This document shows positions 1 to 64,000 of a stretch of 64,000 bases of DNA, in pieces. Positions within the stretch are counted from its first letter, which is position 1, and each line of letters begins with the position of its first letter. The position numbers and the translations under genes were made by a program. This DNA is from Selaginella moellendorffii (lineage: Eukaryota; Plantae; Lycopodiophyta): assembly GCF_000143415.4 (NCBI RefSeq), contig NW_003314266.1:1076463-1140462 (forward strand), written 5' to 3'. The notes beneath the pieces were generated by a model. It was not told the DNA's origin. It searched no databases and was given only the letters and a program-made list of their open reading frames with translations.

Positions 1-5
1 AATAT

Positions 6-242
6 TTAGTTGCATCTCCCATAGCCGCGCTGGCAGCCCGCGCCACAGAAAGCAGATGTCGATCCGCAGTAGCCAAACTGGCTGCAGCACAGGCCCCGGT
101 TGCAGGAGGCTCTGCCACCCTGACGACCGCAACAGGGACGGGATCCACACGCTGCCTGAGCTTCCACCATATTCGCGTGCTCCACCATTGCAACAACGAA
201 CATGCACAGGAAGAAAGCAGCGAAAGCACGAAGGGACGCCAT
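6..242 (-). CDS. Secreted hevein-like (chitin-binding, CBM18) cysteine-rich peptide, copy 1 (78 aa)
   Basis: ATG at 242. Hydrophobic signal peptide ending VEA|Q, then [34 protein letters not shown], matching the hevein consensus CCSxxGxCG. TATA box ~70 bp upstream. Confidence 0.93.
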
Positions 243-310
243 TGCAAAGAGTAGCGCTTTAACTATGGATAGAGCTGAGCAGTGTTTGATTGAATGGAGA
301 GGCTGGGTAC

Positions 311-320
311 ATTTATATAG
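311..320 (-). promoter_or_regulatory. TATA box of hevein-like gene copy 1
   Basis: CTATATAAAT on the minus strand ~70 bp 5' of the ATG; conserved in copy 2. Confidence 0.7.
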
Positions 321-2047
321 TGGGGGGGTGGGCAAGCGAAGTCCTTGGGTTACATCACAACTTTTGAAAATCTAGAGCGCACGTTTGTTCGTTTTGCAAT
401 TAAGTATTTTCTATATGAGCACATTGAACGTGAAAAGACTTTAGCTCCATGATCTACCAGCCCTATTGCGAATATAGGGCGACAAATCCTATCGAATTTT
501 TCGCACCAAAAGACGAAACGCTGGAGGAAGGCGACACTGTGCGCTGTCAGGGCTCGATCTTGACACATTTGCATTTGAAGTGTGACACAAGACCTCATCT
601 GACCATTGAGCGAAGTTTCGTAAGAAGCATGCGGGTTGATTTCTGTGAAAGTAGGTTACGTTAACCAAATCAGTAAACTCAAGCTCAGATTGTTTTGGAA
701 AACTAACCGGTTTCAGTGGGGGGATTATTGCAGTCCTTCCGTATGTAGTTGGGAAGCTTATAACATAGCACAATGTTCAGCCAGCTATCTTCAAAAGACT
801 GCATGTAAATAAGCATCATTAGACAGAATGCGAGGCAGTCTTGGAAATGCAGCTCGCTTGTAAGTTTGTGGTTTGGTTTGCTGGTTTATACTACACATTG
901 TTCGAGCTTGGGGAGAAACCAAAATAGGTTGCTGCATTGAAATGCAGGTATGATTTCCTTCGCAACGCTCAAGCACGGTCTGCTGCGTGGAAGCAAAATC
1001 TCAGGCAGCAGTAACACCTACTCGGGCAGCTCAAGCAGCGCAAGCCCACACACCAGCCACGGAATCAGTTCACTCTGAGATCTAGACATTTGTCCTGTTT
1101 CCTCAAAGGAAAAGTTCCACCAAGCTTTGCCAATTGAATGTCCTTATTCCGATGAATTCTCGACTAGGCCTTACACAGCTTCTTTCTAAGCTCCTTCTTG
1201 AGCTGCATTGGACCAACAGTTAGTGAATGTTAACATAAAAATCAGGAAATTACCACTTTTACGGAAACCTGGGTTAATTTCTTCATAAGATCCAGACGAT
1301 GACTCTACCAGGTTCTGGAGATCTTCATTCCAAGTTAAGACATGATTGACATTTGTTGCATGAGTTCTCTGGGAAAGACGTTCCAAGTCGCTCACGCATG
1401 GCAGCAACTCACAAGGTATCTAGTTAATGCATATCTTACTACAAAATTCAAAACGTACCTTTGATATGAACTTGCTTCAGCTCGACCCCTCTTGACGAAA
1501 CCAAAAGCATCCAAGATCAAGTACTTGTATTAATATTCCGCCCAAACAAATGGATATATCCGGTCGAAAGGGTGTGAATCTTTGAGCCTTGCAAGCAACA
1601 GCCTTGCCGCTCATCATTTAGCCAGAAGTCTCCCATCATTAGAACGTATGTTAGAAAATCCTCTGGAACATGATAGGATTAGATAAGTTAGAGCAAACGG
1701 AAAGAAAAGCAAGAATTACCTAAGACTGGCTTCGGTTCTTAAGTATGAATAGGCTCCTCAACATCGATGCTCCTCCCCATCACATGTGGTGTCCATTTGA
1801 TCCGTCAACCTCTGGAGCGCGGCTCCACAGCGACCGACCTGTTCAACTGTGCTCTCTCATCGGTTCTCTTCCGCCTCAGCTTTCATCTTTCGACGCTCTT
1901 CATTTAGCCTCCCCAAAGCTTTGCGTCTGATACACGTCTAGATCAGCTCGAGCTTTTTAGCAATCTCAACTGAGCCTTGAAGGCTGGCGAGAAGATATTG
2001 TCGGTGATTTTCTTCACCAAAGCGTTCACTCCTGTGGGTTGCTGTTC

Positions 2048-2795
2048 TTCTTTGATCCAGCTTCTCGTTGAGAGTGTTGATACCACTCCATTGGCATCAC
2101 CACTGCGAGGAGAGGTGAAAAACCAAAATGGTAAGCTTTTGCAAAGTACCTGTAGATCCAGATTCGAAGTTTCTTTCTGGATCAAGGATTTGTAGAGTGG
2201 CAGCATGGACACAATTATCTCGGATGCCTGGTAATACTATGATGTCTTCGAGCAAACAAGATCAAAGCTAGTAATATAAGGATCATACTTGCATGAAAGT
2301 ATTGACTTGAGCTTCCACGAGATTGTTGAGTTTCCTGAATTTGCTAGATTCAAACTAGCTTGGATGCTTCGCTGATTGAGGTAACTTCTGTTTTATCAGC
2401 GCAAGGATTGTAAGCATTCACCAGAATATTTGTGTGTAGGGATTGAGACCGTAAATACAAACCACTTCGGTTTGTAAATGTTGTAGTAAGTCCACTTATC
2501 AAGCGGTTCATGATGGCCGAAGCTCCTTGGCAGTTTGGATTCGAGGACTGGGCACATGGTGGAAAAATCACAGTTTTGTAAGGGTGGTCTGGAATGAGAG
2601 AGTGACTGTGGTAAAATTCAACATTGCCTCGCATGGCATGAGCAAGTCAAGGCATTCCCAAGCTTACTCTTTTGTGTCATCCATTTCATAATATCTTATC
2701 TGGCATAAATCCCATCCTTGGGCTATATCAAGGTGAAATTAAAAGTAGAGGTGAAGCCAATAACATTAAGCCATCGCAGCAAGAAGTGACGTCAT
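2048..2795 (-). pseudogene. Serine carboxypeptidase-like (SCPL, clade II) remnant, copy 1
   Basis: Frameshifted pieces HFLLRWL, RGNVEFYHSHSLIPD, YNPCADKTEV, SMLPLYKSLIQK/KLRIWIY|SGDANGVVSTLSTRSWIKE with a GT-AG intron inside the Ser codon. The catalytic-region SGDxD reads SGDAN. Confidence 0.72.
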
Positions 2796-4349
2796 TCTTT
2801 GTATAGTGGACCTAAACATTTTTCCTCCACAATAGCTTTGCGCAAGTGTGAGGCAAACAATTCCACTGTGGGGGTTTGCACATTTCAAAGTAAGAATGCA
2901 TATCAATTCACTAGGTTGATTCAGCCATTTCTGAAAGACCTCAAAGATATTCTCCCACTGGTGAGAGTTTTTATTCATAGCAAACAGTGGAAAATAATTA
3001 TGTCATTATTTTACTTTTCTCATTTCATTTCCTCTAGACAGAGATCAGATTCTTACCATGGGCAATGCGGTCTAAGATTTTCATAGCCAGATATAGTGAC
3101 CTACTTATGGCTTGAATATTAAAGATCACAATGACTCGATAGCATAACTTACTAGAGTAGCTCTTTTCCAACAAGTGAAACTCATTCTTCAAGCACTCTG
3201 GAAGACTTCTTGTAAGGAAAAAAAATTGATTTTCACTTGAATGCTCTTATTAGTCATTTTAGATTGTATAATCAGAGGTGATGTTGGTGTAAGGGAAACT
3301 AGTGCCATAAGAAGACTTGATGAAACTTAAGGTGGCTGCTGCCTTCTTTTTCTCCAAAAACTCAATTAAGTGACAATGAAGCCCACCTTTGTTTCATGCA
3401 TGACAGCATTTCTCCACTTTCATATCTAACTTCCATATGTTTGAGGTTGGAAGAGCTATTGGATGGCTCTTCCAGCAACTTTGGGTTGAGTTGGGATGCC
3501 ATGGAGTTGGAAGGAGATTGCCAACAAGGAGGTGAGTGACATATTTGTTTTCATTGATTTACCTTTTGAAAGCCATAGAGCTAATGGTTGTGATGTTGAT
3601 TTTGGTGATTGGCCTTAAGAAATTAGTAAAAGTATGCTCTTTGCACTCCAGCAGCTTACTTCTGGCAAGGCACGAAACAGCAATCAATTATGAGAGATGG
3701 AGATGGACAATGTCAGCTAAGGATTTGCTACATATGACAACCATTTTGAATGGTGATCGGTTGACCAACTGATCATGGTTATTAATTGACCGTGAAAGTG
3801 CCAAGTGACTAACTGGTTCACAACATTTTTCAATAAAAAAATAAACAATATAGAAAATTAAGCAAGGCTTTTTCTACTTATACTTGTGTTATTGCCCCTA
3901 CTTGCAAAATATTTACAAACAAATAGAGACAAGAACATAAGAAAGAGAAGAAGAAAAAAAAGAATGAGAAGATAATAAAAGAGAATTTAGCTTTGAACTC
4001 TAAAGGTATGAGTAAGAATAAGCATATATCACTCTCTGAACTCTACTTTGTACAAATAGTTATAGGTGGGAGAAAAAATGATAAATTTAATCCAAATGCA
4101 TACAACAGTGAATGAGAGTTATTTTTTAGCATGTCTAAGTGTTATTTATATACTACATGATTTTATAACCATTCTTAATTGTTTCATGTTTGTTTATGAT
4201 GAGCGTTACCTAGGTTAGATTTTTTTTTTAGATGCTTAATCTTAAATGTAACTCTATTTTGCTTAAGCTTTCTTCTTTTACCCTACCTAAGATGATACAC
4301 AAGATACAACATTTACTTTTTTATCATTCCCCCACAACAAAGTTATTGC

Positions 4350-6450
4350 CTGTCTTTATGCAGTCAAATTCTCCAAATCTTGCTCTAGGTTGCTTAATTT
4401 GGTCTTCATAGTGACAAGCTCAACACTTCAATGTACATTGTTGAGTTCTTGATGCATGATTTAATTTTCTTGCAATGCATTGGTCTTGGCAATTGATGTG
4501 CTTTACATTGGTGGATGTGAAAGCCAAGATTGCACTCTTGAGTTTTTAGATTATGTGGCATTAATGATTTTGCTTGCCTATAATTCCATCCACTTTCTTG
4601 GTGATTGTTTTGAGGTAGCTCAAGAACTATGCACAATATTTTGTTGTTTCTTTGTCTTTTATTGGTTGCATTAGTTCGTCGACTAGTTGTTTGCTTCCCT
4701 TGATATGTTGAGTGAGCTCCTCTATAAAGCTTCAGACTACTGGCTCGCTTGGTTGATTCGTGGTCTTATGAGTGAAGGTGTAGTTAGCCTTGACTTTGTA
4801 GTGCAGCTGTGGCATCTATTGCTACTATGGCTGCTCATCTCTCTAGATTGATCGACCGAAGGTGTGTTGTTGTTAAATGCATAGATGGACTAGAGAAGAT
4901 TAAACCCGTACTCCTTCAGTTCACTTAAACCCTCTTTTGTAGCTTTATCCGCTTCATCCCATTAAGTTTCTTGGCCGTGATCTTCTTGGCCTAAACTCAC
5001 CTCATTGGCAATGTTTATATCCAATGGTTTTATGGCATCTATAGATGCATCGTGTGTTAGACTTTGTGGCCTAAGTTGTGAAATATCTTTCACAACTTTG
5101 GCATCTATCATTTGCCTAGTGTTGTTTGTTTATATATTCATCACTTCCCTGATGCTCAGAGAGATTTGCATTGGTATCAAGGTTATCTCTATAGATGTAG
5201 ATGAAGCATGACTTTGTTCCTGATCTAGGTGTGGCATTTTATCACCATACTTGCTATGTCTAACTTTTCCATGGCATACTTGGCCATTGAATTTTTGCGA
5301 AATGAACCCTGGAGGTCTTGCAGCTTAGATTTTTGGATTTAGGTGGAGTTTCTATTTTTAGGGGAGATTTTTCCTCACTTAAATCTGTATTATTGGAATT
5401 TTTCTCCATATCCACATCCTTCGCTATCTCAATCAGAGGAGATATTGGAGGTGGTGGCTTAATGGCAAGGTGAGGCATAAGATTCTCTTGAGTAATGTAA
5501 TGCTTATAGATGTGCCACAAAAAAATGAAGATTCCTATCTTCATTTGCCTTCCCTTACCTACATGTAAGGCAATATTTTTCATTTCGGCCACAAATCCAT
5601 TATAAGCGAAATGAGTTATGTTTATTTGCTGTCCAGTTTTAATAGCTTCCAATAGGTGAGCTATTTTAATGCTAACATTTTAAGCAACCGTACTCCCATC
5701 GATGATGGCACATATCATCTTAAGCTTAATATGATAATTGAATTTCAAGTAGGTGAAGTTACCTCCTCATCCAAATGTGTAGTTAAGGAAGATGTATTGA
5801 TCGAGCATGTGATCTTTTTTGCTCATTGTGATTATTTCACCTTCGTTGTCTAGGTGAAAAATCTTAGCAAATTGAATGAGTCTAAAGAGATGGACTCGTC
5901 TGTGGAAAATAAATGCATGCTCCATTGGGTACCATTTTTGCATGAGCTTGATCCCTTGTTTAATCGACATTTTTCCTTCAAATAACTTTGTATAAGTGAG
6001 TAACCAAAAAGCATTAAGACAAAATTTGTCATAAGGAGAAAGCACAAGCTCACTAGACAACTTTACTTTACCATAATCAAGCTCCTCGTCGCTAGACAAT
6101 ATTTCCTTCACATGCTCATCTTGCCTAGGCATTTTTGCCATTCATGGAAATTTGTAGCCAAAACACTTGGGAAACACGCATTGGGAAATGGAGTGCAGTG
6201 CCAATAGAAGTGCCCAAGTGAGATCTTGCATTGACAGTGTTTTGAGAGTGGAGTCGATGGCTTGTGGTGGTGGCATGAGGACAAGATCACTCTGCCCAAT
6301 CGAGAGTGCGCTCAATTCAGTAGGCAACAACAATGGTGTTTATTCTTGTGTTGCCCTAGGTGGCATTCGCTCTTTTGTCAAGGCAAATCCTTCAAAAAGC
6401 CTTTATATTGTTGAAGATGGACTCATTCACACCTTGCTGAAATTGAAATA
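4350..6450 (-). pseudogene. Frameshifted retrotransposon accessory (ORF2/env-like) coding remnant
   Basis: Overlapping minus-strand ORF pieces (5260-5652, 5767-6141, 6142-6333) lying just upstream of the PPT-like tract at ~4330. Confidence 0.4.
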
Positions 6451-7379
6451 AATCTTGGACAAACTAGGAACCCCCTAAGAGAATGTGCTCTTGAACATCT
6501 AGAGGAGAGTGTCAAAGTTCTACTTCTCCTTGGCCTCTAATGCAAGTACCCATTGCCATGCACATCTAGGGAATCTCACTCAATTCTAAGCCATCTCCTA
6601 ACACCTTTAAGGGTTGGGAAATTGGCTTAAGGTTTACTCTTTATTTGTTTCATTGGTATTGGAGCAATATGTTCTTTTAGGGATGGCAGAAGAGATATAG
6701 ATCTTGATGGGGAATATGGCATAAATAATAATGGCCATAACGAGAAGGAAGAAACTCTTAATGATGTTATCATGATATAAGGATGCCAAATTACTAAGGT
6801 TTAGAGAGACATAAAAGAGATGAAAGGTTCTGTTAATCTTATTAAAATTTTCTTGCTTCACATGGGCCCTCAAGGGTTAAATCAATCTCATATCTATGAT
6901 TATAATTAGTGCATTAAACATGCCAAGGATTATGGTATTATGGAATGGAAGTTGTCAGTAAATGTTTGTGATTGCTAGTTGGAGTCAATTGATTTCACAA
7001 CCCTTGAATTTTTTATTTTTGACAAAGCTTATGGGTCATACTTTTTCATGGTGGAAAAACTATATCAAAGTTAATCCAAATTTAACTTCTTGGAGTGATT
7101 TGATTAAAGTTTTCCATGCTTTGTTTGTCAAGAAGTTAGAAGATGTTGATCTTATAAATTAATTACTAGAGATTAGGCAGGTGACTAAGACTTCTCCTTT
7201 TATCTTGGCAAACCATTACAAGAGGGCATTAAGAAGAATGCTGGCAATTCTAGATTTATTTGTGAAGTGCAATAATAGTAATTCATTAATCCAACATAGC
7301 TATTGTTTCCTTAGTTGTTGTTCTAGCAAGAATTGAATGTTGTGGTGGTCTGTCTACATTCAAAAGTTTTAATGAGTCA

Positions 7380-7800
7380 AATAGTGTCTCCATTTATGGA
7401 TGGAATGCAACACACTAATCATCTCTTATTTATAGACTAGCATTCATAATTTGGCCATTGTGAAGCATCAACTCTCAAACACTACAATGTCTATAGAAGC
7501 ACTTCTCCAACCCCAACTTCTGGAGCATTAGTCTCCACTACAAACTTCTGGTTGAGGTATGGGAACATGTTGAATATGCTTTGAGAATGAGATAGTTAAA
7601 ATTATTAAAGAATATTCTTTAAATATTCTTGAATGTGCTAGGCTTAAATACCCTTAAGAAACACACAATCATTATAGAGTATACATCTTTTATTTTAACT
7701 ATGTTAGTATTATGAACCCAACGAATTTAGCACTTTTTTGTCATTATGAAATATTCACTTCATCTTTTTTGGAACTACTATCACTTGACTTGTATTCAAG
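7380..7800 (-). pseudogene. Gypsy reverse transcriptase/RNase H fragment
   Basis: FVVETNAPEVGVGEVLL resembles FVVETDASxxGVGAVLLQ; KK.*IRWVHN...IKDVYSI resembles the start of the RT domain. Confidence 0.65.
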
Positions 7801-8069
7801 CTTTACATGGACCATTGACCTGTGAGATACAAATCCCTAATCCCCAAAGTGGAGTAGAAAGGGTGTACATGGTAGTGGTTGAAATGGAAGTTCAATAAGC
7901 ATAACATGTTTAGACTAAAAGCTCCGACTTGGAAAGTCAAAAATGGGAGTGGAACTTTGAATGAAGTGCTCGAGGGATGAGCACGAAGAAATTGGTCAAT
8001 AAATCTATAAAAAGGGACACAAAAAGAACTGACACATGGCAAGTGTCATAACACATAGAAGTGTTAGGA

Positions 8070-8442
8070 ACAAGTCTGAAAAAGAGTCTAAACAGGAGTC
8101 TGAGATGGAATTCAATATGGACCCAAGATGGAGTCCAAAATGGAGTTCGATATGGACCTGAGATGGACTTGATATGGACTTAAGATGGAGTTCGAGATGG
8201 AGCCAAGATGGAGTCTAAGATGGACCTAAAATGGAGTCCGAGATGGACTCGAGATGAAGACTGAAGTAGTTCGAGATAGATATGAGATGGAGTCCGAGGT
8301 CAAGGCTAAGAAAGAGACTAAGGCTAAGACTGAGACCAAAAGTGAGTCTGAGATCGAGACCAAAATAGAGTCCAAGACCAAGACCGAGACCAAATCCGAG
8401 ACCAAGTCCGAGTCCAAGTCCGAGTCCGAGTCCGAGTCCAAG
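8070..8442 (+). repeat. Degenerate 6/12-bp tandem repeat (GAGTCC/AAGACC/GAGATG)
   Basis: Visible periodicity; produces ESKS/ETKS and GLGL low-complexity ORFs. Confidence 0.85.
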
Positions 8443-9588
8443 GGTAAAGCCCAAAGCGATCATCTCCTAGACCTTGAGGGGTTTAATGAGCTCCAAAAGT
8501 ATAGTAAGGAGAAGACTTTAGTGGAGCCAGTTTGGCTAGGAAAGGCTAATGTGACCAAGGAAAGTTATACTCACGTGATAGGTGATGCTATAACCACTAA
8601 AGAGTCCAAGGCTAAAGTAAACATAAATGCTTAAGTGGGGTAACTTGGTGAAGTGTTTAAGAACTGACTCTAGCTCCCTTAAGAGATTAAATAGTCGATG
8701 CTCCCAATCCAAGTGTGGGTGGCACTATATACTTGGATATCTAGCATGGCTTATCAGAACCTCACTCTAGCCACAAGGCTAAGGCACCCAAAAGCAGAAG
8801 GTGGGAAGAGTATCTATAAGGCTCGCATAGGGCTATAATATTTCAAAATGTTGTCCTAAAGTCCCAAACTATGGAAAAAAAGAGGAGCAATCCTTTTGTG
8901 TAGTGACTAAGGATATAATCATGTGGCAAGGAAATCCCAAAATTCAATAGGACATAATGGTTGGGCCTTCAGGCCCTTACCTAATAGCAATGTTGGCAAA
9001 CACAACTAGGGACAAAATGGGACTTGGTGAGGACCGAAAAAGGGATGTTGGGGAAAGTTATTTCCCATATCTCCTGGCATTTTAAGGATATCAGATAGTG
9101 GTTCTAGGATGACCACTTATGGATGAATGGCCTAGTCTTTGAGAGTTGGGACTATGGCATAGGTGGTCTAGGACTACTAATAAAACAAAGGTAAATGGAC
9201 ATAGCCTTAGTGTAACAACTTAATATGTCGGTAGTACTTTTGGGGTGTCGATTATGGGATAGAATATAGGGAGCACTTAAACCAAGTGCAAAGGTTGAAT
9301 GGCATAAATGCCATTCACGGGGCTAACAAGTCTCCAAACCCGAAATAGGACTTATGAAGGTTGTGAGTGAGATTCTTCCAAGTGGTTAAAAGTGTAGTTA
9401 AATGACTAAAGTAAAACAAAAAATTTAGTCACTTACATAACCCTTCAATGAAATCTCAAAAGTGTGACAAAAGAAAAAATAACACACTCTCCACAAGGAT
9501 AGTTTAGAAATGTCTTTATTATCCCCACAATTTAGAAAGGGTAAAAGAGCTCTAAATCAAACATACCATTTGTAAACTTGGGGTGTTC

Positions 9589-9645
9589 TGTGTATGTGTG
9601 AGAGAAAGAGAGAGAGAGAGAGTGAGTGAGTGAGTGAGTGTGTGT
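9589..9645 (+). repeat. Compound microsatellite (TG)n(AG)n(GAGT)n
   Basis: Read directly from the sequence. Confidence 0.9.
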
Positions 9646-9805
9646 TGCTATTTGGGTAGATGCTACTACTTGCCACCCAACATCTTCAAAAGATGACAAA
9701 TAAGTGCCACAAGCAAATCAATCTTAACCTCACTTTGGTCTGGAAACACTATTAAAAAGTTTTTTCAAGACTAAATCCTTAGCCTCATTACTCTTTATTA
9801 TACTT

Positions 9806-9960
9806 TTGGAACCTCATTTGGACTTGGTCTCAAACTCAATCTCAAACTTGATTTTGGACTCAATCTCGGATCTATTTTTGGACTCGATTTCAGTCTTTGA
9901 CTCAATCTTGAACTTAGTCTTGGACTCGGTCTCAAACTTAACCTCAAACTCAGTCTCATC
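9806..9960 (-). repeat. Second array of the same hexamer repeat family in inverted orientation
   Basis: GGACTC/GGTCTC/AAACTC units are the reverse complement of the 8070-8442 units. Confidence 0.7.
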
Positions 9961-11859
9961 TGACAAATTCTTTATCGTTCTGATCGTGATTTCGATAGAT
10001 CCTTTATTCTATGAGTTGTTTCTTTACAATTATCTTCCCCCAAGTCAAAAGCCATTTTGTTTTGGTGTGAAAAATGTTGGATAGTGGGGAGAGGAAATGT
10101 TAAAAAGAGAATTAGGCTACTTCTACCATAAAGATAACAAGAAAAAAGGGAGGCAAAAATCCAAAGACACTAAATGTAATAGTTTATTCAAGAGGTTGTG
10201 AAGTAAATGATGTTCTAAAATAGAGCAAAATTGTTGCTAAGATGATGTCAAGGGGATAGAATATACCTACAACTAACACAAAGTCAAGATCATGGGTTTT
10301 CTTTTGTTTTAGACTAAATGTGATTAATTATTAGGGGATTAATAACAATTGTAAACCCTTTAAGCAGTTTTCCATTGTGATGGATGGAGACTATAGTGCC
10401 AATTGTGGGAAATTAAATACAAGAGAATGCTTTGATAAGAAACAAAAAATAAATGGGTGGTGTGATGGAAAGCAACATTGGCACTACTAACAAAACTGTG
10501 TTAAAAAGGCAAACCTCTGGATGGTAGTGACAATTAAGACCAAAGCATAAAAAACCTCCAAGTCTCTAAAAAGCAATAGTTTCTCTATGCTCACTTGTTT
10601 TAGAGTTCATGGAGTTTCCCTCCAAGTCTGGACATAAAGCTATGTCCTTCATGAATCATATACCTAGCAAATACGTAATTGTGATAGTAGAGAGACAAAA
10701 TTGCAGTCAAAGTTTTAAGAAGGTTGGATGTGTAATTTTTCAACAGCTATCCATTGCAACTTTTATTTCTCTCTCACTCTTCAAGTTTGCAATGTTTTTG
10801 CTCTCTCTTCTTCTGCCTTCTTGCTTGCTTACAATGGTGGAGCATGCCATGGTGGCTCAGGATCATGTGCCACTTGGAGTTGTTAATTTTTTTGTGCTCT
10901 CCCTTCCATTCTCAAAAGCAAGTTATAAGAATCACAAAAGAATGTTTGTCTTGTGATCATGGCTTCAATGCTGCTTAGATTCTTGAGTTTTGATTCACCT
11001 TTCTATTGCACGATTTTGCCAGTGTAAGACTTCTATAAGAAGCTTTCTTTCCAGTAAATCCACTCCTACCCACTCTATATCTGGCAATTTGAATCAGCCC
11101 CACCCAATCTCTTGGTATATGTTATAGGAATATCAACAAATAAAAGATATTGAAATTGAAAGGATTCCAACTACAATCCTACCACTCTAGATATAGAGCT
11201 CAGACAGCTGTGCATCACAAGTGATAGAGCCAACCTTGCTTGGTAAAACCAAAATGCTTATTATGTGAATCACAGCCCAGTCCTTCAGGTTGGACTCAAC
11301 TTGGAATTGCCATCGCATTAGCTCATCTCTTAGCTGCGTAGCTATAAGATGAGTTAGTGAGATAGTAATGCTCATATGTGCTAAAAAATGCTGATGTTCC
11401 TGCAAAGTGCCACATAACACGTTATGACCATGAACACTATAAATTCTTACAGTCTGCCTTAAAAAACAGCCGATGCAAAAGAGAGGATGTCTCTCTACAT
11501 GTGTGCTACTGCTCTAGCACTCAACAGATCACTACAGTTTCTACATTGAAGCCCCAAATAAAAAGTCAATCAGAGGTCTTACACCATTGTAAGGAAGGCC
11601 GCTCTTGTATTTGAATGGGAAGCCAAGGGAAATAGTGTGACTTCTAAAAAAGCTATTCCATGCAGTAAAAGGAATCCACCATACTAACCTGCAGTGTATT
11701 GGGCATCATGATGAAGGAGATTGCATTGGATGAGATTCTTAATGCGTTCAGCTTGGTAACTTAGCAAACATAACAAAAGACAATAGAGGACACCAGTGCT
11801 TATTTAGATATTATTCGCAACTTTCATGTTGCAGGTGTCTAGCACATTAGATGGAATAT

Positions 11860-12096
11860 TTAGTTGCATCTCCCATAGCCGCGCTGGCAGCCCGCGCCAC
11901 AGAAAGCAGATGTCGATCCGCAGTAGCCAAACTGGCTGCAGCACAGGCCCCGGTTGCAGGAGGCTCTGCCACCCTGACGACCGCAACAGGGACGGGATCC
12001 ACACGCTGCCTGAGCTTCCACCACATTCGCGTGCTCCACCATTGCAACAACGAACATGCACAGGAAGAAAGCAGCGAAAGCACGAAGGGACGCCAT
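11860..12096 (-). CDS. Secreted hevein-like cysteine-rich peptide, copy 2 (78 aa)
   Basis: Identical to copy 1 except M25V in the signal peptide; TATA box at 12158-12167. Confidence 0.93.
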
Positions 12097-12157
12097 TGCA
12101 AAGAGTAGCGCTTTAACTGAGCTGAGCAGTGTTTGATTGAATGGAGAGGCTGGGTAC

Positions 12158-12167
12158 ATTTATATAG
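12158..12167 (-). promoter_or_regulatory. TATA box of hevein-like gene copy 2
   Basis: CTATATAAAT on the minus strand. Confidence 0.7.
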
Positions 12168-14093
12168 TGGGGGGGTGGGCAAGCGAAGTCCTTGGGTTAC
12201 ATCACAACTTTTGAAAATCTAGAGCGCACGTTTGTTCGTTTTGCAATTAAGTATTTTCTATATGAGCACATTGAACGTGAAAAGACTTTAGCTCCATGAT
12301 CTACCAGCCCTATTACGAATATAGGGCGACAAATCCTATCGAATTTTTCGCACCAAAAGACGAAACGCTGGAGGAAGGCGACACTGTGCGCTGTCAGGGC
12401 TCGATCTTGACACATTTGCATTTGAAGTGTGACACAAGACCTCATCGCTTGACCATTGAGCGAAGTTTCGTAAGAAGCATGCGGGTTGATTTCTGTGAAA
12501 GTAGGTTACGTTAACCAAATCAGTAAACTCAAGCTCAGATTGTTTTGGAAAACTAACCGGTTTCAGTGGGGGGATTATTGCAGTCCTTCCGTATGTAGTT
12601 GGGAAGCTTATAACATAGCACAATGTTCAGCCAGCCATCTTCAAAAGACTGCATGTAAATAATTAGACAGAGTGCGAGGCAGTCTTCTGTGCAATGGAAA
12701 TGAAGCTCGCTTGTAAGTTTGTGGTTTGGTTTGCTGGTTTATACTACACATTGTTCGAGCTTGGGAAGAAACCAAAATAGGTTGCTGCATTGAAATGCAG
12801 GTATGATTTCCTTCGCAACGCTCAAGCACGGTCAGCTGCGTGGAAGCAAAATCTCAGGCAGCAGTAACACCTACTCGGGCAGCTCAAGCAGCGCAAGCCC
12901 ACACACACCAGCCACGGAATCAGTTCACTCTGAGACAGAACTGGTGTTGAGATGATAGAATGCTGAATCTCCCGCTGGAGCCACAAAGACAAGGTGAAAT
13001 AAATCCCCCGTGATATAGTCTTCAAGAAAACTCTTACATGAAAGCTAATTTTGCAGGTTGCTGGCTGGTTTCAAGCTTAGAATGGATTGACACTCTTGAC
13101 GGTGCTCGGAGCGGGTCATACCCCTAGACATTTGTCAGGAAAAGTTCCACCAAGCTTTGCCAATTGAATGTCCTTATTCCGATGAATTCTCAACTACCTC
13201 GGTTAGGCCTTACGCAGCTTCTTTCTAAGCTCCTTCTTAAGCTGCATTGGACCAACAGTTAGTGAATGTTAACATACAAATCAGGAAATTACCACTTTTA
13301 CGGAAACCTGGGTTAATTTCTTCATAAGATCCAGACGATGACTCTACCAGGTTCTGGAGATGTTCATTCCAAGTTAAGACATGATTGACATTTGTTGTAT
13401 GAGTTCTCTGGGAAAGACGTTCCAAGTCGCTCACGCATGGCAGCAACTCACAAGGTATCTAGTTAATGCATATCTTACTACAAAATTCAAAACATACCTT
13501 TGATATGAACTTGCTTCAGCTCGACCCCTCTTGACGAAACCAAAAACATCCAAGATCAAGTACTTGTATTAATATTCCGCCCAAACGAATGGATATATCC
13601 GGTCGACAGGGCAAGCAACAGCCCTGCCGCACTTGACGCTGCCTAGAAGATATGTTCATCATTTAGCCAGAAGTCGCCCATCATTAGAACGTATGTTAGA
13701 AAATCCTCTGGAACATGATAGGATTAGATAAGTTAGAGCAAACGGAAAGAAAAGCAAGAATTACCTAAGACTAGCTTCGGTTCTTAAGTATGAATGGGCT
13801 CCTCAACATCGATGCTCCTCCCCATCACATGTGGTGTCCATTTGATCCGTCAACCTCTGGAGCGCGGCTCCACGGCGACCGACCTGTTCAACTCTGCTCT
13901 CTCATCGGTTCTCTTCCGCCTCAGCCTTCATCTTTCGACGCTCCTCATTTAGCCTCCCCAAATCTTTGCGTCTGATACACGTCTAGATCAGCTCGAGCCT
14001 TTTAGCAATCTCAACTGAGCCTCGAAGGCTGGCGAGAAGATATTGTCGGTGATTTTCTTCACCAAAGCGTTCACTCCTGTGGGTTGCTGTTCT

Positions 14094-14815
14094 TCTTTGA
14101 TCCAGCTTCTCGTTGAGAGTGTTGATACCACTCCATTGGCATCTGAAAAGCCAAAATGGTAAGCTTTTGCAAAGTACCTGTAGATCCAGATTCGAAGTTT
14201 CTTTCTGGATCAAGGATTTGTAGAGTGGCAGCATGGACACAATTATCTCGGATGCCTGGTAATACTATGATGCCTTCGAGCAAACAAGATCAAAGCTAGT
14301 AATATAAGGATCATACTTGCATGAAAGTATTTACTTGAGCTTCCACGAGATTGTTGAGTTTCCTGAATTTGCTAGATTCAAACTAGCTTGGACGCTTCAC
14401 TGATTGAGGTAACTTCTGTTTTATCAGCGCAAGGATTGTAAGCATTCACCAGAATATTTGTGTGTAGGGACTGAGACTGTAAATACAAACAACTTCGGTT
14501 TGTAAATGTTGTAGTAAGTCCACTTATCAAGCGGTTCATGATGGCCGAAGCTCCTTGGCAGTTTGGATTCGAGGACTGGGCACATGGTGGAAAAATCATA
14601 GTTTTGTAAGTCTGGTCTGGAATGAGAGAGTGACTGTAGTAAAATTCAACATTGCCTCGCATGTCATGAGCAAGTCAAGGCATTCCCAAGCTTACTCTTT
14701 TGTGTTATCCATTTCACAATATCTTATCTAGCATAAATGGGTTATATCCAATGGGGAAGGTAAAATTAAAAGTAGAGGTGGAGCCAATAACATTAAGCCA
14801 TCGCAGCAAGAACTG
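14094..14815 (-). pseudogene. SCPL remnant, copy 2
   Basis: Same motifs as copy 1 (RGNVEFYYSHSLIPDQTYK, SMLPLYKSLIQK), plus a deletion across the splice acceptor and SGD motif. Confidence 0.7.
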
Positions 14816-15507
14816 ATGTCATTCTTTGTATAGTGGACCTAAACAGTTTATCTCCACAATAGCTTTGTGCAAGTGAGGCAAACAATTCCGGGGTTTGCAC
14901 ATTTAAAAGAATGCACATCAATTCGCTAGGTTGATTCAGCCATTTATGAAAGATCTCAAAGATATTTTCCCACTGGTGAGAGTTTTCATTCATAGCAAAC
15001 AGTGGAAAACAATTATGTCATTATTTAACTTTTCTCATTTCATTTCCTCTAGTCAAAAATAAATTTAGGTTTCAAGTTAGATATAGTAGGGAAACTAGTG
15101 CCATAAAGAGACTTGATTAAAATTAAGGTGGCTGATGTCAATCAAGTGACAATGAAGCCCACCTTTGTTTCATGCATCACCGCATTTCTCCACTTTAGTA
15201 TCTGGCTTCCATGTGTTTGAGGCTGGAAGAGCTATTGGGTGGCTCTTCCAGCGACTTTGAGCTGAACCAGGATGCCATGGAAGATTGCAAAGAGATTGCC
15301 AATAAGGAGGTGAGTGACGTATTTGTATTCATTGATTTACCTCTCGAAAGCCACAGAGCTAGTGGTTGTGATGTTGATTCTGGTGATTGACCTCAAAAAA
15401 CCAGTAAAAGTATGCTCTTTGCGCCACAACCAAGTGACCAGTGTATTGCTTAAATTGGACTTGTGACTGTTTGGGAAGATTTTATTTTTCCCGTGTTAAG
15501 TGTGCTA

Positions 15508-15739
15508 CTCTCGTCAATCCATCCCTGAACCGGACTTCGACCTTACAGTGAGCATAAAAATCTTTTCTTGACAGGCTAAAGCTGTGATTCCCTTTCTCAG
15601 CTCCTGGAGGAGTTCCTCTCATAGGCCCGATTGTGGAGCTCCCGGGGTTGTTTCTAGCAAGTGGTCACGAAGGGAGTGGTCTCTCGCTGGTGGTAACGCT
15701 AAAAATCTTCACCACCAGAAGTTCTTGTTATCAATCGCA
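15508..15739 (+). repeat. Inverted duplicate of the 3' part (exons and introns) of the FAD oxidoreductase gene at 18070-18311
   Basis: Sequence is the reverse complement of 18070-18311, e.g. CCGGACTTCGACCTTACAGTGAGCATAAAAATCTTTTCTTGACAGGC. Confidence 0.9.
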
Positions 15740-15769
15740 ACTTGCTTGAGAAAAATCGTGAAAGAAGAA

Positions 15770-15942
15770 AAAAAAATTGGAAAAGAAATTTTCGCAACAC
15801 TTCTGTGTCGGAATATGACTTAAGCTTCGAGACATACAGACGGGTCATCAAACGCATACTCCAACCCAATAAGTACCAATACACAAATCTCGACACTATT
15901 TAAATATTGCGCTAAGGCATGTGGGATAATTGAGCTTTGCCT
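15770..15942 (+). repeat. Dispersed direct repeat shared with ~50480-50667
   Basis: Shared blocks TTGGAAAAGAA.TTTTCGCAA, GGAATATGACTTA..CTTCGAGACA, CGGGTCATCA, CACTATTTAAATA, GGCATGTGGGATAATTGAGCTTTGCC. Confidence 0.85.
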
Positions 15943-16059
15943 AGTAGTAATACATCCACAAGATAAGTAAGCGCTGCTTGTCGCCGCTTCATGGGGCAGT
16001 CGGCTACCTCAGGCTTCTTTGCTCTCCCTTGTGTCTTTTTCATGGTCGATCATTGTAGA

Positions 16060-17814
16060 TCAAACTCTCTGGATCCGGTATCTCAGCCCTTTGCTGGCGT
16101 CCCTCATCATGGCGCCTTGCCGTTGCCAAATTTCTGGAGAAATCGCTACAAGAAAAGAAGTCATTTTTTCATTTGTGTTATTCCACAGGGTCACGAGTTT
16201 TTCCGTTGAGCACTTCCGCTCTCTACCAGTACCAAAATATTTATAATTTGCAATACTAAATACAACATGTACCTTGTGAAATTTGTCGACAGCAGCAACC
16301 AATGCTGCTTCTTTCTCTTCCACCGCAACCATTGCTTGTCTCATCCCCAATGCTTTTAAAGAAAAATCCTCTTTTGCAGCCTCCATTCTTGCTATTGCCT
16401 TTCTCGCAGCCAATGTTGCTGCTGCTTCTCTTGCTGCCAGCTTTGCCGCTGTTTCACCACCCGTTGCTACCTCGTCCTCAGCAGCTCTCCTTTCTGCCTC
16501 GGCCTCTTCTTTGGCAGCATTAGAAGCAGCAGCGGCAATAGCAGTGGCTTTGGCCGTTGCCTTTTCGGCACTTGCCAGCAAGAGTAAATAGTTGTCTCGA
16601 CATGAACCACTCCAAACCTTGATGAAGGGGTTGTCCAGACCGCTGTCCACACATTGTTTGTCATGTATGCCCCATAGCAGATGTGAGTTTGTATTAGAGA
16701 TGCGCAAACCTTCCTCTTCACTTGCTAAGAGTTTCTTCCAGAATGCCTAGAAAATATAATACCTCAAATTTAGTATAAAACTGATTTAGCAACTTTTCCC
16801 TTGGCAAAGACGCCCGAATTATGTTACGTGGCCTGTTTTCTATCACGTGTTCGATGAACTTGTTCAGGTCTGCAAAACTCGGTCCCGAATAATAGATTAG
16901 AAGTTCTGCAAGCTCACGAGAGCAGCCTTCTCCCAACCTTCTCATGGTCATGCCAATAAGCTGCTCGCTGGAAACTTGCGGTAAGCTGTAAAGTGTTCCT
17001 CTAGTCGCTATACACCATATCTGCTACCATTTCTTCAGAACCAACCAGCCACAGACTAAAGTGCTGAAAATCAGTTGCTTCTTTTCCTAGATTCACCAGT
17101 TCGTAGGCCTCATCCTTCATGAGCCTGTCAGCATTGTCAACGACCACGACCAAAACAGCGAGGCTGTGCTCCTGTGTGCCTACTCCACCAGTTCCAGCAC
17201 CGTCCTACTCTTAAAATCTGCTCCCATTTATCTATGGGCTTCCCCCGGACAACTCTAGGAAATGGAGCACCATATGTGGTGTTGATCTAGTTGCACAATT
17301 GCTCCAGTGTAGTGTCCTCCTTCATGCTGAAATACATGATAGCTCTCCCCCTTTTCTCTGCGGCAGTGAGTACACATGTTGTTTTGCCCGACCCCAGCTT
17401 CCCACCCATCAAAACAAGCCTAGGTCCTCTGTTCATGAGCTCAAGGATCTCGTTCTCCACCTCAGACATGTCCACATATACCTCTGGCTTCACAGCGTCT
17501 GGGTACAACAGTCTCCATATCGTGTAAATTGTGTCCGAGAACAGTAATGTGCAAACACCATGATGGCTGTCACCTTTCGAACGTTGCTATGCACTTGCTC
17601 CGGAGTCGTCGTTGGCCGTCCGGATCCTATAACCTTTGTTCGAAGCCGCTAATGTCTGGAGACCTAAACCTTCCCGGAACATAATATCTGCACGAGATGG
17701 CATGGTGAGCAGTGGCCACGAGGCGTCGACAGGCCACACGTAAGCAACATACCTAACGAATTTTTCACTAGACAGAAGAGGTCTGCCCAAAAAACAATCT
17801 CTACAAATTAGCAA
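16060..17814 (-). pseudogene. Disrupted P-loop (AAA/STAND-like) ATPase with Ala-rich coiled-coil C-terminus
   Basis: Walker A GKLGSGKTT (~17380-17410) and Walker B VLVVVVDNAD (~17130-17160) lie in different frames; in-frame stops at 17587 and 17287. Confidence 0.65.
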
Positions 17815-17990
17815 AGATCACACACTGTAAGCACACTGTCAAGGACTTCGGCAGCAGCAGATCAAAAAGAATCTATGGATAGACAGAGCTTTCTTTGAGA
17901 CATTGCTGTTTGAGTACAGATCCAGACACTCGTGGGATGCATGGCACTGCTCTAACGCTTGTCTCCATTGTTAATCGTCATTATTAACGC

Positions 17991-19742
17991 CTAAACACTC
18001 CATTGAAAGATTGCACTCGAGCTTCGTTCCATGATAGTGTCCACGATCATCTCTGCGGTGCCAAGTGCCTGCGATTGAGATAAAAAAACAAGAAACTTTA
18101 CAGCTTCTGGTGAAGATTTCAAGTTTTACCAGCGAGAGGCCACTCCCTTCGTGACCACTTGCTAGGAACAACCCCGGGAGCTCCACAATCGGGCCTATGA
18201 GAGGAACTCCTCCAGGAGCTGGGAAAAGGAATCACAGCTTTAGCCTGTCAAGAAAAGATTTTTATGCTCACTGTAAGGTCGAAGTCCGGTTCGGGGATGG
18301 ATTGACGAGAGCGGAACGCTTGCTAGCGCAGGGAAAAACTTGGCAGCTCTGTGGAGGATTTGCTGGATGACTGCTTCGTCTGGAGTAATGTCAAAGCCTT
18401 TGAATTCTCTGCTACTACCTGTTAAGACGAAAGAGAAAAAACTGGCTCGATGTAAGAGCTCAAACTCATACTCACCGAGCAAGACATTTCCGGCCGGATC
18501 GACTGTAGCCGTGGTGGCCACTCCAAATTCGTCTAGTGTTTCCTTGGAGTTTTTGGTGCTCGTGTAAGCAAACTCCATGGTCCCGTAGTTTAGATGCAAT
18601 CCAGCCGTTTTATCCACCACCAGAAGGTGGCCCTTTGATTCAGTGAGACAACCAGCGTCAGCTCAAGCTGGAAAAAGAGATTGCTTTTACCTTCCGAGGC
18701 CGGATCGACGGAGTCAAATCCAAATCAAAGCGTTTGGATAGAATTTCCAGTAAGTCCGAGCTCCAAGCACCGGCTGCAACTATAACAGCTCGCTTAGAAT
18801 GAAGGTCACCATTTAAAGTTTGTAATCCCTGCATATATCTATCTGCTGGCGACCTACGAAAAAGACAAAGAAAAAAAAAAGACGAAAAAACAAGCTTTTG
18901 TAGAAGCAGTTAGATATCAAGTTGTCATACCAAAGGAAACCTGTCACCGGACTTCCAAAAACTTCTTTGTAGCGACCTCCTGGACCCAAAGCTCGATTTT
19001 CCTGCCAGGACAAGACTTTCAGCATTTGGTAAAAGAGAGGAAAAAAAATAAAGAGGGAACAACGCACCGTACTTGTTGAATGAACTCCACTGCAGCTCTT
19101 GCATCGATCTGGCAATCTGCAGGGAAAAAAGCCGCAGCTCCTTCTGGACCAAGAACAAGAGCAGGCTCTGCCGTTTGAGCTGTATGAGAGTTCCAGAACT
19201 CTACTTGGACTCCAGCAGCAGCAACCTTGTGTAACCTGTTGTGCAAAGCTAGAGACTCCTCACCCCCAGTGGTAAACAACAAACTCCCTGCAGAAACATC
19301 AAGAAGATCAACTTCAAGAGAAAACGTTTGTCTTTTTCCTTGGTACCTGTGTCTCTCCACCCAATTTTCTCGAGAGGATCAACGCCAGAAGCTTGTATTT
19401 CCGCTACGAATTCGTGCCAGAGTTGGATGCTACGACGAGAAAAATCCCATGTCTTGGAATCCGGATTGAGGTGTCCAGACCATATGTACCCCTGTCCTGA
19501 GAAGAAGAAAACCAAGAGATCTATAACGCATAGATCTAAGGTAGAGCAATGAATGGCATACCAGCTCCAGTAGCTCCAGCGCAGATCTTATGGGCCGCCT
19601 CCACAACAGTGACGGAGAGATTGGTTTGGCGCAAAAAGCGATTTGCGATAGAGAGACCGATGATCCCGGCGCCAGCAATCACCACATCGGAAGAGCCCAT
19701 TGCATGGACCTTCGCTGCATTTGGCCATGACTCGAGTGCCAT
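17991..19742 (-). CDS. FAD-dependent oxidoreductase (DAO/glycine-oxidase family), multi-exon
   Basis: DVVIAGAGIIG FAD-binding motif, GATGAGQGY, VIVAAGAWS, TGLRPY, GHEGSGLSLALGTA; GT-AG introns; TAG at 17991. Confidence 0.92.
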
Positions 19743-19807
19743 GGTCTAAACCGAAGACAAGGGTTTAGTCACGAATTTTCTAAGAATTATGAACACATAC
19801 CGAAGCG

Positions 19808-21283
19808 CTAAGCTGATGTATCGAAGTGGAACTTTGAGAAGATCTCTTCCAGCTTCGCCTGTAAAGCCGCTCGAGCTCCAGCATCCGCCGCATGGCCTCC
19901 ACCAAAGCTGTCAGCTTCGTCCGTCCAAGACATCGTCCCAGTATCGCGCCTCAAAGCTTCTACTTCTTCACTCTCCTCCGTCATCCCCGCACGGCTGTAG
20001 ATGTTCGCCATCAAAACGTAGGCGGCACCGTGTCTCTCGTCCAGTTTCAGCACCGAGTCGAAAGCAAGCCTTCCAGCTTCCACATTCCCCCACTTGTGGC
20101 AAGCTCCCAGTAGAACCATCCATATTCTCAGGTCCGCTTGCATGGGCATGCTCGCCACCACTGTCACTGCTTGCTCGACTCGGTTGGCCCGGCCTAGAAG
20201 ATCAACCAAGCAAGTGTAGTGCTTGATGTCCGGAGCAAGGCCATACTTCGTCTTCATCTCCTCGAACAGCTTGAGTCCCTTGTCAACTAGGCCGGCGTGG
20301 CTGCACACTCCGAGAACCGAGAGAAAGACCACTCCATCCGGTTTCACTCGATCTTTAGCCATCCTCTCCAAGAGTTCTATCACCTTTTTGCTGTCTCCTT
20401 GCAGGCTATATCCTGAGAGTAAAGCGTCCCAAGCCACCAAGTCCTTTCTGGAGATGGAGTCGAATATGTAACGAGCTTGCTCCATGCATCCACACTTCCC
20501 GTAAAAGTCCACCAGAGACGTCGCTAGAAGTGGATTACTTTGGAGCCTTGCGCTACATATTTGAGCTTCGATTCGTCGCCCAGCTTCTAGTGCCGAGAGG
20601 TTGCCACACGCCTTGAGAGCAGCCATGTAAGTGACGACGTTCGGGACACAGCCTTGGTCTTGCATTCTCGAGAAGAGGCTCAAAGCTAGCTGACTCTCCC
20701 CGCTTTCAGCGTATCCCATAATCAAGGACGTCCATGACACCACGTCCCGCTGCCTCATTCTGTCAAAGACGCCTCTCGCATCGATCAGACTCCCACACTT
20801 GGCGTAGAGATCCACCAGGCTGCTTGCCACCAGGAGATTCATTTCAACTCCCCTTTCTACTGCTTGACGATGAACTGCCCTGCCTCTTTCCAGACTCTTC
20901 GTTTTCAAAACGTTTCCTTCGACCAGCTTCCCTTGTTCTTCAAGTGCCAAGTTGCCACAAGCCTTCAATGCCGCTAGAAGAGTGACACGGTCTGGTTCGA
21001 AGCCTTCTTCTTGCATGCTCAAGTACATCTGAAAGGCCAGATTGCTCTGGCCACTTTCTGCGTATCCCCGAACCATGGAAGTCCATGTCACCACTGTGTG
21101 ATGGAGCATGCAGTCAAAGACCCGGCGAGCGTCCTCCATGCTTCGACACTTGAAGTACATATCCAAGAGCGTGTTTGCTATGTAGACGTCGGAGATGTCA
21201 TCACGTTGAATCACAGCTGCGTGGATTTGTCTGCCGGTTCGAAGATCTAGCGTGTTGCTGCATTTCTTTAACGTGGCCACCAC
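19808..21283 (-). CDS. PLS-class pentatricopeptide repeat protein with E domain (5' end unresolved)
   Basis: Repeated SLVDLYAKCGSLIDARGVFDRM/VVSWTSLIMGYA motifs, HYTCLVDLLGRA, E-domain AAYVLMANIYS; no DYW domain. Confidence 0.92.
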   Translation of the reverse strand: MVATLKKCSNTLDLRTGRQIHAAVIQRDDISDVYIANTLLDMYFKCRSMEDARRVFDCMLHHTVVTWTSMVRGYAESGQSNLAFQMYLSMQEEGFEPDRVTLLAALKACGNLALEEQGKLVEGNVLKTKSLERGRAVHRQAVERGVEMNLLVASSLVDLYAKCGSLIDARGVFDRMRQRDVVSWTSLIMGYAESGESQLALSLFSRMQDQGCVPNVVTYMAALKACGNLSALEAGRRIEAQICSARLQSNPLLATSLVDFYGKCGCMEQARYIFDSISRKDLVAWDALLSGYSLQGDSKKVIELLERMAKDRVKPDGVVFLSVLGVCSHAGLVDKGLKLFEEMKTKYGLAPDIKHYTCLVDLLGRANRVEQAVTVVASMPMQADLRIWMVLLGACHKWGNVEAGRLAFDSVLKLDERHGAAYVLMANIYSRAGMTEESEEVEALRRDTGTMSWTDEADSFGGGHAADAGARAALQAKLEEIFSKFHFDTSA

Positions 21284-21665
21284 TCTAAAAATTCTGCCCC
21301 TGTTGTCTCTCCTTTTCTCTTCGGTGAAGCAAGCTAGAGTAAAATTTTTTACACTTGTTGTATTGTTCTGGAGAAAACAAACTTTGTTATAGTAAGACTT
21401 AAGCTGTATTATGCTGAAGTACCTGATTTGTCACCGTCATTTTGACGCTACCTTATCCAAACGCACAAAACTTCGAGACGGACTAGAAGCTGTTCCTGAG
21501 GAGCGCACATTGGAGCGAAAGTTTGAGTAAACTTGAGTGTACCTGTGTGCCTTACAAAGTATAGCCGGCGAGAGAAACTGAAACGTCCTCCCGTTGCCAG
21601 CGGACAATTTTGGAGCTGCCTCCACAAGTCTGGATTGGGGAGCAAAGAACACTATATACAAACAA

Positions 21666-24600
21666 CTAGTTCTCATCAGTGTCACTCGCGTTCCCCTCCC
21701 CTCCTGCTTCTTCCTCCGTGTCTCCTGCTTCTTCTGCCTCGGCTTCTTCTTGTGAATCCGGCGCTATCTCGTTGATCGGACTCGGAATCTCGTCCTTCAC
21801 AACCATTGCAGAACTCTGACTGCCCAGTGTATCAATCCTCACGACCGCTGCGTCATCCCTTGCAGCGCCTCTAACTTGCAGGCTATCACTATTTCCAACT
21901 TGGCTCGCCAAAACCCTCCTCTCTACTTCATCCTGGGAGTAGTTTCCGTCACTGCCCAGAACTTCCGACGTGACAAGGTCCGCTGTGCATAGACTACTCC
22001 TTCGAAGTTGTGTCTGCGAGTCAGTTCCTCGAAGTCCCCTTGCAAGTACAGGAGTTCCTGGTACCTGTCCAGCATCCTCGGTTTCGTTTCTTTCGAGCAG
22101 AGGAGTCCCTGGTTCGTTTCCGGCAGTTTCAGGATCATCTCTTTCCAACGGAGTCCCCGGTACTTCTGCTGCAGTGATTTGAGTTTCCATAATTGCAGCA
22201 TCATCCCTGACAGTCGCGTGTTGTCGTGCTTGATCTATATCGAGAGGAATCAACTGTGTAGCATCCCACTGTGTCACGTTCAGCTGCGTGGGTATGTCTT
22301 CTCGAGCTTGTGTCTGATTGTTGTGCTCCACTCTGTAGCCACTGGTTTCCTCTGCCATCTCGTTTAGATCGAGCGTTGCAAGTAAGGTCTTGTCTTGAGT
22401 AGCATTTACGTGTGTGCCATTTGAGCCTTCGTCCCTCATCGTTTCGCCATCCTTCATTTCCTCGTCGACGGTCTTGGACTCACTGTGCTCTTCACCGTTG
22501 TTATAACAGTAGCCAGCAGGAGCGGCATTAGCATACTCCGCATCATCGTCCTTGAGTGTTTGCATCATGGCTTGAAGTTGGAACTGTTGCTTCTGCTGTA
22601 ACGCCGAAATCTCTTCCGCGGTTGACTGGAAAGCCCTCAACTGTGTCTCTCTGGAAAGGCAGCTTTTGAGCAAAGTTCTTAAGGATATGTGTGCTCTTAC
22701 CTCAGTAAAATACGGTCTCTGGCACCTTCAAATCGTTGGCTTTCAAGTTTGAGCTTGTTCAACACTTCCTCTTTCTCCAGCTGAAGAGAGGAAATTTTAA
22801 TATGCGCTGCGTCCTTTTCATGCTAGAAAGAAAGAAAGACAGTGAATCAAACGTCAAACAAAATTTTCCAACCTTGCATTCCTCCAGATTGTTTAGAGAC
22901 ATTTCAAGGTCCCGTATCGTTTTTTCCAGCTCCTGAACACAATACGTTAGTCCCATAGTCAAGCTTGTTAAAAAAAGCCTCCAACCTGTCTCAGGACTGC
23001 AGATGCATGTTGCTCAGTGTTCAATTGGATTTGTAGTTCTTGACCCTTCTTTTCAAAATTCATACGAGTCTCCCTTTCTTCTTCCTGCATGCCCTGTTAT
23101 TGTGTCCAAGTTCAAGTTCAAGGCTACTGCACTTACCAGTTGCTTTCGCTGGCTTTCGATTTGTACTCGGTACTCGGTCACAGAGTCCTGAGACAAATCA
23201 TAAAAACAATTAAGAAGCAGCATCATGATGATTTTTTCTTACTTGAAGTGCGGCCATTTTGTCTTCCAGCTGCCCTCGTTGTCGAGAGAAAGCTTCAGCT
23301 TGTCGATTCGAGTCTTGCTCTGCTTCAGTTCGAATCCTATCTACAGCTGATTTATGCTGTGCTTCAATTTCTTGTCTTTCTTTCCTCCGCTGACTTCTTT
23401 CATCTTCTAACTGTTTCTCGAGCTCTTCCCTATTCGCTTTGAAGCTGCTAACGGAGCCAATATCATGCTAAAAATCTAAATAAACTCAAATGCTTACTTC
23501 TTTAAGGCTTCTTCAGCCTCCATTCGTGACTGTGCAGCGCCCTTCAACCTATTGTTCAAGTCCTCTATCACGCTTTCTTGTTGAACGCATTTCGCAGAAA
23601 ATTCTTCCATGCTTGAAGCCTTTGTTGACAGCTCTGCTTGCAGGTCCGCCAGCTTTTGCGTATACACAGATTTACATTGATCGACGGCTTCCCTAACGAT
23701 CTGCATAAGATGTAAATCCTCACATACGATTTTTTATAAAGTACTTACTGATTCTGTGGAGGACTTGGCTGCTCTCAAGTCCGCGTTGAGGCTATCACTT
23801 TTATTACACTCGAGCTCCAGTTTCTGTCGAAGCTCCTGTGCATGGTTACACATCAGACAAATACTTATATAGCTTTGTCACCAGATTGATTAACGATCAC
23901 CTGATTGCTTCGCTCTAAACGCCTTACATCTGCTAGATTTACAGGTCCATCTCCAATACCTGATCCGGACATTTTCATTCTTTTGCCATCCTCGTTCTTG
24001 GACAGCTCTACTTCTATAATCAGGAGAACAAATTGTCAACATAGACAAGCAAAAGAACTCGCAGATACTTAGAGCATGTACCTACCTGGTTTTCTTTTCA
24101 AACCAGAACTGGTATCCCGAAAGACGTACGCAAAGCCATTCTCTGCAAGAGCTACTTAACGAAGTTGGAAAATCCATGTAGGAAGAAAAAAATACCAAGT
24201 TCCGGAAGAGCTGCCAGCGATATGACATCTCCGTGCTGGAGACGAAACTCGGGAGAATCTTTCCTCAACCTCTGGCCATTCACATAAGTCCCATTTGAGC
24301 TGAAAACGCAGCACCCTCCAGACGTGGAGCTCTCGAAGCAGCATAGAAACAAGTACCTGGAATCTTTAATGTACACCGCCCCGCTTTTCCCATCATCAGG
24401 AGTGATATTCTTGCGGAAAATTCGGCAATGCCGGCCACTTATGCTCGGCGAATCGAATAGAAACAGAGTGTCCGCGACCATGCGCCCCAGGGTATGCTCT
24501 GGGAGTGTCAAGAACATATGTTGCCCCTGAAAATCACGAAATCAGGCAATCCTAGCGTGGGAATCCCCGGCGCGAGACAAATACCTGAGCTCGTTTCTTC

Positions 24601-24686
24601 GCAGCGTCCGAGAGAGCCGAAAGCACGCCCCATGTCCGATCATTCACTCCCGCGGGCAGCGGCTCCTGCAATATTTGCTCCGCCAT
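21666..24686 (-). CDS. SMAD/FHA-domain coiled-coil protein, multi-exon
   Basis: Spliced N-terminus MAEQ..WGVLSALSDAAKKRAQ|GQHMFLT..LGR..ISGRHC..SNGTYVNG (FHA), followed by coiled-coil exons and an acidic tail with xTQ motifs. Confidence 0.88.
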
Positions 24687-24773
24687 AGCTATAGAACCCT
24701 AACAAGAAGCTCAACCCAAAAGCCCTAGTCAAATATCCGCTATAATTTAAATCAAACAGGCGCGCGAAGAATT

Positions 24774-27059
24774 TCAAGCGTTCAATCTTTGCATTTGGAC
24801 TCCAGTTTGCTCCGAGGAGGAAGAAGCCTTGGCAGCTCCGGGATTGTCATCGGCGCTGGCAGCAGTGGCAATCGCAGCAGCTTCCGCAAGATCTGGCGCC
24901 GCTAACACTGGCGGAGGAGGTGCTGGCGCCGCTTGCGCGCCGCCACTCTCCAAGTCCTGCTCCTCCTGATCACCACACCGATTCCCAAAGAACTTCCTCC
25001 CACTCCTTCTCGGCCGCTGCTGCTGCTGGAATTGGTGATTCCTCGCGTGATTGTGCAGTGGATTCAAGTTCTCCACCGGATAGTAATCCTCCCCGACTGC
25101 CCGGAGCATATGATAGACCTCGTACATGGAGGGCCTCTCCTTTGGGAAGGATAGAACACACGAGCACGCGATCTTGAGCACTTGCATCACCTCCCTCCGC
25201 CGCCCGGAGCTTCCGTTGCTGCTATCGCCATTCCCCGCCGCCAGCAGCACCGACGCCTCCGCCACCAGCGACGGATCCACCGCCTCGGAGACATGGCCGC
25301 TCTTGAAGAGCTCGCCAATCCAATCCACCAGGCTCCTCCTGGAGGAAGAAGACCGCGCGGCAACTCCACCCTCACTGTCACCTCCACCATCACCAGTGTC
25401 ACCGCCACCACCACCGCCGCCGCCACCGCCGACGCCAGCGTTACCATCGTTGGGCCGCCGCCCAGTCACGAGCTCCAGCAACACGACCCCAAACGCGTAG
25501 ACGTCCCCCTTTGGTGTCGCGGTCGTGGACGCGGCGCTCATGCTAGTCGCCCGCGACAGTGAATACGTCGTGGAGTAGTCCTCGGGCGGCACGTAAAAAC
25601 CATCCTCGTCACTGTTACTCTTACCGCCGGCGCCACCGGGCCTACCGCGCCCGGTAACTATCAGCCTGGCCAGGCCGAAGTCCGTGATTCGCGGCTCCAG
25701 GTCCTCGTCCAGTAGAATGCTGGCCGAGGTGATACCTTTGTGGACGAGTCGCGGGTTACAGCTGTGGTGAAGCCACGCAAGCCCGCGGGCGGTACCGACC
25801 GCCACCTTAAGCCGCGCGGCCCAGTCGAGCCGCCCCGAGGTGGAGCCGGAGGAGCTGTCGCCCGGAGTGGATGCCGCGGCGGTATGCAGCCGATTGAAGA
25901 GGTTACCGCACGGCATGTGTTTGTAGACTAAGAGGCGCTCGTTGCCCGCGATGCAGTAGCCGAGGAGGGGCACGAGGTTGCGGTGGCGGACCTTGGCCAG
26001 GGCCTCCATCTCCGATCGAAAGTGCTTCTCGCCCGCGCTGTGCATGGCGGCGCGGCGGAGCTTCTTCACCGCCAGGACGGAGCCGTCGCGCAGCGTCGCC
26101 TTGTAGAACACTCCAGTCCGGGACATGGCGATGACGGCGTCGCGGGAGAATCCGGCGGTAGCGGCGGCGATGTCCGAGAGCCGGATCTTGACGATGGGCT
26201 GCTCAAACATGGAGACGAGTACAGCGCTGGGCGACTTGATCCGCCGGAGCCACGCGTTATCCAGGAGCTCCTCCTCCAGCTCCGCGCCACTCTTGCGCCG
26301 CCGCCGCTGCCCACCCAGCACCACCCAGCAGCAGAGGAAGCACGCCGCCAGCAGCGCGAGCGTGCCGCCGGCGGCGACGCCGGCCACCACGGCGGTCCGG
26401 GCCCGTGCCGCGCGGTGCGCCGCCGCGGCGCCGGCGGCACCGCCCTTGCAATTGGCGCCCAGCGGCGCGCCGCACAGCGCCTCGTTGCCCGCGAAGGAGA
26501 GCTCCGTGAATGCGTGGAATGTGTATGGAATCGGCCCCGAGAGGCGATTGTCCGCGACATTGAAATCCCGGAGGCGAGGGAGGAGCCCAATCTGGCCCGG
26601 GATCCCGCCCTCGAGCCGATTCCTCTGGAGGCGCAGCTGATTGAGGTAGAGGCACTGCGAGAGATCCTGGGGGATGATCCCGGAGATGTTGTTCTGCGAG
26701 AGATCGAGCTTGACGAGGTAAGGCAGCATCTGGCAGAGATCGGCAGGGATTGGCCCCGTGAAGAAGTTGCTCGAGAGATCCAGGCCAGTGAGGCTGCTAC
26801 ACTTCCTGAGACCTCGCGGGAAGGATCCATGGAGTCCAGCGCCGGGGAGGGAGAGACTATAGACCTTGATCTCCGAGGGATGGAGGCACTGGACGCCCAG
26901 GAAGTTGCAAATGTTGGCAGCGCTGGTGTTGAAATCCCACGACTGGAGATACTCGCCCGCTGTGGTGACCGAGCTCTTGATCTCGCGCAGGCACTCCACA
27001 TCCTCCTGCGCCGCCACCGCCATCGCCAGGAGCGCTAGCACCGCTAGCCGCATTGCCAT
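24774..27059 (-). CDS. BIR: BIR-like LRR receptor-like pseudokinase (LRR-X), single exon
   Basis: Signal peptide, EDVECL cap, ~5 LRRs, TM helix, VSMFEQPIVKIRLSD juxtamembrane, kinase with HRD replaced by HKG and no Gly loop. Confidence 0.88.
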   Translation of the reverse strand: MAMRLAVLALLAMAVAAQEDVECLREIKSSVTTAGEYLQSWDFNTSAANICNFLGVQCLHPSEIKVYSLSLPGAGLHGSFPRGLRKCSSLTGLDLSSNFFTGPIPADLCQMLPYLVKLDLSQNNISGIIPQDLSQCLYLNQLRLQRNRLEGGIPGQIGLLPRLRDFNVADNRLSGPIPYTFHAFTELSFAGNEALCGAPLGANCKGGAAGAAAAHRAARARTAVVAGVAAGGTLALLAACFLCCWVVLGGQRRRRKSGAELEEELLDNAWLRRIKSPSAVLVSMFEQPIVKIRLSDIAAATAGFSRDAVIAMSRTGVFYKATLRDGSVLAVKKLRRAAMHSAGEKHFRSEMEALAKVRHRNLVPLLGYCIAGNERLLVYKHMPCGNLFNRLHTAAASTPGDSSSGSTSGRLDWAARLKVAVGTARGLAWLHHSCNPRLVHKGITSASILLDEDLEPRITDFGLARLIVTGRGRPGGAGGKSNSDEDGFYVPPEDYSTTYSLSRATSMSAASTTATPKGDVYAFGVVLLELVTGRRPNDGNAGVGGGGGGGGGGDTGDGGGDSEGGVAARSSSSRRSLVDWIGELFKSGHVSEAVDPSLVAEASVLLAAGNGDSSNGSSGRRREVMQVLKIACSCVLSFPKERPSMYEVYHMLRAVGEDYYPVENLNPLHNHARNHQFQQQQRPRRSGRKFFGNRCGDQEEQDLESGGAQAAPAPPPPVLAAPDLAEAAAIATAASADDNPGAAKASSSSEQTGVQMQRLNA

Positions 27060-27981
27060 CCCGCCGCCGCGAGCTACTGCATCAAAACGCACAACCCATG
27101 AGATCCTCTCCGCGACCCAGATGCTCGATCCCGACGCTGAACAGACCCAACAAGCCCGATTCCACGACCGGTGGCTCGATCGATCGACCCACAGTCCCAA
27201 TCACTCCAGCCGACCCATTAAAGAGGGGGAAGAACACACATACCCGTGGCGCGAGATGATCGCTCGCTCGCTCCTTCTTCGTTTGTCTCCCTGCCTGGCC
27301 TAGGCCGCCATCGCCCTCTCGCTCAGAGCTGCCCACACGCACTTGCCATTGCCATCACTGGGGAGAGAGAAGCGGGGATATTCCCCGCATTTTCGCCATA
27401 GCCAGAGCAAGCGCACGAGTTTACACACTGGATGCTTCTCTCCCTCCTCTCTCTCTCCTTTGCGCTCCACTCCTCGAGATCGAGACGATGTGGTGATTTA
27501 AACCCTACATTGTCTATCTAATCGAGGAAGACCACACTGGAAAATCAAAGAAAAAGAATGGATTTGATGATCTCTCTCTCTCTTTCTCGTCTTTCTCTGT
27601 GACACTGTTCCACTGTTCTTCCCTGGTGCTCGCTTCTTCACAGCGACCAGACCACTATAATGGCTTTGACAGGGAAGCAAGCAAAGAATATACACAAATC
27701 TTTCTCTTCTTTTCTATGATTTGATGAGAACAAGAGAGCTTTTTTAGGTGGTGGCTAGAGTTACAAATCCTAGGCACGTGATGTTCTTGATTCGATCAAA
27801 AACAAACCAAGCTCTGGCTATGGCGGAAGGAAGAAGCAAGAACACGGAAAGAGCCTCTGTAGTTTTTAGAAAGTTTGTATACCATTCATAGAAGAAGATT
27901 GAGATTGTCACAGGCGTTGTCACGGTATATTTACAGGTAAGTTTCGTTCTTCTTCTTCTTTGGTACTTGGCTTTGTTTCTT

Positions 27982-29752
27982 TCAATCGCGCTCGCTGTTG
28001 GTGTTTGTGTTGTTACAAGGTGGGCCGCGAATGCGTTTTTGGAGATGCTCCAAGCTCGCGACCCGTTGCATGGAAGGCGTGCGATTCATTTTGCTGCCAC
28101 CACCTCCGCTTCCGGAGTTTTCCTGCTGCGGGCTTTGATGATCTTGGTGGTGAGCGTGATCTTCCTCGTCGATGATTTGGAAAGCCGGAGACTTCTGCTG
28201 ATGCGGTCGGTTGCAGAAGTTCATCGATCCATTAGAGCCAGCTCTGGAGACGACGTTCTCAGCCATCTTCACCTGGATCATCTCAAAGCTGTGAGTAACG
28301 ACGAACCCAAGGAAGTAAAAATGGGAATTTGTAAACCTTTGCTCGCAGAGCTTCAACGTCGGACTTGAGCACCCGGTTGTCCACGGCAGCATCGCCAAAC
28401 TTCTTGTTGATGTCGTTGAGTTGCTTGAGCAGCGTCGAGTTCTCCACTCTCAGCTGAGCAACTTGCATCTCGAGATCGCTCATGTGAGCTTGCTTCCGTC
28501 GCCTCGACCTTCTCGCGGACTCCCTGTTGGATAGCATCCTACGCAACAACCAAAAGTGTGAAAAATACTACAAACGAACAACGAATGAAATACGATCGAA
28601 ATAGTTGAGGAAGCATTAGACAAATCCAGTCACACACAAGGCACACACAAAGGCACCAACAACACGCAAACAAGAACAATGAACAACAGGCATGAAGAGC
28701 AAGAGATTAAAAAAAAGCTTCCATACCGTCTCATGCGTTTCATGTCGCTGGGCTCTGTCGATTGCTCCACAGTGCTGTGGTCTGCGTCCCCTTCCTCGTC
28801 ATCGGAGTGCTCGCGGGAAGAACCACTGGTAGCTGATGGCTTGTCTTTGTACTCGGGCTTCGGAGGTAGAGCTGGAATCCCACCGGCGACCGTGGCGTTC
28901 TTGCTGCTCGAATCATTCGATCCTTTCCGGTTGCTGGCCTATACATCCCAAACAAAGATTAACTTCGGACTATCTCCAGCATACTTTCTGGCAAGCAAAG
29001 CTCATGGATAAGGACAACACAGGCGAAAGAAGTCACGTAAAGAAAAAACCAAAGCTCTGAAACAAATCCAAGGTTCTACCAATGAAGAACACACACAAAA
29101 GCTAAACAAACCATGAAAGCAAACAACGAAGAAAATCTAGAAAGAAAGATGGCTAACGAGGAAAAGCTCACTGACAACGAAGATGAAATGATCTCTAGCA
29201 ATGAAGATCACACACCAGGATCTCTAGCAATGAAGATTATACACCACGAAGATGAAAGGATCTCTAGCAACGAATATCACACACCACGAAGAAGGAACTA
29301 CAATTCCCCCAAGGAAGCTATAGGCATACCCGTGTGAGAGCGACGGCGGCACACGCGAGCTCCAGCCTCTTCTTGAGATAATCCTGATACGCCTCTGGAT
29401 CGAGCTGGCCGAATTTGCTCTCGCTGCTGGATAATCTCGAGAACAAGGGATCTAGCTGCCGATCCTCCACCTCTTCCACACCGCTCTCCTCTGTCACCGG
29501 CGCTAGCCTGCTCCCAATCCCAGCCCCTCCAGCAGCGCTGGCCTGCTGTGGCGCACCTGGAATGCTCGCAGATCTAGCTCCATCCCCTTCTTCCTGGATC
29601 GCATCGTCGTGCTCGCGAAGAAACTCCTGGAATGCCCATTCCGAGTCGCTGCGATTCATACCTCGCGCTTGCGCCGGAGGAGGAGGCGCCATCGCTGCTC
29701 CTCCCGCGATGGAGGATGATCGTCGTCTAGACTCCACAGGTAAAACCCTCAT
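27982..29752 (-). CDS. Group C bZIP transcription factor (bZIP63/Opaque2/CPRF2-like), multi-exon
   Basis: [62 protein letters not shown]. Confidence 0.93.
29178..29292 (+). repeat. Intronic minisatellite, three copies of GATCTCTAGCAATGAAGATCACACACCA
   Basis: Units at ~29190, 29219 and 29259 within bZIP intron 1. Confidence 0.85.
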
Positions 29753-29891
29753 CTCTTTGGGATTAAGTCAAACAAGAACAGCTCCTTATACAAACAAAAA
29801 GTAAAAGTGTTAAACGTGGCAAATGTGGAATTTGTATAATCGAAAGATCTACAGAATAGAAGAAAAAAATTTATCTTTTTCTTTGAGATTT

Positions 29892-32615
<2,724 letters not shown>

Positions 32616-33102
32616 GTCTTTCTCATCTCATCACGACTTTGATCGGTCAATCCAGACTGCTGGAGCCTTTCTACTCAGCAAGTAGCCTAGACTTTCTACT
32701 AAAACTAGTGAGCGAGGACATTCTCTTCCTCTCTCTTTCCTGAGGAACAGCGTTTCACGGGATTCGAAACCCAGACCGGTTCTATGCCGCGTCAAACACA
32801 CCTAATCGACGGCGCAGGGCCCGCCACGTGGGCAGATGCTCTCGCGCGTTCACTGGGCATGGACCCGCGTTCTAGAATTGTATCCTAGCTTTGGGACAGA
32901 GAAATTTACGTGATCTTTTCCTTTGATGAAATGGTCATTTAGCACACAAAAATCCTCCACGTAAAGATCTTTTGATCTTATCGATGGGCATTTAGCAAAG
33001 CTACACAAAAATTCCACATAAAGAATGCAAAGATATATCTATAGACAATGTCAATGTTGTATGGTTGAGGCTGTGTGTATGTGTGTGTGTGTGTGGGGTT
33101 CT

Positions 33103-35345
33103 TTAGAGGTCGATCTCGTCAATGCCCAGCATTCTTGGGCCCGGGATGGTTTTTCCAATGGCTTTGCCGCAGAGAATAACGTTTTGCGGGATCCATGTCT
33201 CAGTTCTCGTGGAGTTCTCAGGATTAAACACGCGGGCATAGCCTTCCTGGCCAAGGTACTGGCGTCTCAAGCACTGGGACCGGATGTTCCACATCCCTAC
33301 GTTGTCTACCGAGAAGAGAATCGCCGTCCAGCCTCTCGGGTACACCTACAAGTTGATCAAAGTTGATAGTCAGCGAACAAAATTTCGTTTCTTTTAGTGT
33401 TTTTGGGTGATCGACCAACCTGTGTTGTGGAGCGTGAAACAGCGTCGACCAAGTTGTACTTGGATCGGCTGCTGGGCGACCATGTTTCGTTGAATCCAAA
33501 CCTGGAAGAGCAACCACAATGGATAAGTGATCCAATCCAATCGAGGTCGATCCATACCCGACCACCCAGAAGCTCATCCCGTCCAAATGCCACGACTGGA
33601 TCTCGTTCTCCGGGTTGACGAATACGAGCTCCACAAAGCTCTTGTAATCCAGCTCGAGAACCGACGTCTCCATCACCGGCGAGCCCACGGCACTGGTTCG
33701 CATCGATCCCCGCGTGAAAACTCCGTCGATATTGTAGAAATCCGCGAGCTTGAGCGGGGTATCGGGTGTGAGATACGACTGCCCGTTGATCGCGAACCGC
33801 GCCTGGTTGTTTAGAGTCACGGAGGAGCTCGAGAGCTGGATCACTCTCGTGATGGGAATTTGGCCATAGTGGTAAGATCCTTGCGGGTTGGGCCGCGCGG
33901 CACCGGTGGTCAAATTCCACCTTAAAGAAGAAAAAGTGTCAGTGGGCTCGGGCAAGTTCTCGGTCATACCGCGCGGCACTGCTCGGTCTGGCAAGACTGT
34001 ACCGCGCGGTACTACTTACTTGATAGATAACGCCTGGTTTAGCGAAAAGTTGACGTCCAAGGGATCCGGGCCAGCCGGGATGGTTCCAGATGCTGCAGTG
34101 TTGGAATTTTGGTAGTGAAGAATCGCGACGCCGTTGAGTGAGCCGGAGCTGAATTTGGTGCTTGCGACAATGTAGTAGTCCGCGGGGCTCTGATCCATAG
34201 TGACGAGCACCGAGTAGGATTGCCCGAGATGGATGTCGAGCGAATCGACGCATGTCTTGGCGGTGTAGGAGCCCTCCGTTTCCACCACGCAGAGCTTGTG
34301 GGACTGGATCCGGACGTTGAGCGATTGGGCGGTTCCAACGTTTGAGATACGGAAGCGGTAGATCTTCCCTGCGAGATTGGAAGTGCCCAAGTTGATCGAT
34401 CGAGAAGTTTTTCGCAGGATCGAGTGGGAGTGATGCTTACCAGATTCGACAGTGAACTTCTCAAAGTTGGCATTGCTACCACCCGCAATGTATGGTGCCT
34501 TGCCATTCATAAGAACAACGTTTGGTCTTCCAATACCTTGGCTCTTATCCAGTCGTGATCGGCTCGACTGTTTAATCACACAAAGATTTGTCCACCAATC
34601 TTGATGTGAGATCGTTGCAACAAGAAAAAGAAAGAAAAAAAGAACGCACGCGTTCTTCCACTGACCCGATAGTCTCGAAGCTGCCAATCACCGGCCAAAA
34701 GCGTGAAATCGTCCGCGGGCGGTAGGAAAGGAACGGCAATCACTACGCGATTGGCGATCTGGATTCCACCATAGCCTCCCGCGGCCTTGTGGAAATTGAT
34801 GGAAGGATAGTAGAAGAAGGTCCCGATTTGATCCTTGACTTGGAAATTATACTGCCACGACTGGCCGGGCAAGATCGGGCAATTCGTTCCCGAGACGCCG
34901 TCTTGCCAGGATGATCGCCGCTGCTGGATCCCATTCCTGGATCATGGATCACGAGATTGGAAATGGATTGATGGAAACAAAACCGAAGTGATCATACCAG
35001 TGAAAGAGCAGGGGCTCGTCGAGGCGATTCGTCACGTTGATGTGGAGATTGTTGTTCGTGGTGGTCTTGATCGTGGGTCCTGGAAATTGGTTGTTGATCG
35101 CGATCACCTGGGAAGAACAATGTGAGATTTGAGACCCCAAAGAAACAGAGCATAGCAAATAGTGTGTGGTGTATGCGTGTGATGATTGATTGATTGATCG
35201 ATCTTACTCTTTGTGTGGTGTCCAGCAGTGGCAAATTCTGAAATGTGACTACCCAGTCGAGGAACTGATCTGGATCCGCTGCCTGTGCCGTCGATGCTAG
35301 TGCAAGAACTGCGAGAATCGCGAGGAATTTGGCGATGACGGCCAT
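33103..35345 (-). CDS. SKS: SKU5-similar (SKS) monocopper oxidase-like protein, multi-exon
   Basis: Signal peptide, INNQFPGP, SSWQDGVSGTNCPI, KDQIGTFFYYPS, WNLTTGAARPNPQGSYHYG, DNVGMWNIRS. Confidence 0.94.
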
Positions 35346-36061
35346 GTTTGTCGTCGTGAGGAACAGAGCGCTCTGTTTGAAGAAATGGCGGATCAAATTG
35401 CAGAATTCGAGCGCCTTTCCTATCAGAGCTGTTGAATTTCGCGGCCAAAGATCAAAGACGATGGTGACCGTGGAGTTCCTCTGGCGATTTATAGCTGAAT
35501 TTGCTGAGAGAAGGAGAATTTCAAAAGAAGATGAAGCTTCAAAGCAAGATCGTGCGACTCAAGTTCCGCAATGAGCTGCGTCCAGCGCACATGAACTGAT
35601 GGAGCGCCCAAAACAAAGTCGACGATTCAAGCCGAAGATTCTTGGCAGTAAAAACCGGAATTGATGATAAAAAACACCTCACAACTAGCACCAAAATTCA
35701 TGAAAATTCCGCGCTTAGCCGCAAAGCCAGTTGATCGATCAAGTTACCGATCGACCTAGCTTGCAATTCCGGTGCGAGCGCGTGAGGTTTACTTGCAGCT
35801 CCGCGCCCGCTGCTTTGCACAGCAATTCCACGCGTCCTCTAGAACACACGCAGCGGGCGTGCGTGGGGGCTAGCGGCCGTTGGATGCACTAATCCGCCGG
35901 CCACGAATACATAGCGTGGCGATATCGGCACTGTTGGATGTTAACGCGTTGGACGGACAGTAGGCAAAAGAATAAATAGCCATGGCCACTGTTGCGATTG
36001 TGTCTATATGTTGTTTCTTTCTCAAGATGTTGCGTAAAGTAACGTGCATTGGATGAATGGA

Positions 36062-36175
36062 TACGTGTGCCCTAAGTTTGAATTCAAATATTGGAATATT
36101 CGAAAGCCCTAGAACAGAGTTTACGTGTAATTATGAATTCAAACGTTGGAATATTCGCAAGCCCTAGAACAGAGT
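36062..36175 (+). repeat. Two-copy direct repeat in the SKS/ABCG divergent promoter
   Basis: TGAATTCAAA..TTGGAATATTCG.AAGCCCTAGAACAGAGT at 36079-36120 and 36134-36175, each preceded by TACGTGT. Confidence 0.85.
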
Positions 36176-36366
36176 GAATAGCGCGGGCCGGCCAAGAGGC
36201 TATGGGTGCCATTTGTATCGCCGCTTGGACTCTCTAATAAATCCACGCTCGGGCTTTGAGCTGTAGCGAGCAACGCGATGAGTTCGCGGACAAATCAACG
36301 CTGAAGCGTTTCTACAATCCATCGATCAATCAATCAATCGCTCTGGAGCTTTTGCCAAAAGGAAGA

Positions 36367-39300
36367 ATGGCGAGGCCAATCTGGTGGAAGGGCGATGAGG
36401 CGGTCACTCTGGATCAATCGCCCTCGCAGAGATCGTCCTACTATGGGGAGGAGGACGAGAACTACGATTTTAGCTTCCAGAGTAGCTTTCAGGCATCGCC
36501 CATGGCTAGAACGATCCATGCGGCCTCTTCGCCAATGGGCAATGCCGGCTTCAGTCCCTCGCAGCTGGGCAATGGTCCGGATCGCGTGTTCGTGGTTCCT
36601 GTCCGGGGATCCGAGACGCCAATCACCAGGTCCAAGATTCCTCCTCCTCCGCGCGGCCGGATGGGCAGCACCACGCCCGAAATCGAGCGCCGGCTTGCCA
36701 ATGCCGAGGCCGGCACCGTCCAGGGCGCTGCGCTGGAGATGTATCGGGTGCTCAAGAAGAATGGATTGGCCGCCCAGGCGGAGAAGGCGATCAAGCGGCT
36801 CAACAGTGGCATTAGCGGCGCGGCGGCGGAGGAATCCCTGCTGGGGATGGAATTCATCCTCAAGGATGGGATCGTGAGCTTCCTCAGGGAGCTCTCCAAG
36901 CTCGCGCCTCCAGTTCCTCAGCAGGTAAATCGATCGCTCGCGAAAATATTTTTAGGGTTCTTCATTTTCCCGTTGTCTACAGGTAGTGAGGTTTTCTGGC
37001 GTGCGCCTCAGCGTCTCGCAAGAACAGGCGCTAGGGTATGAGACATTCGGCGGCAAGCTGCTGGGATGCTTCTTGGGGCCGCTGCGCAATCTACTGCTGG
37101 ACAGGAAGACGATCAAGAGGAAGATCGAGGTGCTCAAGGATCTGGATGGATTTATCATGCCCGGCAGCACTACGCTGCTCTTGGGGCCTCCCGGGAGTGG
37201 GAAAAGCTCGTTGCTCAAGGTATTTCTTCAGCCGCATTCATGTGTTTGCTTGGGTAGAATGTTCTTCTTTGGCGTTTTTTTCCTGGAATCCGTGATGGCC
37301 GTATTCTCATGGTCTTGTTTCCTTCTTCGTTCAAGTTCTTAGATTGTTCCACCGCAAGGTTCTTCATTTGTCGTCTGGGATCTTTCTCTTTTAGTTTTTG
37401 TTTTTTGGTAATCAGCTTTCGACTTTTTCCAGGTGCTCGCCGGGCGATGTGAATCCAACAAAACCACTAAACTACAAGGAATAGTTTCTTACAATGACCG
37501 ACTAGCTTCCGAGGTCGTCCTTACTCGACTCATTGCTTATGTCAATGGACAAGTGAACAGGTATTAAAAGCTTGTAAATCTTCCAGCTCCAGGTACTAAC
37601 ATTGAGCGTTTCTTCAAGGCATCTGCCGTTTCTAACAGTTCGCGAGACGCTAGAGTTTGCTGGGGATTGCACGCAAGGGGTCCGACCAAAGAACTTCAGT
37701 CCCAGCATGCGGAGGTACTTTGCCCAAGCTCTAGTGCAAGGGCAGGATCCATACCTGGAGTATGTTCTTCATGTTCTGGGGCTCAAGGCCGTGGAAGATA
37801 AGCTCGTTGGAATCGGCCAAGACGGTCTAAGTGAAACAAACAGGCACAGACTTACAAGTGCTGAGCTAGCAATCGGGACTTACGCAGTAATGATCTATGA
37901 CCAGCCTTGCTACGAGCAGGACTCGCAGGCAACGTATGATCTCGTCTTCACCTTGCGTGCGATAAGCCGCATACAACGGTCTTCTGCGGTGATGTCGCTG
38001 GTTCAAGTATCTCCAGAAGTTTTCGAGCTTTTTGACCGGGTGATAGTCTTGGGAGATGGACAGATACTTTACCAGGGACCACGACAAGACGTCTTGGATT
38101 ACTTCTCTGTACTGGGGTATGTTCTATAGCTTGGCTTTCGAGTTTATCTTAACATGGGATTTTTTTCTCGCTATGCAGATTTTCGAAACCGTCTCATGTT
38201 GACACAGCTGCATTCTTGCAAGACATTGGAGCAGGAGAAGGCGGTCAATACGTAAAAGGAAACCGGCAACTATATGGGATTGAAGAGCTCGTCGAGGCTT
38301 ACAAATCCTCAGACTTGTACAAAGACATCGTCCGGATAGTGTCTAGTGACGATGTTGCGTTTACGTACTGGGTGGAGCATGAGCCTAGCATTGGTTTGTC
38401 AGTGCGTAAATCCTCAAACGGTGCAGGTAAAGTGTTTGGAAGTGTTTTATTTGTGTTTTAACCAGCCTTGTACATTCATTGCAGAGGTGGTAGTAAGTAG
38501 ACTATCCACTAAAGTCGACCAAGCTCAAGGAATTGAGAGTACTGGGCATATCCAAGAAGGTGACATTGTCACTGGAATTTCTCTGAGGAACGGAAGGATG
38601 CAGTATATTGCAGTAGGATCGAAGATAACCCGGAAGAGCTATGCTGATGATATATCCAAGGTTTTGGAAGGGGCTAGAGGACACGTCCGACTCCAAGTAG
38701 AGCGAAGAGCAACAGAGCAGGAAGTCGAGAGCTCACAACCAGCGTTTGTGCAAACCTGGTGGGAGTCGACAAAAACAGTCACCAAGCGTCAGCTACGATT
38801 TGCAACTCGTCTCAAGATACTTGTTATCTTGCGTCTCATTCAAGTTGGTATCGACTGTTCCTTTCTTCATTCATGCATGATAAGTTTTACAGGTTGTGAT
38901 CTTGGGGATTTTCGGGGGAGCTATATTCTATAGCTTCGGTGGATCTCTTGATCCGGGAGAGATGAACATTGTTCGAGCGATCGGCTTCGTTTCTACTTTC
39001 AGTATTATGCTTGTCAACGTTGTTCAACTTCCGGTGCACATGATTCAGCGGCCGGTTTTTTACAAGCACAGAGCGCAGCGGTTTTTCAGAGTTTCCTCGT
39101 ATTTAGCAGCTCAGAGCATCGTCAACCTTCCACAGTCTATTATGGAGGCAAGGCGCCCATTGCATTTTACTTGTGGATTCTGACCTGGGATTTGTTGTGG
39201 CAGGCCCTTCTGTACAGCATTCCAGTGTATTTTCTTGCAAGACTTTCACTGGAAGAAGCTGGACTTCATTACATTCAGTTCTTTTGGCTATTAGCGTTAG

Positions 39301-41867
39301 TGGCATACATGGGGTCTTTTCTTGTCATTTTTCTGAGTACAATTACTCCAGTTCTCGAAGCTGGGAACGCTTTAGCAGGTTTGTTTTACATTTTTCTTAT
39401 ATTTGGTCTAACTCGGGATCGTGTGTCAGGTTTGGTGGTTTCTCTCGGTTTATTGTTTTCCGGATTCGTTATCTTTCCGAGCTTGACTCCAAGCTACTGG
39501 AAGTGGATGCTTTCGGCCAATCCGCTCCGTTGGGGAAATGTTATATTCTGCATGGCCGAGTTCCTCAATCGCTACCATGAATCTTGCCAAGACTTTCAGC
39601 AACTTCTGTTTTGCCGGAAATATCCAGATCTACCAGTTGGCCGGGCGTACCTCGAGTTTTTCCAGCTTGTTTCGGAGAGAAAATGGATGGCAATATCCTT
39701 CGCAATTATTGCTGCTTCGGTTCTCATTCTGGCGCTCGCTTCTTACTTGGGACTCAGCAAAGTCGTCTTTTCGGAAGTAAGTCCTTCCTTGCCAAGCGAG
39801 CCTGCAAGGAGTTCTTACAAGCAACCGGAGGACAAGCAGAAAGATATCTCTTGGGACGGACTATCCAGAATAACCGAGATGAGCAACTTGCAAACCAAGA
39901 CAGTGTGGGAGAAGAATGGTAGCACCCATGACGACGAAGAGCTTGGCCTTGGGCTTGAACTGCGGGGAACAGGTCACCAGTGGGAGAATTCGCACATACC
40001 CGTGAAAGCAGCCACGTTATCATTCCACCAAGTGAGTTTCTCTGTAAAAGCCGAGGAGAAGATAGTGCTGGACAGGGTCTCGGGATTCGCAAAGCCAGGG
40101 ACAATGCTTGCAATTATAGGGAGCATGGGCTCAGGGAAGTCCACTCTTTTAAGAGTTCTCGCAGGACGAACTCTGCCATCGTCAAGTGGGGAACTTATCT
40201 CGGGTGAAGTGCTGGTGAACGGATTCAATCTGAGTAGCAACACCTTCCGGCGGCTGTCTGGTTTCGTGGAGCGAGTGGACGCTCATCAGCCATTCTTGAC
40301 AGTGAAGGAGTCACTCGATTTCAGTGCCGGTCTTCGTTTTGGAGGCAGCACAACCCCCGGCCGCCGGGCCTTTCACGTAGAGCTCGTCCTGGAACTTATG
40401 GGCCTCGTCGGCGTCAAAGACCAGCTAGTGGGATCTCTCAAGTTTTCAAACGGGAAGATCTTTGAGCTCGCCAAGAAGCTGACCATCGCTGTGGAGCTTG
40501 CAGCAAATCCCAGCATGATTTTTCTCGAGGACCCGACGTCCGATCTCGACAGCGTCGCCACCAGGAACATCCTGTTCGCCATCCAAACGGTTGCAGCATC
40601 CGGCCGCACTGTTATCAGCACGATCCAGCAGCCGAGCGCTAGAGTTCTCAGTGCCTTCAACAACGTTCTTATTATGAGACCCGGTGGGGAGCAAGTTTAC
40701 TTTGGTCCCGTCGGCTGGAACTGTGGCCAGCTTCTGGAATACTTCACGACGATGTCGAGCGCTCCAAAGTACGAGCAGAGCCAGAACCCGGTGACTTACA
40801 TGTTCGATATCATCCGAAAGGACGAGCAAAACCTCGGCCTTGTCTATCGAGCGAGTTCTCTGGGAAGCTCCAACGCCGAAGAACTCAAGAAACTCCGGAA
40901 ACAGTACCGGAAGAACTCGTTCTGGCCGGCGCTGGATTCGACTTACGCCGCTCCTTACTCCAAGCAGGCCTGGTTGGTCTTCCTGAGAACACAGAGGTTC
41001 CTCTACCGCAACGTCCAGTACACGTTTGGACGGCTCTCCGGGTCGATCGCTCTCGGCCTTTTGCTCGGCTCGGTCTACTACAAGATCGCCACCAACGATA
41101 CGTTCTCGGTCACGTCCCGGTCGCTTTTCATCTACATCCAGGTGATGCTGCTGGGTGTGATCATCGCCAACAACGTCGTCCCCCAGCTTGGAACGGACAG
41201 GTTGGTCTACCACAGGGAACAGCGAGCAGCGATGTACGCTCCAATCTTCTATCCGGTGTCTTGGGCGATCGCGGAGATCCCATACCTGTTCATCGCGACG
41301 CTGGTGTTCGTGGGGATCTCAAACGGGCTGGCAGCGATCGCGACGCAGAGCGTGAGCAGCTTCGTCACGTACTGGCTGTGCCTCTTCGTCTTCACCACCA
41401 CCGTGATGTACTTCGGTATGTTCATCACCATCGCCACCCCGGTTCCAGTGCTGGCGGCGTTCGTGGTGTCCATCACGAACTCCATCTGGGTCTCGGCCTC
41501 CGGCGTGATCGTCCCAAAGGCCAAGATGGGATTTTGCGAGTGGGTCTTCTGGGCGAATCCATTCCAGTACGTGACGCACGCGCTGACGAGCGTGAGCTTC
41601 TTCTGCGACACCGCGAGCGCGGCGTGCGCGAGCTGCCGGGTGGGCGATGCGAATTCGTGCGCGGGATGCCACTGCCCGCGGCTGCTCAACGCCGAGAGCT
41701 CCGATCCGGGGAGCTTGCCGGTGTTCGTGTGGGATCGATTGAGCTCGCAGCGATCGCTGGAGGTGGAGAGGGTCTCGCTGGATTTCGTCGCTCTGGGCGG
41801 GATGAGCGTCCTCTTCGCGCTGCTTTCTTTCCTCGCCTTCGTGTGGATGAAGCACAACAGAGGATGA
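36367..41867 (+). CDS. ABCG: Full-size ABCG (PDR-type) transporter, atypical (PDZ-like insert, degenerate NBD motifs), multi-exon
   Basis: NBD1-TMD1-NBD2-TMD2 order: [70 protein letters not shown]. Introns restore the frame, including a probable GC-AG intron at 39148-39203. Confidence 0.93.
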
Positions 41868-42916
41868 AGAAGAAGCGCAAAATCAACGGTCCAGATGAGC
41901 TCTCATTTTTTAATTCAACGGCCTCGATGAAACGGGCAAACGTGCCCACCGTTGTGGCATATTCGCCGAATCTCCAACAGGGTTAGGGTTTATGGCAAGC
42001 GGCATTGTTTTGTGCGTGATCAACCGGTCGTCCAGCGCGGATCGTGTGCGCGGCGCCGCCGAGTAGCAGCTAGATCGCGCACTCTCACAGCAGCGCCGAA
42101 TCTTTCTTCCTTTTTTCTATTCCCTCTGATCAATCGCCGCCGCGGCGCTTATCTTGCTAATAATCTCGCTTTGCGCGCCGCGGATTCCACATCAAGATCG
42201 CGTGCGGTGCCGCTGTCCAGCCAATTCATCCAGCACTTCTCTCCCTTTTGTCCGGGCTCTCTTGGTTCGATCGATCATCCAGTTCCAGGTAGATTCCTTG
42301 TGCGAGGGCTTCCAATGCGAGCGCCGGCCATTCGCTAGGTACGATAGAGAGAAGAAATCGCGCGCACACAAGGGGGGGCCGGGCGATGATGGGAGTTATC
42401 ATAAAATTTGCAAAGCGGGTGTTCTACAGTGGAACAACGTGAATGGTATGGTCTGGCAAGTGGCAGTGATAGGATTTCTTCCAGAATGGGGCTCGGGGGG
42501 TCTATGGCACCGCCAGGAGCTACGAGTAGCTCGAATTTTTTGTGACAGCGTGTGGGAACTACCTATGTAGCTATAGATTTCTCGCTACTGGCAGCCGGGA
42601 AGTAGCAGTAGCAGCACAGTGGTACAGACAGGCACAGGGAAAGGATGGTCCGTGTGAGCAGCAGCGATGGATGATTCACTCCCCGACAAGCACGCCATTC
42701 TTAATTGCTGATGCTGCTGCTACAGCTCCGGTGAGCATTTCGTAAGCATTCCATCAGAGACCCTCGTGGATGGAAGAAATGGGATGGGGCTTTCGCCAGG
42801 AAAATTCCGGTTTTGATGACGATGGCAGCGAGAAGTTTGTCATGGGGTCTCCGTGGTCGCGCGAGGTTTCCTAGAGTAGCTTCGAGGTAGTGTAGAGGGC
42901 TTTGGTGCCTGGGAAG

Positions 42917-45793
42917 ATGCCCTTCCCATGGAGCAAATCTTCGAGGAAATCGTCGTCCAATGCTTCCGGTAAGGATAAGGCTGACAACAGCAAGCTTTAC
43001 TCTCTCGGGAAGAAGGGTCCGCGGTTGTCAGGCGAGGATGACGGGTCTTCGAGGGGTTCCAGGAGTAGTTATGATTCTTCGGCCAGGGTGGTAGCGGCGG
43101 ATGCTCCTACATTCTCGCCTTCGTCTGCCGGAATTCGAAGCCCGCTCTTTCCCGAGCCGCAGGCATTCAAGGGACAGCCTCTTCCTTTGCCGGAGAGTAC
43201 TACCAAGATTCAGCTTTGCAATGGAACTCTTCCGCTGCCGACGTATGACCAAGTCGAGTTTAAGCACGAGGTTGCCGAATTGGACGGGACGACTTCGGGA
43301 TATGGTTCTGGTTCTATCTCCAGTGGAAGCTCCACAAGCAGTGGGGAAGCAGCGGAGGCTTGGCTTGGAAGTTCCAATCGCCAGCAAACCGATCAAAATG
43401 GACACGCAAACTCCTTGTAAGCTTTTACTTTATGTTTTTAACTTTCGCGAGAAGTGCTTGCTCACCTGGTTTCTTTCTTTTTTCTTTCAGCTCACTTCAG
43501 AAAAACCAAAACAGAGCTGGAAGAAATCCACACCAGAAAGAGGCGGTTCCGAAGACGGTACCTCCAGGAAATAAGACGAGCTCCGTCTCCCCATTGCGAG
43601 CTCGTGCTGCGGCGGCAAAACAAGGCATGCATTTACATCTACCGGCACGTAGCGCGCCAACCAGTCTCATCTCCAGTCCTTCTCACAGTCCAAGACGTTT
43701 AAGTTCGTCGGAGCAACAGGCTTTGTTCCAGAACCACAGTGCTGTGACGAACTCCACAAACCAGGGACGAAACAGTCCAGAAAAATCTCCTCTTGCAAGT
43801 CCGATACGAGGCGGTTCGAGGATTCAAAGTGGTGCTGTCTCTCCCCTGCACCATTCAAGTTCCAGAGGTACAGACTCGCCTAGTGTCGGGCATCGGCTCC
43901 CTCCGCCACCGGCATTTACAAACTCGACAGTAAATTCTCCAGCGTCATCTACATTTCCTCTCGGTTCACCGCCTGGCATGCCTTCGCACAGTCCGATCAG
44001 GTGGCAAAAAGGAAACCTTCTTGGTGTTGGCTCCTTTGGACGAGTGTACAAAGGCTTTAGGTATGCTTCTGATATTCTCGGCCTACTCCACGAGCTGATG
44101 GTTTGTTTTTTCTTTGTTTGCAGTGATAGTGGTACCTTTTGTGCAATGAAAGAAGTCCTCGTTGTGGATGATCCTAAGTCTATAGAATCTGTAAAACAGC
44201 TAATGCAGGTATGCTGCCGTTCTCATTGCACGTTCCTGTCACTGACTGGTGTTTCAGGAAATAAATATGCTAAGTAGTTTAAGACATCCTAACATTGTTC
44301 AATACCTTGGCTCAGAAATGGTAAGGTTAAGGTATCTCTTAACTAGATGTCTCATTTCTCCTTTCTTGCTGCCTGCAGCTGGACGATAGTTTGTATATTT
44401 ATTTGGAGTTCGTTTCCGGAGGCTCGATACACAAGGTGCTCCAGGAATATGGTGCTTTCAAAGAGCCCGTCATTCGTAGCTATACGCAGCAAATCCTATC
44501 TGGACTCCAATACTTGCACAGTATGAACAAAGTTCACCGGTTCGTTGACTCTGTACTCTTGCGAGCTTCTATTAACAGCGCCTTTATTACAGAGACATCA
44601 AAGGTGCGAACATTCTCGTTGACACTAATGGTGAAGTCAAGCTAGCGGATTTTGGAATGGCCAAGCATGTAAGTAGCAAGCTGTGGTTTTTCTTTTTTAC
44701 TTATCCATCCACGCTTCAGATATCTTCTAGTTCACTTGTGCTATCTTTTAAAGGAAGTCCCTACTGGATGGCTCCTGAGGTATGTCCACGTTTTCTTTCT
44801 TCTAATACTTCTATGACACCGTCACACGGCTACTCCTTTTTAGGTTTTCAAGAGTAATGCGCAAAGCTATCCAGTGGATATCTGGAGTCTAGGATGTACA
44901 ATCATTGAAATGGCAACTGGAAAACCACCATGGAGCCAGTACGAGGGGGTATGTATTCTTTTGTAGTTTCTGTGCGTGCTCACTTACTTGTACACAGGTT
45001 GCAGCCATGTTCAAGATTGGAAACAGTAAGGAGACTCCTACAATACCGGACACCTTATCGCCAGTGGCGAAGGAGTTTATCAGGTTGTGCTTACAGCGAA
45101 ATCCCGACGATCGTCCAACAGCTTCTCAACTATTAGAGCACCCCTTTGTCAAGTTTTTGCACGATGAACATCTTCCGGATGGCCTTCCACCTCTGTCGCC
45201 AACATTTCGCTCAGTGGTACGTGATATTCTTTGTTTTCCATTCTTTTGTTTCTTTTGGATGATGTTGAGTGATCAACCTGCATGATCATCCAGGTTGCGA
45301 ATTTAAGCCACGATAGAGGGGGACAGTATCATCCGCGGTAATGTTTTTTAAGCACAGAAACGATACGCTGACGATTGTTTCTCGCTTTTGCTTTTGTAGA
45401 GATCTCATGTCTCCTGTTAGCAGCAATTCGGCCTACACGAGATCAATCTATTCCAGCTATGGAGGTCTCACACCAATTATCACGTCTGGAACTTCCACAC
45501 CCCAAACCGAGGAAGCTCCAGCCGGGTTTGCGAAGGACAGATATACCATGGCTTCAAGAGTGAACGGAATGCACATAAGAAACGAGCCAAGATTTACGGC
45601 GACTGCTGTTTCGTCACCAGGGAGTAGAAGTCCAAGGGCTGCTCAAAGGAGCGAGTTCGTGTGGAATCCACCGGTACAGCTCACTCCGGATGCCAGTCCA
45701 AGGCGTATGTCCAGCGATATCTTGAGTACAAACTCTAGATTCTATGCGAATTCTCTTCTCGGTAAGCAAGCTCTTCCTTTTTCCTTGCTTTGA
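42917..45793 (+). CDS. YDA: MAP kinase kinase kinase, YODA/MAPKKK-alpha-like, multi-exon
   Basis: [86 protein letters not shown]. Confidence 0.9.
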
Positions 45794-46110
45794 CACAAAA
45801 GTTTCTATTTTGCTTTCCAGATAACAAGTGATAGAGCTGTATATGAAGAAGATCCGGCAAAGCAAACTGGAACTTAAGCCAAAAGATTTTACGAAGTAGA
45901 GTAAGCTTCGACTTTCAGGGAGAAAATGTTCGATTAATTCATGCGCAATGTACATTTTTTTCATTTTTCTTGCAGACTTTCGGTCATCATCTAACAGCCA
46001 TTCCCTACGCAAGTACATCCAGAAGAGAGGAGAAAGAAAAAGAGGAAGAGAGAAACCGATAACGAGCGAGTTTTTGGAGGAAAGGAAGGAAGAATGTATA
46101 TAAGCTTTCC

Positions 46111-47099
46111 TCAGGTAACTGGATCCTCGAGCCTGGCAGCCACGATATCGTTGATCCGTGGATACGAAACCTTCTCGTCGAGCTGGTTCTGGGACCAGAT
46201 GAGCATCTTGAGCAGGCTGGGAAGCTTTGGATCCTTCTCGTGGCTCTGGCTCGTCAGGATGGCGGCGTTCAATTCACTCGCAGTCTTCTGGCGCTGCGAG
46301 AAGTCGAGCAAATCTCCCACCGGGCAATTCGAAGTGTCCTCGAACGCCAGGAGCGCCACTGTCCGCTCCAGCTCCTCGAGGAAGCTGTGGTTTTCTTCTC
46401 CACGAGGAGCTAGCTCCTCCTGTGCAAACTCCAAGGCTTCCTCGAGCTTCCCTGGATCCAAAACGTAAGGTGTAAGACAAAGATCTATAATTCTACAAGG
46501 AAAGAGATCACTTCTAATCTATCACTCCTATACACAAGGAGAGAAATCATTTCTAGCAGCGAGACCATGTATCACTCCTACACAAGAAAAGAGATCACTT
46601 CTAGCAGCCAGGCCATCAATCAAAGGATCGCACAGAGCTAACGAGACAATCTCCAAAAACAAACGAGCGAGACGCTATGGAGAGGAAATCCAAAAGTGAG
46701 GGAGGCGATGGATCGATCTAAGAAGGAGAAGGAAATGCGAGACTCACCACTTCTAATCAGCTCGATGAGCCTCTGTTGCTGGAGGTGGAAGAAGAGCTGT
46801 GGATTGGTGTCGAGGATCTCGGGATTCAAGTCATTCACCTTCTCGATCGCGTCCTCCACATTGCCGCACTGCACCGCCTTGCGCACCGCCATTCTGTCGG
46901 TGATTGACCCCAAATCCACCTCCGGCGAGGTGCCCGATTCGTGCTGGAATTTCTCCGCCGCGTCCACATAGCCTTCGGTCACCAGGAAATTCATCACCAG
47001 CTTGTTCATGTCCTCCTTCCGGATCTTCACCTCGGCCAGCTTCCGCTCCCATTCCTCGCGACTCACGATCTTCTTCGACGATGACTCCCCTTTGCCCAT
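46111..47099 (-). CDS. GID8: GID8/TWA1 LisH-CTLH-CRA subunit of the CTLH E3 ligase, two exons
   Basis: DMNKLVMNFLVTEGY, LFFHLQQQRLIELIR, FLEELERTVALLAF, QRQKTASELNAAIL. Confidence 0.95.
46494..46615 (+). repeat. Degenerate tandem repeat in the GID8 intron
   Basis: Recurrent AAGAGATCACTTCTA, ATCACTCCTA..CACAAG and TTCTAGCAGC blocks. Confidence 0.65.
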
Positions 47100-47201
47100 G
47101 GCTGTGATACCCTAACAGCGAAGAACCCTAAAAAATGGGCAAAACGAAAGCCTGCTTTTTAGGGTTCTTGGGCAAACAAGAAAGGGGCGAAAGAAAACGA
47201 A
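47100..47201. promoter_or_regulatory. 102-bp bidirectional promoter with opposed telo-box-like motifs
   Basis: AACCCTAAAA (~47124) and TTTTAGGGTT (~47157) between head-to-head ATGs at 47099 and 47202. Confidence 0.65.
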
Positions 47202-48294
47202 ATGAAAGCGCATTCTCGCCCCGCCGGCAATGCGCTCTTCGTCTTCCATCTCGTCGCGTTTCTCTGGTGAGGATTTCTAGCGCCTTGTGCTCTTCCAATC
47301 GATTGCTTTTCAGGTTTTTGTACACCTTTAGCTGGCATTTTGGCCGCGCAGCGAGCAAGCTCCCCCAGTCGCAAGGATTTGGCTGGTTCTTCAAGGTTTA
47401 GAGAAATTTTGAGCGATTTCTTCTTCGTTTGATCGATTTCTTCCTTGATTTCTCATCGCAGTATCTCACTTTCTGTGGATTCACGTTGCAATTGGTATCA
47501 CTGCTCGTCTGCCTCTTGTCCCACCTATTTCCGGAGGTGAGCAGCACGAATTTTTCCTTTTCTTTTGGTATGGAAACGAGAGGGAGCATCGCAGATTAGA
47601 GTCGAGGCTTGAAGCGCGCGGCGGATGATTTGTCTTGCACCACCTTCGCGATTGCCAATGTCATCACGGCCATGCACTGGGTTCTCTACTTCACTACCGC
47701 AGCTCCAGTCGAAGCATCTGCCACTGCCAAAATCGAGACCACCGTCACTCGGAGTTTGTAAGCTCTCTTCTCTCGTTCTTCCTCCTCTACTTTGTTTGTT
47801 CTTGACTTAACAGTGGCTTTCTCTCTCTCGCAGAAACGTCCAGACTTCTTCACCACTGTGGCTGAATCTCACAGTCCATTTGGCGAACGCCATTGTCGCC
47901 TGGACCGACGTCCACGTTTCCGATAGAACTTTCAGGTACTTCGCTCCATCTTTCTCTCCAGTGAAAAACACGTTTTGTGTTTCTTTCGCTGCAGGAAGTC
48001 GTCACTCAACCAGTCTCTCATCTTCTGCCTTGTCTACACCACCTGGATCCAAGTCTGTGCCTTCAAGAACAAGGTGAAAAGAAAGAAAAAGCGAAGAAAA
48101 CTTCTACTAAGCTCAGCTCGCATGTGAACAAACAGATGTATCCATACCCGTTCCTCAACAAGCTCCCGCAGCCGGAAGGATTCATCGCCACGGTCGCGGT
48201 CGCGGTGACCCTCACCTTCGCCTTCTTCAAAGCCGGCTCCACATTGGCGAGCGTCCAAACCTCCCGGCGACTAGCCAAGCTCAAAGCCATGTAA
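47202..48294 (+). CDS. AIG1: FAR-17a/AIG1/ADTRP-family multi-pass membrane protein, seven exons
   Basis: Manual splicing gives MKAHSRPAGNALFVFHLVAFLW|FLYTFSWHF..GWFFK|YLTFCGFTLQ..PLWLNLTVHLAN..MYPYPFLNKL; family motifs FKYLT, PxWLNxxxH and YPFL are present. Confidence 0.82.
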
Positions 48295-48398
48295 GTCCAT
48301 CTTTCTCCTTCATAAAAGAGCTAAAAATCTACTTTTTCAATCTTTCTTTCGAGCATCAAAAAGCTCGCGAAAACCCTTAGCGCGAGGGCTTTAGCAGC

Positions 48399-48971
48399 AT
48401 GTCGGACTACAGCGACTCCGAAGACGACTACGACGATCGCGAAGCGGACATAGCTTGCGACTGGAGCGATGGCCCCAAGCAGCAAAACGACCCGCTCTTC
48501 AAGCTCCACTGCCAGCTCTGCTCGTGTCCGCTCGCCGTCACGTTCCACTCGTCCATCGGCGCCGTGGATTTCAGCGAGCGCCAGGCCGTGGTGGCGGTCC
48601 TCCCGTGCAACCATTGCTTCCACTCGGTGTGCCTCGACGACTACTCGTCTTCGTCCCAGCAGCTCCGGTGCCCGGTTTTCAAAGGACCGTCTCTGGCGTG
48701 TGCCGAGTTCCAGGAGCGGCAGAGGCTGGCGGAGCAGCACCAGCGCGAGAGGGAGAGGCTGGCGGAGCGGCGGCGCGAGAAAGAGAGGCTGGCGGCGCAG
48801 CAGCGGCTCGAGCAGGAGGCTGCGAGAACTGCTTCATCCAAAGGTAAGAGTAAGAAGGGTGGCGCCATCGCCACCGCCACCGCTGCGATCGCGAAAGCTG
48901 TGGGCTTGAAGAAGAACACGAAGAAGAAGGGAGCGTCGCACATAGCATCCAAGAAGACAGGAAAAAAGTGA
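48399..48971 (+). CDS. RING-H2-like zinc finger protein with coiled coil and basic tail
   Basis: CQLC...LPCNHCFHSVC...CPVF; single 190-aa ORF with a telo-box-like AAACCCT upstream. Confidence 0.72.
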   Translation: MSDYSDSEDDYDDREADIACDWSDGPKQQNDPLFKLHCQLCSCPLAVTFHSSIGAVDFSERQAVVAVLPCNHCFHSVCLDDYSSSSQQLRCPVFKGPSLACAEFQERQRLAEQHQRERERLAERRREKERLAAQQRLEQEAARTASSKGKSKKGGAIATATAAIAKAVGLKKNTKKKGASHIASKKTGKK

Positions 48972-49066
48972 TTTTTTTCGTTCGATCATTCGCTTAGTTC
49001 TGGGTTTTAAATTAATGTCGGCCGTTGGATGTCGCGCGGGGTTTAGGGTTCTTGCGCTTCAGGAAA

Positions 49067-50620
49067 ATGGTGGGGGAATCAAGCGTGGAGCAGCTCTTGG
49101 GCAATCTCTTCCCTCGTTTGCACCGATGAGATTGAGGAGATCGCACGGATTCTACAGGAGCAGGGCACGGTCATGGGCATGTGCTCTGGAAAGGTGGCGG
49201 AGCTAGGAGTGTCCAAGTGGGTTTGCAAGGGCTTGGTTGCCAAGAACATCATGCAATTTGGTGTTAGATTGCAAATTTGAATACAAGAATAACATTAGTA
49301 AAAGACAGTGTTTGCATCATGTGTTCTTGGGGGAGAGGAAATCAATGCTCTTTTGCTCCAAGTCTCCTTGCTGCCAACGCTAGCTCGAATGGTTTCCAAG
49401 GCACAGCATTGGAGAAGCACGGGAGTATGAGCTCATCGGAGTCCAAGCTTGACAAGGGCTGTTTGCTATCGAATTTCCCAACCTGGGCAAGTGCGACCAA
49501 AGATGTGGCTGGAGCTAGCCAAGAGTGGCATGGATGCAGAGGAACTCCAGACCGTGAGCTCCTTGTTCGATGAGAAGGAAGTTGGCGCACTCTATGGATA
49601 CCGAGTGCTGCTCAGGGTGATTGCGGTTGAGGCTCTGGTCCAGTGCCAGCTCCAGGACGATCTTTGCTATCTCGGCAGCTTCCACTTCACCTCATCCACG
49701 GGAATTGGAAGGGATGGAATTGGGATTTCTTCACGGGAGAAGGAAGCTAGTAGGGACTGGTCGAAGGTGAGCGAGGAGATGGCAGGTTGGTGCAGGGATG
49801 GAGGAGGGTGTTTAGTCACCAGGGTGGGAGGAGGTTTGATATGTTCACAAACAAGGAGTCAGCTGAGATGTGGTCGCTGGTTCTGGATTACGTTGAGAGG
49901 TTCTTTCTCAACGTGCGAGCTCTCAACGCGTTGGTGCATCTCATGTGCGTGGAGCGTTGTATTCACGGATATGGTCCGCAAACTACCGCCACCTTTGTTC
50001 TTAAAAGTTGATGGAATAACAACATGCAAATCAGCCCCACCCCTGCTCAAAGTCAATCCTAAATGCATGCTAAACAATCCTCAACCACCTTTCGACTTTG
50101 GAACCTCCTTCCATTGTTGACTTGAGTAGCTCCTGAACCTCCTCATCTCCATGGGACTATGGATTTGGGGACTGATGACTAGTCGTACCTTTTTCTCTTC
50201 CTGGTCAACTGCGAGACGTCCTCGTCAACGCAGTTGACTATCTGCGCATAGAATTCGAAAGTTGACCGTCAAAAATGCATTGAATACGCTCTCTCCCCTT
50301 GTCAAGATCTTCACTGATGTCGAACGAGAGCTGTGTAAACGCTTGCACCCGGGATCGGTTGTGGATTCGCCGCTCGAGCTGCAGAGCTCTACCGTTATTG
50401 CCGTCTGAATCCTGTACACTGGATGAACGACGTGACACTCTTCAATAGATTCCCAGATATCACAAGGCTTCAAGAAATTGAAAATTTGGAAAAGAATTTT
50501 TCGCAAAAACCTCATGGGTCGGAATATGACTTATACTTCGAGACACACAGGCGGGTCATCAGATGCATACTCTACAACCCAGGAGGTAATAGTAATGTAA
50601 TCGCCGCACTATTTAAATAA
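49067..50620 (+). pseudogene. Degraded gene with SAM-like N-terminal segments
   Basis: Telo-box at ~49041. Frameshifted SSVEQLLGNL..EIEEIARILQEQ..KVAELGVS and WLELAKSGMDAEELQTVSSLFDEKEV. Multiple stops. The 3' end is shared with 15770-15942. Confidence 0.4.
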
Positions 50621-51086
50621 AAGACTTTCAATTGCGCTTGGGCATGTGGGATAATTGAGCTTTGCCCTACACCTAATTGAGTTTAGGGCAGATTAGACAC
50701 CCCTCCAGTTTGAGGTACGTATTGAAGAGGTTCCTGCAGTTCTCAACTCCTCGTCCACAATTTTGTACTTGTCGCGATCACCACCTTCAAACGTCCCACA
50801 AATGTTACCACTTCTTGGAGATTCTGGAGACAACAGCAGCGCTCCCAAACCCGAGAGCCGCTGCGCCTTTGCAAATGGCAGCACCCGGTGATGGAGGAGC
50901 GATCACTGTTCTTGTTACGGTCCTATAAACGTAAGAAAGGTGGCGCGGCCGCCAGCTATCGAAAAAGCTGTTGAAGAAGACGAAGAAGCGAGCGCCACCC
51001 AAAGCATGGAAGAAGACAGGATATTTTCTTCGATCATTCTCGTAGAAACTTATCTTTGGTCTTTTCCTTCTTGGAAGAAGCTATCG

Positions 51087-52625
51087 CTAAACAGCTGATC
51101 CATCCTGGTTCGCCCATCTCCTCCGCTCCTCGGCCTCGTCAACCGGGTGGTACCACTCGGGCTTGGTCTTTGGATTGCTCAGCCGATAGTTTAGCAGCAG
51201 CTCCTCGTTGCAAACGTTCCTGGTTGTGACGAGCACCAGACCTCGCAGATAAGTTGGATCCCTGTCCTTGGCGCTCAAAACCTCCGGCAATGGAACCTTG
51301 CTCCAGCTCTTGCCTCTCCGCTCCATGTTCTTCACGGTGTCGTCCTCGAAGCGGAGGTTTGGAATGTAAGGCCGCATGTCCTCCTCGTGCTCCGGGAAAT
51401 CGTAGGGGCAGATCATCACGTTCGGGAGCTGGCCTTTCGGGGGATGATTCACGAAGTGAGCCAGAGCCAACGGGTTCCTGCGCTCGATCACTTCGATCTT
51501 GAGCCTGCTCGGCGGTGGAGTGTCGTCCTCGTCCTTGACTTCGATCAGAGCTTTGAAGCGATCTCCAATCTTCTTCTCTTTGCCACCCTGTGATGCAGCT
51601 TCTCCCTCGCTCGCCTTGTCTACCATAGCTTCCTCTCCCTGTTCTTCTTTTCTATCTTCCAGATCCTCTTCCTTCTCTTCGGGTTCGTCGTAGCCATCCC
51701 AGAATTCCCTGCTCGTCCCTCCTTTACCCCACGACTTTCCATCGATCACGTAGCCTTCGTACCTCGAGACGAGATAAGGATTGTCGAGCTTCGGATACCC
51801 GGGGATGTACCAGTACTTGGCCGGCGAGTATATGACTCCTGGATACAAAGCCACCACTGTTCCAGTCCTCGCTATCCCTTCCAGAAACAATCCTTGGCCA
51901 GCATTGTGTCCAGGAACTTCCGAGTCTTTGAGATGGAGTGAAAATCCCAGCTGGTTCTTCAGCGCTTCGTCGATATCGTATTTTCCCAGCGAGGCTGTTG
52001 CTGGAGGACCTGTGCTGCAAAACAAGCTCAAGAACATCACCCAAGAAGAAAAATAAAACAAAACAACACAAAAAAATGGAGATCGAAAGAGAACAAAAGA
52101 AAGAAAAATCACCTAAGAGTTTCTGGACTTCGATGTCGGGCTTGCTCTTGGTCACTGCGAATGCGAGCCCGCTGGGCCTCTTGAATCCCTCCTCGAGCGA
52201 TTTTTTTCTCTCGCAACCCGCGAGAAAGATGGTGTCTAGAGCGCGACTGATATTTCTCACTTGGTCGTGGATGTTTTCTTGTACCTGGTGTTCTTGGTCA
52301 GGAAAAGGCACCGTCCTCCCCAGCTGCTCGATCCTGTCCAGATCCTCGTCGGTAGCACTCGAATCCAGCCGACGATAGCTGCGAAGATTTCCAGAAATGC
52401 CTCAGCGAGACTAGATTTTGCTGCGAGGCAAATACCTCGTCAGAAGAAACAGCCTCGAGATATCGATCTCCTTCTGGACTTTGCGATAATCGGGGACCAC
52501 GACCTTGGATTTCGCGGTGAGGAATCCATCCCAGAGCTGCATGGCAAGAAGAATCGAGTGATTCCAGAGCTACATTTCCGCAGAATCGCCACAAGTCTTA
52601 CCACGCGAAGGCGCTGGATCGCCAT
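51087..52625 (-). CDS. SETD9: SETD9 (C5orf35)-like SET-domain protein, multi-exon
   Basis: AGQGLFL..VVALYPGVIYSP, NPLALAHFVNHPP..PNVMICPYDFP, YIPN, LVLVTTRNVCNEELLLNY. Confidence 0.88.
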
Positions 52626-52679
52626 AGCTGGGAAAAACCCCTAGGGCTTTAAAAGCATATGCCGGGAATAAGTTTTCTC

Positions 52680-52707
52680 GTGACGTGGCAAAATTATGCC
52701 ACGTCAC
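52680..52707. promoter_or_regulatory. Perfect inverted pair of TGACGTGG (G/C-box hybrid) elements
   Basis: GTGACGTGGCA-AAATTA-TGCCACGTCAC, ~55 bp upstream of the SETD9-like ATG. Confidence 0.6.
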
Positions 52708-52859
52708 TAAGTAAAGCTTTTTTACAAGTATTCTGGAAGAGAAGCTCAACGAGAAACGCAAACTTACACGCGTCCAAGCTCCATTCTGGAAAGAAGGGAA
52801 AAAAGTGAGATGAAACACACAAATTTTGATGGATTTACCGCAGAAAGAACGAAGATCTC

Positions 52860-55638
52860 TCAGGTGAAGCACTTTGGAAACGTCCAGATGATGAAGCGAA
52901 TGAAAGCATCGGTTTCCAGGAACTCGATGTGAGCGGTGCGGCCGATGAAGGCGTTGAAAGTCCTGGCCTGCGAGGAGATATCGAAGTTAACATCGCAGCG
53001 TATCAAGTTGCGCTGCCGGAGTGGCGACGGCGTCTTGAGTTGCAGCAGGCAATTGTGGAGCATGACTGCAAATGCCGGGCCTCGTTTTGCGTCACGGAGA
53101 GCCGCCTGGCACATCTCTATCCTGGCCGAGTGATATGGTACATAGCGATCCTAGAACAAAACCGAGGAAACAATTGAGAGTTTGAAAGTTTTCGCTTACC
53201 TGGGGTGAGGAGAGCAAGATGACATTTTGGAACAGCTCGAAAGTCTTGGCCTGCGAATGCCAAATCGTCACCAAAGCACGAAGAACAAACACGATGGTTT
53301 GTACCTGGCTTAGCTTGAAAAGAAAAGAGTCCTCGATATTCGTCTTGTCGGAGAAAGTTAGCTGGTGCATCAAAGCCGAGCCTTTCCATTTCTTCAGTAT
53401 CCAGAGGCCCGAGTTGAAAAGCGGGTTTGAGCTGTAGAGATAGCCGAGATGTGGACCAGATATGGATAAGAAAGTGTACAAGTACTTGAGGTAAGGTTGA
53501 AATGAAGTCTCTGCGAACAAAATCATACCAAGACAATTTCAAAGCTGTGAAAAAATACAACTATATACCCATCAATGCAGCTCGAATGATCAGATTCCCG
53601 ATAGAGTGTCCCACAAAACTGATCTTAAAGTTTCTGTAGGCTCCATATTTCCTTGGTTTGCTCATTCTCGACTTTAGAAACTCGGCCGCTTCGTCTGCCA
53701 GCCGGCCTCCTAGCTCGGACAAGTCGCCGGACGTTCGCTCCTCGTTGGCGAGAGACATAAGAACCTCGGCTTCAGGATCAGCTAAAAGCCAGTGATTGCG
53801 AACGAGTCTCAAATCCAAATGGTGGCCCTGAGTCGATCAATGAGTTAAAATTGTTGTAAGTGAATAAAAAACAGTAGAATACTTACTTGAAAACCATGAA
53901 CAAATATTACCAGCCTTAACTCGTCGATGCCTCTGCCACTTGTTTCTTCGGCATCTCCAATCTGTTCATGCTCCACAAAGATAATGGGTTGTTGTGAAGG
54001 CCTTCCGAACAAATGCATATCTTCAAAGTCACATCCGATCTGCAAAGCTAAAAGATTAAAAAAACATCCCACTTGAGCGATGCCATAACAAAATAGATTT
54101 CGTACCGGTGTTTGCATGAGGCTTTTCCGATGTATCTCAGCACGATTTACTGCCCATTTCTAAACAGAAAACAAAAAAAAGAATGATTAAAACACTAAGT
54201 CTTTGCAGCAACGTACATCTTCAGACTCCCTCGTGCCAGTAAGCTCTGAATGCCTCACCCACATGAGACAGTGAGCGTATCTTTCTTGATTCCAAGAATT
54301 GCGGAGCGAGGTGCAAAAGAAATCCTTGTTTTCCCTGTAGCTAAAGTATCAACAACGAAAGTGTACAAGTGTATGTACCTATGAAGTTTCATGAAAAGAT
54401 TCCATAGGCCAGAGAGCTGATCCTCAAGCTCTTGGCTTGCTCCTTTATTCCCCTGTAAAGTTTCCAAAGTCGTCTCAGGCACAAAAACTAGAATAAAATA
54501 ATGAACCATCATACCGTGATCTCCTCTTGAAGCTGCTCTATGCTTCCAAACGCGTTGAGCAGCGACACAAGAGCATTCCTAGATGAAAGCAGTACTTTAT
54601 GCACTTCCACGCTCTATGACCTGGAGATGTTAGAGAATCAGTCGTTGTTTAGCACCCTCTACGAACCTTTAACGAGTTTCTGGTAGCAAGGTTGTAACCG
54701 GCTGCATTACATGAAGAAAGAGTAGAGATTTGCGAAGCTTACCCTTCAGTTGCAGCATGAAGAGGTTCGATCTCGTGGTGCGAAGTGCTGAGTATCACCG
54801 TGTGTACGAAGACATCGACCAGAGCCATATGGCTTGCATCAAAGTGCAAAGGACAGTAAGCGTGTGCACCGTGAACAGCTCGCGGCGAAAGCCGGTAACA
54901 GTGGCTTGCAACGGTGGGTAACTCCATGTGCATCGAGTTGAAAAACCTTCCAAAGACAAGAGAGAAAGAAAAACACGTAACTAAGAGCGTGAGATCGATG
55001 CAAACTCGTACAAAAAGCCGTCCAAAGGAGCAAAAAGGAGGTGGAACTTGATGAGAGCTGATGAGTTGAGAATCTCCTGCAAAGTGATCCAACGAAAGGT
55101 GTGTCAGCAAAAGCAAAAGTGAAAGAGAAAAGAGAGAAAAAGGAGACCTCCACAGATTTAAAAGCAAGGCTGAACGAGACCATCATAGCCAGAAACACGT
55201 CTTGGCGAGCATACTTGATCTTGAAAGGGCGTGTGCAGAAGCTGTGATCGGTGTCACTTATATGCCAAACAGTCGAGAGTCCATCGCTCGCACCTAAGTA
55301 ACAAGACAAGAACGCGCGTTCAAAGGGATACAAAAAAACCAAGAAAGAAAAACAAAACTTCGAGGGAAAATCTCAAGGAAAATTTGGAAGGAAGAATCCC
55401 TGTACTGACCTTCGTATTGCACGACTCGAGTGGGAATTCCAGCTTCTCGATCGTTTCCCTCCCAAGCGCAAGTGACCTTCAATGCATACCATCTGGATGG
55501 ATGGGGCGGCAGCGGGATTTCTAGCTCAAATCTCGAAGAATTCTGGAAGAGAGGAACGCATTTTGCTTACCCTTGCTGCCAGAGATCCAGGTTGTGGAAG
55601 CGCTCGATGTACAAGGAAACCTCAAGCGCAATGTCCAT
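52860..55638 (-). CDS. FAM135: FAM135-like DUF676 putative lipase/serine esterase, multi-exon (5' end may extend upstream)
   Basis: LYIERFHNLDLWQQG|WY, FKIKYARQD, LVIFVHGFQ|GHHLDLRLV, ISFVGHSIGNL nucleophile elbow, SGPHLGYLY, IGRTAHIEFLE. Confidence 0.9.
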
Positions 55639-55903
55639 TTCGTCCAGCACCAACAAGCCCTACATTTGGGTTTACTTTACACTTCCTTTGTATGTGTGCT
55701 TTCTTTGAGTTTAATAAATTCTTTACCTAAATTTGTAGCATAACAAAATTAAAGTTTTGAGCTTAAATACCTTTCACGTTTTGTTTGTGTGTTACAAATT
55801 TACTTCACTTTTGCTAGATAATCTGTGGTGAAAAGCTTATCACTCAACAAACACGTTGCACCTCACAATAGGACTATATATATTCATCATGCCAAAGACA
55901 GAT

Positions 55904-57772
55904 TTAGTGTAGCTCCTTGCCTTTTAATTTCTGTAATTTTATTCTTTCACTCCTCCTCAAGGTACGATTGCAGCTCCTATTGCAGCTGCTGTGCTTGGAA
56001 CATAAGATGCTGTTAGCCATAGCAAGAGCAGAACACTTACATTTGCCAACCATGTAATGACATTCAAGAGTACGCCCAGCACGTTTCTGGAACTTGGTTT
56101 CGAGAGGGGATAATAGCAGATCTAGTTGCCCATAGTTGACAAACACATCCGCATGATTGTCATAGCGGATCACCACCCCGTCACTCACACAATTTCCAAA
56201 GCAACCAATCCACACAAAGTAGGTGTAGTAAAGCTTCACTCCCTTGAATAAAAAAGGCTCCTTTTCCTTGACTCTGAGCAGGACCTTCTGCTTGTTATCA
56301 TATATTTGCTCCGGGTTAAGGTCGTCCAGGATACCGGCTTATAGCACAAATGCTTTGCGATACATGGCAACACTGATCACCGGCCGCACAGCAGTGGCTG
56401 GGTCGGAATCCAAGTAGACCTTCGAATCCCATGAAGTCGTCCACCATTTATCGCGTGCGCTCCTCCAAAATCTTTCTGCCACAATCTTTTGTCCCACAGG
56501 AGCCAGCCACACAGACTCCCGCAGCCTCAGCACCGTTGCGACTGCCAAAGTGCAATTCCATCACCATAGTACTCTTGTGCGAGAAGAGGGGCTAGCCATG
56601 GAAGAGGACCTCTTCCATGCCGAGTGTGGCACCCTGGATTGCTCGAAGGCAAGCCTCCTAAGGGGCTCGCACAGGCAAGCGCATCTCCCGTCCTTGTTCT
56701 TGTACAGAAAATGCCCATTCCCGGCATTGTTGAACTCGTTCAACTGACCGCTTTTAAGCTCAGAGCCGCCAAAGCCTCCAATGCCCATGCACTGGCCGGG
56801 CCAAGGGCATCGTCAACCCCATCGGCATAATAGGTAAGTACAAGAGGGAGCTCACCACGGTAGTAGAACTTCAGGAGCAGCGGCGAGAACCCGGTGAGGT
56901 GCCGCACACTGTCGTCCACCGGCGGCTTACCGGCGTGCCGCGCAAACCAGTTGAGCTCCTCGCCATCGAAGGTTTCTGGCATGTCAAAGAAGGCATTTGC
57001 AACACCACAGTCGGGAGAGGCACCAGCGCGAGCACAGAAACCAAGGACCCTTCCCTCTGTTATGTCTTTCAGGAGATCCATAGCGGCCCTCTTATCCTCC
57101 GCTGTCCTGTCGGGGATAGCGAGCATGAAGCAGAGCTTCTCTGGGCGGTTCTTGATCCACTGTACTAGACGATCGCGGGACTTGAGGGCCATGATCTCGT
57201 TCACGACGGCCGCTTCACCACCAAAAGCCACGCCCAGGTTGGACTGGAGGACAACCAAGGGCATGCATCTGAAGAAGGGTCCGCAGAGATACACCGCCTG
57301 GGAGGGGAGTTGTCCGTTAGAACTGAGCAGGAGGACGCTATCGACTTACCTTGCATCGGTTTTGCGTCGTGAGAAAGGCAGCGAGTGTGGCGAGTAGGAA
57401 AGTTTTGCCACAACCGGGTAGCCCCCTGATGCATCCACGGCCGCCGGGCGCTAGGCTTGTGACAAAGGCGGCAGCGTCACGGAAGCAGGCCCGGCACATG
57501 AAGTCGATCCAGATGGTCTCCTCTAGGAAGTCCGAGGGCAGGCGCACAGGAGTGAGAGAGCGCTCGCTGCACAGCTGCTGCTCGGCCACCCTGCACAGGC
57601 TCTTCTGCATCTCCTGCCAGCTTTCGATGAAATCCTTGAAAACATTGATAGGTTTTTTGCCTCCAAGCGCCAACAACGTGTGCCATATTGGAGAGCCCAC
57701 GAAAGATCTCGATAGAATTCCGCCGTTCTTGATGGAGCAACACTGTGAAAACTCTTTCCAGACATTGGGCAT
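55904..57772 (-). pseudogene. Crinkler/RHS-like NTPase gene, disrupted in its C-terminal half
   Basis: FMCRACF..IRGLPGCGKTFLLATLAAFL|AVYLCG with a GT-AG intron at 57298-57349; LTGFSPLLLK; frameshift near 56740 and further stops downstream. Confidence 0.6.
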
Positions 57773-57849
57773 AAAAAAGCTCAGGTATATTCATGGTAAA
57801 AAGTGTCAAAGCTTAGAGAAAGGTTAACTAGGATTTCATCTTGCAGGAT

Positions 57850-59960
57850 AACCAGAGCTACTTCAAAGAGCTCATATTCTTGAAAAAACCTGGCTATAGA
57901 AATGAAATATAAAGTATTATGAACCCCAATATAGATCAAACATTGAAACATCGATGACCTAATCAGAAAATGTATTTTATCCTATTGACTTGGTGTAGTA
58001 TCATAACTATTAAGGCTGCACTGTGTTCTTTCTATAGCTATTTTCTTCTATGTTCATGTGTTTATTATTTGTGTGTCATTTGTAAGTTTTGATAGTGAAT
58101 ATAACTAGAATATGCTTGAATATTCTAGGATATTCAAATATCTAATGGTTGTTATTTATTTAGATTAATCTTGTATTTATAATTTATAAATATGTTTCTA
58201 ATGTATAAACTTTCCAAAACACTTCCTAGTATAGTTTAGTTTATTCTACCATCTACTGGTTGATATTCAATAAGATTAATCTTGTGTTTATAAATTATAA
58301 GCATGTTTGTAATTTTTGATTAATTAATTTATTAAATAAGAATAACATTACTATTAAGAAAACCAAGTGTTGCTACATGCAACATGCAGCAAATTTTTTT
58401 AAAAAAAAGTTTTATCCCATTAAATCATCTTTAATTACTATTTAACATATTTTGATTCCTTGCTAGTATTTAAATATGCATGCTAGAAAAATATATTTAC
58501 AATATAAATAAATAAGTATATATACTATCTAGTGGTGTAAGATCTAAAGAGAGACATACACACACTTATATATATTTTCTTTCTTAAATAGTCACTAATT
58601 ATAGTATTATAGCATATGGACCATCCACTTGGGGCTAAATCATTCTTATATATGACAAAAGGTCTAAACCCCAATTAATGTATTTATTTTTATATCTAAA
58701 ACACTCACACTGGTAGAGGTAAAAGGTATTATAATTTATTTCTTGAAGGCAAAGCTTTTTAGTAGTGTTTTACTCTAGTGTTCAGGATTATTTTTATTCT
58801 TTTTAAAATCTAAATCTGTATTAACTTTTTGCAAAATCTAGAATTCTAGCTATTATTATATTTAGTTTTGATTTTCATTTTAAATCTTCATTACATTCCT
58901 TTCTTCCACCATACCATGCTGTCACTGATTAAAGAGTATATCACTTGAAGTTGCTAATGTTATTTTATTGGATCAAACTTTGGTGTTGTGATGTATGATT
59001 ATGTTGGCATTGCACCCATCCTTCATGTATTACTATTTCTAACTTTTGTGAGACATGATTACACAAATTTTTTTGTTCTCAGTGTTTTGCCATCTATTGT
59101 TGATATAAAGCATGACTATCACATTAATTGAAAAATTATGGATGATGCAATTTAGTTTTTGGAAAATGTTCAAAGATCAAATTTATAAAAAGATGATATA
59201 TATGAGCTCGAGTGGATGGATTGTGATGATGAGCTTGATTTATATAGAAATAATTTTGGAGACTAAATAGAAATTTCATGAGGTATATATTAATCCTTCA
59301 ATTTGCCATTTGATCATTTCTTTTTACCTTTTAATCTTTCCCAAACTTTTTATATCCAAACCACTTTCTTGTATTTCTAGCATTTTTCCTTATTTGTAGT
59401 GTTTTTGTCCTTTGGCATATTGATTATTTATGACTTTTATAATTGTTATTCTTAACTTAGTATTCCTCCTCATACTAATCTTGATATTAAGTATGTGCAT
59501 GAAATTGAAAATTTTACTTTTGTTTCGTTAACAAAGTCTTTGATTAGTTCTAGTGTTAAATATTCACCTATTTCAAAAATTGAGTTACTTTGACTAGAGT
59601 TTTGGGTTGAATGTATATCCCTACTTATAAGTGTCATAAAGAATCTTTATTTTACTATTGTTATTAAAGAATTTATGTGTTCCTTTGAGATTATGGACAT
59701 TTATATTAATTTTCTCATTTCGAAGTGTTGAATTATGTGTTGAATAAGTTGAGCACTGTGAATCTTTTGATTATATTATAATGGCTGAAGTATTTTATAA
59801 TAAATCCTAAACTTTGAGTATATATATTTTTTATTTTCCTATTTCCACATTGATAATTACTGAAGATTCCTTTATTAATCTTTTTTTATCCATTTTTTTT
59901 CTTCCACTCCTCAATTTTTCTTGTTTTCTCCTCTTTGCCCTCTTGCATCCATATAAAAAT
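57850..59960. other. Very AT-rich, ORF-free block, probably a decayed transposable element
   Basis: Abrupt composition change; no ORF >60 aa in 2.1 kb; no termini recognised. Confidence 0.45.
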
Positions 59961-59989
59961 TAATAACACTGAAGCAACTCTATTTTAAA

Positions 59990-61400
59990 TTGGTTTGTAC
60001 TTTCAAAAAAGAGTCAACCAAGGATGCCATAGACATTTTGAGTCCGGTAAAAGTTCGTGGTGGTAATTCACGACTGCATCGCACAAATGATGCCCCATGG
60101 AGCAGCTTGCAAATCGACGTTCTGGCAAACATGCTGGCTGCTTCTATACGTGGTGGCGATGCTTTAGCTGCATGGCGTGCAGCTTCATCCACTTATCACA
60201 CCACATGCACAAATTTGCCTTGCCACTGCTTTGCCAACAGCTGCGGCCAAACTCCCAGGTGGGACACGGTCTTCAGTTCCAGCGCTCCCTTTCCTCAGGT
60301 AACTTGACGCTTTACGTTTGATCTTCTTCTTGACTGACTCAGTTTTTTGCAGGTAGCATTCGTTTCCTCAGGAAAGCTCGCAAATGGACTTTATCAAACG
60401 GAATCCCAGGAAGAAGGATTGGTGGAGAGGGAGCAGCTCATCCGATCCTTATATCTACACGCCGTTTTCAGAGAGCCGAAAAAGATTCAGCTCATCTGGA
60501 TAGTTGAAGTTCTTGTTGAAGTTGCAAATCCTTTGTGCCTTCGAAATCCACGTTGAGAGTATATGCATCAGCCGGGGGAATTCGAGGCATTTCCACAGTC
60601 CTTTGTCTTACCTCCGAATGGATCGAAAGTTTTGTCACTCGCTGGAAGGCCACGTTCGACCGGGTCACTGACAGTACGGGGATACTTTGTGAACTACAAC
60701 GGCGTTGTTACCGAGCACTGTTTTGGGGGCACAAATGCTGAGAGAGGCTTGTTCCTGGAAAATCCATTCCGAAGCTCGGGCAGAAGTGGGTTAAAGCTCC
60801 GAAACAAGCCTCTCCCGGACATCAAAGTTATCCCTCCACTGCCGTCTCTAGTAGTGGACGTTGAGAGGGCGTGGTAGTTATATACGAGGGGGAGGTTCGA
60901 AACATGACGATCGAGCTTTGCAACATTGGTTCCGTGCCAGTTATAGAGGCGAACATATCAATGGTGGCAAGGCGCCGCGAGCGCAGAGGAAGAGAAAGTC
61001 ACTTCACTAAATCTTGGACAAGGAAGCTTTTCTGCAAGTCCATTATGCAGGTACATAGCCAGTTTATCTTGTGGAACTAACCAAAGGACCTTTTCACAGG
61101 TTCTCCAACACGGACGAAGAACTCTCTCTCGGTAGGCGGCTGAGTAGTCGTTTGAGGCTTCAAGTTCTTCAAGGCCTTCGTCTTGTGAATTCACGGCTGC
61201 TGTCGATGGAGATTCATCTCCAACTAAGCAGTACTCTCCGCAAGGCCGAAGCAAACGCCACACTGAGAATGGATCCTTACAGGGGAACCTCCAAGTTCTC
61301 GAGCTAGAGCTGTGGAATGGAACGGATGCTTTCTCCACCACGAAAGCTGTACTCGAGCTTGACTTCATGGCAACAAGCTCCGGTCCCTCGTCCGGAAGTG
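59990..61400 (+). pseudogene. TRS120: TRAPP II subunit TRS120/TRAPPC9 internal fragment
   Basis: WSSLQIDVL..IRGGDALAAW, LIWIVEVLVEVANPL, FEAFPQSFVLPPNGSKVLSLAG, PFRSSG..IKVIPPLPSLV, IYEGEVR, GRRL..LQVLQGL; many frameshifts, introns retained. Confidence 0.85.
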
Positions 61401-61969
61401 GCAATCACTGATTGAAGTTTGATGTGAAGACGACAGAGTAAGGCTTTCTTATATGGTTTTCCTTAATTTCTAGTACCATTGATTATCATGTATTGCTTGC
61501 AAGCATAACTTGGCTTGAAAAATGTTGTCCTTGTCATAAGGATCCCTTGCGGTTCTGTTATTCCAAGAGAGATTTGAAAAAGGTCAGTTATAAAGGATTC
61601 TCGCCCTGAATACATATTAATCTCATTCCAGGCTCTGCATTCTTGCAACAGGAAAAACAAAAATGAAGAACTTACATGTATGCAAACTTGACCATATCTT
61701 CCTCCGTCCTTGCTAGCTGAAAACCAATGATCACATCTAAAAAGTTTTGTACTAGAGGTTTAACTATACTGGCAAAGGTTTCGTCCCGTCCTTTATCTTA
61801 TTCTAAGGTAGATTTTTATTCTTGTTGAAATTCAAGGTCTTTTTGAGTGCTGTGCTCGTTTTCCCTGTTTCTCTTCTTTAGCTTGCAAGTAAGAAAGAAA
61901 ACATAGGCATAATTACGTTATTATTTGTATTTATAATATGATCATGTTTTTTTAGTAACAATTTATTTA

Positions 61970-63526
61970 TTACTTATGTCTTTTACAATTTAATTTACCA
62001 CAAACTGAGCCTTGGTACTTCCCTTTTTTAAATTTCCATGTGCAAGTCTTAACTTGTAGCTGAACAGGAGTGTTTGCCATCCCCATAGTGGCTACAGCAG
62101 TGCTCGCTATAGTAGTGTTCATAGTAGTTATAGCAGCAGTAACCACAGCAGTAGTAGTAGATGTAGCAGTAGCAGTAGATGTAGCAGCAGCAGCAGCAGG
62201 AGCAACAGCAGTAGTAATAGCACCAACAGCAGTACCTGTAGTCAAAGCTATCTTTGGTGCTTGCGGTAGTTTTGCAGGGACATCTTCATGTGCAGCAACA
62301 ACATTGTTTGCAGCATAATGTATTCGCGCTATCAAATAGTTGCATGCAACATTCCGCAGATGCTTGCAAAGAACATGTGAAGCTCCTCCATAATTGAAAA
62401 CACATCCCGTGCTTGCACCAAATGGGACGATATGTTCACTCTTCGCACCCGAAATGACGTTCATGAATTTTCTCACTTGACTACAGTCTAGCGTCGAAAT
62501 GAAAGCCACTAGTCGGTCTTCATAGCTGTCCATTACTTCATGTAGATCTGTCTCATTATCTATCATCAGGAATTTGATGCATTTTCCACACATCTCAGAG
62601 TTCACAGCATTTAGACCAAAATGCCGGACTAAACAAGTGTACTCATTATCAGAGAGCTCAGGGCGGGCACAAATGTGGGGGATTCTACCAGACGCCTCTG
62701 GTGGCTGTATCTCGGTTAAATCTGTCACAAAGAGACTGATATGCAGAGAAAGGATTGGTCTTAACGCTTTGTCCATAACTCCTCCACCGTCAATAATGAA
62801 AATAATAGTCTCCGACAGATCTGTCACCCATTCGGCTATTTTCTCCATGTCCCTTCCAATTCTAGCAAGGGACTCAAGCTTGATAGGATCATGGAGGAAT
62901 GTAAAGACAAGAGATGCGTAGAAAACATCAGCTGGGATGAGCTTATATTCCTGATATGGTATCAGGCATACAGGTTTTCTAGCATCAAGGCCATCTTTCA
63001 CAGCTTCTGTCCCGTCAGGGCTTAAATGCCTACCTCTGGCATTTGTACCTTCTGAAGAAGAAGAAGCACCGACTTCTTCAATTTGGCATACATTAACAGC
63101 GTCTTTCTGCAAAGACATGGCACCGACTCCATGCAGGTTAGTGTCCGTGTTCTCTACTCGTTCTGCATCTTCTGGAGCTTTTAGCTTGTCATTTGTAGCA
63201 TCAGGGCCTGAATGCCCGGTCCGAGCATGTGCTGCAGGGCAGCCTAAATGCCACAAGTGGCAAAACAATACAACTCCTAGAACCCGTTTGCCACACCCGG
63301 ACGGGCCTCCAAGAACGAGTTTCTCTCTAGTTTGCATTTTTGAGACCCTTTCTGCAACTTCTACAAATTGTTCTCGCCCCATGTATCGCACCTGACCCAC
63401 AAGATGAAATGCCGGGTATGGGAACTCAATGGGCTTGCCCGAGGGATCTGCCAGATTCTTGCCCCAGAACAAGCTGCAAATCAGATCTCCTGTCTCCCTG
63501 GAGAAGTTTAGGATCTTTTGATTCAT
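61970..63526 (-). CDS. Crinkler/RHS-like NTPase-domain protein with Ala/Thr linker and C-terminal CCCH-type motif
   Basis: Uninterrupted ORF with first ATG at 63526. FPYP..YMGREQF, Walker A GPSGCGK, Walker B IIFIID. Ends CTWKFKKGKYQGSVCGKLNCKRHK. Telo-box repeats CCTAAGCCCTAAACCCT upstream. Confidence 0.7.
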   Translation of the reverse strand: MNQKILNFSRETGDLICSLFWGKNLADPSGKPIEFPYPAFHLVGQVRYMGREQFVEVAERVSKMQTREKLVLGGPSGCGKRVLGVVLFCHLWHLGCPAAHARTGHSGPDATNDKLKAPEDAERVENTDTNLHGVGAMSLQKDAVNVCQIEEVGASSSSEGTNARGRHLSPDGTEAVKDGLDARKPVCLIPYQEYKLIPADVFYASLVFTFLHDPIKLESLARIGRDMEKIAEWVTDLSETIIFIIDGGGVMDKALRPILSLHISLFVTDLTEIQPPEASGRIPHICARPELSDNEYTCLVRHFGLNAVNSEMCGKCIKFLMIDNETDLHEVMDSYEDRLVAFISTLDCSQVRKFMNVISGAKSEHIVPFGASTGCVFNYGGASHVLCKHLRNVACNYLIARIHYAANNVVAAHEDVPAKLPQAPKIALTTGTAVGAITTAVAPAAAAATSTATATSTTTAVVTAAITTMNTTIASTAVATMGMANTPVQLQVKTCTWKFKKGKYQGSVCGKLNCKRHK

Positions 63527-63610
63527 GGAAGAGAAGCCTATGCGGAGTGGCCAAGCAGCAGCACCTGTCCTGTGTCGCACCCTAAGCCCTAAACCCTCTC
63601 GGTGGTGTCA

Positions 63611-63842
63611 AGAGGAGAGCACCTAAATCAACTTCATGGGCTCCGTGACACTGCCGCCTTTGTCACAAGCCTAGCACCTGCCGTGGATGCATCAACGGCA
63701 CGGACGCCACACTCGTTGCCCTCCTCACGACGCAAAAGCGATGCAAGGTAAGTCGTAGGGTAACCCCCCAGTCCAACTTGGCCGTGGCTTGCCGTCGTGA
63801 ACGAGACCACCTCAAGTCTAGCAAGAACCACCCTGAGAAGCT
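63611..63842 (+). pseudogene. Inverted, deletion-riddled copy of the NTPase gene at ~57130-57525
   Basis: Blocks such as CCGTGAC.CTGCCGCCTTTGTCACAAGCCTAGC, ACGACGCAAAA.CGATGCAAGGTAAGTCG and GCCGTCGTGAACGAGA match the reverse complement of 57130-57525. Confidence 0.85.
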
Positions 63843-64000
63843 AGCTCCTGCACGACACCTTCTCGCGACACAAATAGCCTGACCTGACCTGTAAGTATTG
63901 TTCTTTTAAGGACAAAAAGCAAAAATAACGACAAACAAGCCCTGGAATTGCGCAGCAACTTAACCCCCTGACTCACTGGTGATTCTCCCGGAAGAGTGTA

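Follow-up and report, generated by a model that had tools for sequence, protein, structure and literature searches.

A PDZ-like domain between NBD1 and TMD1 in an early-branching lineage of land plant full-size ABCG proteins

Yeast Pdr5, Candida Cdr1 and the plant ABCG29-43 proteins share a reverse domain topology, NBD-TMD-NBD-TMD, in which only a short connector joins NBD1 to TMD1. A gene of the lycophyte Selaginella moellendorffii encodes a protein of the same topology that, like the rest of its lineage, contains a domain of about 100 residues in place of this connector. What is this domain, in what kind of ABCG protein does it reside, and what could be its role at this site? These questions are addressed here through the analysis of a 64,000-nucleotide stretch of contig NW_003314266.1 (hereinafter the window), to which all positions refer; all features described are on the forward strand.

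The full-size ABCG gene (36367..41867) was delineated by a homology-guided splice search followed by assembly, with two Pfam ABC_tran and two ABC2_membrane matches along the product. It consists of nine exons (36367-36924, 36983-37219, 37433-37560, 37619-38116, 38179-38426, 38485-38843, 38893-39147, 39204-39378 and 39430-41867), and the assembled product of 1631 amino acids is an exact match to the S. moellendorffii RefSeq protein XP_024525467.1. A 51-nt in-frame stretch at 39379-39429 was considered as potentially coding and ruled out because the 17 residues it would contribute are missing from all homologues, and RefSeq treats it as an intron.

The segment of interest is interrupted by a 58-nt phase 1 GT-AG intron (38427..38484; donor gcag/gtaaag at 38427, acceptor ttgcag/ at 38484), which falls in the loop between strands B and C of the predicted domain. 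In a splice-junction scan against four homologues, 38427/38484 was the best pair, and a weaker donor, GTGCAG at 38421, scored equal to the donor at 38427. The first-pass annotation had placed the intron exactly here and the peptide it quoted for the spliced linker is precisely the one obtained; the scan agrees with both the JGI (EFJ33605.1) and the RefSeq (XP_024525467.1) annotations, in which the spliced PDZ-like segment is identical. The intron contains an in-frame stop codon, so that its retention would truncate the ABCG protein. Open reading frame fragments from grasses, eudicots and a bryophyte-like contig begin at the point where the intron splits the domain, which suggests that this intron position is old. 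Exon shuffling was rejected as the origin of the insert, given that the borders of the domain do not coincide with introns of the window and that one intron lies inside the domain.

Along the protein, NBD1 (37121..38233; residues about 233-492, exons 2-5) was delimited by alignment to the NBD1 of Cdr1 and Pdr5 and by motif tables. The PDZ-like domain, with elements assigned from the secondary structure of the model (DSSP) and the family alignment, is encoded in two parts. The N-terminal part (38354..38426; residues about 533-556) comprises strand A, an S-I-G-L loop in the position of the x-Φ-G-Φ loop, and strand B. The C-terminal part (38485..38711; residues about 557-632) starts with strand C, a short helix A and strand D with G-D-I-V-T, and ends with strand E carrying an invariant Tyr, a long helix B, and strand F with an invariant Q-x-E-R. 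The return to ordinary PDR-type sequence that had been noted after the insert takes place at 38712..38843, where a short acidic linker is followed by the elbow (connecting) helix and the first part of TM1; the full-length alignment matches this helix and the TMDs to those of oomycete and fungal PDR-type proteins. TMD1 (38769..39563; Pfam ABC2_membrane, residues 652-864) is split by three introns and is followed by the NBD2 core (40071..40541; Pfam ABC_tran, residues 1034-1190) and TMD2 (40965..41594; Pfam ABC2_membrane). The order of the Pfam domains and the homology to Cdr1 and Pdr5 identify a full-size ABCG protein, with NBD-TMD-NBD-TMD in one polypeptide.

The same alignment upholds the placement of the insert between NBD1 and TMD1: about 95-115 residues separate the C-terminal helix of NBD1 from the elbow helix that precedes TM1. 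The insert is missing from the oomycete and fungal PDR-type proteins, from a chlorophyte PDR and, as had been proposed, from the canonical plant PDRs, one Arabidopsis protein among them. The Selaginella segment shows 42-52% identity to its angiosperm orthologues, far above chance, and 42-58% identity is found across land plants, with the reading frame and splice sites kept. The carriers include the liverworts Riccia and Calypogeia, lycophytes, the ferns Adiantum and Ceratopteris, the conifer Cryptomeria and, among flowering plants, Amborella, magnoliids, monocots and eudicots, the angiosperm members being found in Vitis, Coffea, Hevea, Eucalyptus, Camellia and some grasses, among others. The search of other plants that the first-pass annotation had recommended thus reveals an architecture that is widespread in land plants and is not peculiar to the Selaginella genome; no Arabidopsis member of the insert-bearing lineage was found among the homology-search matches. 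With the exception of one multi-PDZ protein (P0156, see below), the domain was seen solely in ABCG proteins. Library matches of about 100 amino acids were considered as stand-alone PDZ-like proteins; this interpretation was rejected because the two that were examined lie on eukaryotic metagenome contigs that also contain ABCG-like exons; collinearity with the Riccia protein is clear for one of them (L003), and the match is weak for the other (L002).

In a FastTree phylogeny from which the insert columns were removed, all 15 sampled insert-bearing proteins form a single clade with support 1.0, and the Selaginella protein branches outside the canonical PDRs, the chlorophyte PDRs and the stramenopile ABCGs. 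PF08370 and PF14510 (PDR_assoc and ABC_trans_N) are not among the Pfam matches of this protein. Judged from its sequence, the Selaginella protein is outside the canonical land-plant PDR clade (ABCG29-43 type); the host is no ordinary PDR but belongs to an early-branching full-size ABCG lineage of its own, whose NBD motifs are non-canonical. An early-diverging Viridiplantae group of full-size ABCGs, denoted V1-Type, has been described in charophytes, mosses, Selaginella and Amborella and reported as absent from angiosperms other than Amborella, with no mention of a PDZ domain (Cho et al., 2020; PMC8359288). The insert-bearing lineage resembles the V1-Type in its deep placement and its taxon pattern; unlike the published range of the V1-Type, however, it occurs in many magnoliids, monocots and eudicots. 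Should the two prove to be the same clade, the published absence from angiosperms besides Amborella would be corrected.

The structure of the Selaginella domain was predicted from residues 527-640 of XP_024525467.1, which are identical to the spliced peptide of the window. Two AlphaFold2 models, obtained from different query sequences and a shallow alignment (28-41 sequences), both show the non-permuted arrangement bA-bB-bC-aA-bD-bE-aB-bF, with six strands and two helices according to DSSP, at moderate confidence (pLDDT 65-66, pTM about 0.6). The strand and helix assignments made earlier from the peptide agree with the DSSP of the domain's own model, in which helix B spans about 17 residues, longer than is usual for PDZ domains. 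For each of the two models, the top-50 Foldseek matches in the PDB are all PDZ domains, with probabilities of 0.77-1.00, E-values of 5e-3 to 1e-1, target-normalised TM-scores mostly of 0.45-0.60 and rmsd of 4-7 Å to the PDZ structures. At this moderate model confidence, the predicted fold is of the PDZ type that the first-pass annotation had proposed to check with AlphaFold and Foldseek. The order of elements is that of canonical eukaryotic PDZ domains (PF00595: PSD-95, Scribble, MPDZ, Dishevelled, Par-3), with which the insert also shares the x-Φ-G-Φ loop, the G-D before strand D, helix B and the final strand of alternating hydrophobic residues. The insert differs from the canonical domains in an acidic residue replacing the basic one before the loop, in a loop Gly that is not universal, in the family-specific invariant Thr, Tyr and Q-x-E-R, and in its sub-threshold similarity to the Pfam profiles.

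In Pfam comparisons of the 41 members, repeated matches are confined to PDZ families (PF00595 in 8, PF17820 in 4 and PF13180 in 3), but all these matches are below threshold, and no PDZ model (PF00595, PF13180 or PF17820) reached its gathering threshold. The whole Selaginella domain matches PF13180 with E=0.23, and the best family member matches PF00595 with E=0.0036, below the cut-off; searched separately, the two exon pieces gave no Pfam match. When the family profile was compared with 1.84 billion representative sequences, the multi-PDZ protein P0156 was retrieved with E=1.3e-7, a value summed over seven individually insignificant repeats that are themselves divergent PDZ domains. The hhalign comparison of the family profile with these divergent repeats yields a probability of 93.1% (E=3.1e-7, 61 columns), and the two stay in register all the way between helix A and strand F, with the G-D motif and helix B normally placed. 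A profile search of the PDB sequences produced nothing significant (E=1.4 for a PDZ domain of MPDZ), and the resemblance to ribosomal protein L23 seen in that search (E=0.54) is insignificant and was discarded as noise. Resting on model comparison and on these distant sequence similarities, the assignment of the segment to the PDZ domains is held with moderate confidence.

Does the domain then capture the free C-terminal tails of partner proteins, as a classical PDZ domain would, making the protein a transporter-scaffold fusion? The predicted fold and the usual positions of the G-D motif and helix B are compatible with such a function, and so is the x-Φ-G-Φ loop before strand B, which reads S-I-G-L in Selaginella and G-L-G-L in the family consensus and is kept from liverworts to angiosperms in most lineages. 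The hydrophobic positions of the loop are preserved in nearly all sequences and the Gly in 23 of 34; against ligand capture, the Gly is replaced in the other 11, with Arg, Trp, Leu and Glu among the substitutes. Four residues before the loop, at the position where an Arg or Lys normally helps to hold the ligand carboxylate, 26 of 31 sequences contain Glu and one contains Arg; the Selaginella domain is among those with Glu and lacks the basic residue upstream of the loop. The start of helix B, which in PDZ domains sets the ligand class, is variable across the family. Conservation is instead concentrated on other elements: six alignment columns show no variation among the 41 sequences, and the invariant G-D..T, Y and Q-x-E-R fall outside the canonical ligand groove in the family alignment. 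Given, in addition, the sub-threshold Pfam scores, recruitment of partners through free C-termini appears unlikely and, so far as sequence features are a guide, less likely than a role as a built-in module between NBD1 and TMD1. The C-terminus of the transporter itself, K-H-N-x-x, was also considered as an intramolecular ligand and set aside: its final residue is not hydrophobic, and related tails of the N-H-Q-K-R type are also present in oomycete PDR-type proteins that have no insert.

The distribution of the invariant residues, the strongest conservation being off the canonical groove, could also be taken to indicate that the insert is not a PDZ domain at all but a lineage-specific element that resembles one by convergence or predictor bias and would serve as a ligand-free spacer or a coupling element between NBD1 and TMD1. 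The moderate confidence of the models, the small number of aligned sequences and the insignificance of all Pfam and PDB sequence matches are consistent with this interpretation, which is nevertheless very unlikely: two models built from different queries retrieved PDZ domains only among their top-50 matches, no Pfam families other than PDZ recur, and there is an independent profile-profile match to the PDZ repeats of P0156. That the segment is an annotation or splicing artefact, intronic, pseudo-exonic or a disordered linker outside the functional protein, can be dismissed as vanishingly improbable in view of the frame, splice sites and identity held across land plants, the six invariant columns, the stop codon brought in by intron retention, the concurrence of two independent annotations and the ordered secondary structure predicted by the model.

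The explanation that we consider probable as a whole combines a genuine PDZ-fold domain, a single early acquisition and a role in interaction or regulation as an integral module between NBD1 and TMD1. An independently folding PDZ-fold domain would have been gained in a single event, early in the history of land plants or still earlier, by an early-branching full-size ABCG lineage, at the cytosolic connector that leads from NBD1 to the elbow helix of TMD1. Because short linkers tether the domain both to NBD1 and to the elbow helix at the membrane surface, its most likely role would be to mediate interactions or regulation at the point where NBD1 and TMD1 are coupled. The invariant face (G-D..T, Tyr and Q-x-E-R) would be in contact with another part of the transporter. 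A peptide segment, supplied by a partner protein or by a disordered stretch of the transporter itself, would occupy the bB/aB groove, which is partly conserved.

The nucleotide sites of this lineage are also unusual. The Selaginella NBD1 has an intact Walker A and a non-canonical signature, L-S-E-T-N, and it lacks the catalytic Glu, its Walker B being Y-D-Q. NBD2 combines a canonical Walker A with a Walker B of L-E-D, a degenerate signature and a Gln in place of the H-loop His. The Walker B of the h-h-h-h-D-E form and the LSGGQ-type signature that a catalytically canonical ABC ATPase has in at least one composite site are absent from both NBDs. With such motifs at its two nucleotide sites, the lineage may have an unusual ATPase cycle, and this cycle may depend on the PDZ-like module. 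A more far-reaching reading, drawn by analogy, holds that the lineage swapped the canonical ATP-hydrolysis motifs for the PDZ module and became a ligand- or partner-gated membrane regulator, receptor or scaffold instead of a drug or metabolite pump, comparable in spirit to the repurposed ABC proteins CFTR and SUR; this is a speculative and unlikely scenario, under which the PDZ domain would relay the binding of a peptide or protein to the interface of NBD1 and TMD1.

Some ABC transporters, such as CFTR with NHERF, are under the control of PDZ scaffolds that are not part of the transporter. Both CFTR/NHERF and the Selaginella ABCG tie a PDZ-type interaction to an ABC transporter; in the former, however, the ligand motif lies at the C-terminus of the transporter and a second protein supplies the PDZ domain, whereas in the latter the PDZ-like domain is built in. 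Canonical PDZ domains, moreover, reside in soluble scaffolds, whereas the ABCG insert is located inside a membrane transporter. Literature searches that combined PDZ with plant ABCG or PDR proteins, or that used the gene accessions, found no description of the architecture; the impression of novelty in the first-pass annotation thus holds for the searchable literature.

Work on plant full-size ABCGs rests almost wholly on the canonical PDR clade and on Arabidopsis. The present analysis defines a second, deep full-size ABCG lineage that extends from liverworts to crops and trees, with a predicted PDZ-fold domain in the NBD1-TMD1 connector, a feature not known from any solved ABCG structure. Non-permuted PDZ-type domains are considered rare in land plants, and the insert would add one to their repertoire. 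The domain boundaries, the invariant residues and a loop suited to mutagenesis together provide a testable handle on this uncharacterised transporter family.

The PDZ-like segment (window 38355-38710) is encoded in a full-size ABCG gene of 9 exons that spans 36367-41867, as reconstructed from tblastn matches and splice-site scans with a 51-nt intron (39379-39429) removed. The translated model (1631 aa) is identical to S. moellendorffii XP_024525467.1, which carries the name 'pleiotropic drug resistance protein 1' and in which Pfam identifies two ABC_tran and two ABC2_membrane domains in the order NBD-TMD-NBD-TMD. Within the segment, an exon ends at 38426, followed by the donor (gcag/gtaaag); the acceptor (ttgcag) is at 38484, and the reading frame is kept in the following exon. 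This junction was the best when all GT/GC-AG pairs were scanned with homologues as a guide, with a weaker donor 6 bases upstream receiving an equal score. The resulting phase 1 intron (38427-38484, 58 nt) contains an in-frame stop, so that its retention would truncate the protein. Splicing of the window sequence reproduced exactly the peptide read in the first-pass annotation, and both public models (JGI EFJ33605.1 and RefSeq) remove the intron at the same positions. The intron at 39379-39429, an in-frame GT-AG intron within an 898-aa ORF, is invisible to ORF reading because the frame stays open through it; the 17 encoded residues are absent from all homologues, and RefSeq splices them out. 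At 39148-39203, the top-scoring junction defines a GC-AG intron (donor GAG/GCAAGG) that is required for the RefSeq protein. The older EFJ33605.1 lacks 31 residues (39055-39147) that are present in both the 9-exon model and RefSeq, probably because the gene models differ in TMD1. Elsewhere in the window, a multi-exon multicopper-oxidase (SKU5-like) gene is located on the minus strand at 34016-35400 (Pfam Cu-oxidase, E=4.5e-34 on one exon ORF), and the 58001-60000 region is strongly AT-rich (GC 0.256, compared with ~0.45-0.55 in adjacent windows).

In full-length alignments, the segment occupies ~95-115 columns after the last NBD1 helix and before the elbow helix that precedes TM1. These columns are gapped in oomycete and fungal PDR-type proteins and likewise in canonical plant PDRs (Arabidopsis, Medicago, Cryptomeria), a Phytophthora protein and a chlorophyte PDR, which bears out the initial placement of the domain between NBD1 and TMD1 and its absence from canonical plant PDRs. 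NBD1 can be aligned to the solved structures of Cdr1 and Pdr5, with the alignment ending before the PDZ-like segment; neither canonical PDRs nor solved ABCG structures possess a counterpart of this domain.

The identity of the domain was assessed from predicted structures and from sequence. AlphaFold2 models were obtained for the Coptis orthologue (28-sequence alignment) and for the domain from the window (41-sequence alignment; residues 527-640 of the identical database protein), and both display the element order βA-βB-βC-αA-βD-βE-αB-βF. In Foldseek searches against the PDB, PDZ domains accounted for all 50 top matches of each model, with probabilities of 0.77-0.99 for Coptis and mostly 1.00 for the window's domain, E-values of 5e-3 to 1e-1 and target-normalised TM-scores mostly of 0.45-0.60. 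The DSSP assignment of the latter model agrees with the elements originally proposed by eye, namely three strands (B, C and F), the G-D segment and helix B. The element order and the uniformly PDZ matches support the proposed fold; model confidence is only moderate (pLDDT 66.5 for Coptis and 65.1 for the window's domain; pTM ~0.6).

At the sequence level, no Pfam PDZ model scored above threshold for the domain, and a profile search detected no significant match among PDB sequences. When 41 aligned members were scanned singly, PDZ families were the only recurring Pfam families (PF00595 in 8, PF17820 in 4 and PF13180 in 3), all best scores being sub-threshold (E=0.0036 for PF00595 among the 41 members; E=0.23 for the window's own domain against PF13180). 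Among 1.84 billion representatives, the family profile matched P0156, an 1858-aa multi-PDZ protein from an ENA metagenome contig (Pfam PDZ at 1.4e-25), with E=1.3e-7, a score that sums 7 individually weak repeats. Each of these 7 divergent repeats aligns with the ABCG insert in register over the stretch that begins at the G-D motif and ends with the final strand, and hhalign of the family alignment against them gave 93.1% probability (E=3.1e-7, 61 columns). The sequence evidence is weak and consistent with PDZ, and the structural predictions point in this direction more clearly; taken together, they lend moderate support to the PDZ interpretation, and we consider a PDZ-type fold of the insert quite probable.

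The same segment, with 42-58% identity, is found in long ABCG proteins of land plants (about 1.5-1.8 kaa): the liverworts Riccia and Calypogeia, Selaginella (including a paralogue), the ferns Adiantum and Ceratopteris, the conifer Cryptomeria, Amborella and magnoliids, the monocots Dioscorea and several grasses, and many eudicots (Vitis, Camellia, Coffea, Hevea, Eucalyptus, Coptis and others). With NBD1, the insert and TM1 as the query, coverage is 97-100% for family members versus ~55-65% for canonical PDRs, whose matches, including those from Arabidopsis and other Brassicaceae, break at the insert. Because the high-scoring group of this ranked list includes no Brassicaceae, we infer that the lineage is probably missing from Arabidopsis. 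At E<=1e-3, an exhaustive profile search of the 1.84 billion representatives yielded no more than 28 proteins, almost all of which are family members or single-exon fragments. Two such fragments were checked, and both map to eukaryotic metagenome contigs: L002 has only a few weak ABCG matches, and the JGI contig L003 (positions 3600-13700) encodes a multi-exon full-size ABCG, including the PDZ-like exon, whose aligned pieces are 34-85% identical to the Riccia protein and clearly collinear with it; this contig is probably a bryophyte genome fragment from an environmental sample. Hence, apart from the multi-PDZ P0156, the profile finds the domain in ABCG proteins only. A plant-type ABCG fragment (P0152, 220 aa) comprising parts of NBD1 and of the insert is annotated in the assembly of the lizard Phrynocephalus forsythii, probably through contamination.

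In a FastTree phylogeny built after deletion of the insert columns, all 15 sampled insert-bearing proteins form one clade (support 1.0), and this monophyly points to a single acquisition of the insert. When the tree is rooted on fungal sequences, a root that is uncertain, the clade falls outside the canonical PDRs of plants, the PDRs of chlorophytes and the ABCGs of stramenopiles.

The nucleotide-binding sites of the lineage have unusual motifs, described here for the core clade. NBD1 (37121-38233) retains Walker A and has Y-D-Q as Walker B, so the catalytic Glu is absent; its signature follows the pattern I/L-S-[DE]-x-[DN] (L-S-E-T-N in the window) in place of SGG. In NBD2, the signature is degenerate across the core clade; the window protein (40071-40600) combines a canonical Walker A with L-E-D as Walker B and an H-loop His replaced by Gln. 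The NBD2 Walker motifs vary among members: angiosperms have L-E-E-P, and Calypogeia, Adiantum and Cryptomeria the canonical D-E-P. Since the Riccia member combines the insert with fully canonical motifs, the insert seems to predate this degeneration.

According to column statistics over the family, the invariant positions fall in strand D (G56, D57, T60), strand E (Y71) and strand F (Q101, R104), and G75 and E103 are nearly invariant. The x-Φ-G-Φ loop reads S-I-G-L in the window and G-L-G-L in the consensus, its Gly being present in only 23 of 34 sequences; four residues upstream, where PDZ domains usually have Arg or Lys, Glu occurs in 26 of 31; and helix B varies at its start. This pattern fits a most constrained surface that serves as an interface common to all members, most simply with another part of the same transporter, and fits less well a groove tuned to free C-termini. 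The domain is tethered to NBD1 on one side and, through a short acidic linker, to the elbow helix, which lies at the membrane surface, on the other; at this place NBD movements are transmitted to TMD1. In the favoured reading, the domain would be an integral module for interaction or regulation at the NBD1-TMD1 coupling point, with the βB/αB groove perhaps binding a peptide segment. A classical scaffold that recruits partners through their C-termini, as envisaged in the first-pass annotation, is possible and less likely than such an integral module; this putative mechanism is somewhat disfavoured.

Full-text searches of open-access papers and preprints (PDZ with ABCG, PDR or plant ABC transporter, and the gene accessions) recovered no description of this architecture, in line with the initial impression; database-level annotation may already exist. 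An early-diverged 'V1-Type' full-size ABCG has been described in charophytes, mosses, Selaginella and Amborella and stated to be absent from other angiosperms, with no mention of a PDZ domain (Cho et al., 2020; PMC8359288). This type is probably the insert-bearing lineage, which, in contrast to that description, occurs in many angiosperms; if the two are the same, the stated absence does not hold, given the members in many angiosperm orders. Full-size ABCGs that contain the PDZ-like domain mark an overlooked, ancient lineage in plants.

Follow-up and report, generated by a model that had tools for sequence, protein, structure and literature searches.

Canonical plant full-size ABCG/PDR proteins (clusters I-V, of the NpPDR1 and AtABCG36/40 types; here P0162-P0172) share with the protein described below an (NBD-TMD)x2 order of ABC_tran and ABC2_membrane domains, together with an NBD1 that lacks the H-loop histidine. 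They differ in keeping ISGGQ, DE, Q and HQPS at site 2, in having NBD2 as their most conserved domain and in carrying no PDZ insert. They also form a separate clade, at ~26-36% identity to the larger exon products of our locus. Among solved structures, the best sequence and fold matches are Pdr5 and Cdr1 (PDB 7P03-7P06, 9IUK). Both likewise have one degenerate site, formed by the NBD1 Walker A, Walker B and H-loop with the NBD2 signature, while their site 2 is canonical and drives transport. In the protein studied here it is site 2 that appears most damaged, and site 1 is predicted to be hydrolysis-dead too.

Two further comparisons are useful. Walker B Glu-to-Gln mutants have been engineered in ABCG2, ABCG1 and AtABCG25, and their structures are ATP/Mg-bound, trapped states according to the entry titles; these are laboratory mutants of homodimers whose sites are otherwise canonical. 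In CFTR/ABCC7 and SUR1/2 the ABC architecture has been repurposed for gating or regulation, with a degenerate site 1 that holds ATP (PMC7756269). These proteins may offer an analogy, although they belong to another subfamily (type I fold), keep one hydrolytic site and have no internal PDZ. Probably closer by descent, early-diverging 'V1-Type' full-size ABCGs were described by Cho et al. 2020 (PMC8359288), where the words Walker and degenerate do not occur, and a cucumber ABCG paper treats clusters I-V only. We found no published description of motif degeneracy, or of a PDZ domain, in full-size ABCGs in the searchable literature.

Gene structure and catalytic motifs

The window analysed is a stretch of 64,000 nucleotides from Selaginella moellendorffii (NW_003314266.1:1076463-1140462), and positions are counted from its first letter. 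A gene of 9 exons on the plus strand encodes an open reading frame of ~1631 aa, the annotated hypothetical protein SELMODRAFT_406260 (P0144).

36367-41867 (+): whole gene, full-size ABCG, (NBD-TMD)x2 order; P0144 identity and spliced contigs
36367-36924 (+): exon 1, coding for a 186-aa N-terminal extension; identical to P0144 residues 1-186
36925-36982 (+): putative intron 1, GT..AG, 58 nt; RNA contigs begin at 36965-36996
36983-37219 (+): exon 2, with the intact NBD1 Walker A; motif position and alignment
37433-37560 (+): exon 3, with the NBD1 Q-loop region; spliced contigs and alignment
37619-38116 (+): exon 4, NBD1 core with signature, Walker B, D-loop region and H-loop region; alignment
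38179-38426 (+): exon 5
38485-38843 (+): exon 6
38381-38705 (+): PDZ-fold insert between NBD1 and TMD1, in exons 5 and 6; AF2 model and Foldseek
38893-39147 (+): exon 7, start of TMD1; spliced contigs and Pfam ABC2_membrane
39148-39203 (+): GC..AG intron after exon 7; spliced contigs
39204-39378 (+): exon 8, TMD1; spliced contigs
39379-39429 (+): in-frame 51-nt intron after exon 8; spliced contigs
39430-41867 (+): exon 9, end of TMD1, linker, NBD2 and TMD2, the stop codon ending at 41867; contigs, Pfam and alignment

The RNA evidence consists of assembled contigs rather than raw reads. Introns 2-8 (7/8) are spliced out in contigs from four public runs (X1, X2, X6 and X18), and no RNA contig spans intron 1 or covers exon 1, whose product is 31-41% identical to orthologue N-termini. 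The last 31 aa of exon 7 are omitted by the public annotation. A long ORF, 39171-41867, runs in frame through the real 51-nt intron, which lies outside the motifs; its 898-aa product, and then a 1564-aa orthologue, served as homology search queries. Pfam ABC_tran and ABC2_membrane matches in both halves of the gene confirm the reverse domain order NBD-TMD-NBD-TMD, and Cdr1/Pdr5 as well as plant proteins of 1564 aa are collinear with it. The fold of NBD1 is that of an ABCG NBD, Pdr5 being its best match. The plant PDR-associated domain PF08370 was not reported for the exon products at E<=0.01, and a few orthologues (P0001, P0135 and P0145) have it in their precomputed Pfam matches.

The catalytic motifs lie as follows.

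37184-37210 (+): NBD1 Walker A, intact; sequence
37535-37558 (+): NBD1 Q-loop region AYVNGQVN, with a one-residue insertion versus canonical PDRs; alignment
37824-37853 (+): NBD1 signature, SGGQ lost; sequence and alignment
37884-37907 (+): NBD1 Walker B MIYDQP, catalytic Glu replaced by Gln; sequence and alignment
37989-38012 (+): NBD1 H-loop region VMSLVQVS, without His; sequence
40119-40145 (+): NBD2 Walker A, intact; sequence
40260-40286 (+): NBD2 Q-loop GFVERVDAH, Gln replaced by Arg; sequence
40443-40481 (+): NBD2 signature region, altered; sequence
40515-40550 (+): NBD2 Walker B, LED, with 'ED' for canonical DE; sequence
40617-40637 (+): NBD2 H-loop STIQQPS, canonical His replaced by Gln (QQ); sequence

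The D-loop region of NBD1, in exon 4, reads CYEQDS. As judged from the primary structure, catalytic residues are missing from both composite sites, and neither Walker A motif is affected. All 20 of the 20 aligned rows outside the degenerate clade defined below have G-G in the NBD1 signature and K, Q, D, E and H in NBD2. At those columns the Selaginella protein retains the Lys only, with ET for GG, R in the Q-loop, ED in Walker B and Q in the H-loop. Thus, of a hydrolysis-competent composite site (NBD2 Walker A/B, Q-loop and H-loop with the NBD1 signature SGG) only the Walker A Lys is kept, and the alignment indicates that the deviations are not chance.

An earlier, sequence-only reading of this DNA had proposed that the gene is intact and that both nucleotide sites are catalytically degenerate behind intact Walker A motifs. 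Both parts hold. The seven spliced introns, the lack of any internal stop across the exon junctions and exons 100% identical to P0144 establish the former, and the motif alignment reproduces the latter; every motif then quoted is found within the region given for it, and the canonical strings used for comparison match the aligned canonical plant, algal and oomycete PDRs and the NBD2 of Cdr1/Pdr5. The NBD2 Q-loop Arg and the lack of an H-loop His in NBD1, a lack shared with canonical PDRs, are two deviations beyond those originally listed.

A degenerate clade within an old PDZ-bearing lineage

Motif states were compared across 42 and 39 aligned proteins, and trees were built by 'quick' searches with SH-aLRT support only. 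The wider lineage is recovered as a 23-row clade (SH-aLRT 100) and, in the other tree, as a 20-row clade (SH-aLRT 100). Its charophyte, moss, Selaginella and Amborella taxa, standing apart from canonical land-plant PDRs, agree with the 'V1-Type' description (PMC8359288), and by taxa and placement Cho et al. 2020 probably described this same lineage. Among the matches listed, it was absent for Arabidopsis, rice (O. sativa), tomato and legumes.

Within this lineage lies a strongly supported degenerate clade, made up of subclade A (liverwort, lycophyte, fern, conifer, Amborella and many angiosperms), subclade B (MpABCG27, Physcomitrium and relatives) and the alga Spirogloea. The NBD1 signature SGG was lost by a single change on the tree, its first Gly being lost in 19/19 clade rows versus 0/20 others. 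The Selaginella protein sits inside subclade A (SH-aLRT 100), as does a second S. moellendorffii paralogue, P0147, and it carries the marks of that subclade: YDQP, the NBD2 signature ..AKK[IL]T and R/K in the NBD2 Q-loop. Orthologues from liverwort to angiosperms stand at 42-73% identity. The NBD1 Walker B Gln (YDQP), naturally the same change as in the engineered mutants, is invariant in subclade A; at this position subclade B has Gln, His, Ser or Asn, and Spirogloea and its sister have Glu. The NBD2 Q-loop Gln is gone from all of subclade A, and most orthologues keep AKK[IL]T[IV]AVE in the NBD2 signature.

The Walker A motifs have fared differently in the two halves. The NBD1 Lys is present in 10/10 subclade A rows and 18/19 degenerate-clade rows of the tree table, with a one-residue gap in the Magnolia motif in the 20-row subclade A alignment, whereas the tree shows about four independent losses of the NBD2 Lys. 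The Selaginella protein, its paralogue and Cryptomeria have an intact NBD2 Walker A.

The sequence-only reading had called for a check on whether orthologues share the substitutions. Every subclade A orthologue has the changes in the NBD1 signature, NBD1 Walker B and NBD2 Q-loop, signature and H-loop. The NBD2 Walker B 'ED' did not follow this pattern, being peculiar to Selaginella; Calypogeia, Adiantum and Cryptomeria have the canonical DE. The contrary outcome it had named, canonical orthologues with relaxed selection on this copy, is not what we found: alongside these five shared changes, the gene is under purifying selection. The spliced contigs, assembled from several accessions or haplotypes, hold 20 synonymous and 15 non-synonymous variants (pN/pS ~0.24, binomial p = 2.7e-5); between species, synonymous sites would be saturated, the nearest sequences being at most 56% identical. 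Domain identities point to an inverted pattern of constraint. Between lycophyte and seed plants, subclade A has 62% identity in NBD1 and 50% in NBD2, as against 67% and 75% in canonical PDRs, a baseline that compares paralogues. NBD1 is the most conserved domain of subclade A and NBD2 its least conserved catalytic domain, with TMD identity near canonical levels.

An insert of ~100 aa between NBD1 and TMD1, absent from canonical PDRs, is modelled by AF2 with a pLDDT of 75 and the strand/helix order of a PDZ domain. Almost all of its top 50 Foldseek matches are annotated PDZ domains or PDZ-containing complexes (probability 0.77-1.00, mostly >=0.97; TM by target 0.20-0.60, and ~0.5-0.6 for single-domain PDZ entries). 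In the GLGF-like loop the Selaginella sequence is IGLS, against a consensus of GLGL found in most orthologues, and the exon products gave no Pfam PDZ match. By its modelled fold the insert is a PDZ domain, with putative ligand binding. A C-terminal PDZ ligand in cis was considered and found no support, the tails sharing ..KHN.. with variable last residues. Chlorokybus P0190, Closterium P0192, Cymbomonas P0193 and a Riccia fluitans paralogue, P0188, belong to the same lineage (SH-aLRT 100) and have the same insert after NBD1, ending ..RLQLER, but retain every Walker, Q-loop, signature and H-loop residue in both NBDs. The PDZ-like insert noticed earlier is real as a fold, and we reject it as a sign of a pseudo-transporter: an insert carried by canonical-motif sisters does not mark loss of activity.

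Proposed function after the loss of the catalytic residues

In our view the gene is functional, is maintained by selection and belongs to an old clade of streptophyte full-size ABCGs that carry a PDZ domain and are no longer ATP-hydrolysing pumps; we put the probability of this at roughly 0.6. The same losses recur in relatives from green algae to flowering plants, which marks them as an old, selected feature rather than decay. Our best reading of the protein is an ATP-binding, essentially non-hydrolysing ABCG, its biochemistry being predicted from the motifs.

The ancestral lineage, with PDZ insert and all catalytic motifs, survives in Cymbomonas, Chlorokybus, Closterium and the Riccia paralogue. 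One sub-lineage lost the NBD1 signature glycines once, together with the NBD2 Q-loop Gln and the canonical H-loop His, changes that would disable the site working in canonical PDRs (NBD2 Walker A/B/H-loop with the NBD1 signature). Replacement of the NBD1 catalytic Glu, by Gln in subclade A and by any of the four residues given above in B, came later. NBD1 Walker A and the Walker B Asp stay conserved, with NBD2 Walker A decaying independently in several lineages. The predicted result is a protein whose NBD1 P-loop site stably binds Mg-ATP, in a structural or regulatory role and with little or no hydrolysis. If so, primary pumping would not be the task of the well-conserved membrane domains, which may instead form a nucleotide-gated facilitator or channel, or a subunit that regulates or anchors. 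The PDZ domain would be an older module for binding partners, passed down from active ancestors. The sensor, receptor or scaffold role suggested by the sequence-only reading is speculation. More tentatively, and at somewhat less than even odds, the clade may consist of ATP-occupied membrane proteins that serve as nucleotide-gated conduits or PDZ-scaffolded receptors or regulators, which would make it the first ABCG 'pseudo-transporter' family.

The strongest rival holds that the protein still pumps by primary active transport, in a slow or non-canonical cycle running on site 2 (NBD2 Walker A, a Walker B Glu/Asp and, in most orthologues, a shifted His) or on site 1 despite its Gln. The intact NBD2 Walker A of both Selaginella proteins and Cryptomeria speaks for it, as do the near-canonical conservation of the TMDs and the residual ATPase reported for ABCB1 Walker B Glu mutants (review PMC7756269). 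With DE present in three genera, and accompanied by Walker A in Cryptomeria, some site-2 function may persist in parts of the clade. Most of subclade A also has a conserved His at +1 of the canonical H-loop His (xHP[SN]), which could substitute for it. In the Selaginella protein itself, slow hydrolysis at site 2 is conceivable from the retained Walker A and an Asp at the catalytic position, but both His candidates are missing (QQ). Moreover, no member has kept the NBD1 signature glycines needed to complete site 2, the NBD2 Q-loop Gln is missing throughout subclade A, repeated loss of the NBD2 Walker A Lys is what would be expected of an unused site, and NBD2 is the least constrained catalytic domain. 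We regard this alternative as unlikely, at about one chance in four.

Alternatively, the protein might work only as part of a hetero-oligomer, with energy or activity supplied by a competent ABC partner or by another protein recruited through the PDZ domain. Conservation of the PDZ fold with its GLGF-like loop, and the existence of P0147, are compatible with such an arrangement. Nonetheless, the solved full-size ABCGs (Pdr5 and Cdr1) are self-contained, the Selaginella paralogue is itself degenerate, canonical relatives carry the PDZ too and the partner is hypothetical, all of which makes this explanation improbable. An incipient or unprocessed pseudogene with decaying NBD motifs, which the many altered catalytic residues and the uncovered exon 1 might suggest, is rejected as highly implausible in view of an expressed 1631-codon frame open across eight introns and correctly spliced in four runs, the low pN/pS, conservation of the degenerate motifs themselves and retention of orthologues across land plants.

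One degenerate site is a common finding in ABC exporters, yet degeneracy at both sites of a membrane ABC protein, kept by purifying selection from liverworts to angiosperms, is unusual. Crop and tree genes of this clade have been automatically named 'ABCG36/37/43, PDR1-like', and a role as drug or hormone pumps should not be assumed for them. Absence from Arabidopsis, rice, tomato and legumes, if real, could be the reason that the family has so far escaped notice. Together, canonical PDZ-bearing algal forms, the Spirogloea type in which site 2 is lost, and subclades A and B in which both are lost make up a graded natural series that could show what role the ABCG fold takes on after ATP hydrolysis stops. 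Should the non-pump reading prove true, the lineage would be a natural experiment for which active ancestors bearing the same PDZ domain are still available for comparison.

Catalytic motifs of the Selaginella protein

Judged from its sequence, the full-size Selaginella ABCG is degenerate at both nucleotide sites, as the sequence-only reading had proposed, with residues required for hydrolysis missing from each. The motif strings quoted in that reading were all found at the positions it assigned, and its canonical strings proved correct against eight canonical plant PDRs, one Chlamydomonas PDR and four oomycete PDRs. Pfam domains ABC_tran and ABC2_membrane were found, and the best solved relatives are Cdr1 and Pdr5. 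Aligned to these, NBD2 carries a Walker A of GSMGSGKST, an H-loop of TIQQPS rather than TIHQPS, and a Walker B that deviates from FLDEPTSGLD. Further deviations are an Arg replacing Gln in the NBD2 Q-loop and a one-residue insertion in the NBD1 Q-loop.

Hydrolysis by ABC enzymes needs the catalytic Glu, the H-loop His, the Q-loop Gln and the signature Ser-Gly-Gly. Canonical PDRs work through site 2, where the Walker A, Walker B, Q-loop and H-loop of NBD2 meet the NBD1 signature; of the catalytic residues in these motifs, the Selaginella protein retains the Walker A Lys alone. Site 1, which combines NBD1 Walker A and B with the NBD2 signature, still has an intact Walker A and the Asp of Walker B. 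Its catalytic Glu is replaced by Gln, the H-loop His is absent, and the opposing NBD2 signature is beyond recognition. The protein shares the full-size ABCG architecture of PDRs but appears to lack their functional hallmark, one competent site.

Gene structure and constraint

The protein is encoded by a single multi-exon gene on the plus strand, with which full-length plant relatives are collinear over ~36.5-41.86 kb (tblastn). Transcript evidence comes throughout from assembled contigs. Contigs from four public runs, each belonging to a different study (X1, X2, X6 and X18), align with seven parts skipped, each 49-213 nt long, six bounded by GT..AG and one by GC..AG, which shows the gene to be transcribed and spliced, the runs being RNA by guess only. 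Codon arithmetic over the contig-supported junctions, from exon coordinates, gives a frame open from 36983 to a stop ending at 41867. Together, this splicing and open frame bear out the earlier description of the gene as intact.

Selected features of the gene model
36367-36924, plus strand: exon 1, inferred from sequence and orthologue N-termini
36925-36982, plus strand: intron 1, inferred from sequence and orthologue N-termini
39148-39203, plus strand: GC..AG intron after exon 7, from spliced contigs of four runs
39379-39429, plus strand: in-frame GT..AG intron of 51 nt, inside the long open reading frame 39171-41867

Exon 1 is covered by none of the X1, X2, X6 and X18 contigs. Spliced contigs of three runs begin at 36965, 36980 (where adapter sequence precedes) and 36996, within or just past the predicted intron 1; these starts could reflect an internal transcription start or poor coverage of a GC-rich 5' exon. 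The annotated product, P0144 (hypothetical protein SELMODRAFT_406260 of Selaginella moellendorffii, 1600 aa), matches every exon at 100% identity, which assigns the window to that species. It differs from the contigs at one place: the final 31 residues encoded by exon 7, within TMD1, are absent because the GC..AG intron was missed. These residues form a conserved TMD1 stretch ending ..SIME, and the contig-supported product is ~1631 aa. Naive translation through the in-frame 51-nt intron adds 17 spurious TMD1 residues. Homology and folding queries were exon pieces and P0144, the latter without the 31 aa.

The window and the spliced contigs differ at 35 single bases (20 synonymous, 15 non-synonymous), giving a pN/pS of 0.24 (1040 synonymous and 3295 non-synonymous sites; binomial p = 2.7e-5), and the non-synonymous differences are concentrated in the weakly conserved linker, codons 841-986. 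Identity to seed-plant orthologues is 62% for NBD1, 56% for TMD2, 50% for NBD2, 48% for the PDZ domain, 47% for TMD1 and 18% for the linker. Canonical PDRs, a baseline that mixes paralogues, show the reverse order of NBD2 (75%) over NBD1 (67%), which suggests that constraint has shifted from NBD2 to NBD1. Against that same mixed baseline the membrane domains are constrained about as in real pumps. The nucleotide-binding residues of NBD1 are maintained under selection.

Around the gene, minus-strand open reading frame pieces at ~34000-35400 are similar to a protein of SKU5-like or multicopper-oxidase-like type (..FPGPTIKTTTNNNLHINVTNRLDEPLLFHW..) and are probably the upstream neighbour gene. 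Downstream, at ~42900-44650 on the plus strand, a neighbour resembles a MAPKKK-type protein kinase, with a Ser-rich N-terminus followed by two further stretches on separate exons. A 2-kb stretch at 58001-60000 has only 26% G+C, against 45-58% in its surroundings.

Motif states across the lineage

Homology searches and an exhaustive search of representatives recovered a small family, placed on trees by IQ-TREE quick search with SH-aLRT support. The Selaginella gene falls in subclade A (support 100), with Calypogeia (a liverwort), a second Selaginella paralogue, Adiantum, Cryptomeria, Amborella and many angiosperms, including Magnolia, Tasmannia, Dioscorea, grasses, Hevea, Eucalyptus, Camellia and Vitis. 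The sister group of subclade A unites subclade B (MpABCG27, Riccia, Physcomitrium, Diphasiastrum) with Spirogloea and one Logan protein, and subclade A and this sister group make up an inner clade of 19 rows (support 100). Chlorokybus, Closterium, Cymbomonas and a second Riccia fluitans protein lie outside the inner clade but join it in one wider lineage (support 100). The second Selaginella paralogue (P0147 / P0012), on another scaffold, is 42-53% identical and faster-evolving (end branch 0.94-0.98), with an NBD2 Walker B of DD and an H-loop of HH.

Taxon pattern and tree position fit the early-diverging 'V1-Type' of full-size ABCGs reported by Cho et al. 2020 from Chara, Klebsormidium, Physcomitrella, Sphagnum, Selaginella and Amborella, and 'in no other angiosperm' (PMC8359288); in contrast, our homology searches show that many angiosperms retain the lineage. 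That paper does not discuss the motifs or the extra domain, and our literature search found no paper tying full-size ABCGs to a PDZ domain or to doubly degenerate sites.

The four outer members and all 16 further outgroup rows carry the NBD1 signature G-G and the NBD2 K, Q, D, E and H. The first Gly of the NBD1 signature is lost in 19/19 inner-clade rows, a single change on the tree; among inner-clade rows whose Q-loop column is occupied, only one keeps the NBD2 Gln; and the canonical H-loop His survives in two of the 19, the Selaginella paralogue and the Logan protein. Spirogloea and its sister Logan protein retain the NBD1 catalytic Glu, which subclade B replaces by Gln, His, Ser or Asn and which is Gln in 20/20 aligned subclade A proteins, where YDQP is invariant. 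Each of the 10 rows for subclade A in the tree table has the NBD1 Walker A Lys, and this motif reads GPPG[SC]GKS[ST] in nearly all aligned subclade A proteins, with a one-residue gap in Magnolia. The NBD2 Walker A Lys has disappeared on about four independent occasions (Calypogeia T, Adiantum R, Amborella N, Dioscorea and grasses T/I). At NBD2 Walker B, Calypogeia, Adiantum and Cryptomeria have DE, Amborella has DN and most other angiosperms have EE; ED is found in Linum and in the Selaginella gene. The orthologue alignment proposed as a check in the sequence-only reading thus identifies the degenerate motifs as a feature of the clade rather than something particular to the Selaginella copy.

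This distribution implies an order of events. The PDZ insert was gained first, in active ancestors; inactivation of site 2 followed, via signature, Q-loop and H-loop; finally, the NBD1 Glu disappeared, with the unconstrained NBD2 P-loop and Walker B left to drift.

The PDZ-fold insert and possible function

An insert of ~100 aa after NBD1 is common to all members of the wider lineage and absent from the canonical plant, oomycete and fungal PDRs compared. An AF2 model of P0144:500-668 (26 aligned homologues; mean pLDDT 75) places strands and helices in PDZ order. Among the best 50 Foldseek matches in the PDB, nearly every entry is an annotated PDZ domain or a complex containing one (probability 0.77-1.00, mostly >=0.97; E 9e-4 to 2e-2; TM by target ~0.5-0.6 for single-domain entries). 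The carboxylate-binding loop position has the consensus GLGL and reads IGLS in the Selaginella protein. NBD1 and insert are modelled confidently as one unit (pLDDT 83, pTM 0.83), the NBD part resembling Pdr5, ABCG2 and ABCG25. The suggested PDZ-like character is thus upheld as a predicted fold; its use as support for a pseudo-transporter is not, since canonical-motif relatives share the domain, which is therefore neutral on catalysis, neither for nor against.

We favour, at a probability of roughly 60% and from sequence comparison, a protein that would bind Mg-ATP at the NBD1 P-loop and then hold it, in the manner of Glu-to-Gln mutants of ABCG2, ABCG1 and ABCG25, solved ATP-bound according to their entry titles. 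A slow, non-canonical ATPase is a less likely alternative. It has most in its favour for members that retain NBD2 Walker A and DE; a His conserved at +1 of the H-loop also speaks for it, but the Selaginella protein lacks this +1 His. The ATP-holding protein would not act as a primary pump, and may instead work as a facilitator gated by nucleotide, or have a regulatory or anchoring role in the membrane that uses an inherited PDZ module. In Riccia fluitans a PDZ-bearing ABCG with canonical motifs (P0188) coexists with a degenerate copy from subclade B (P0152), a natural pair in which active and inactive forms are comparable within one organism.
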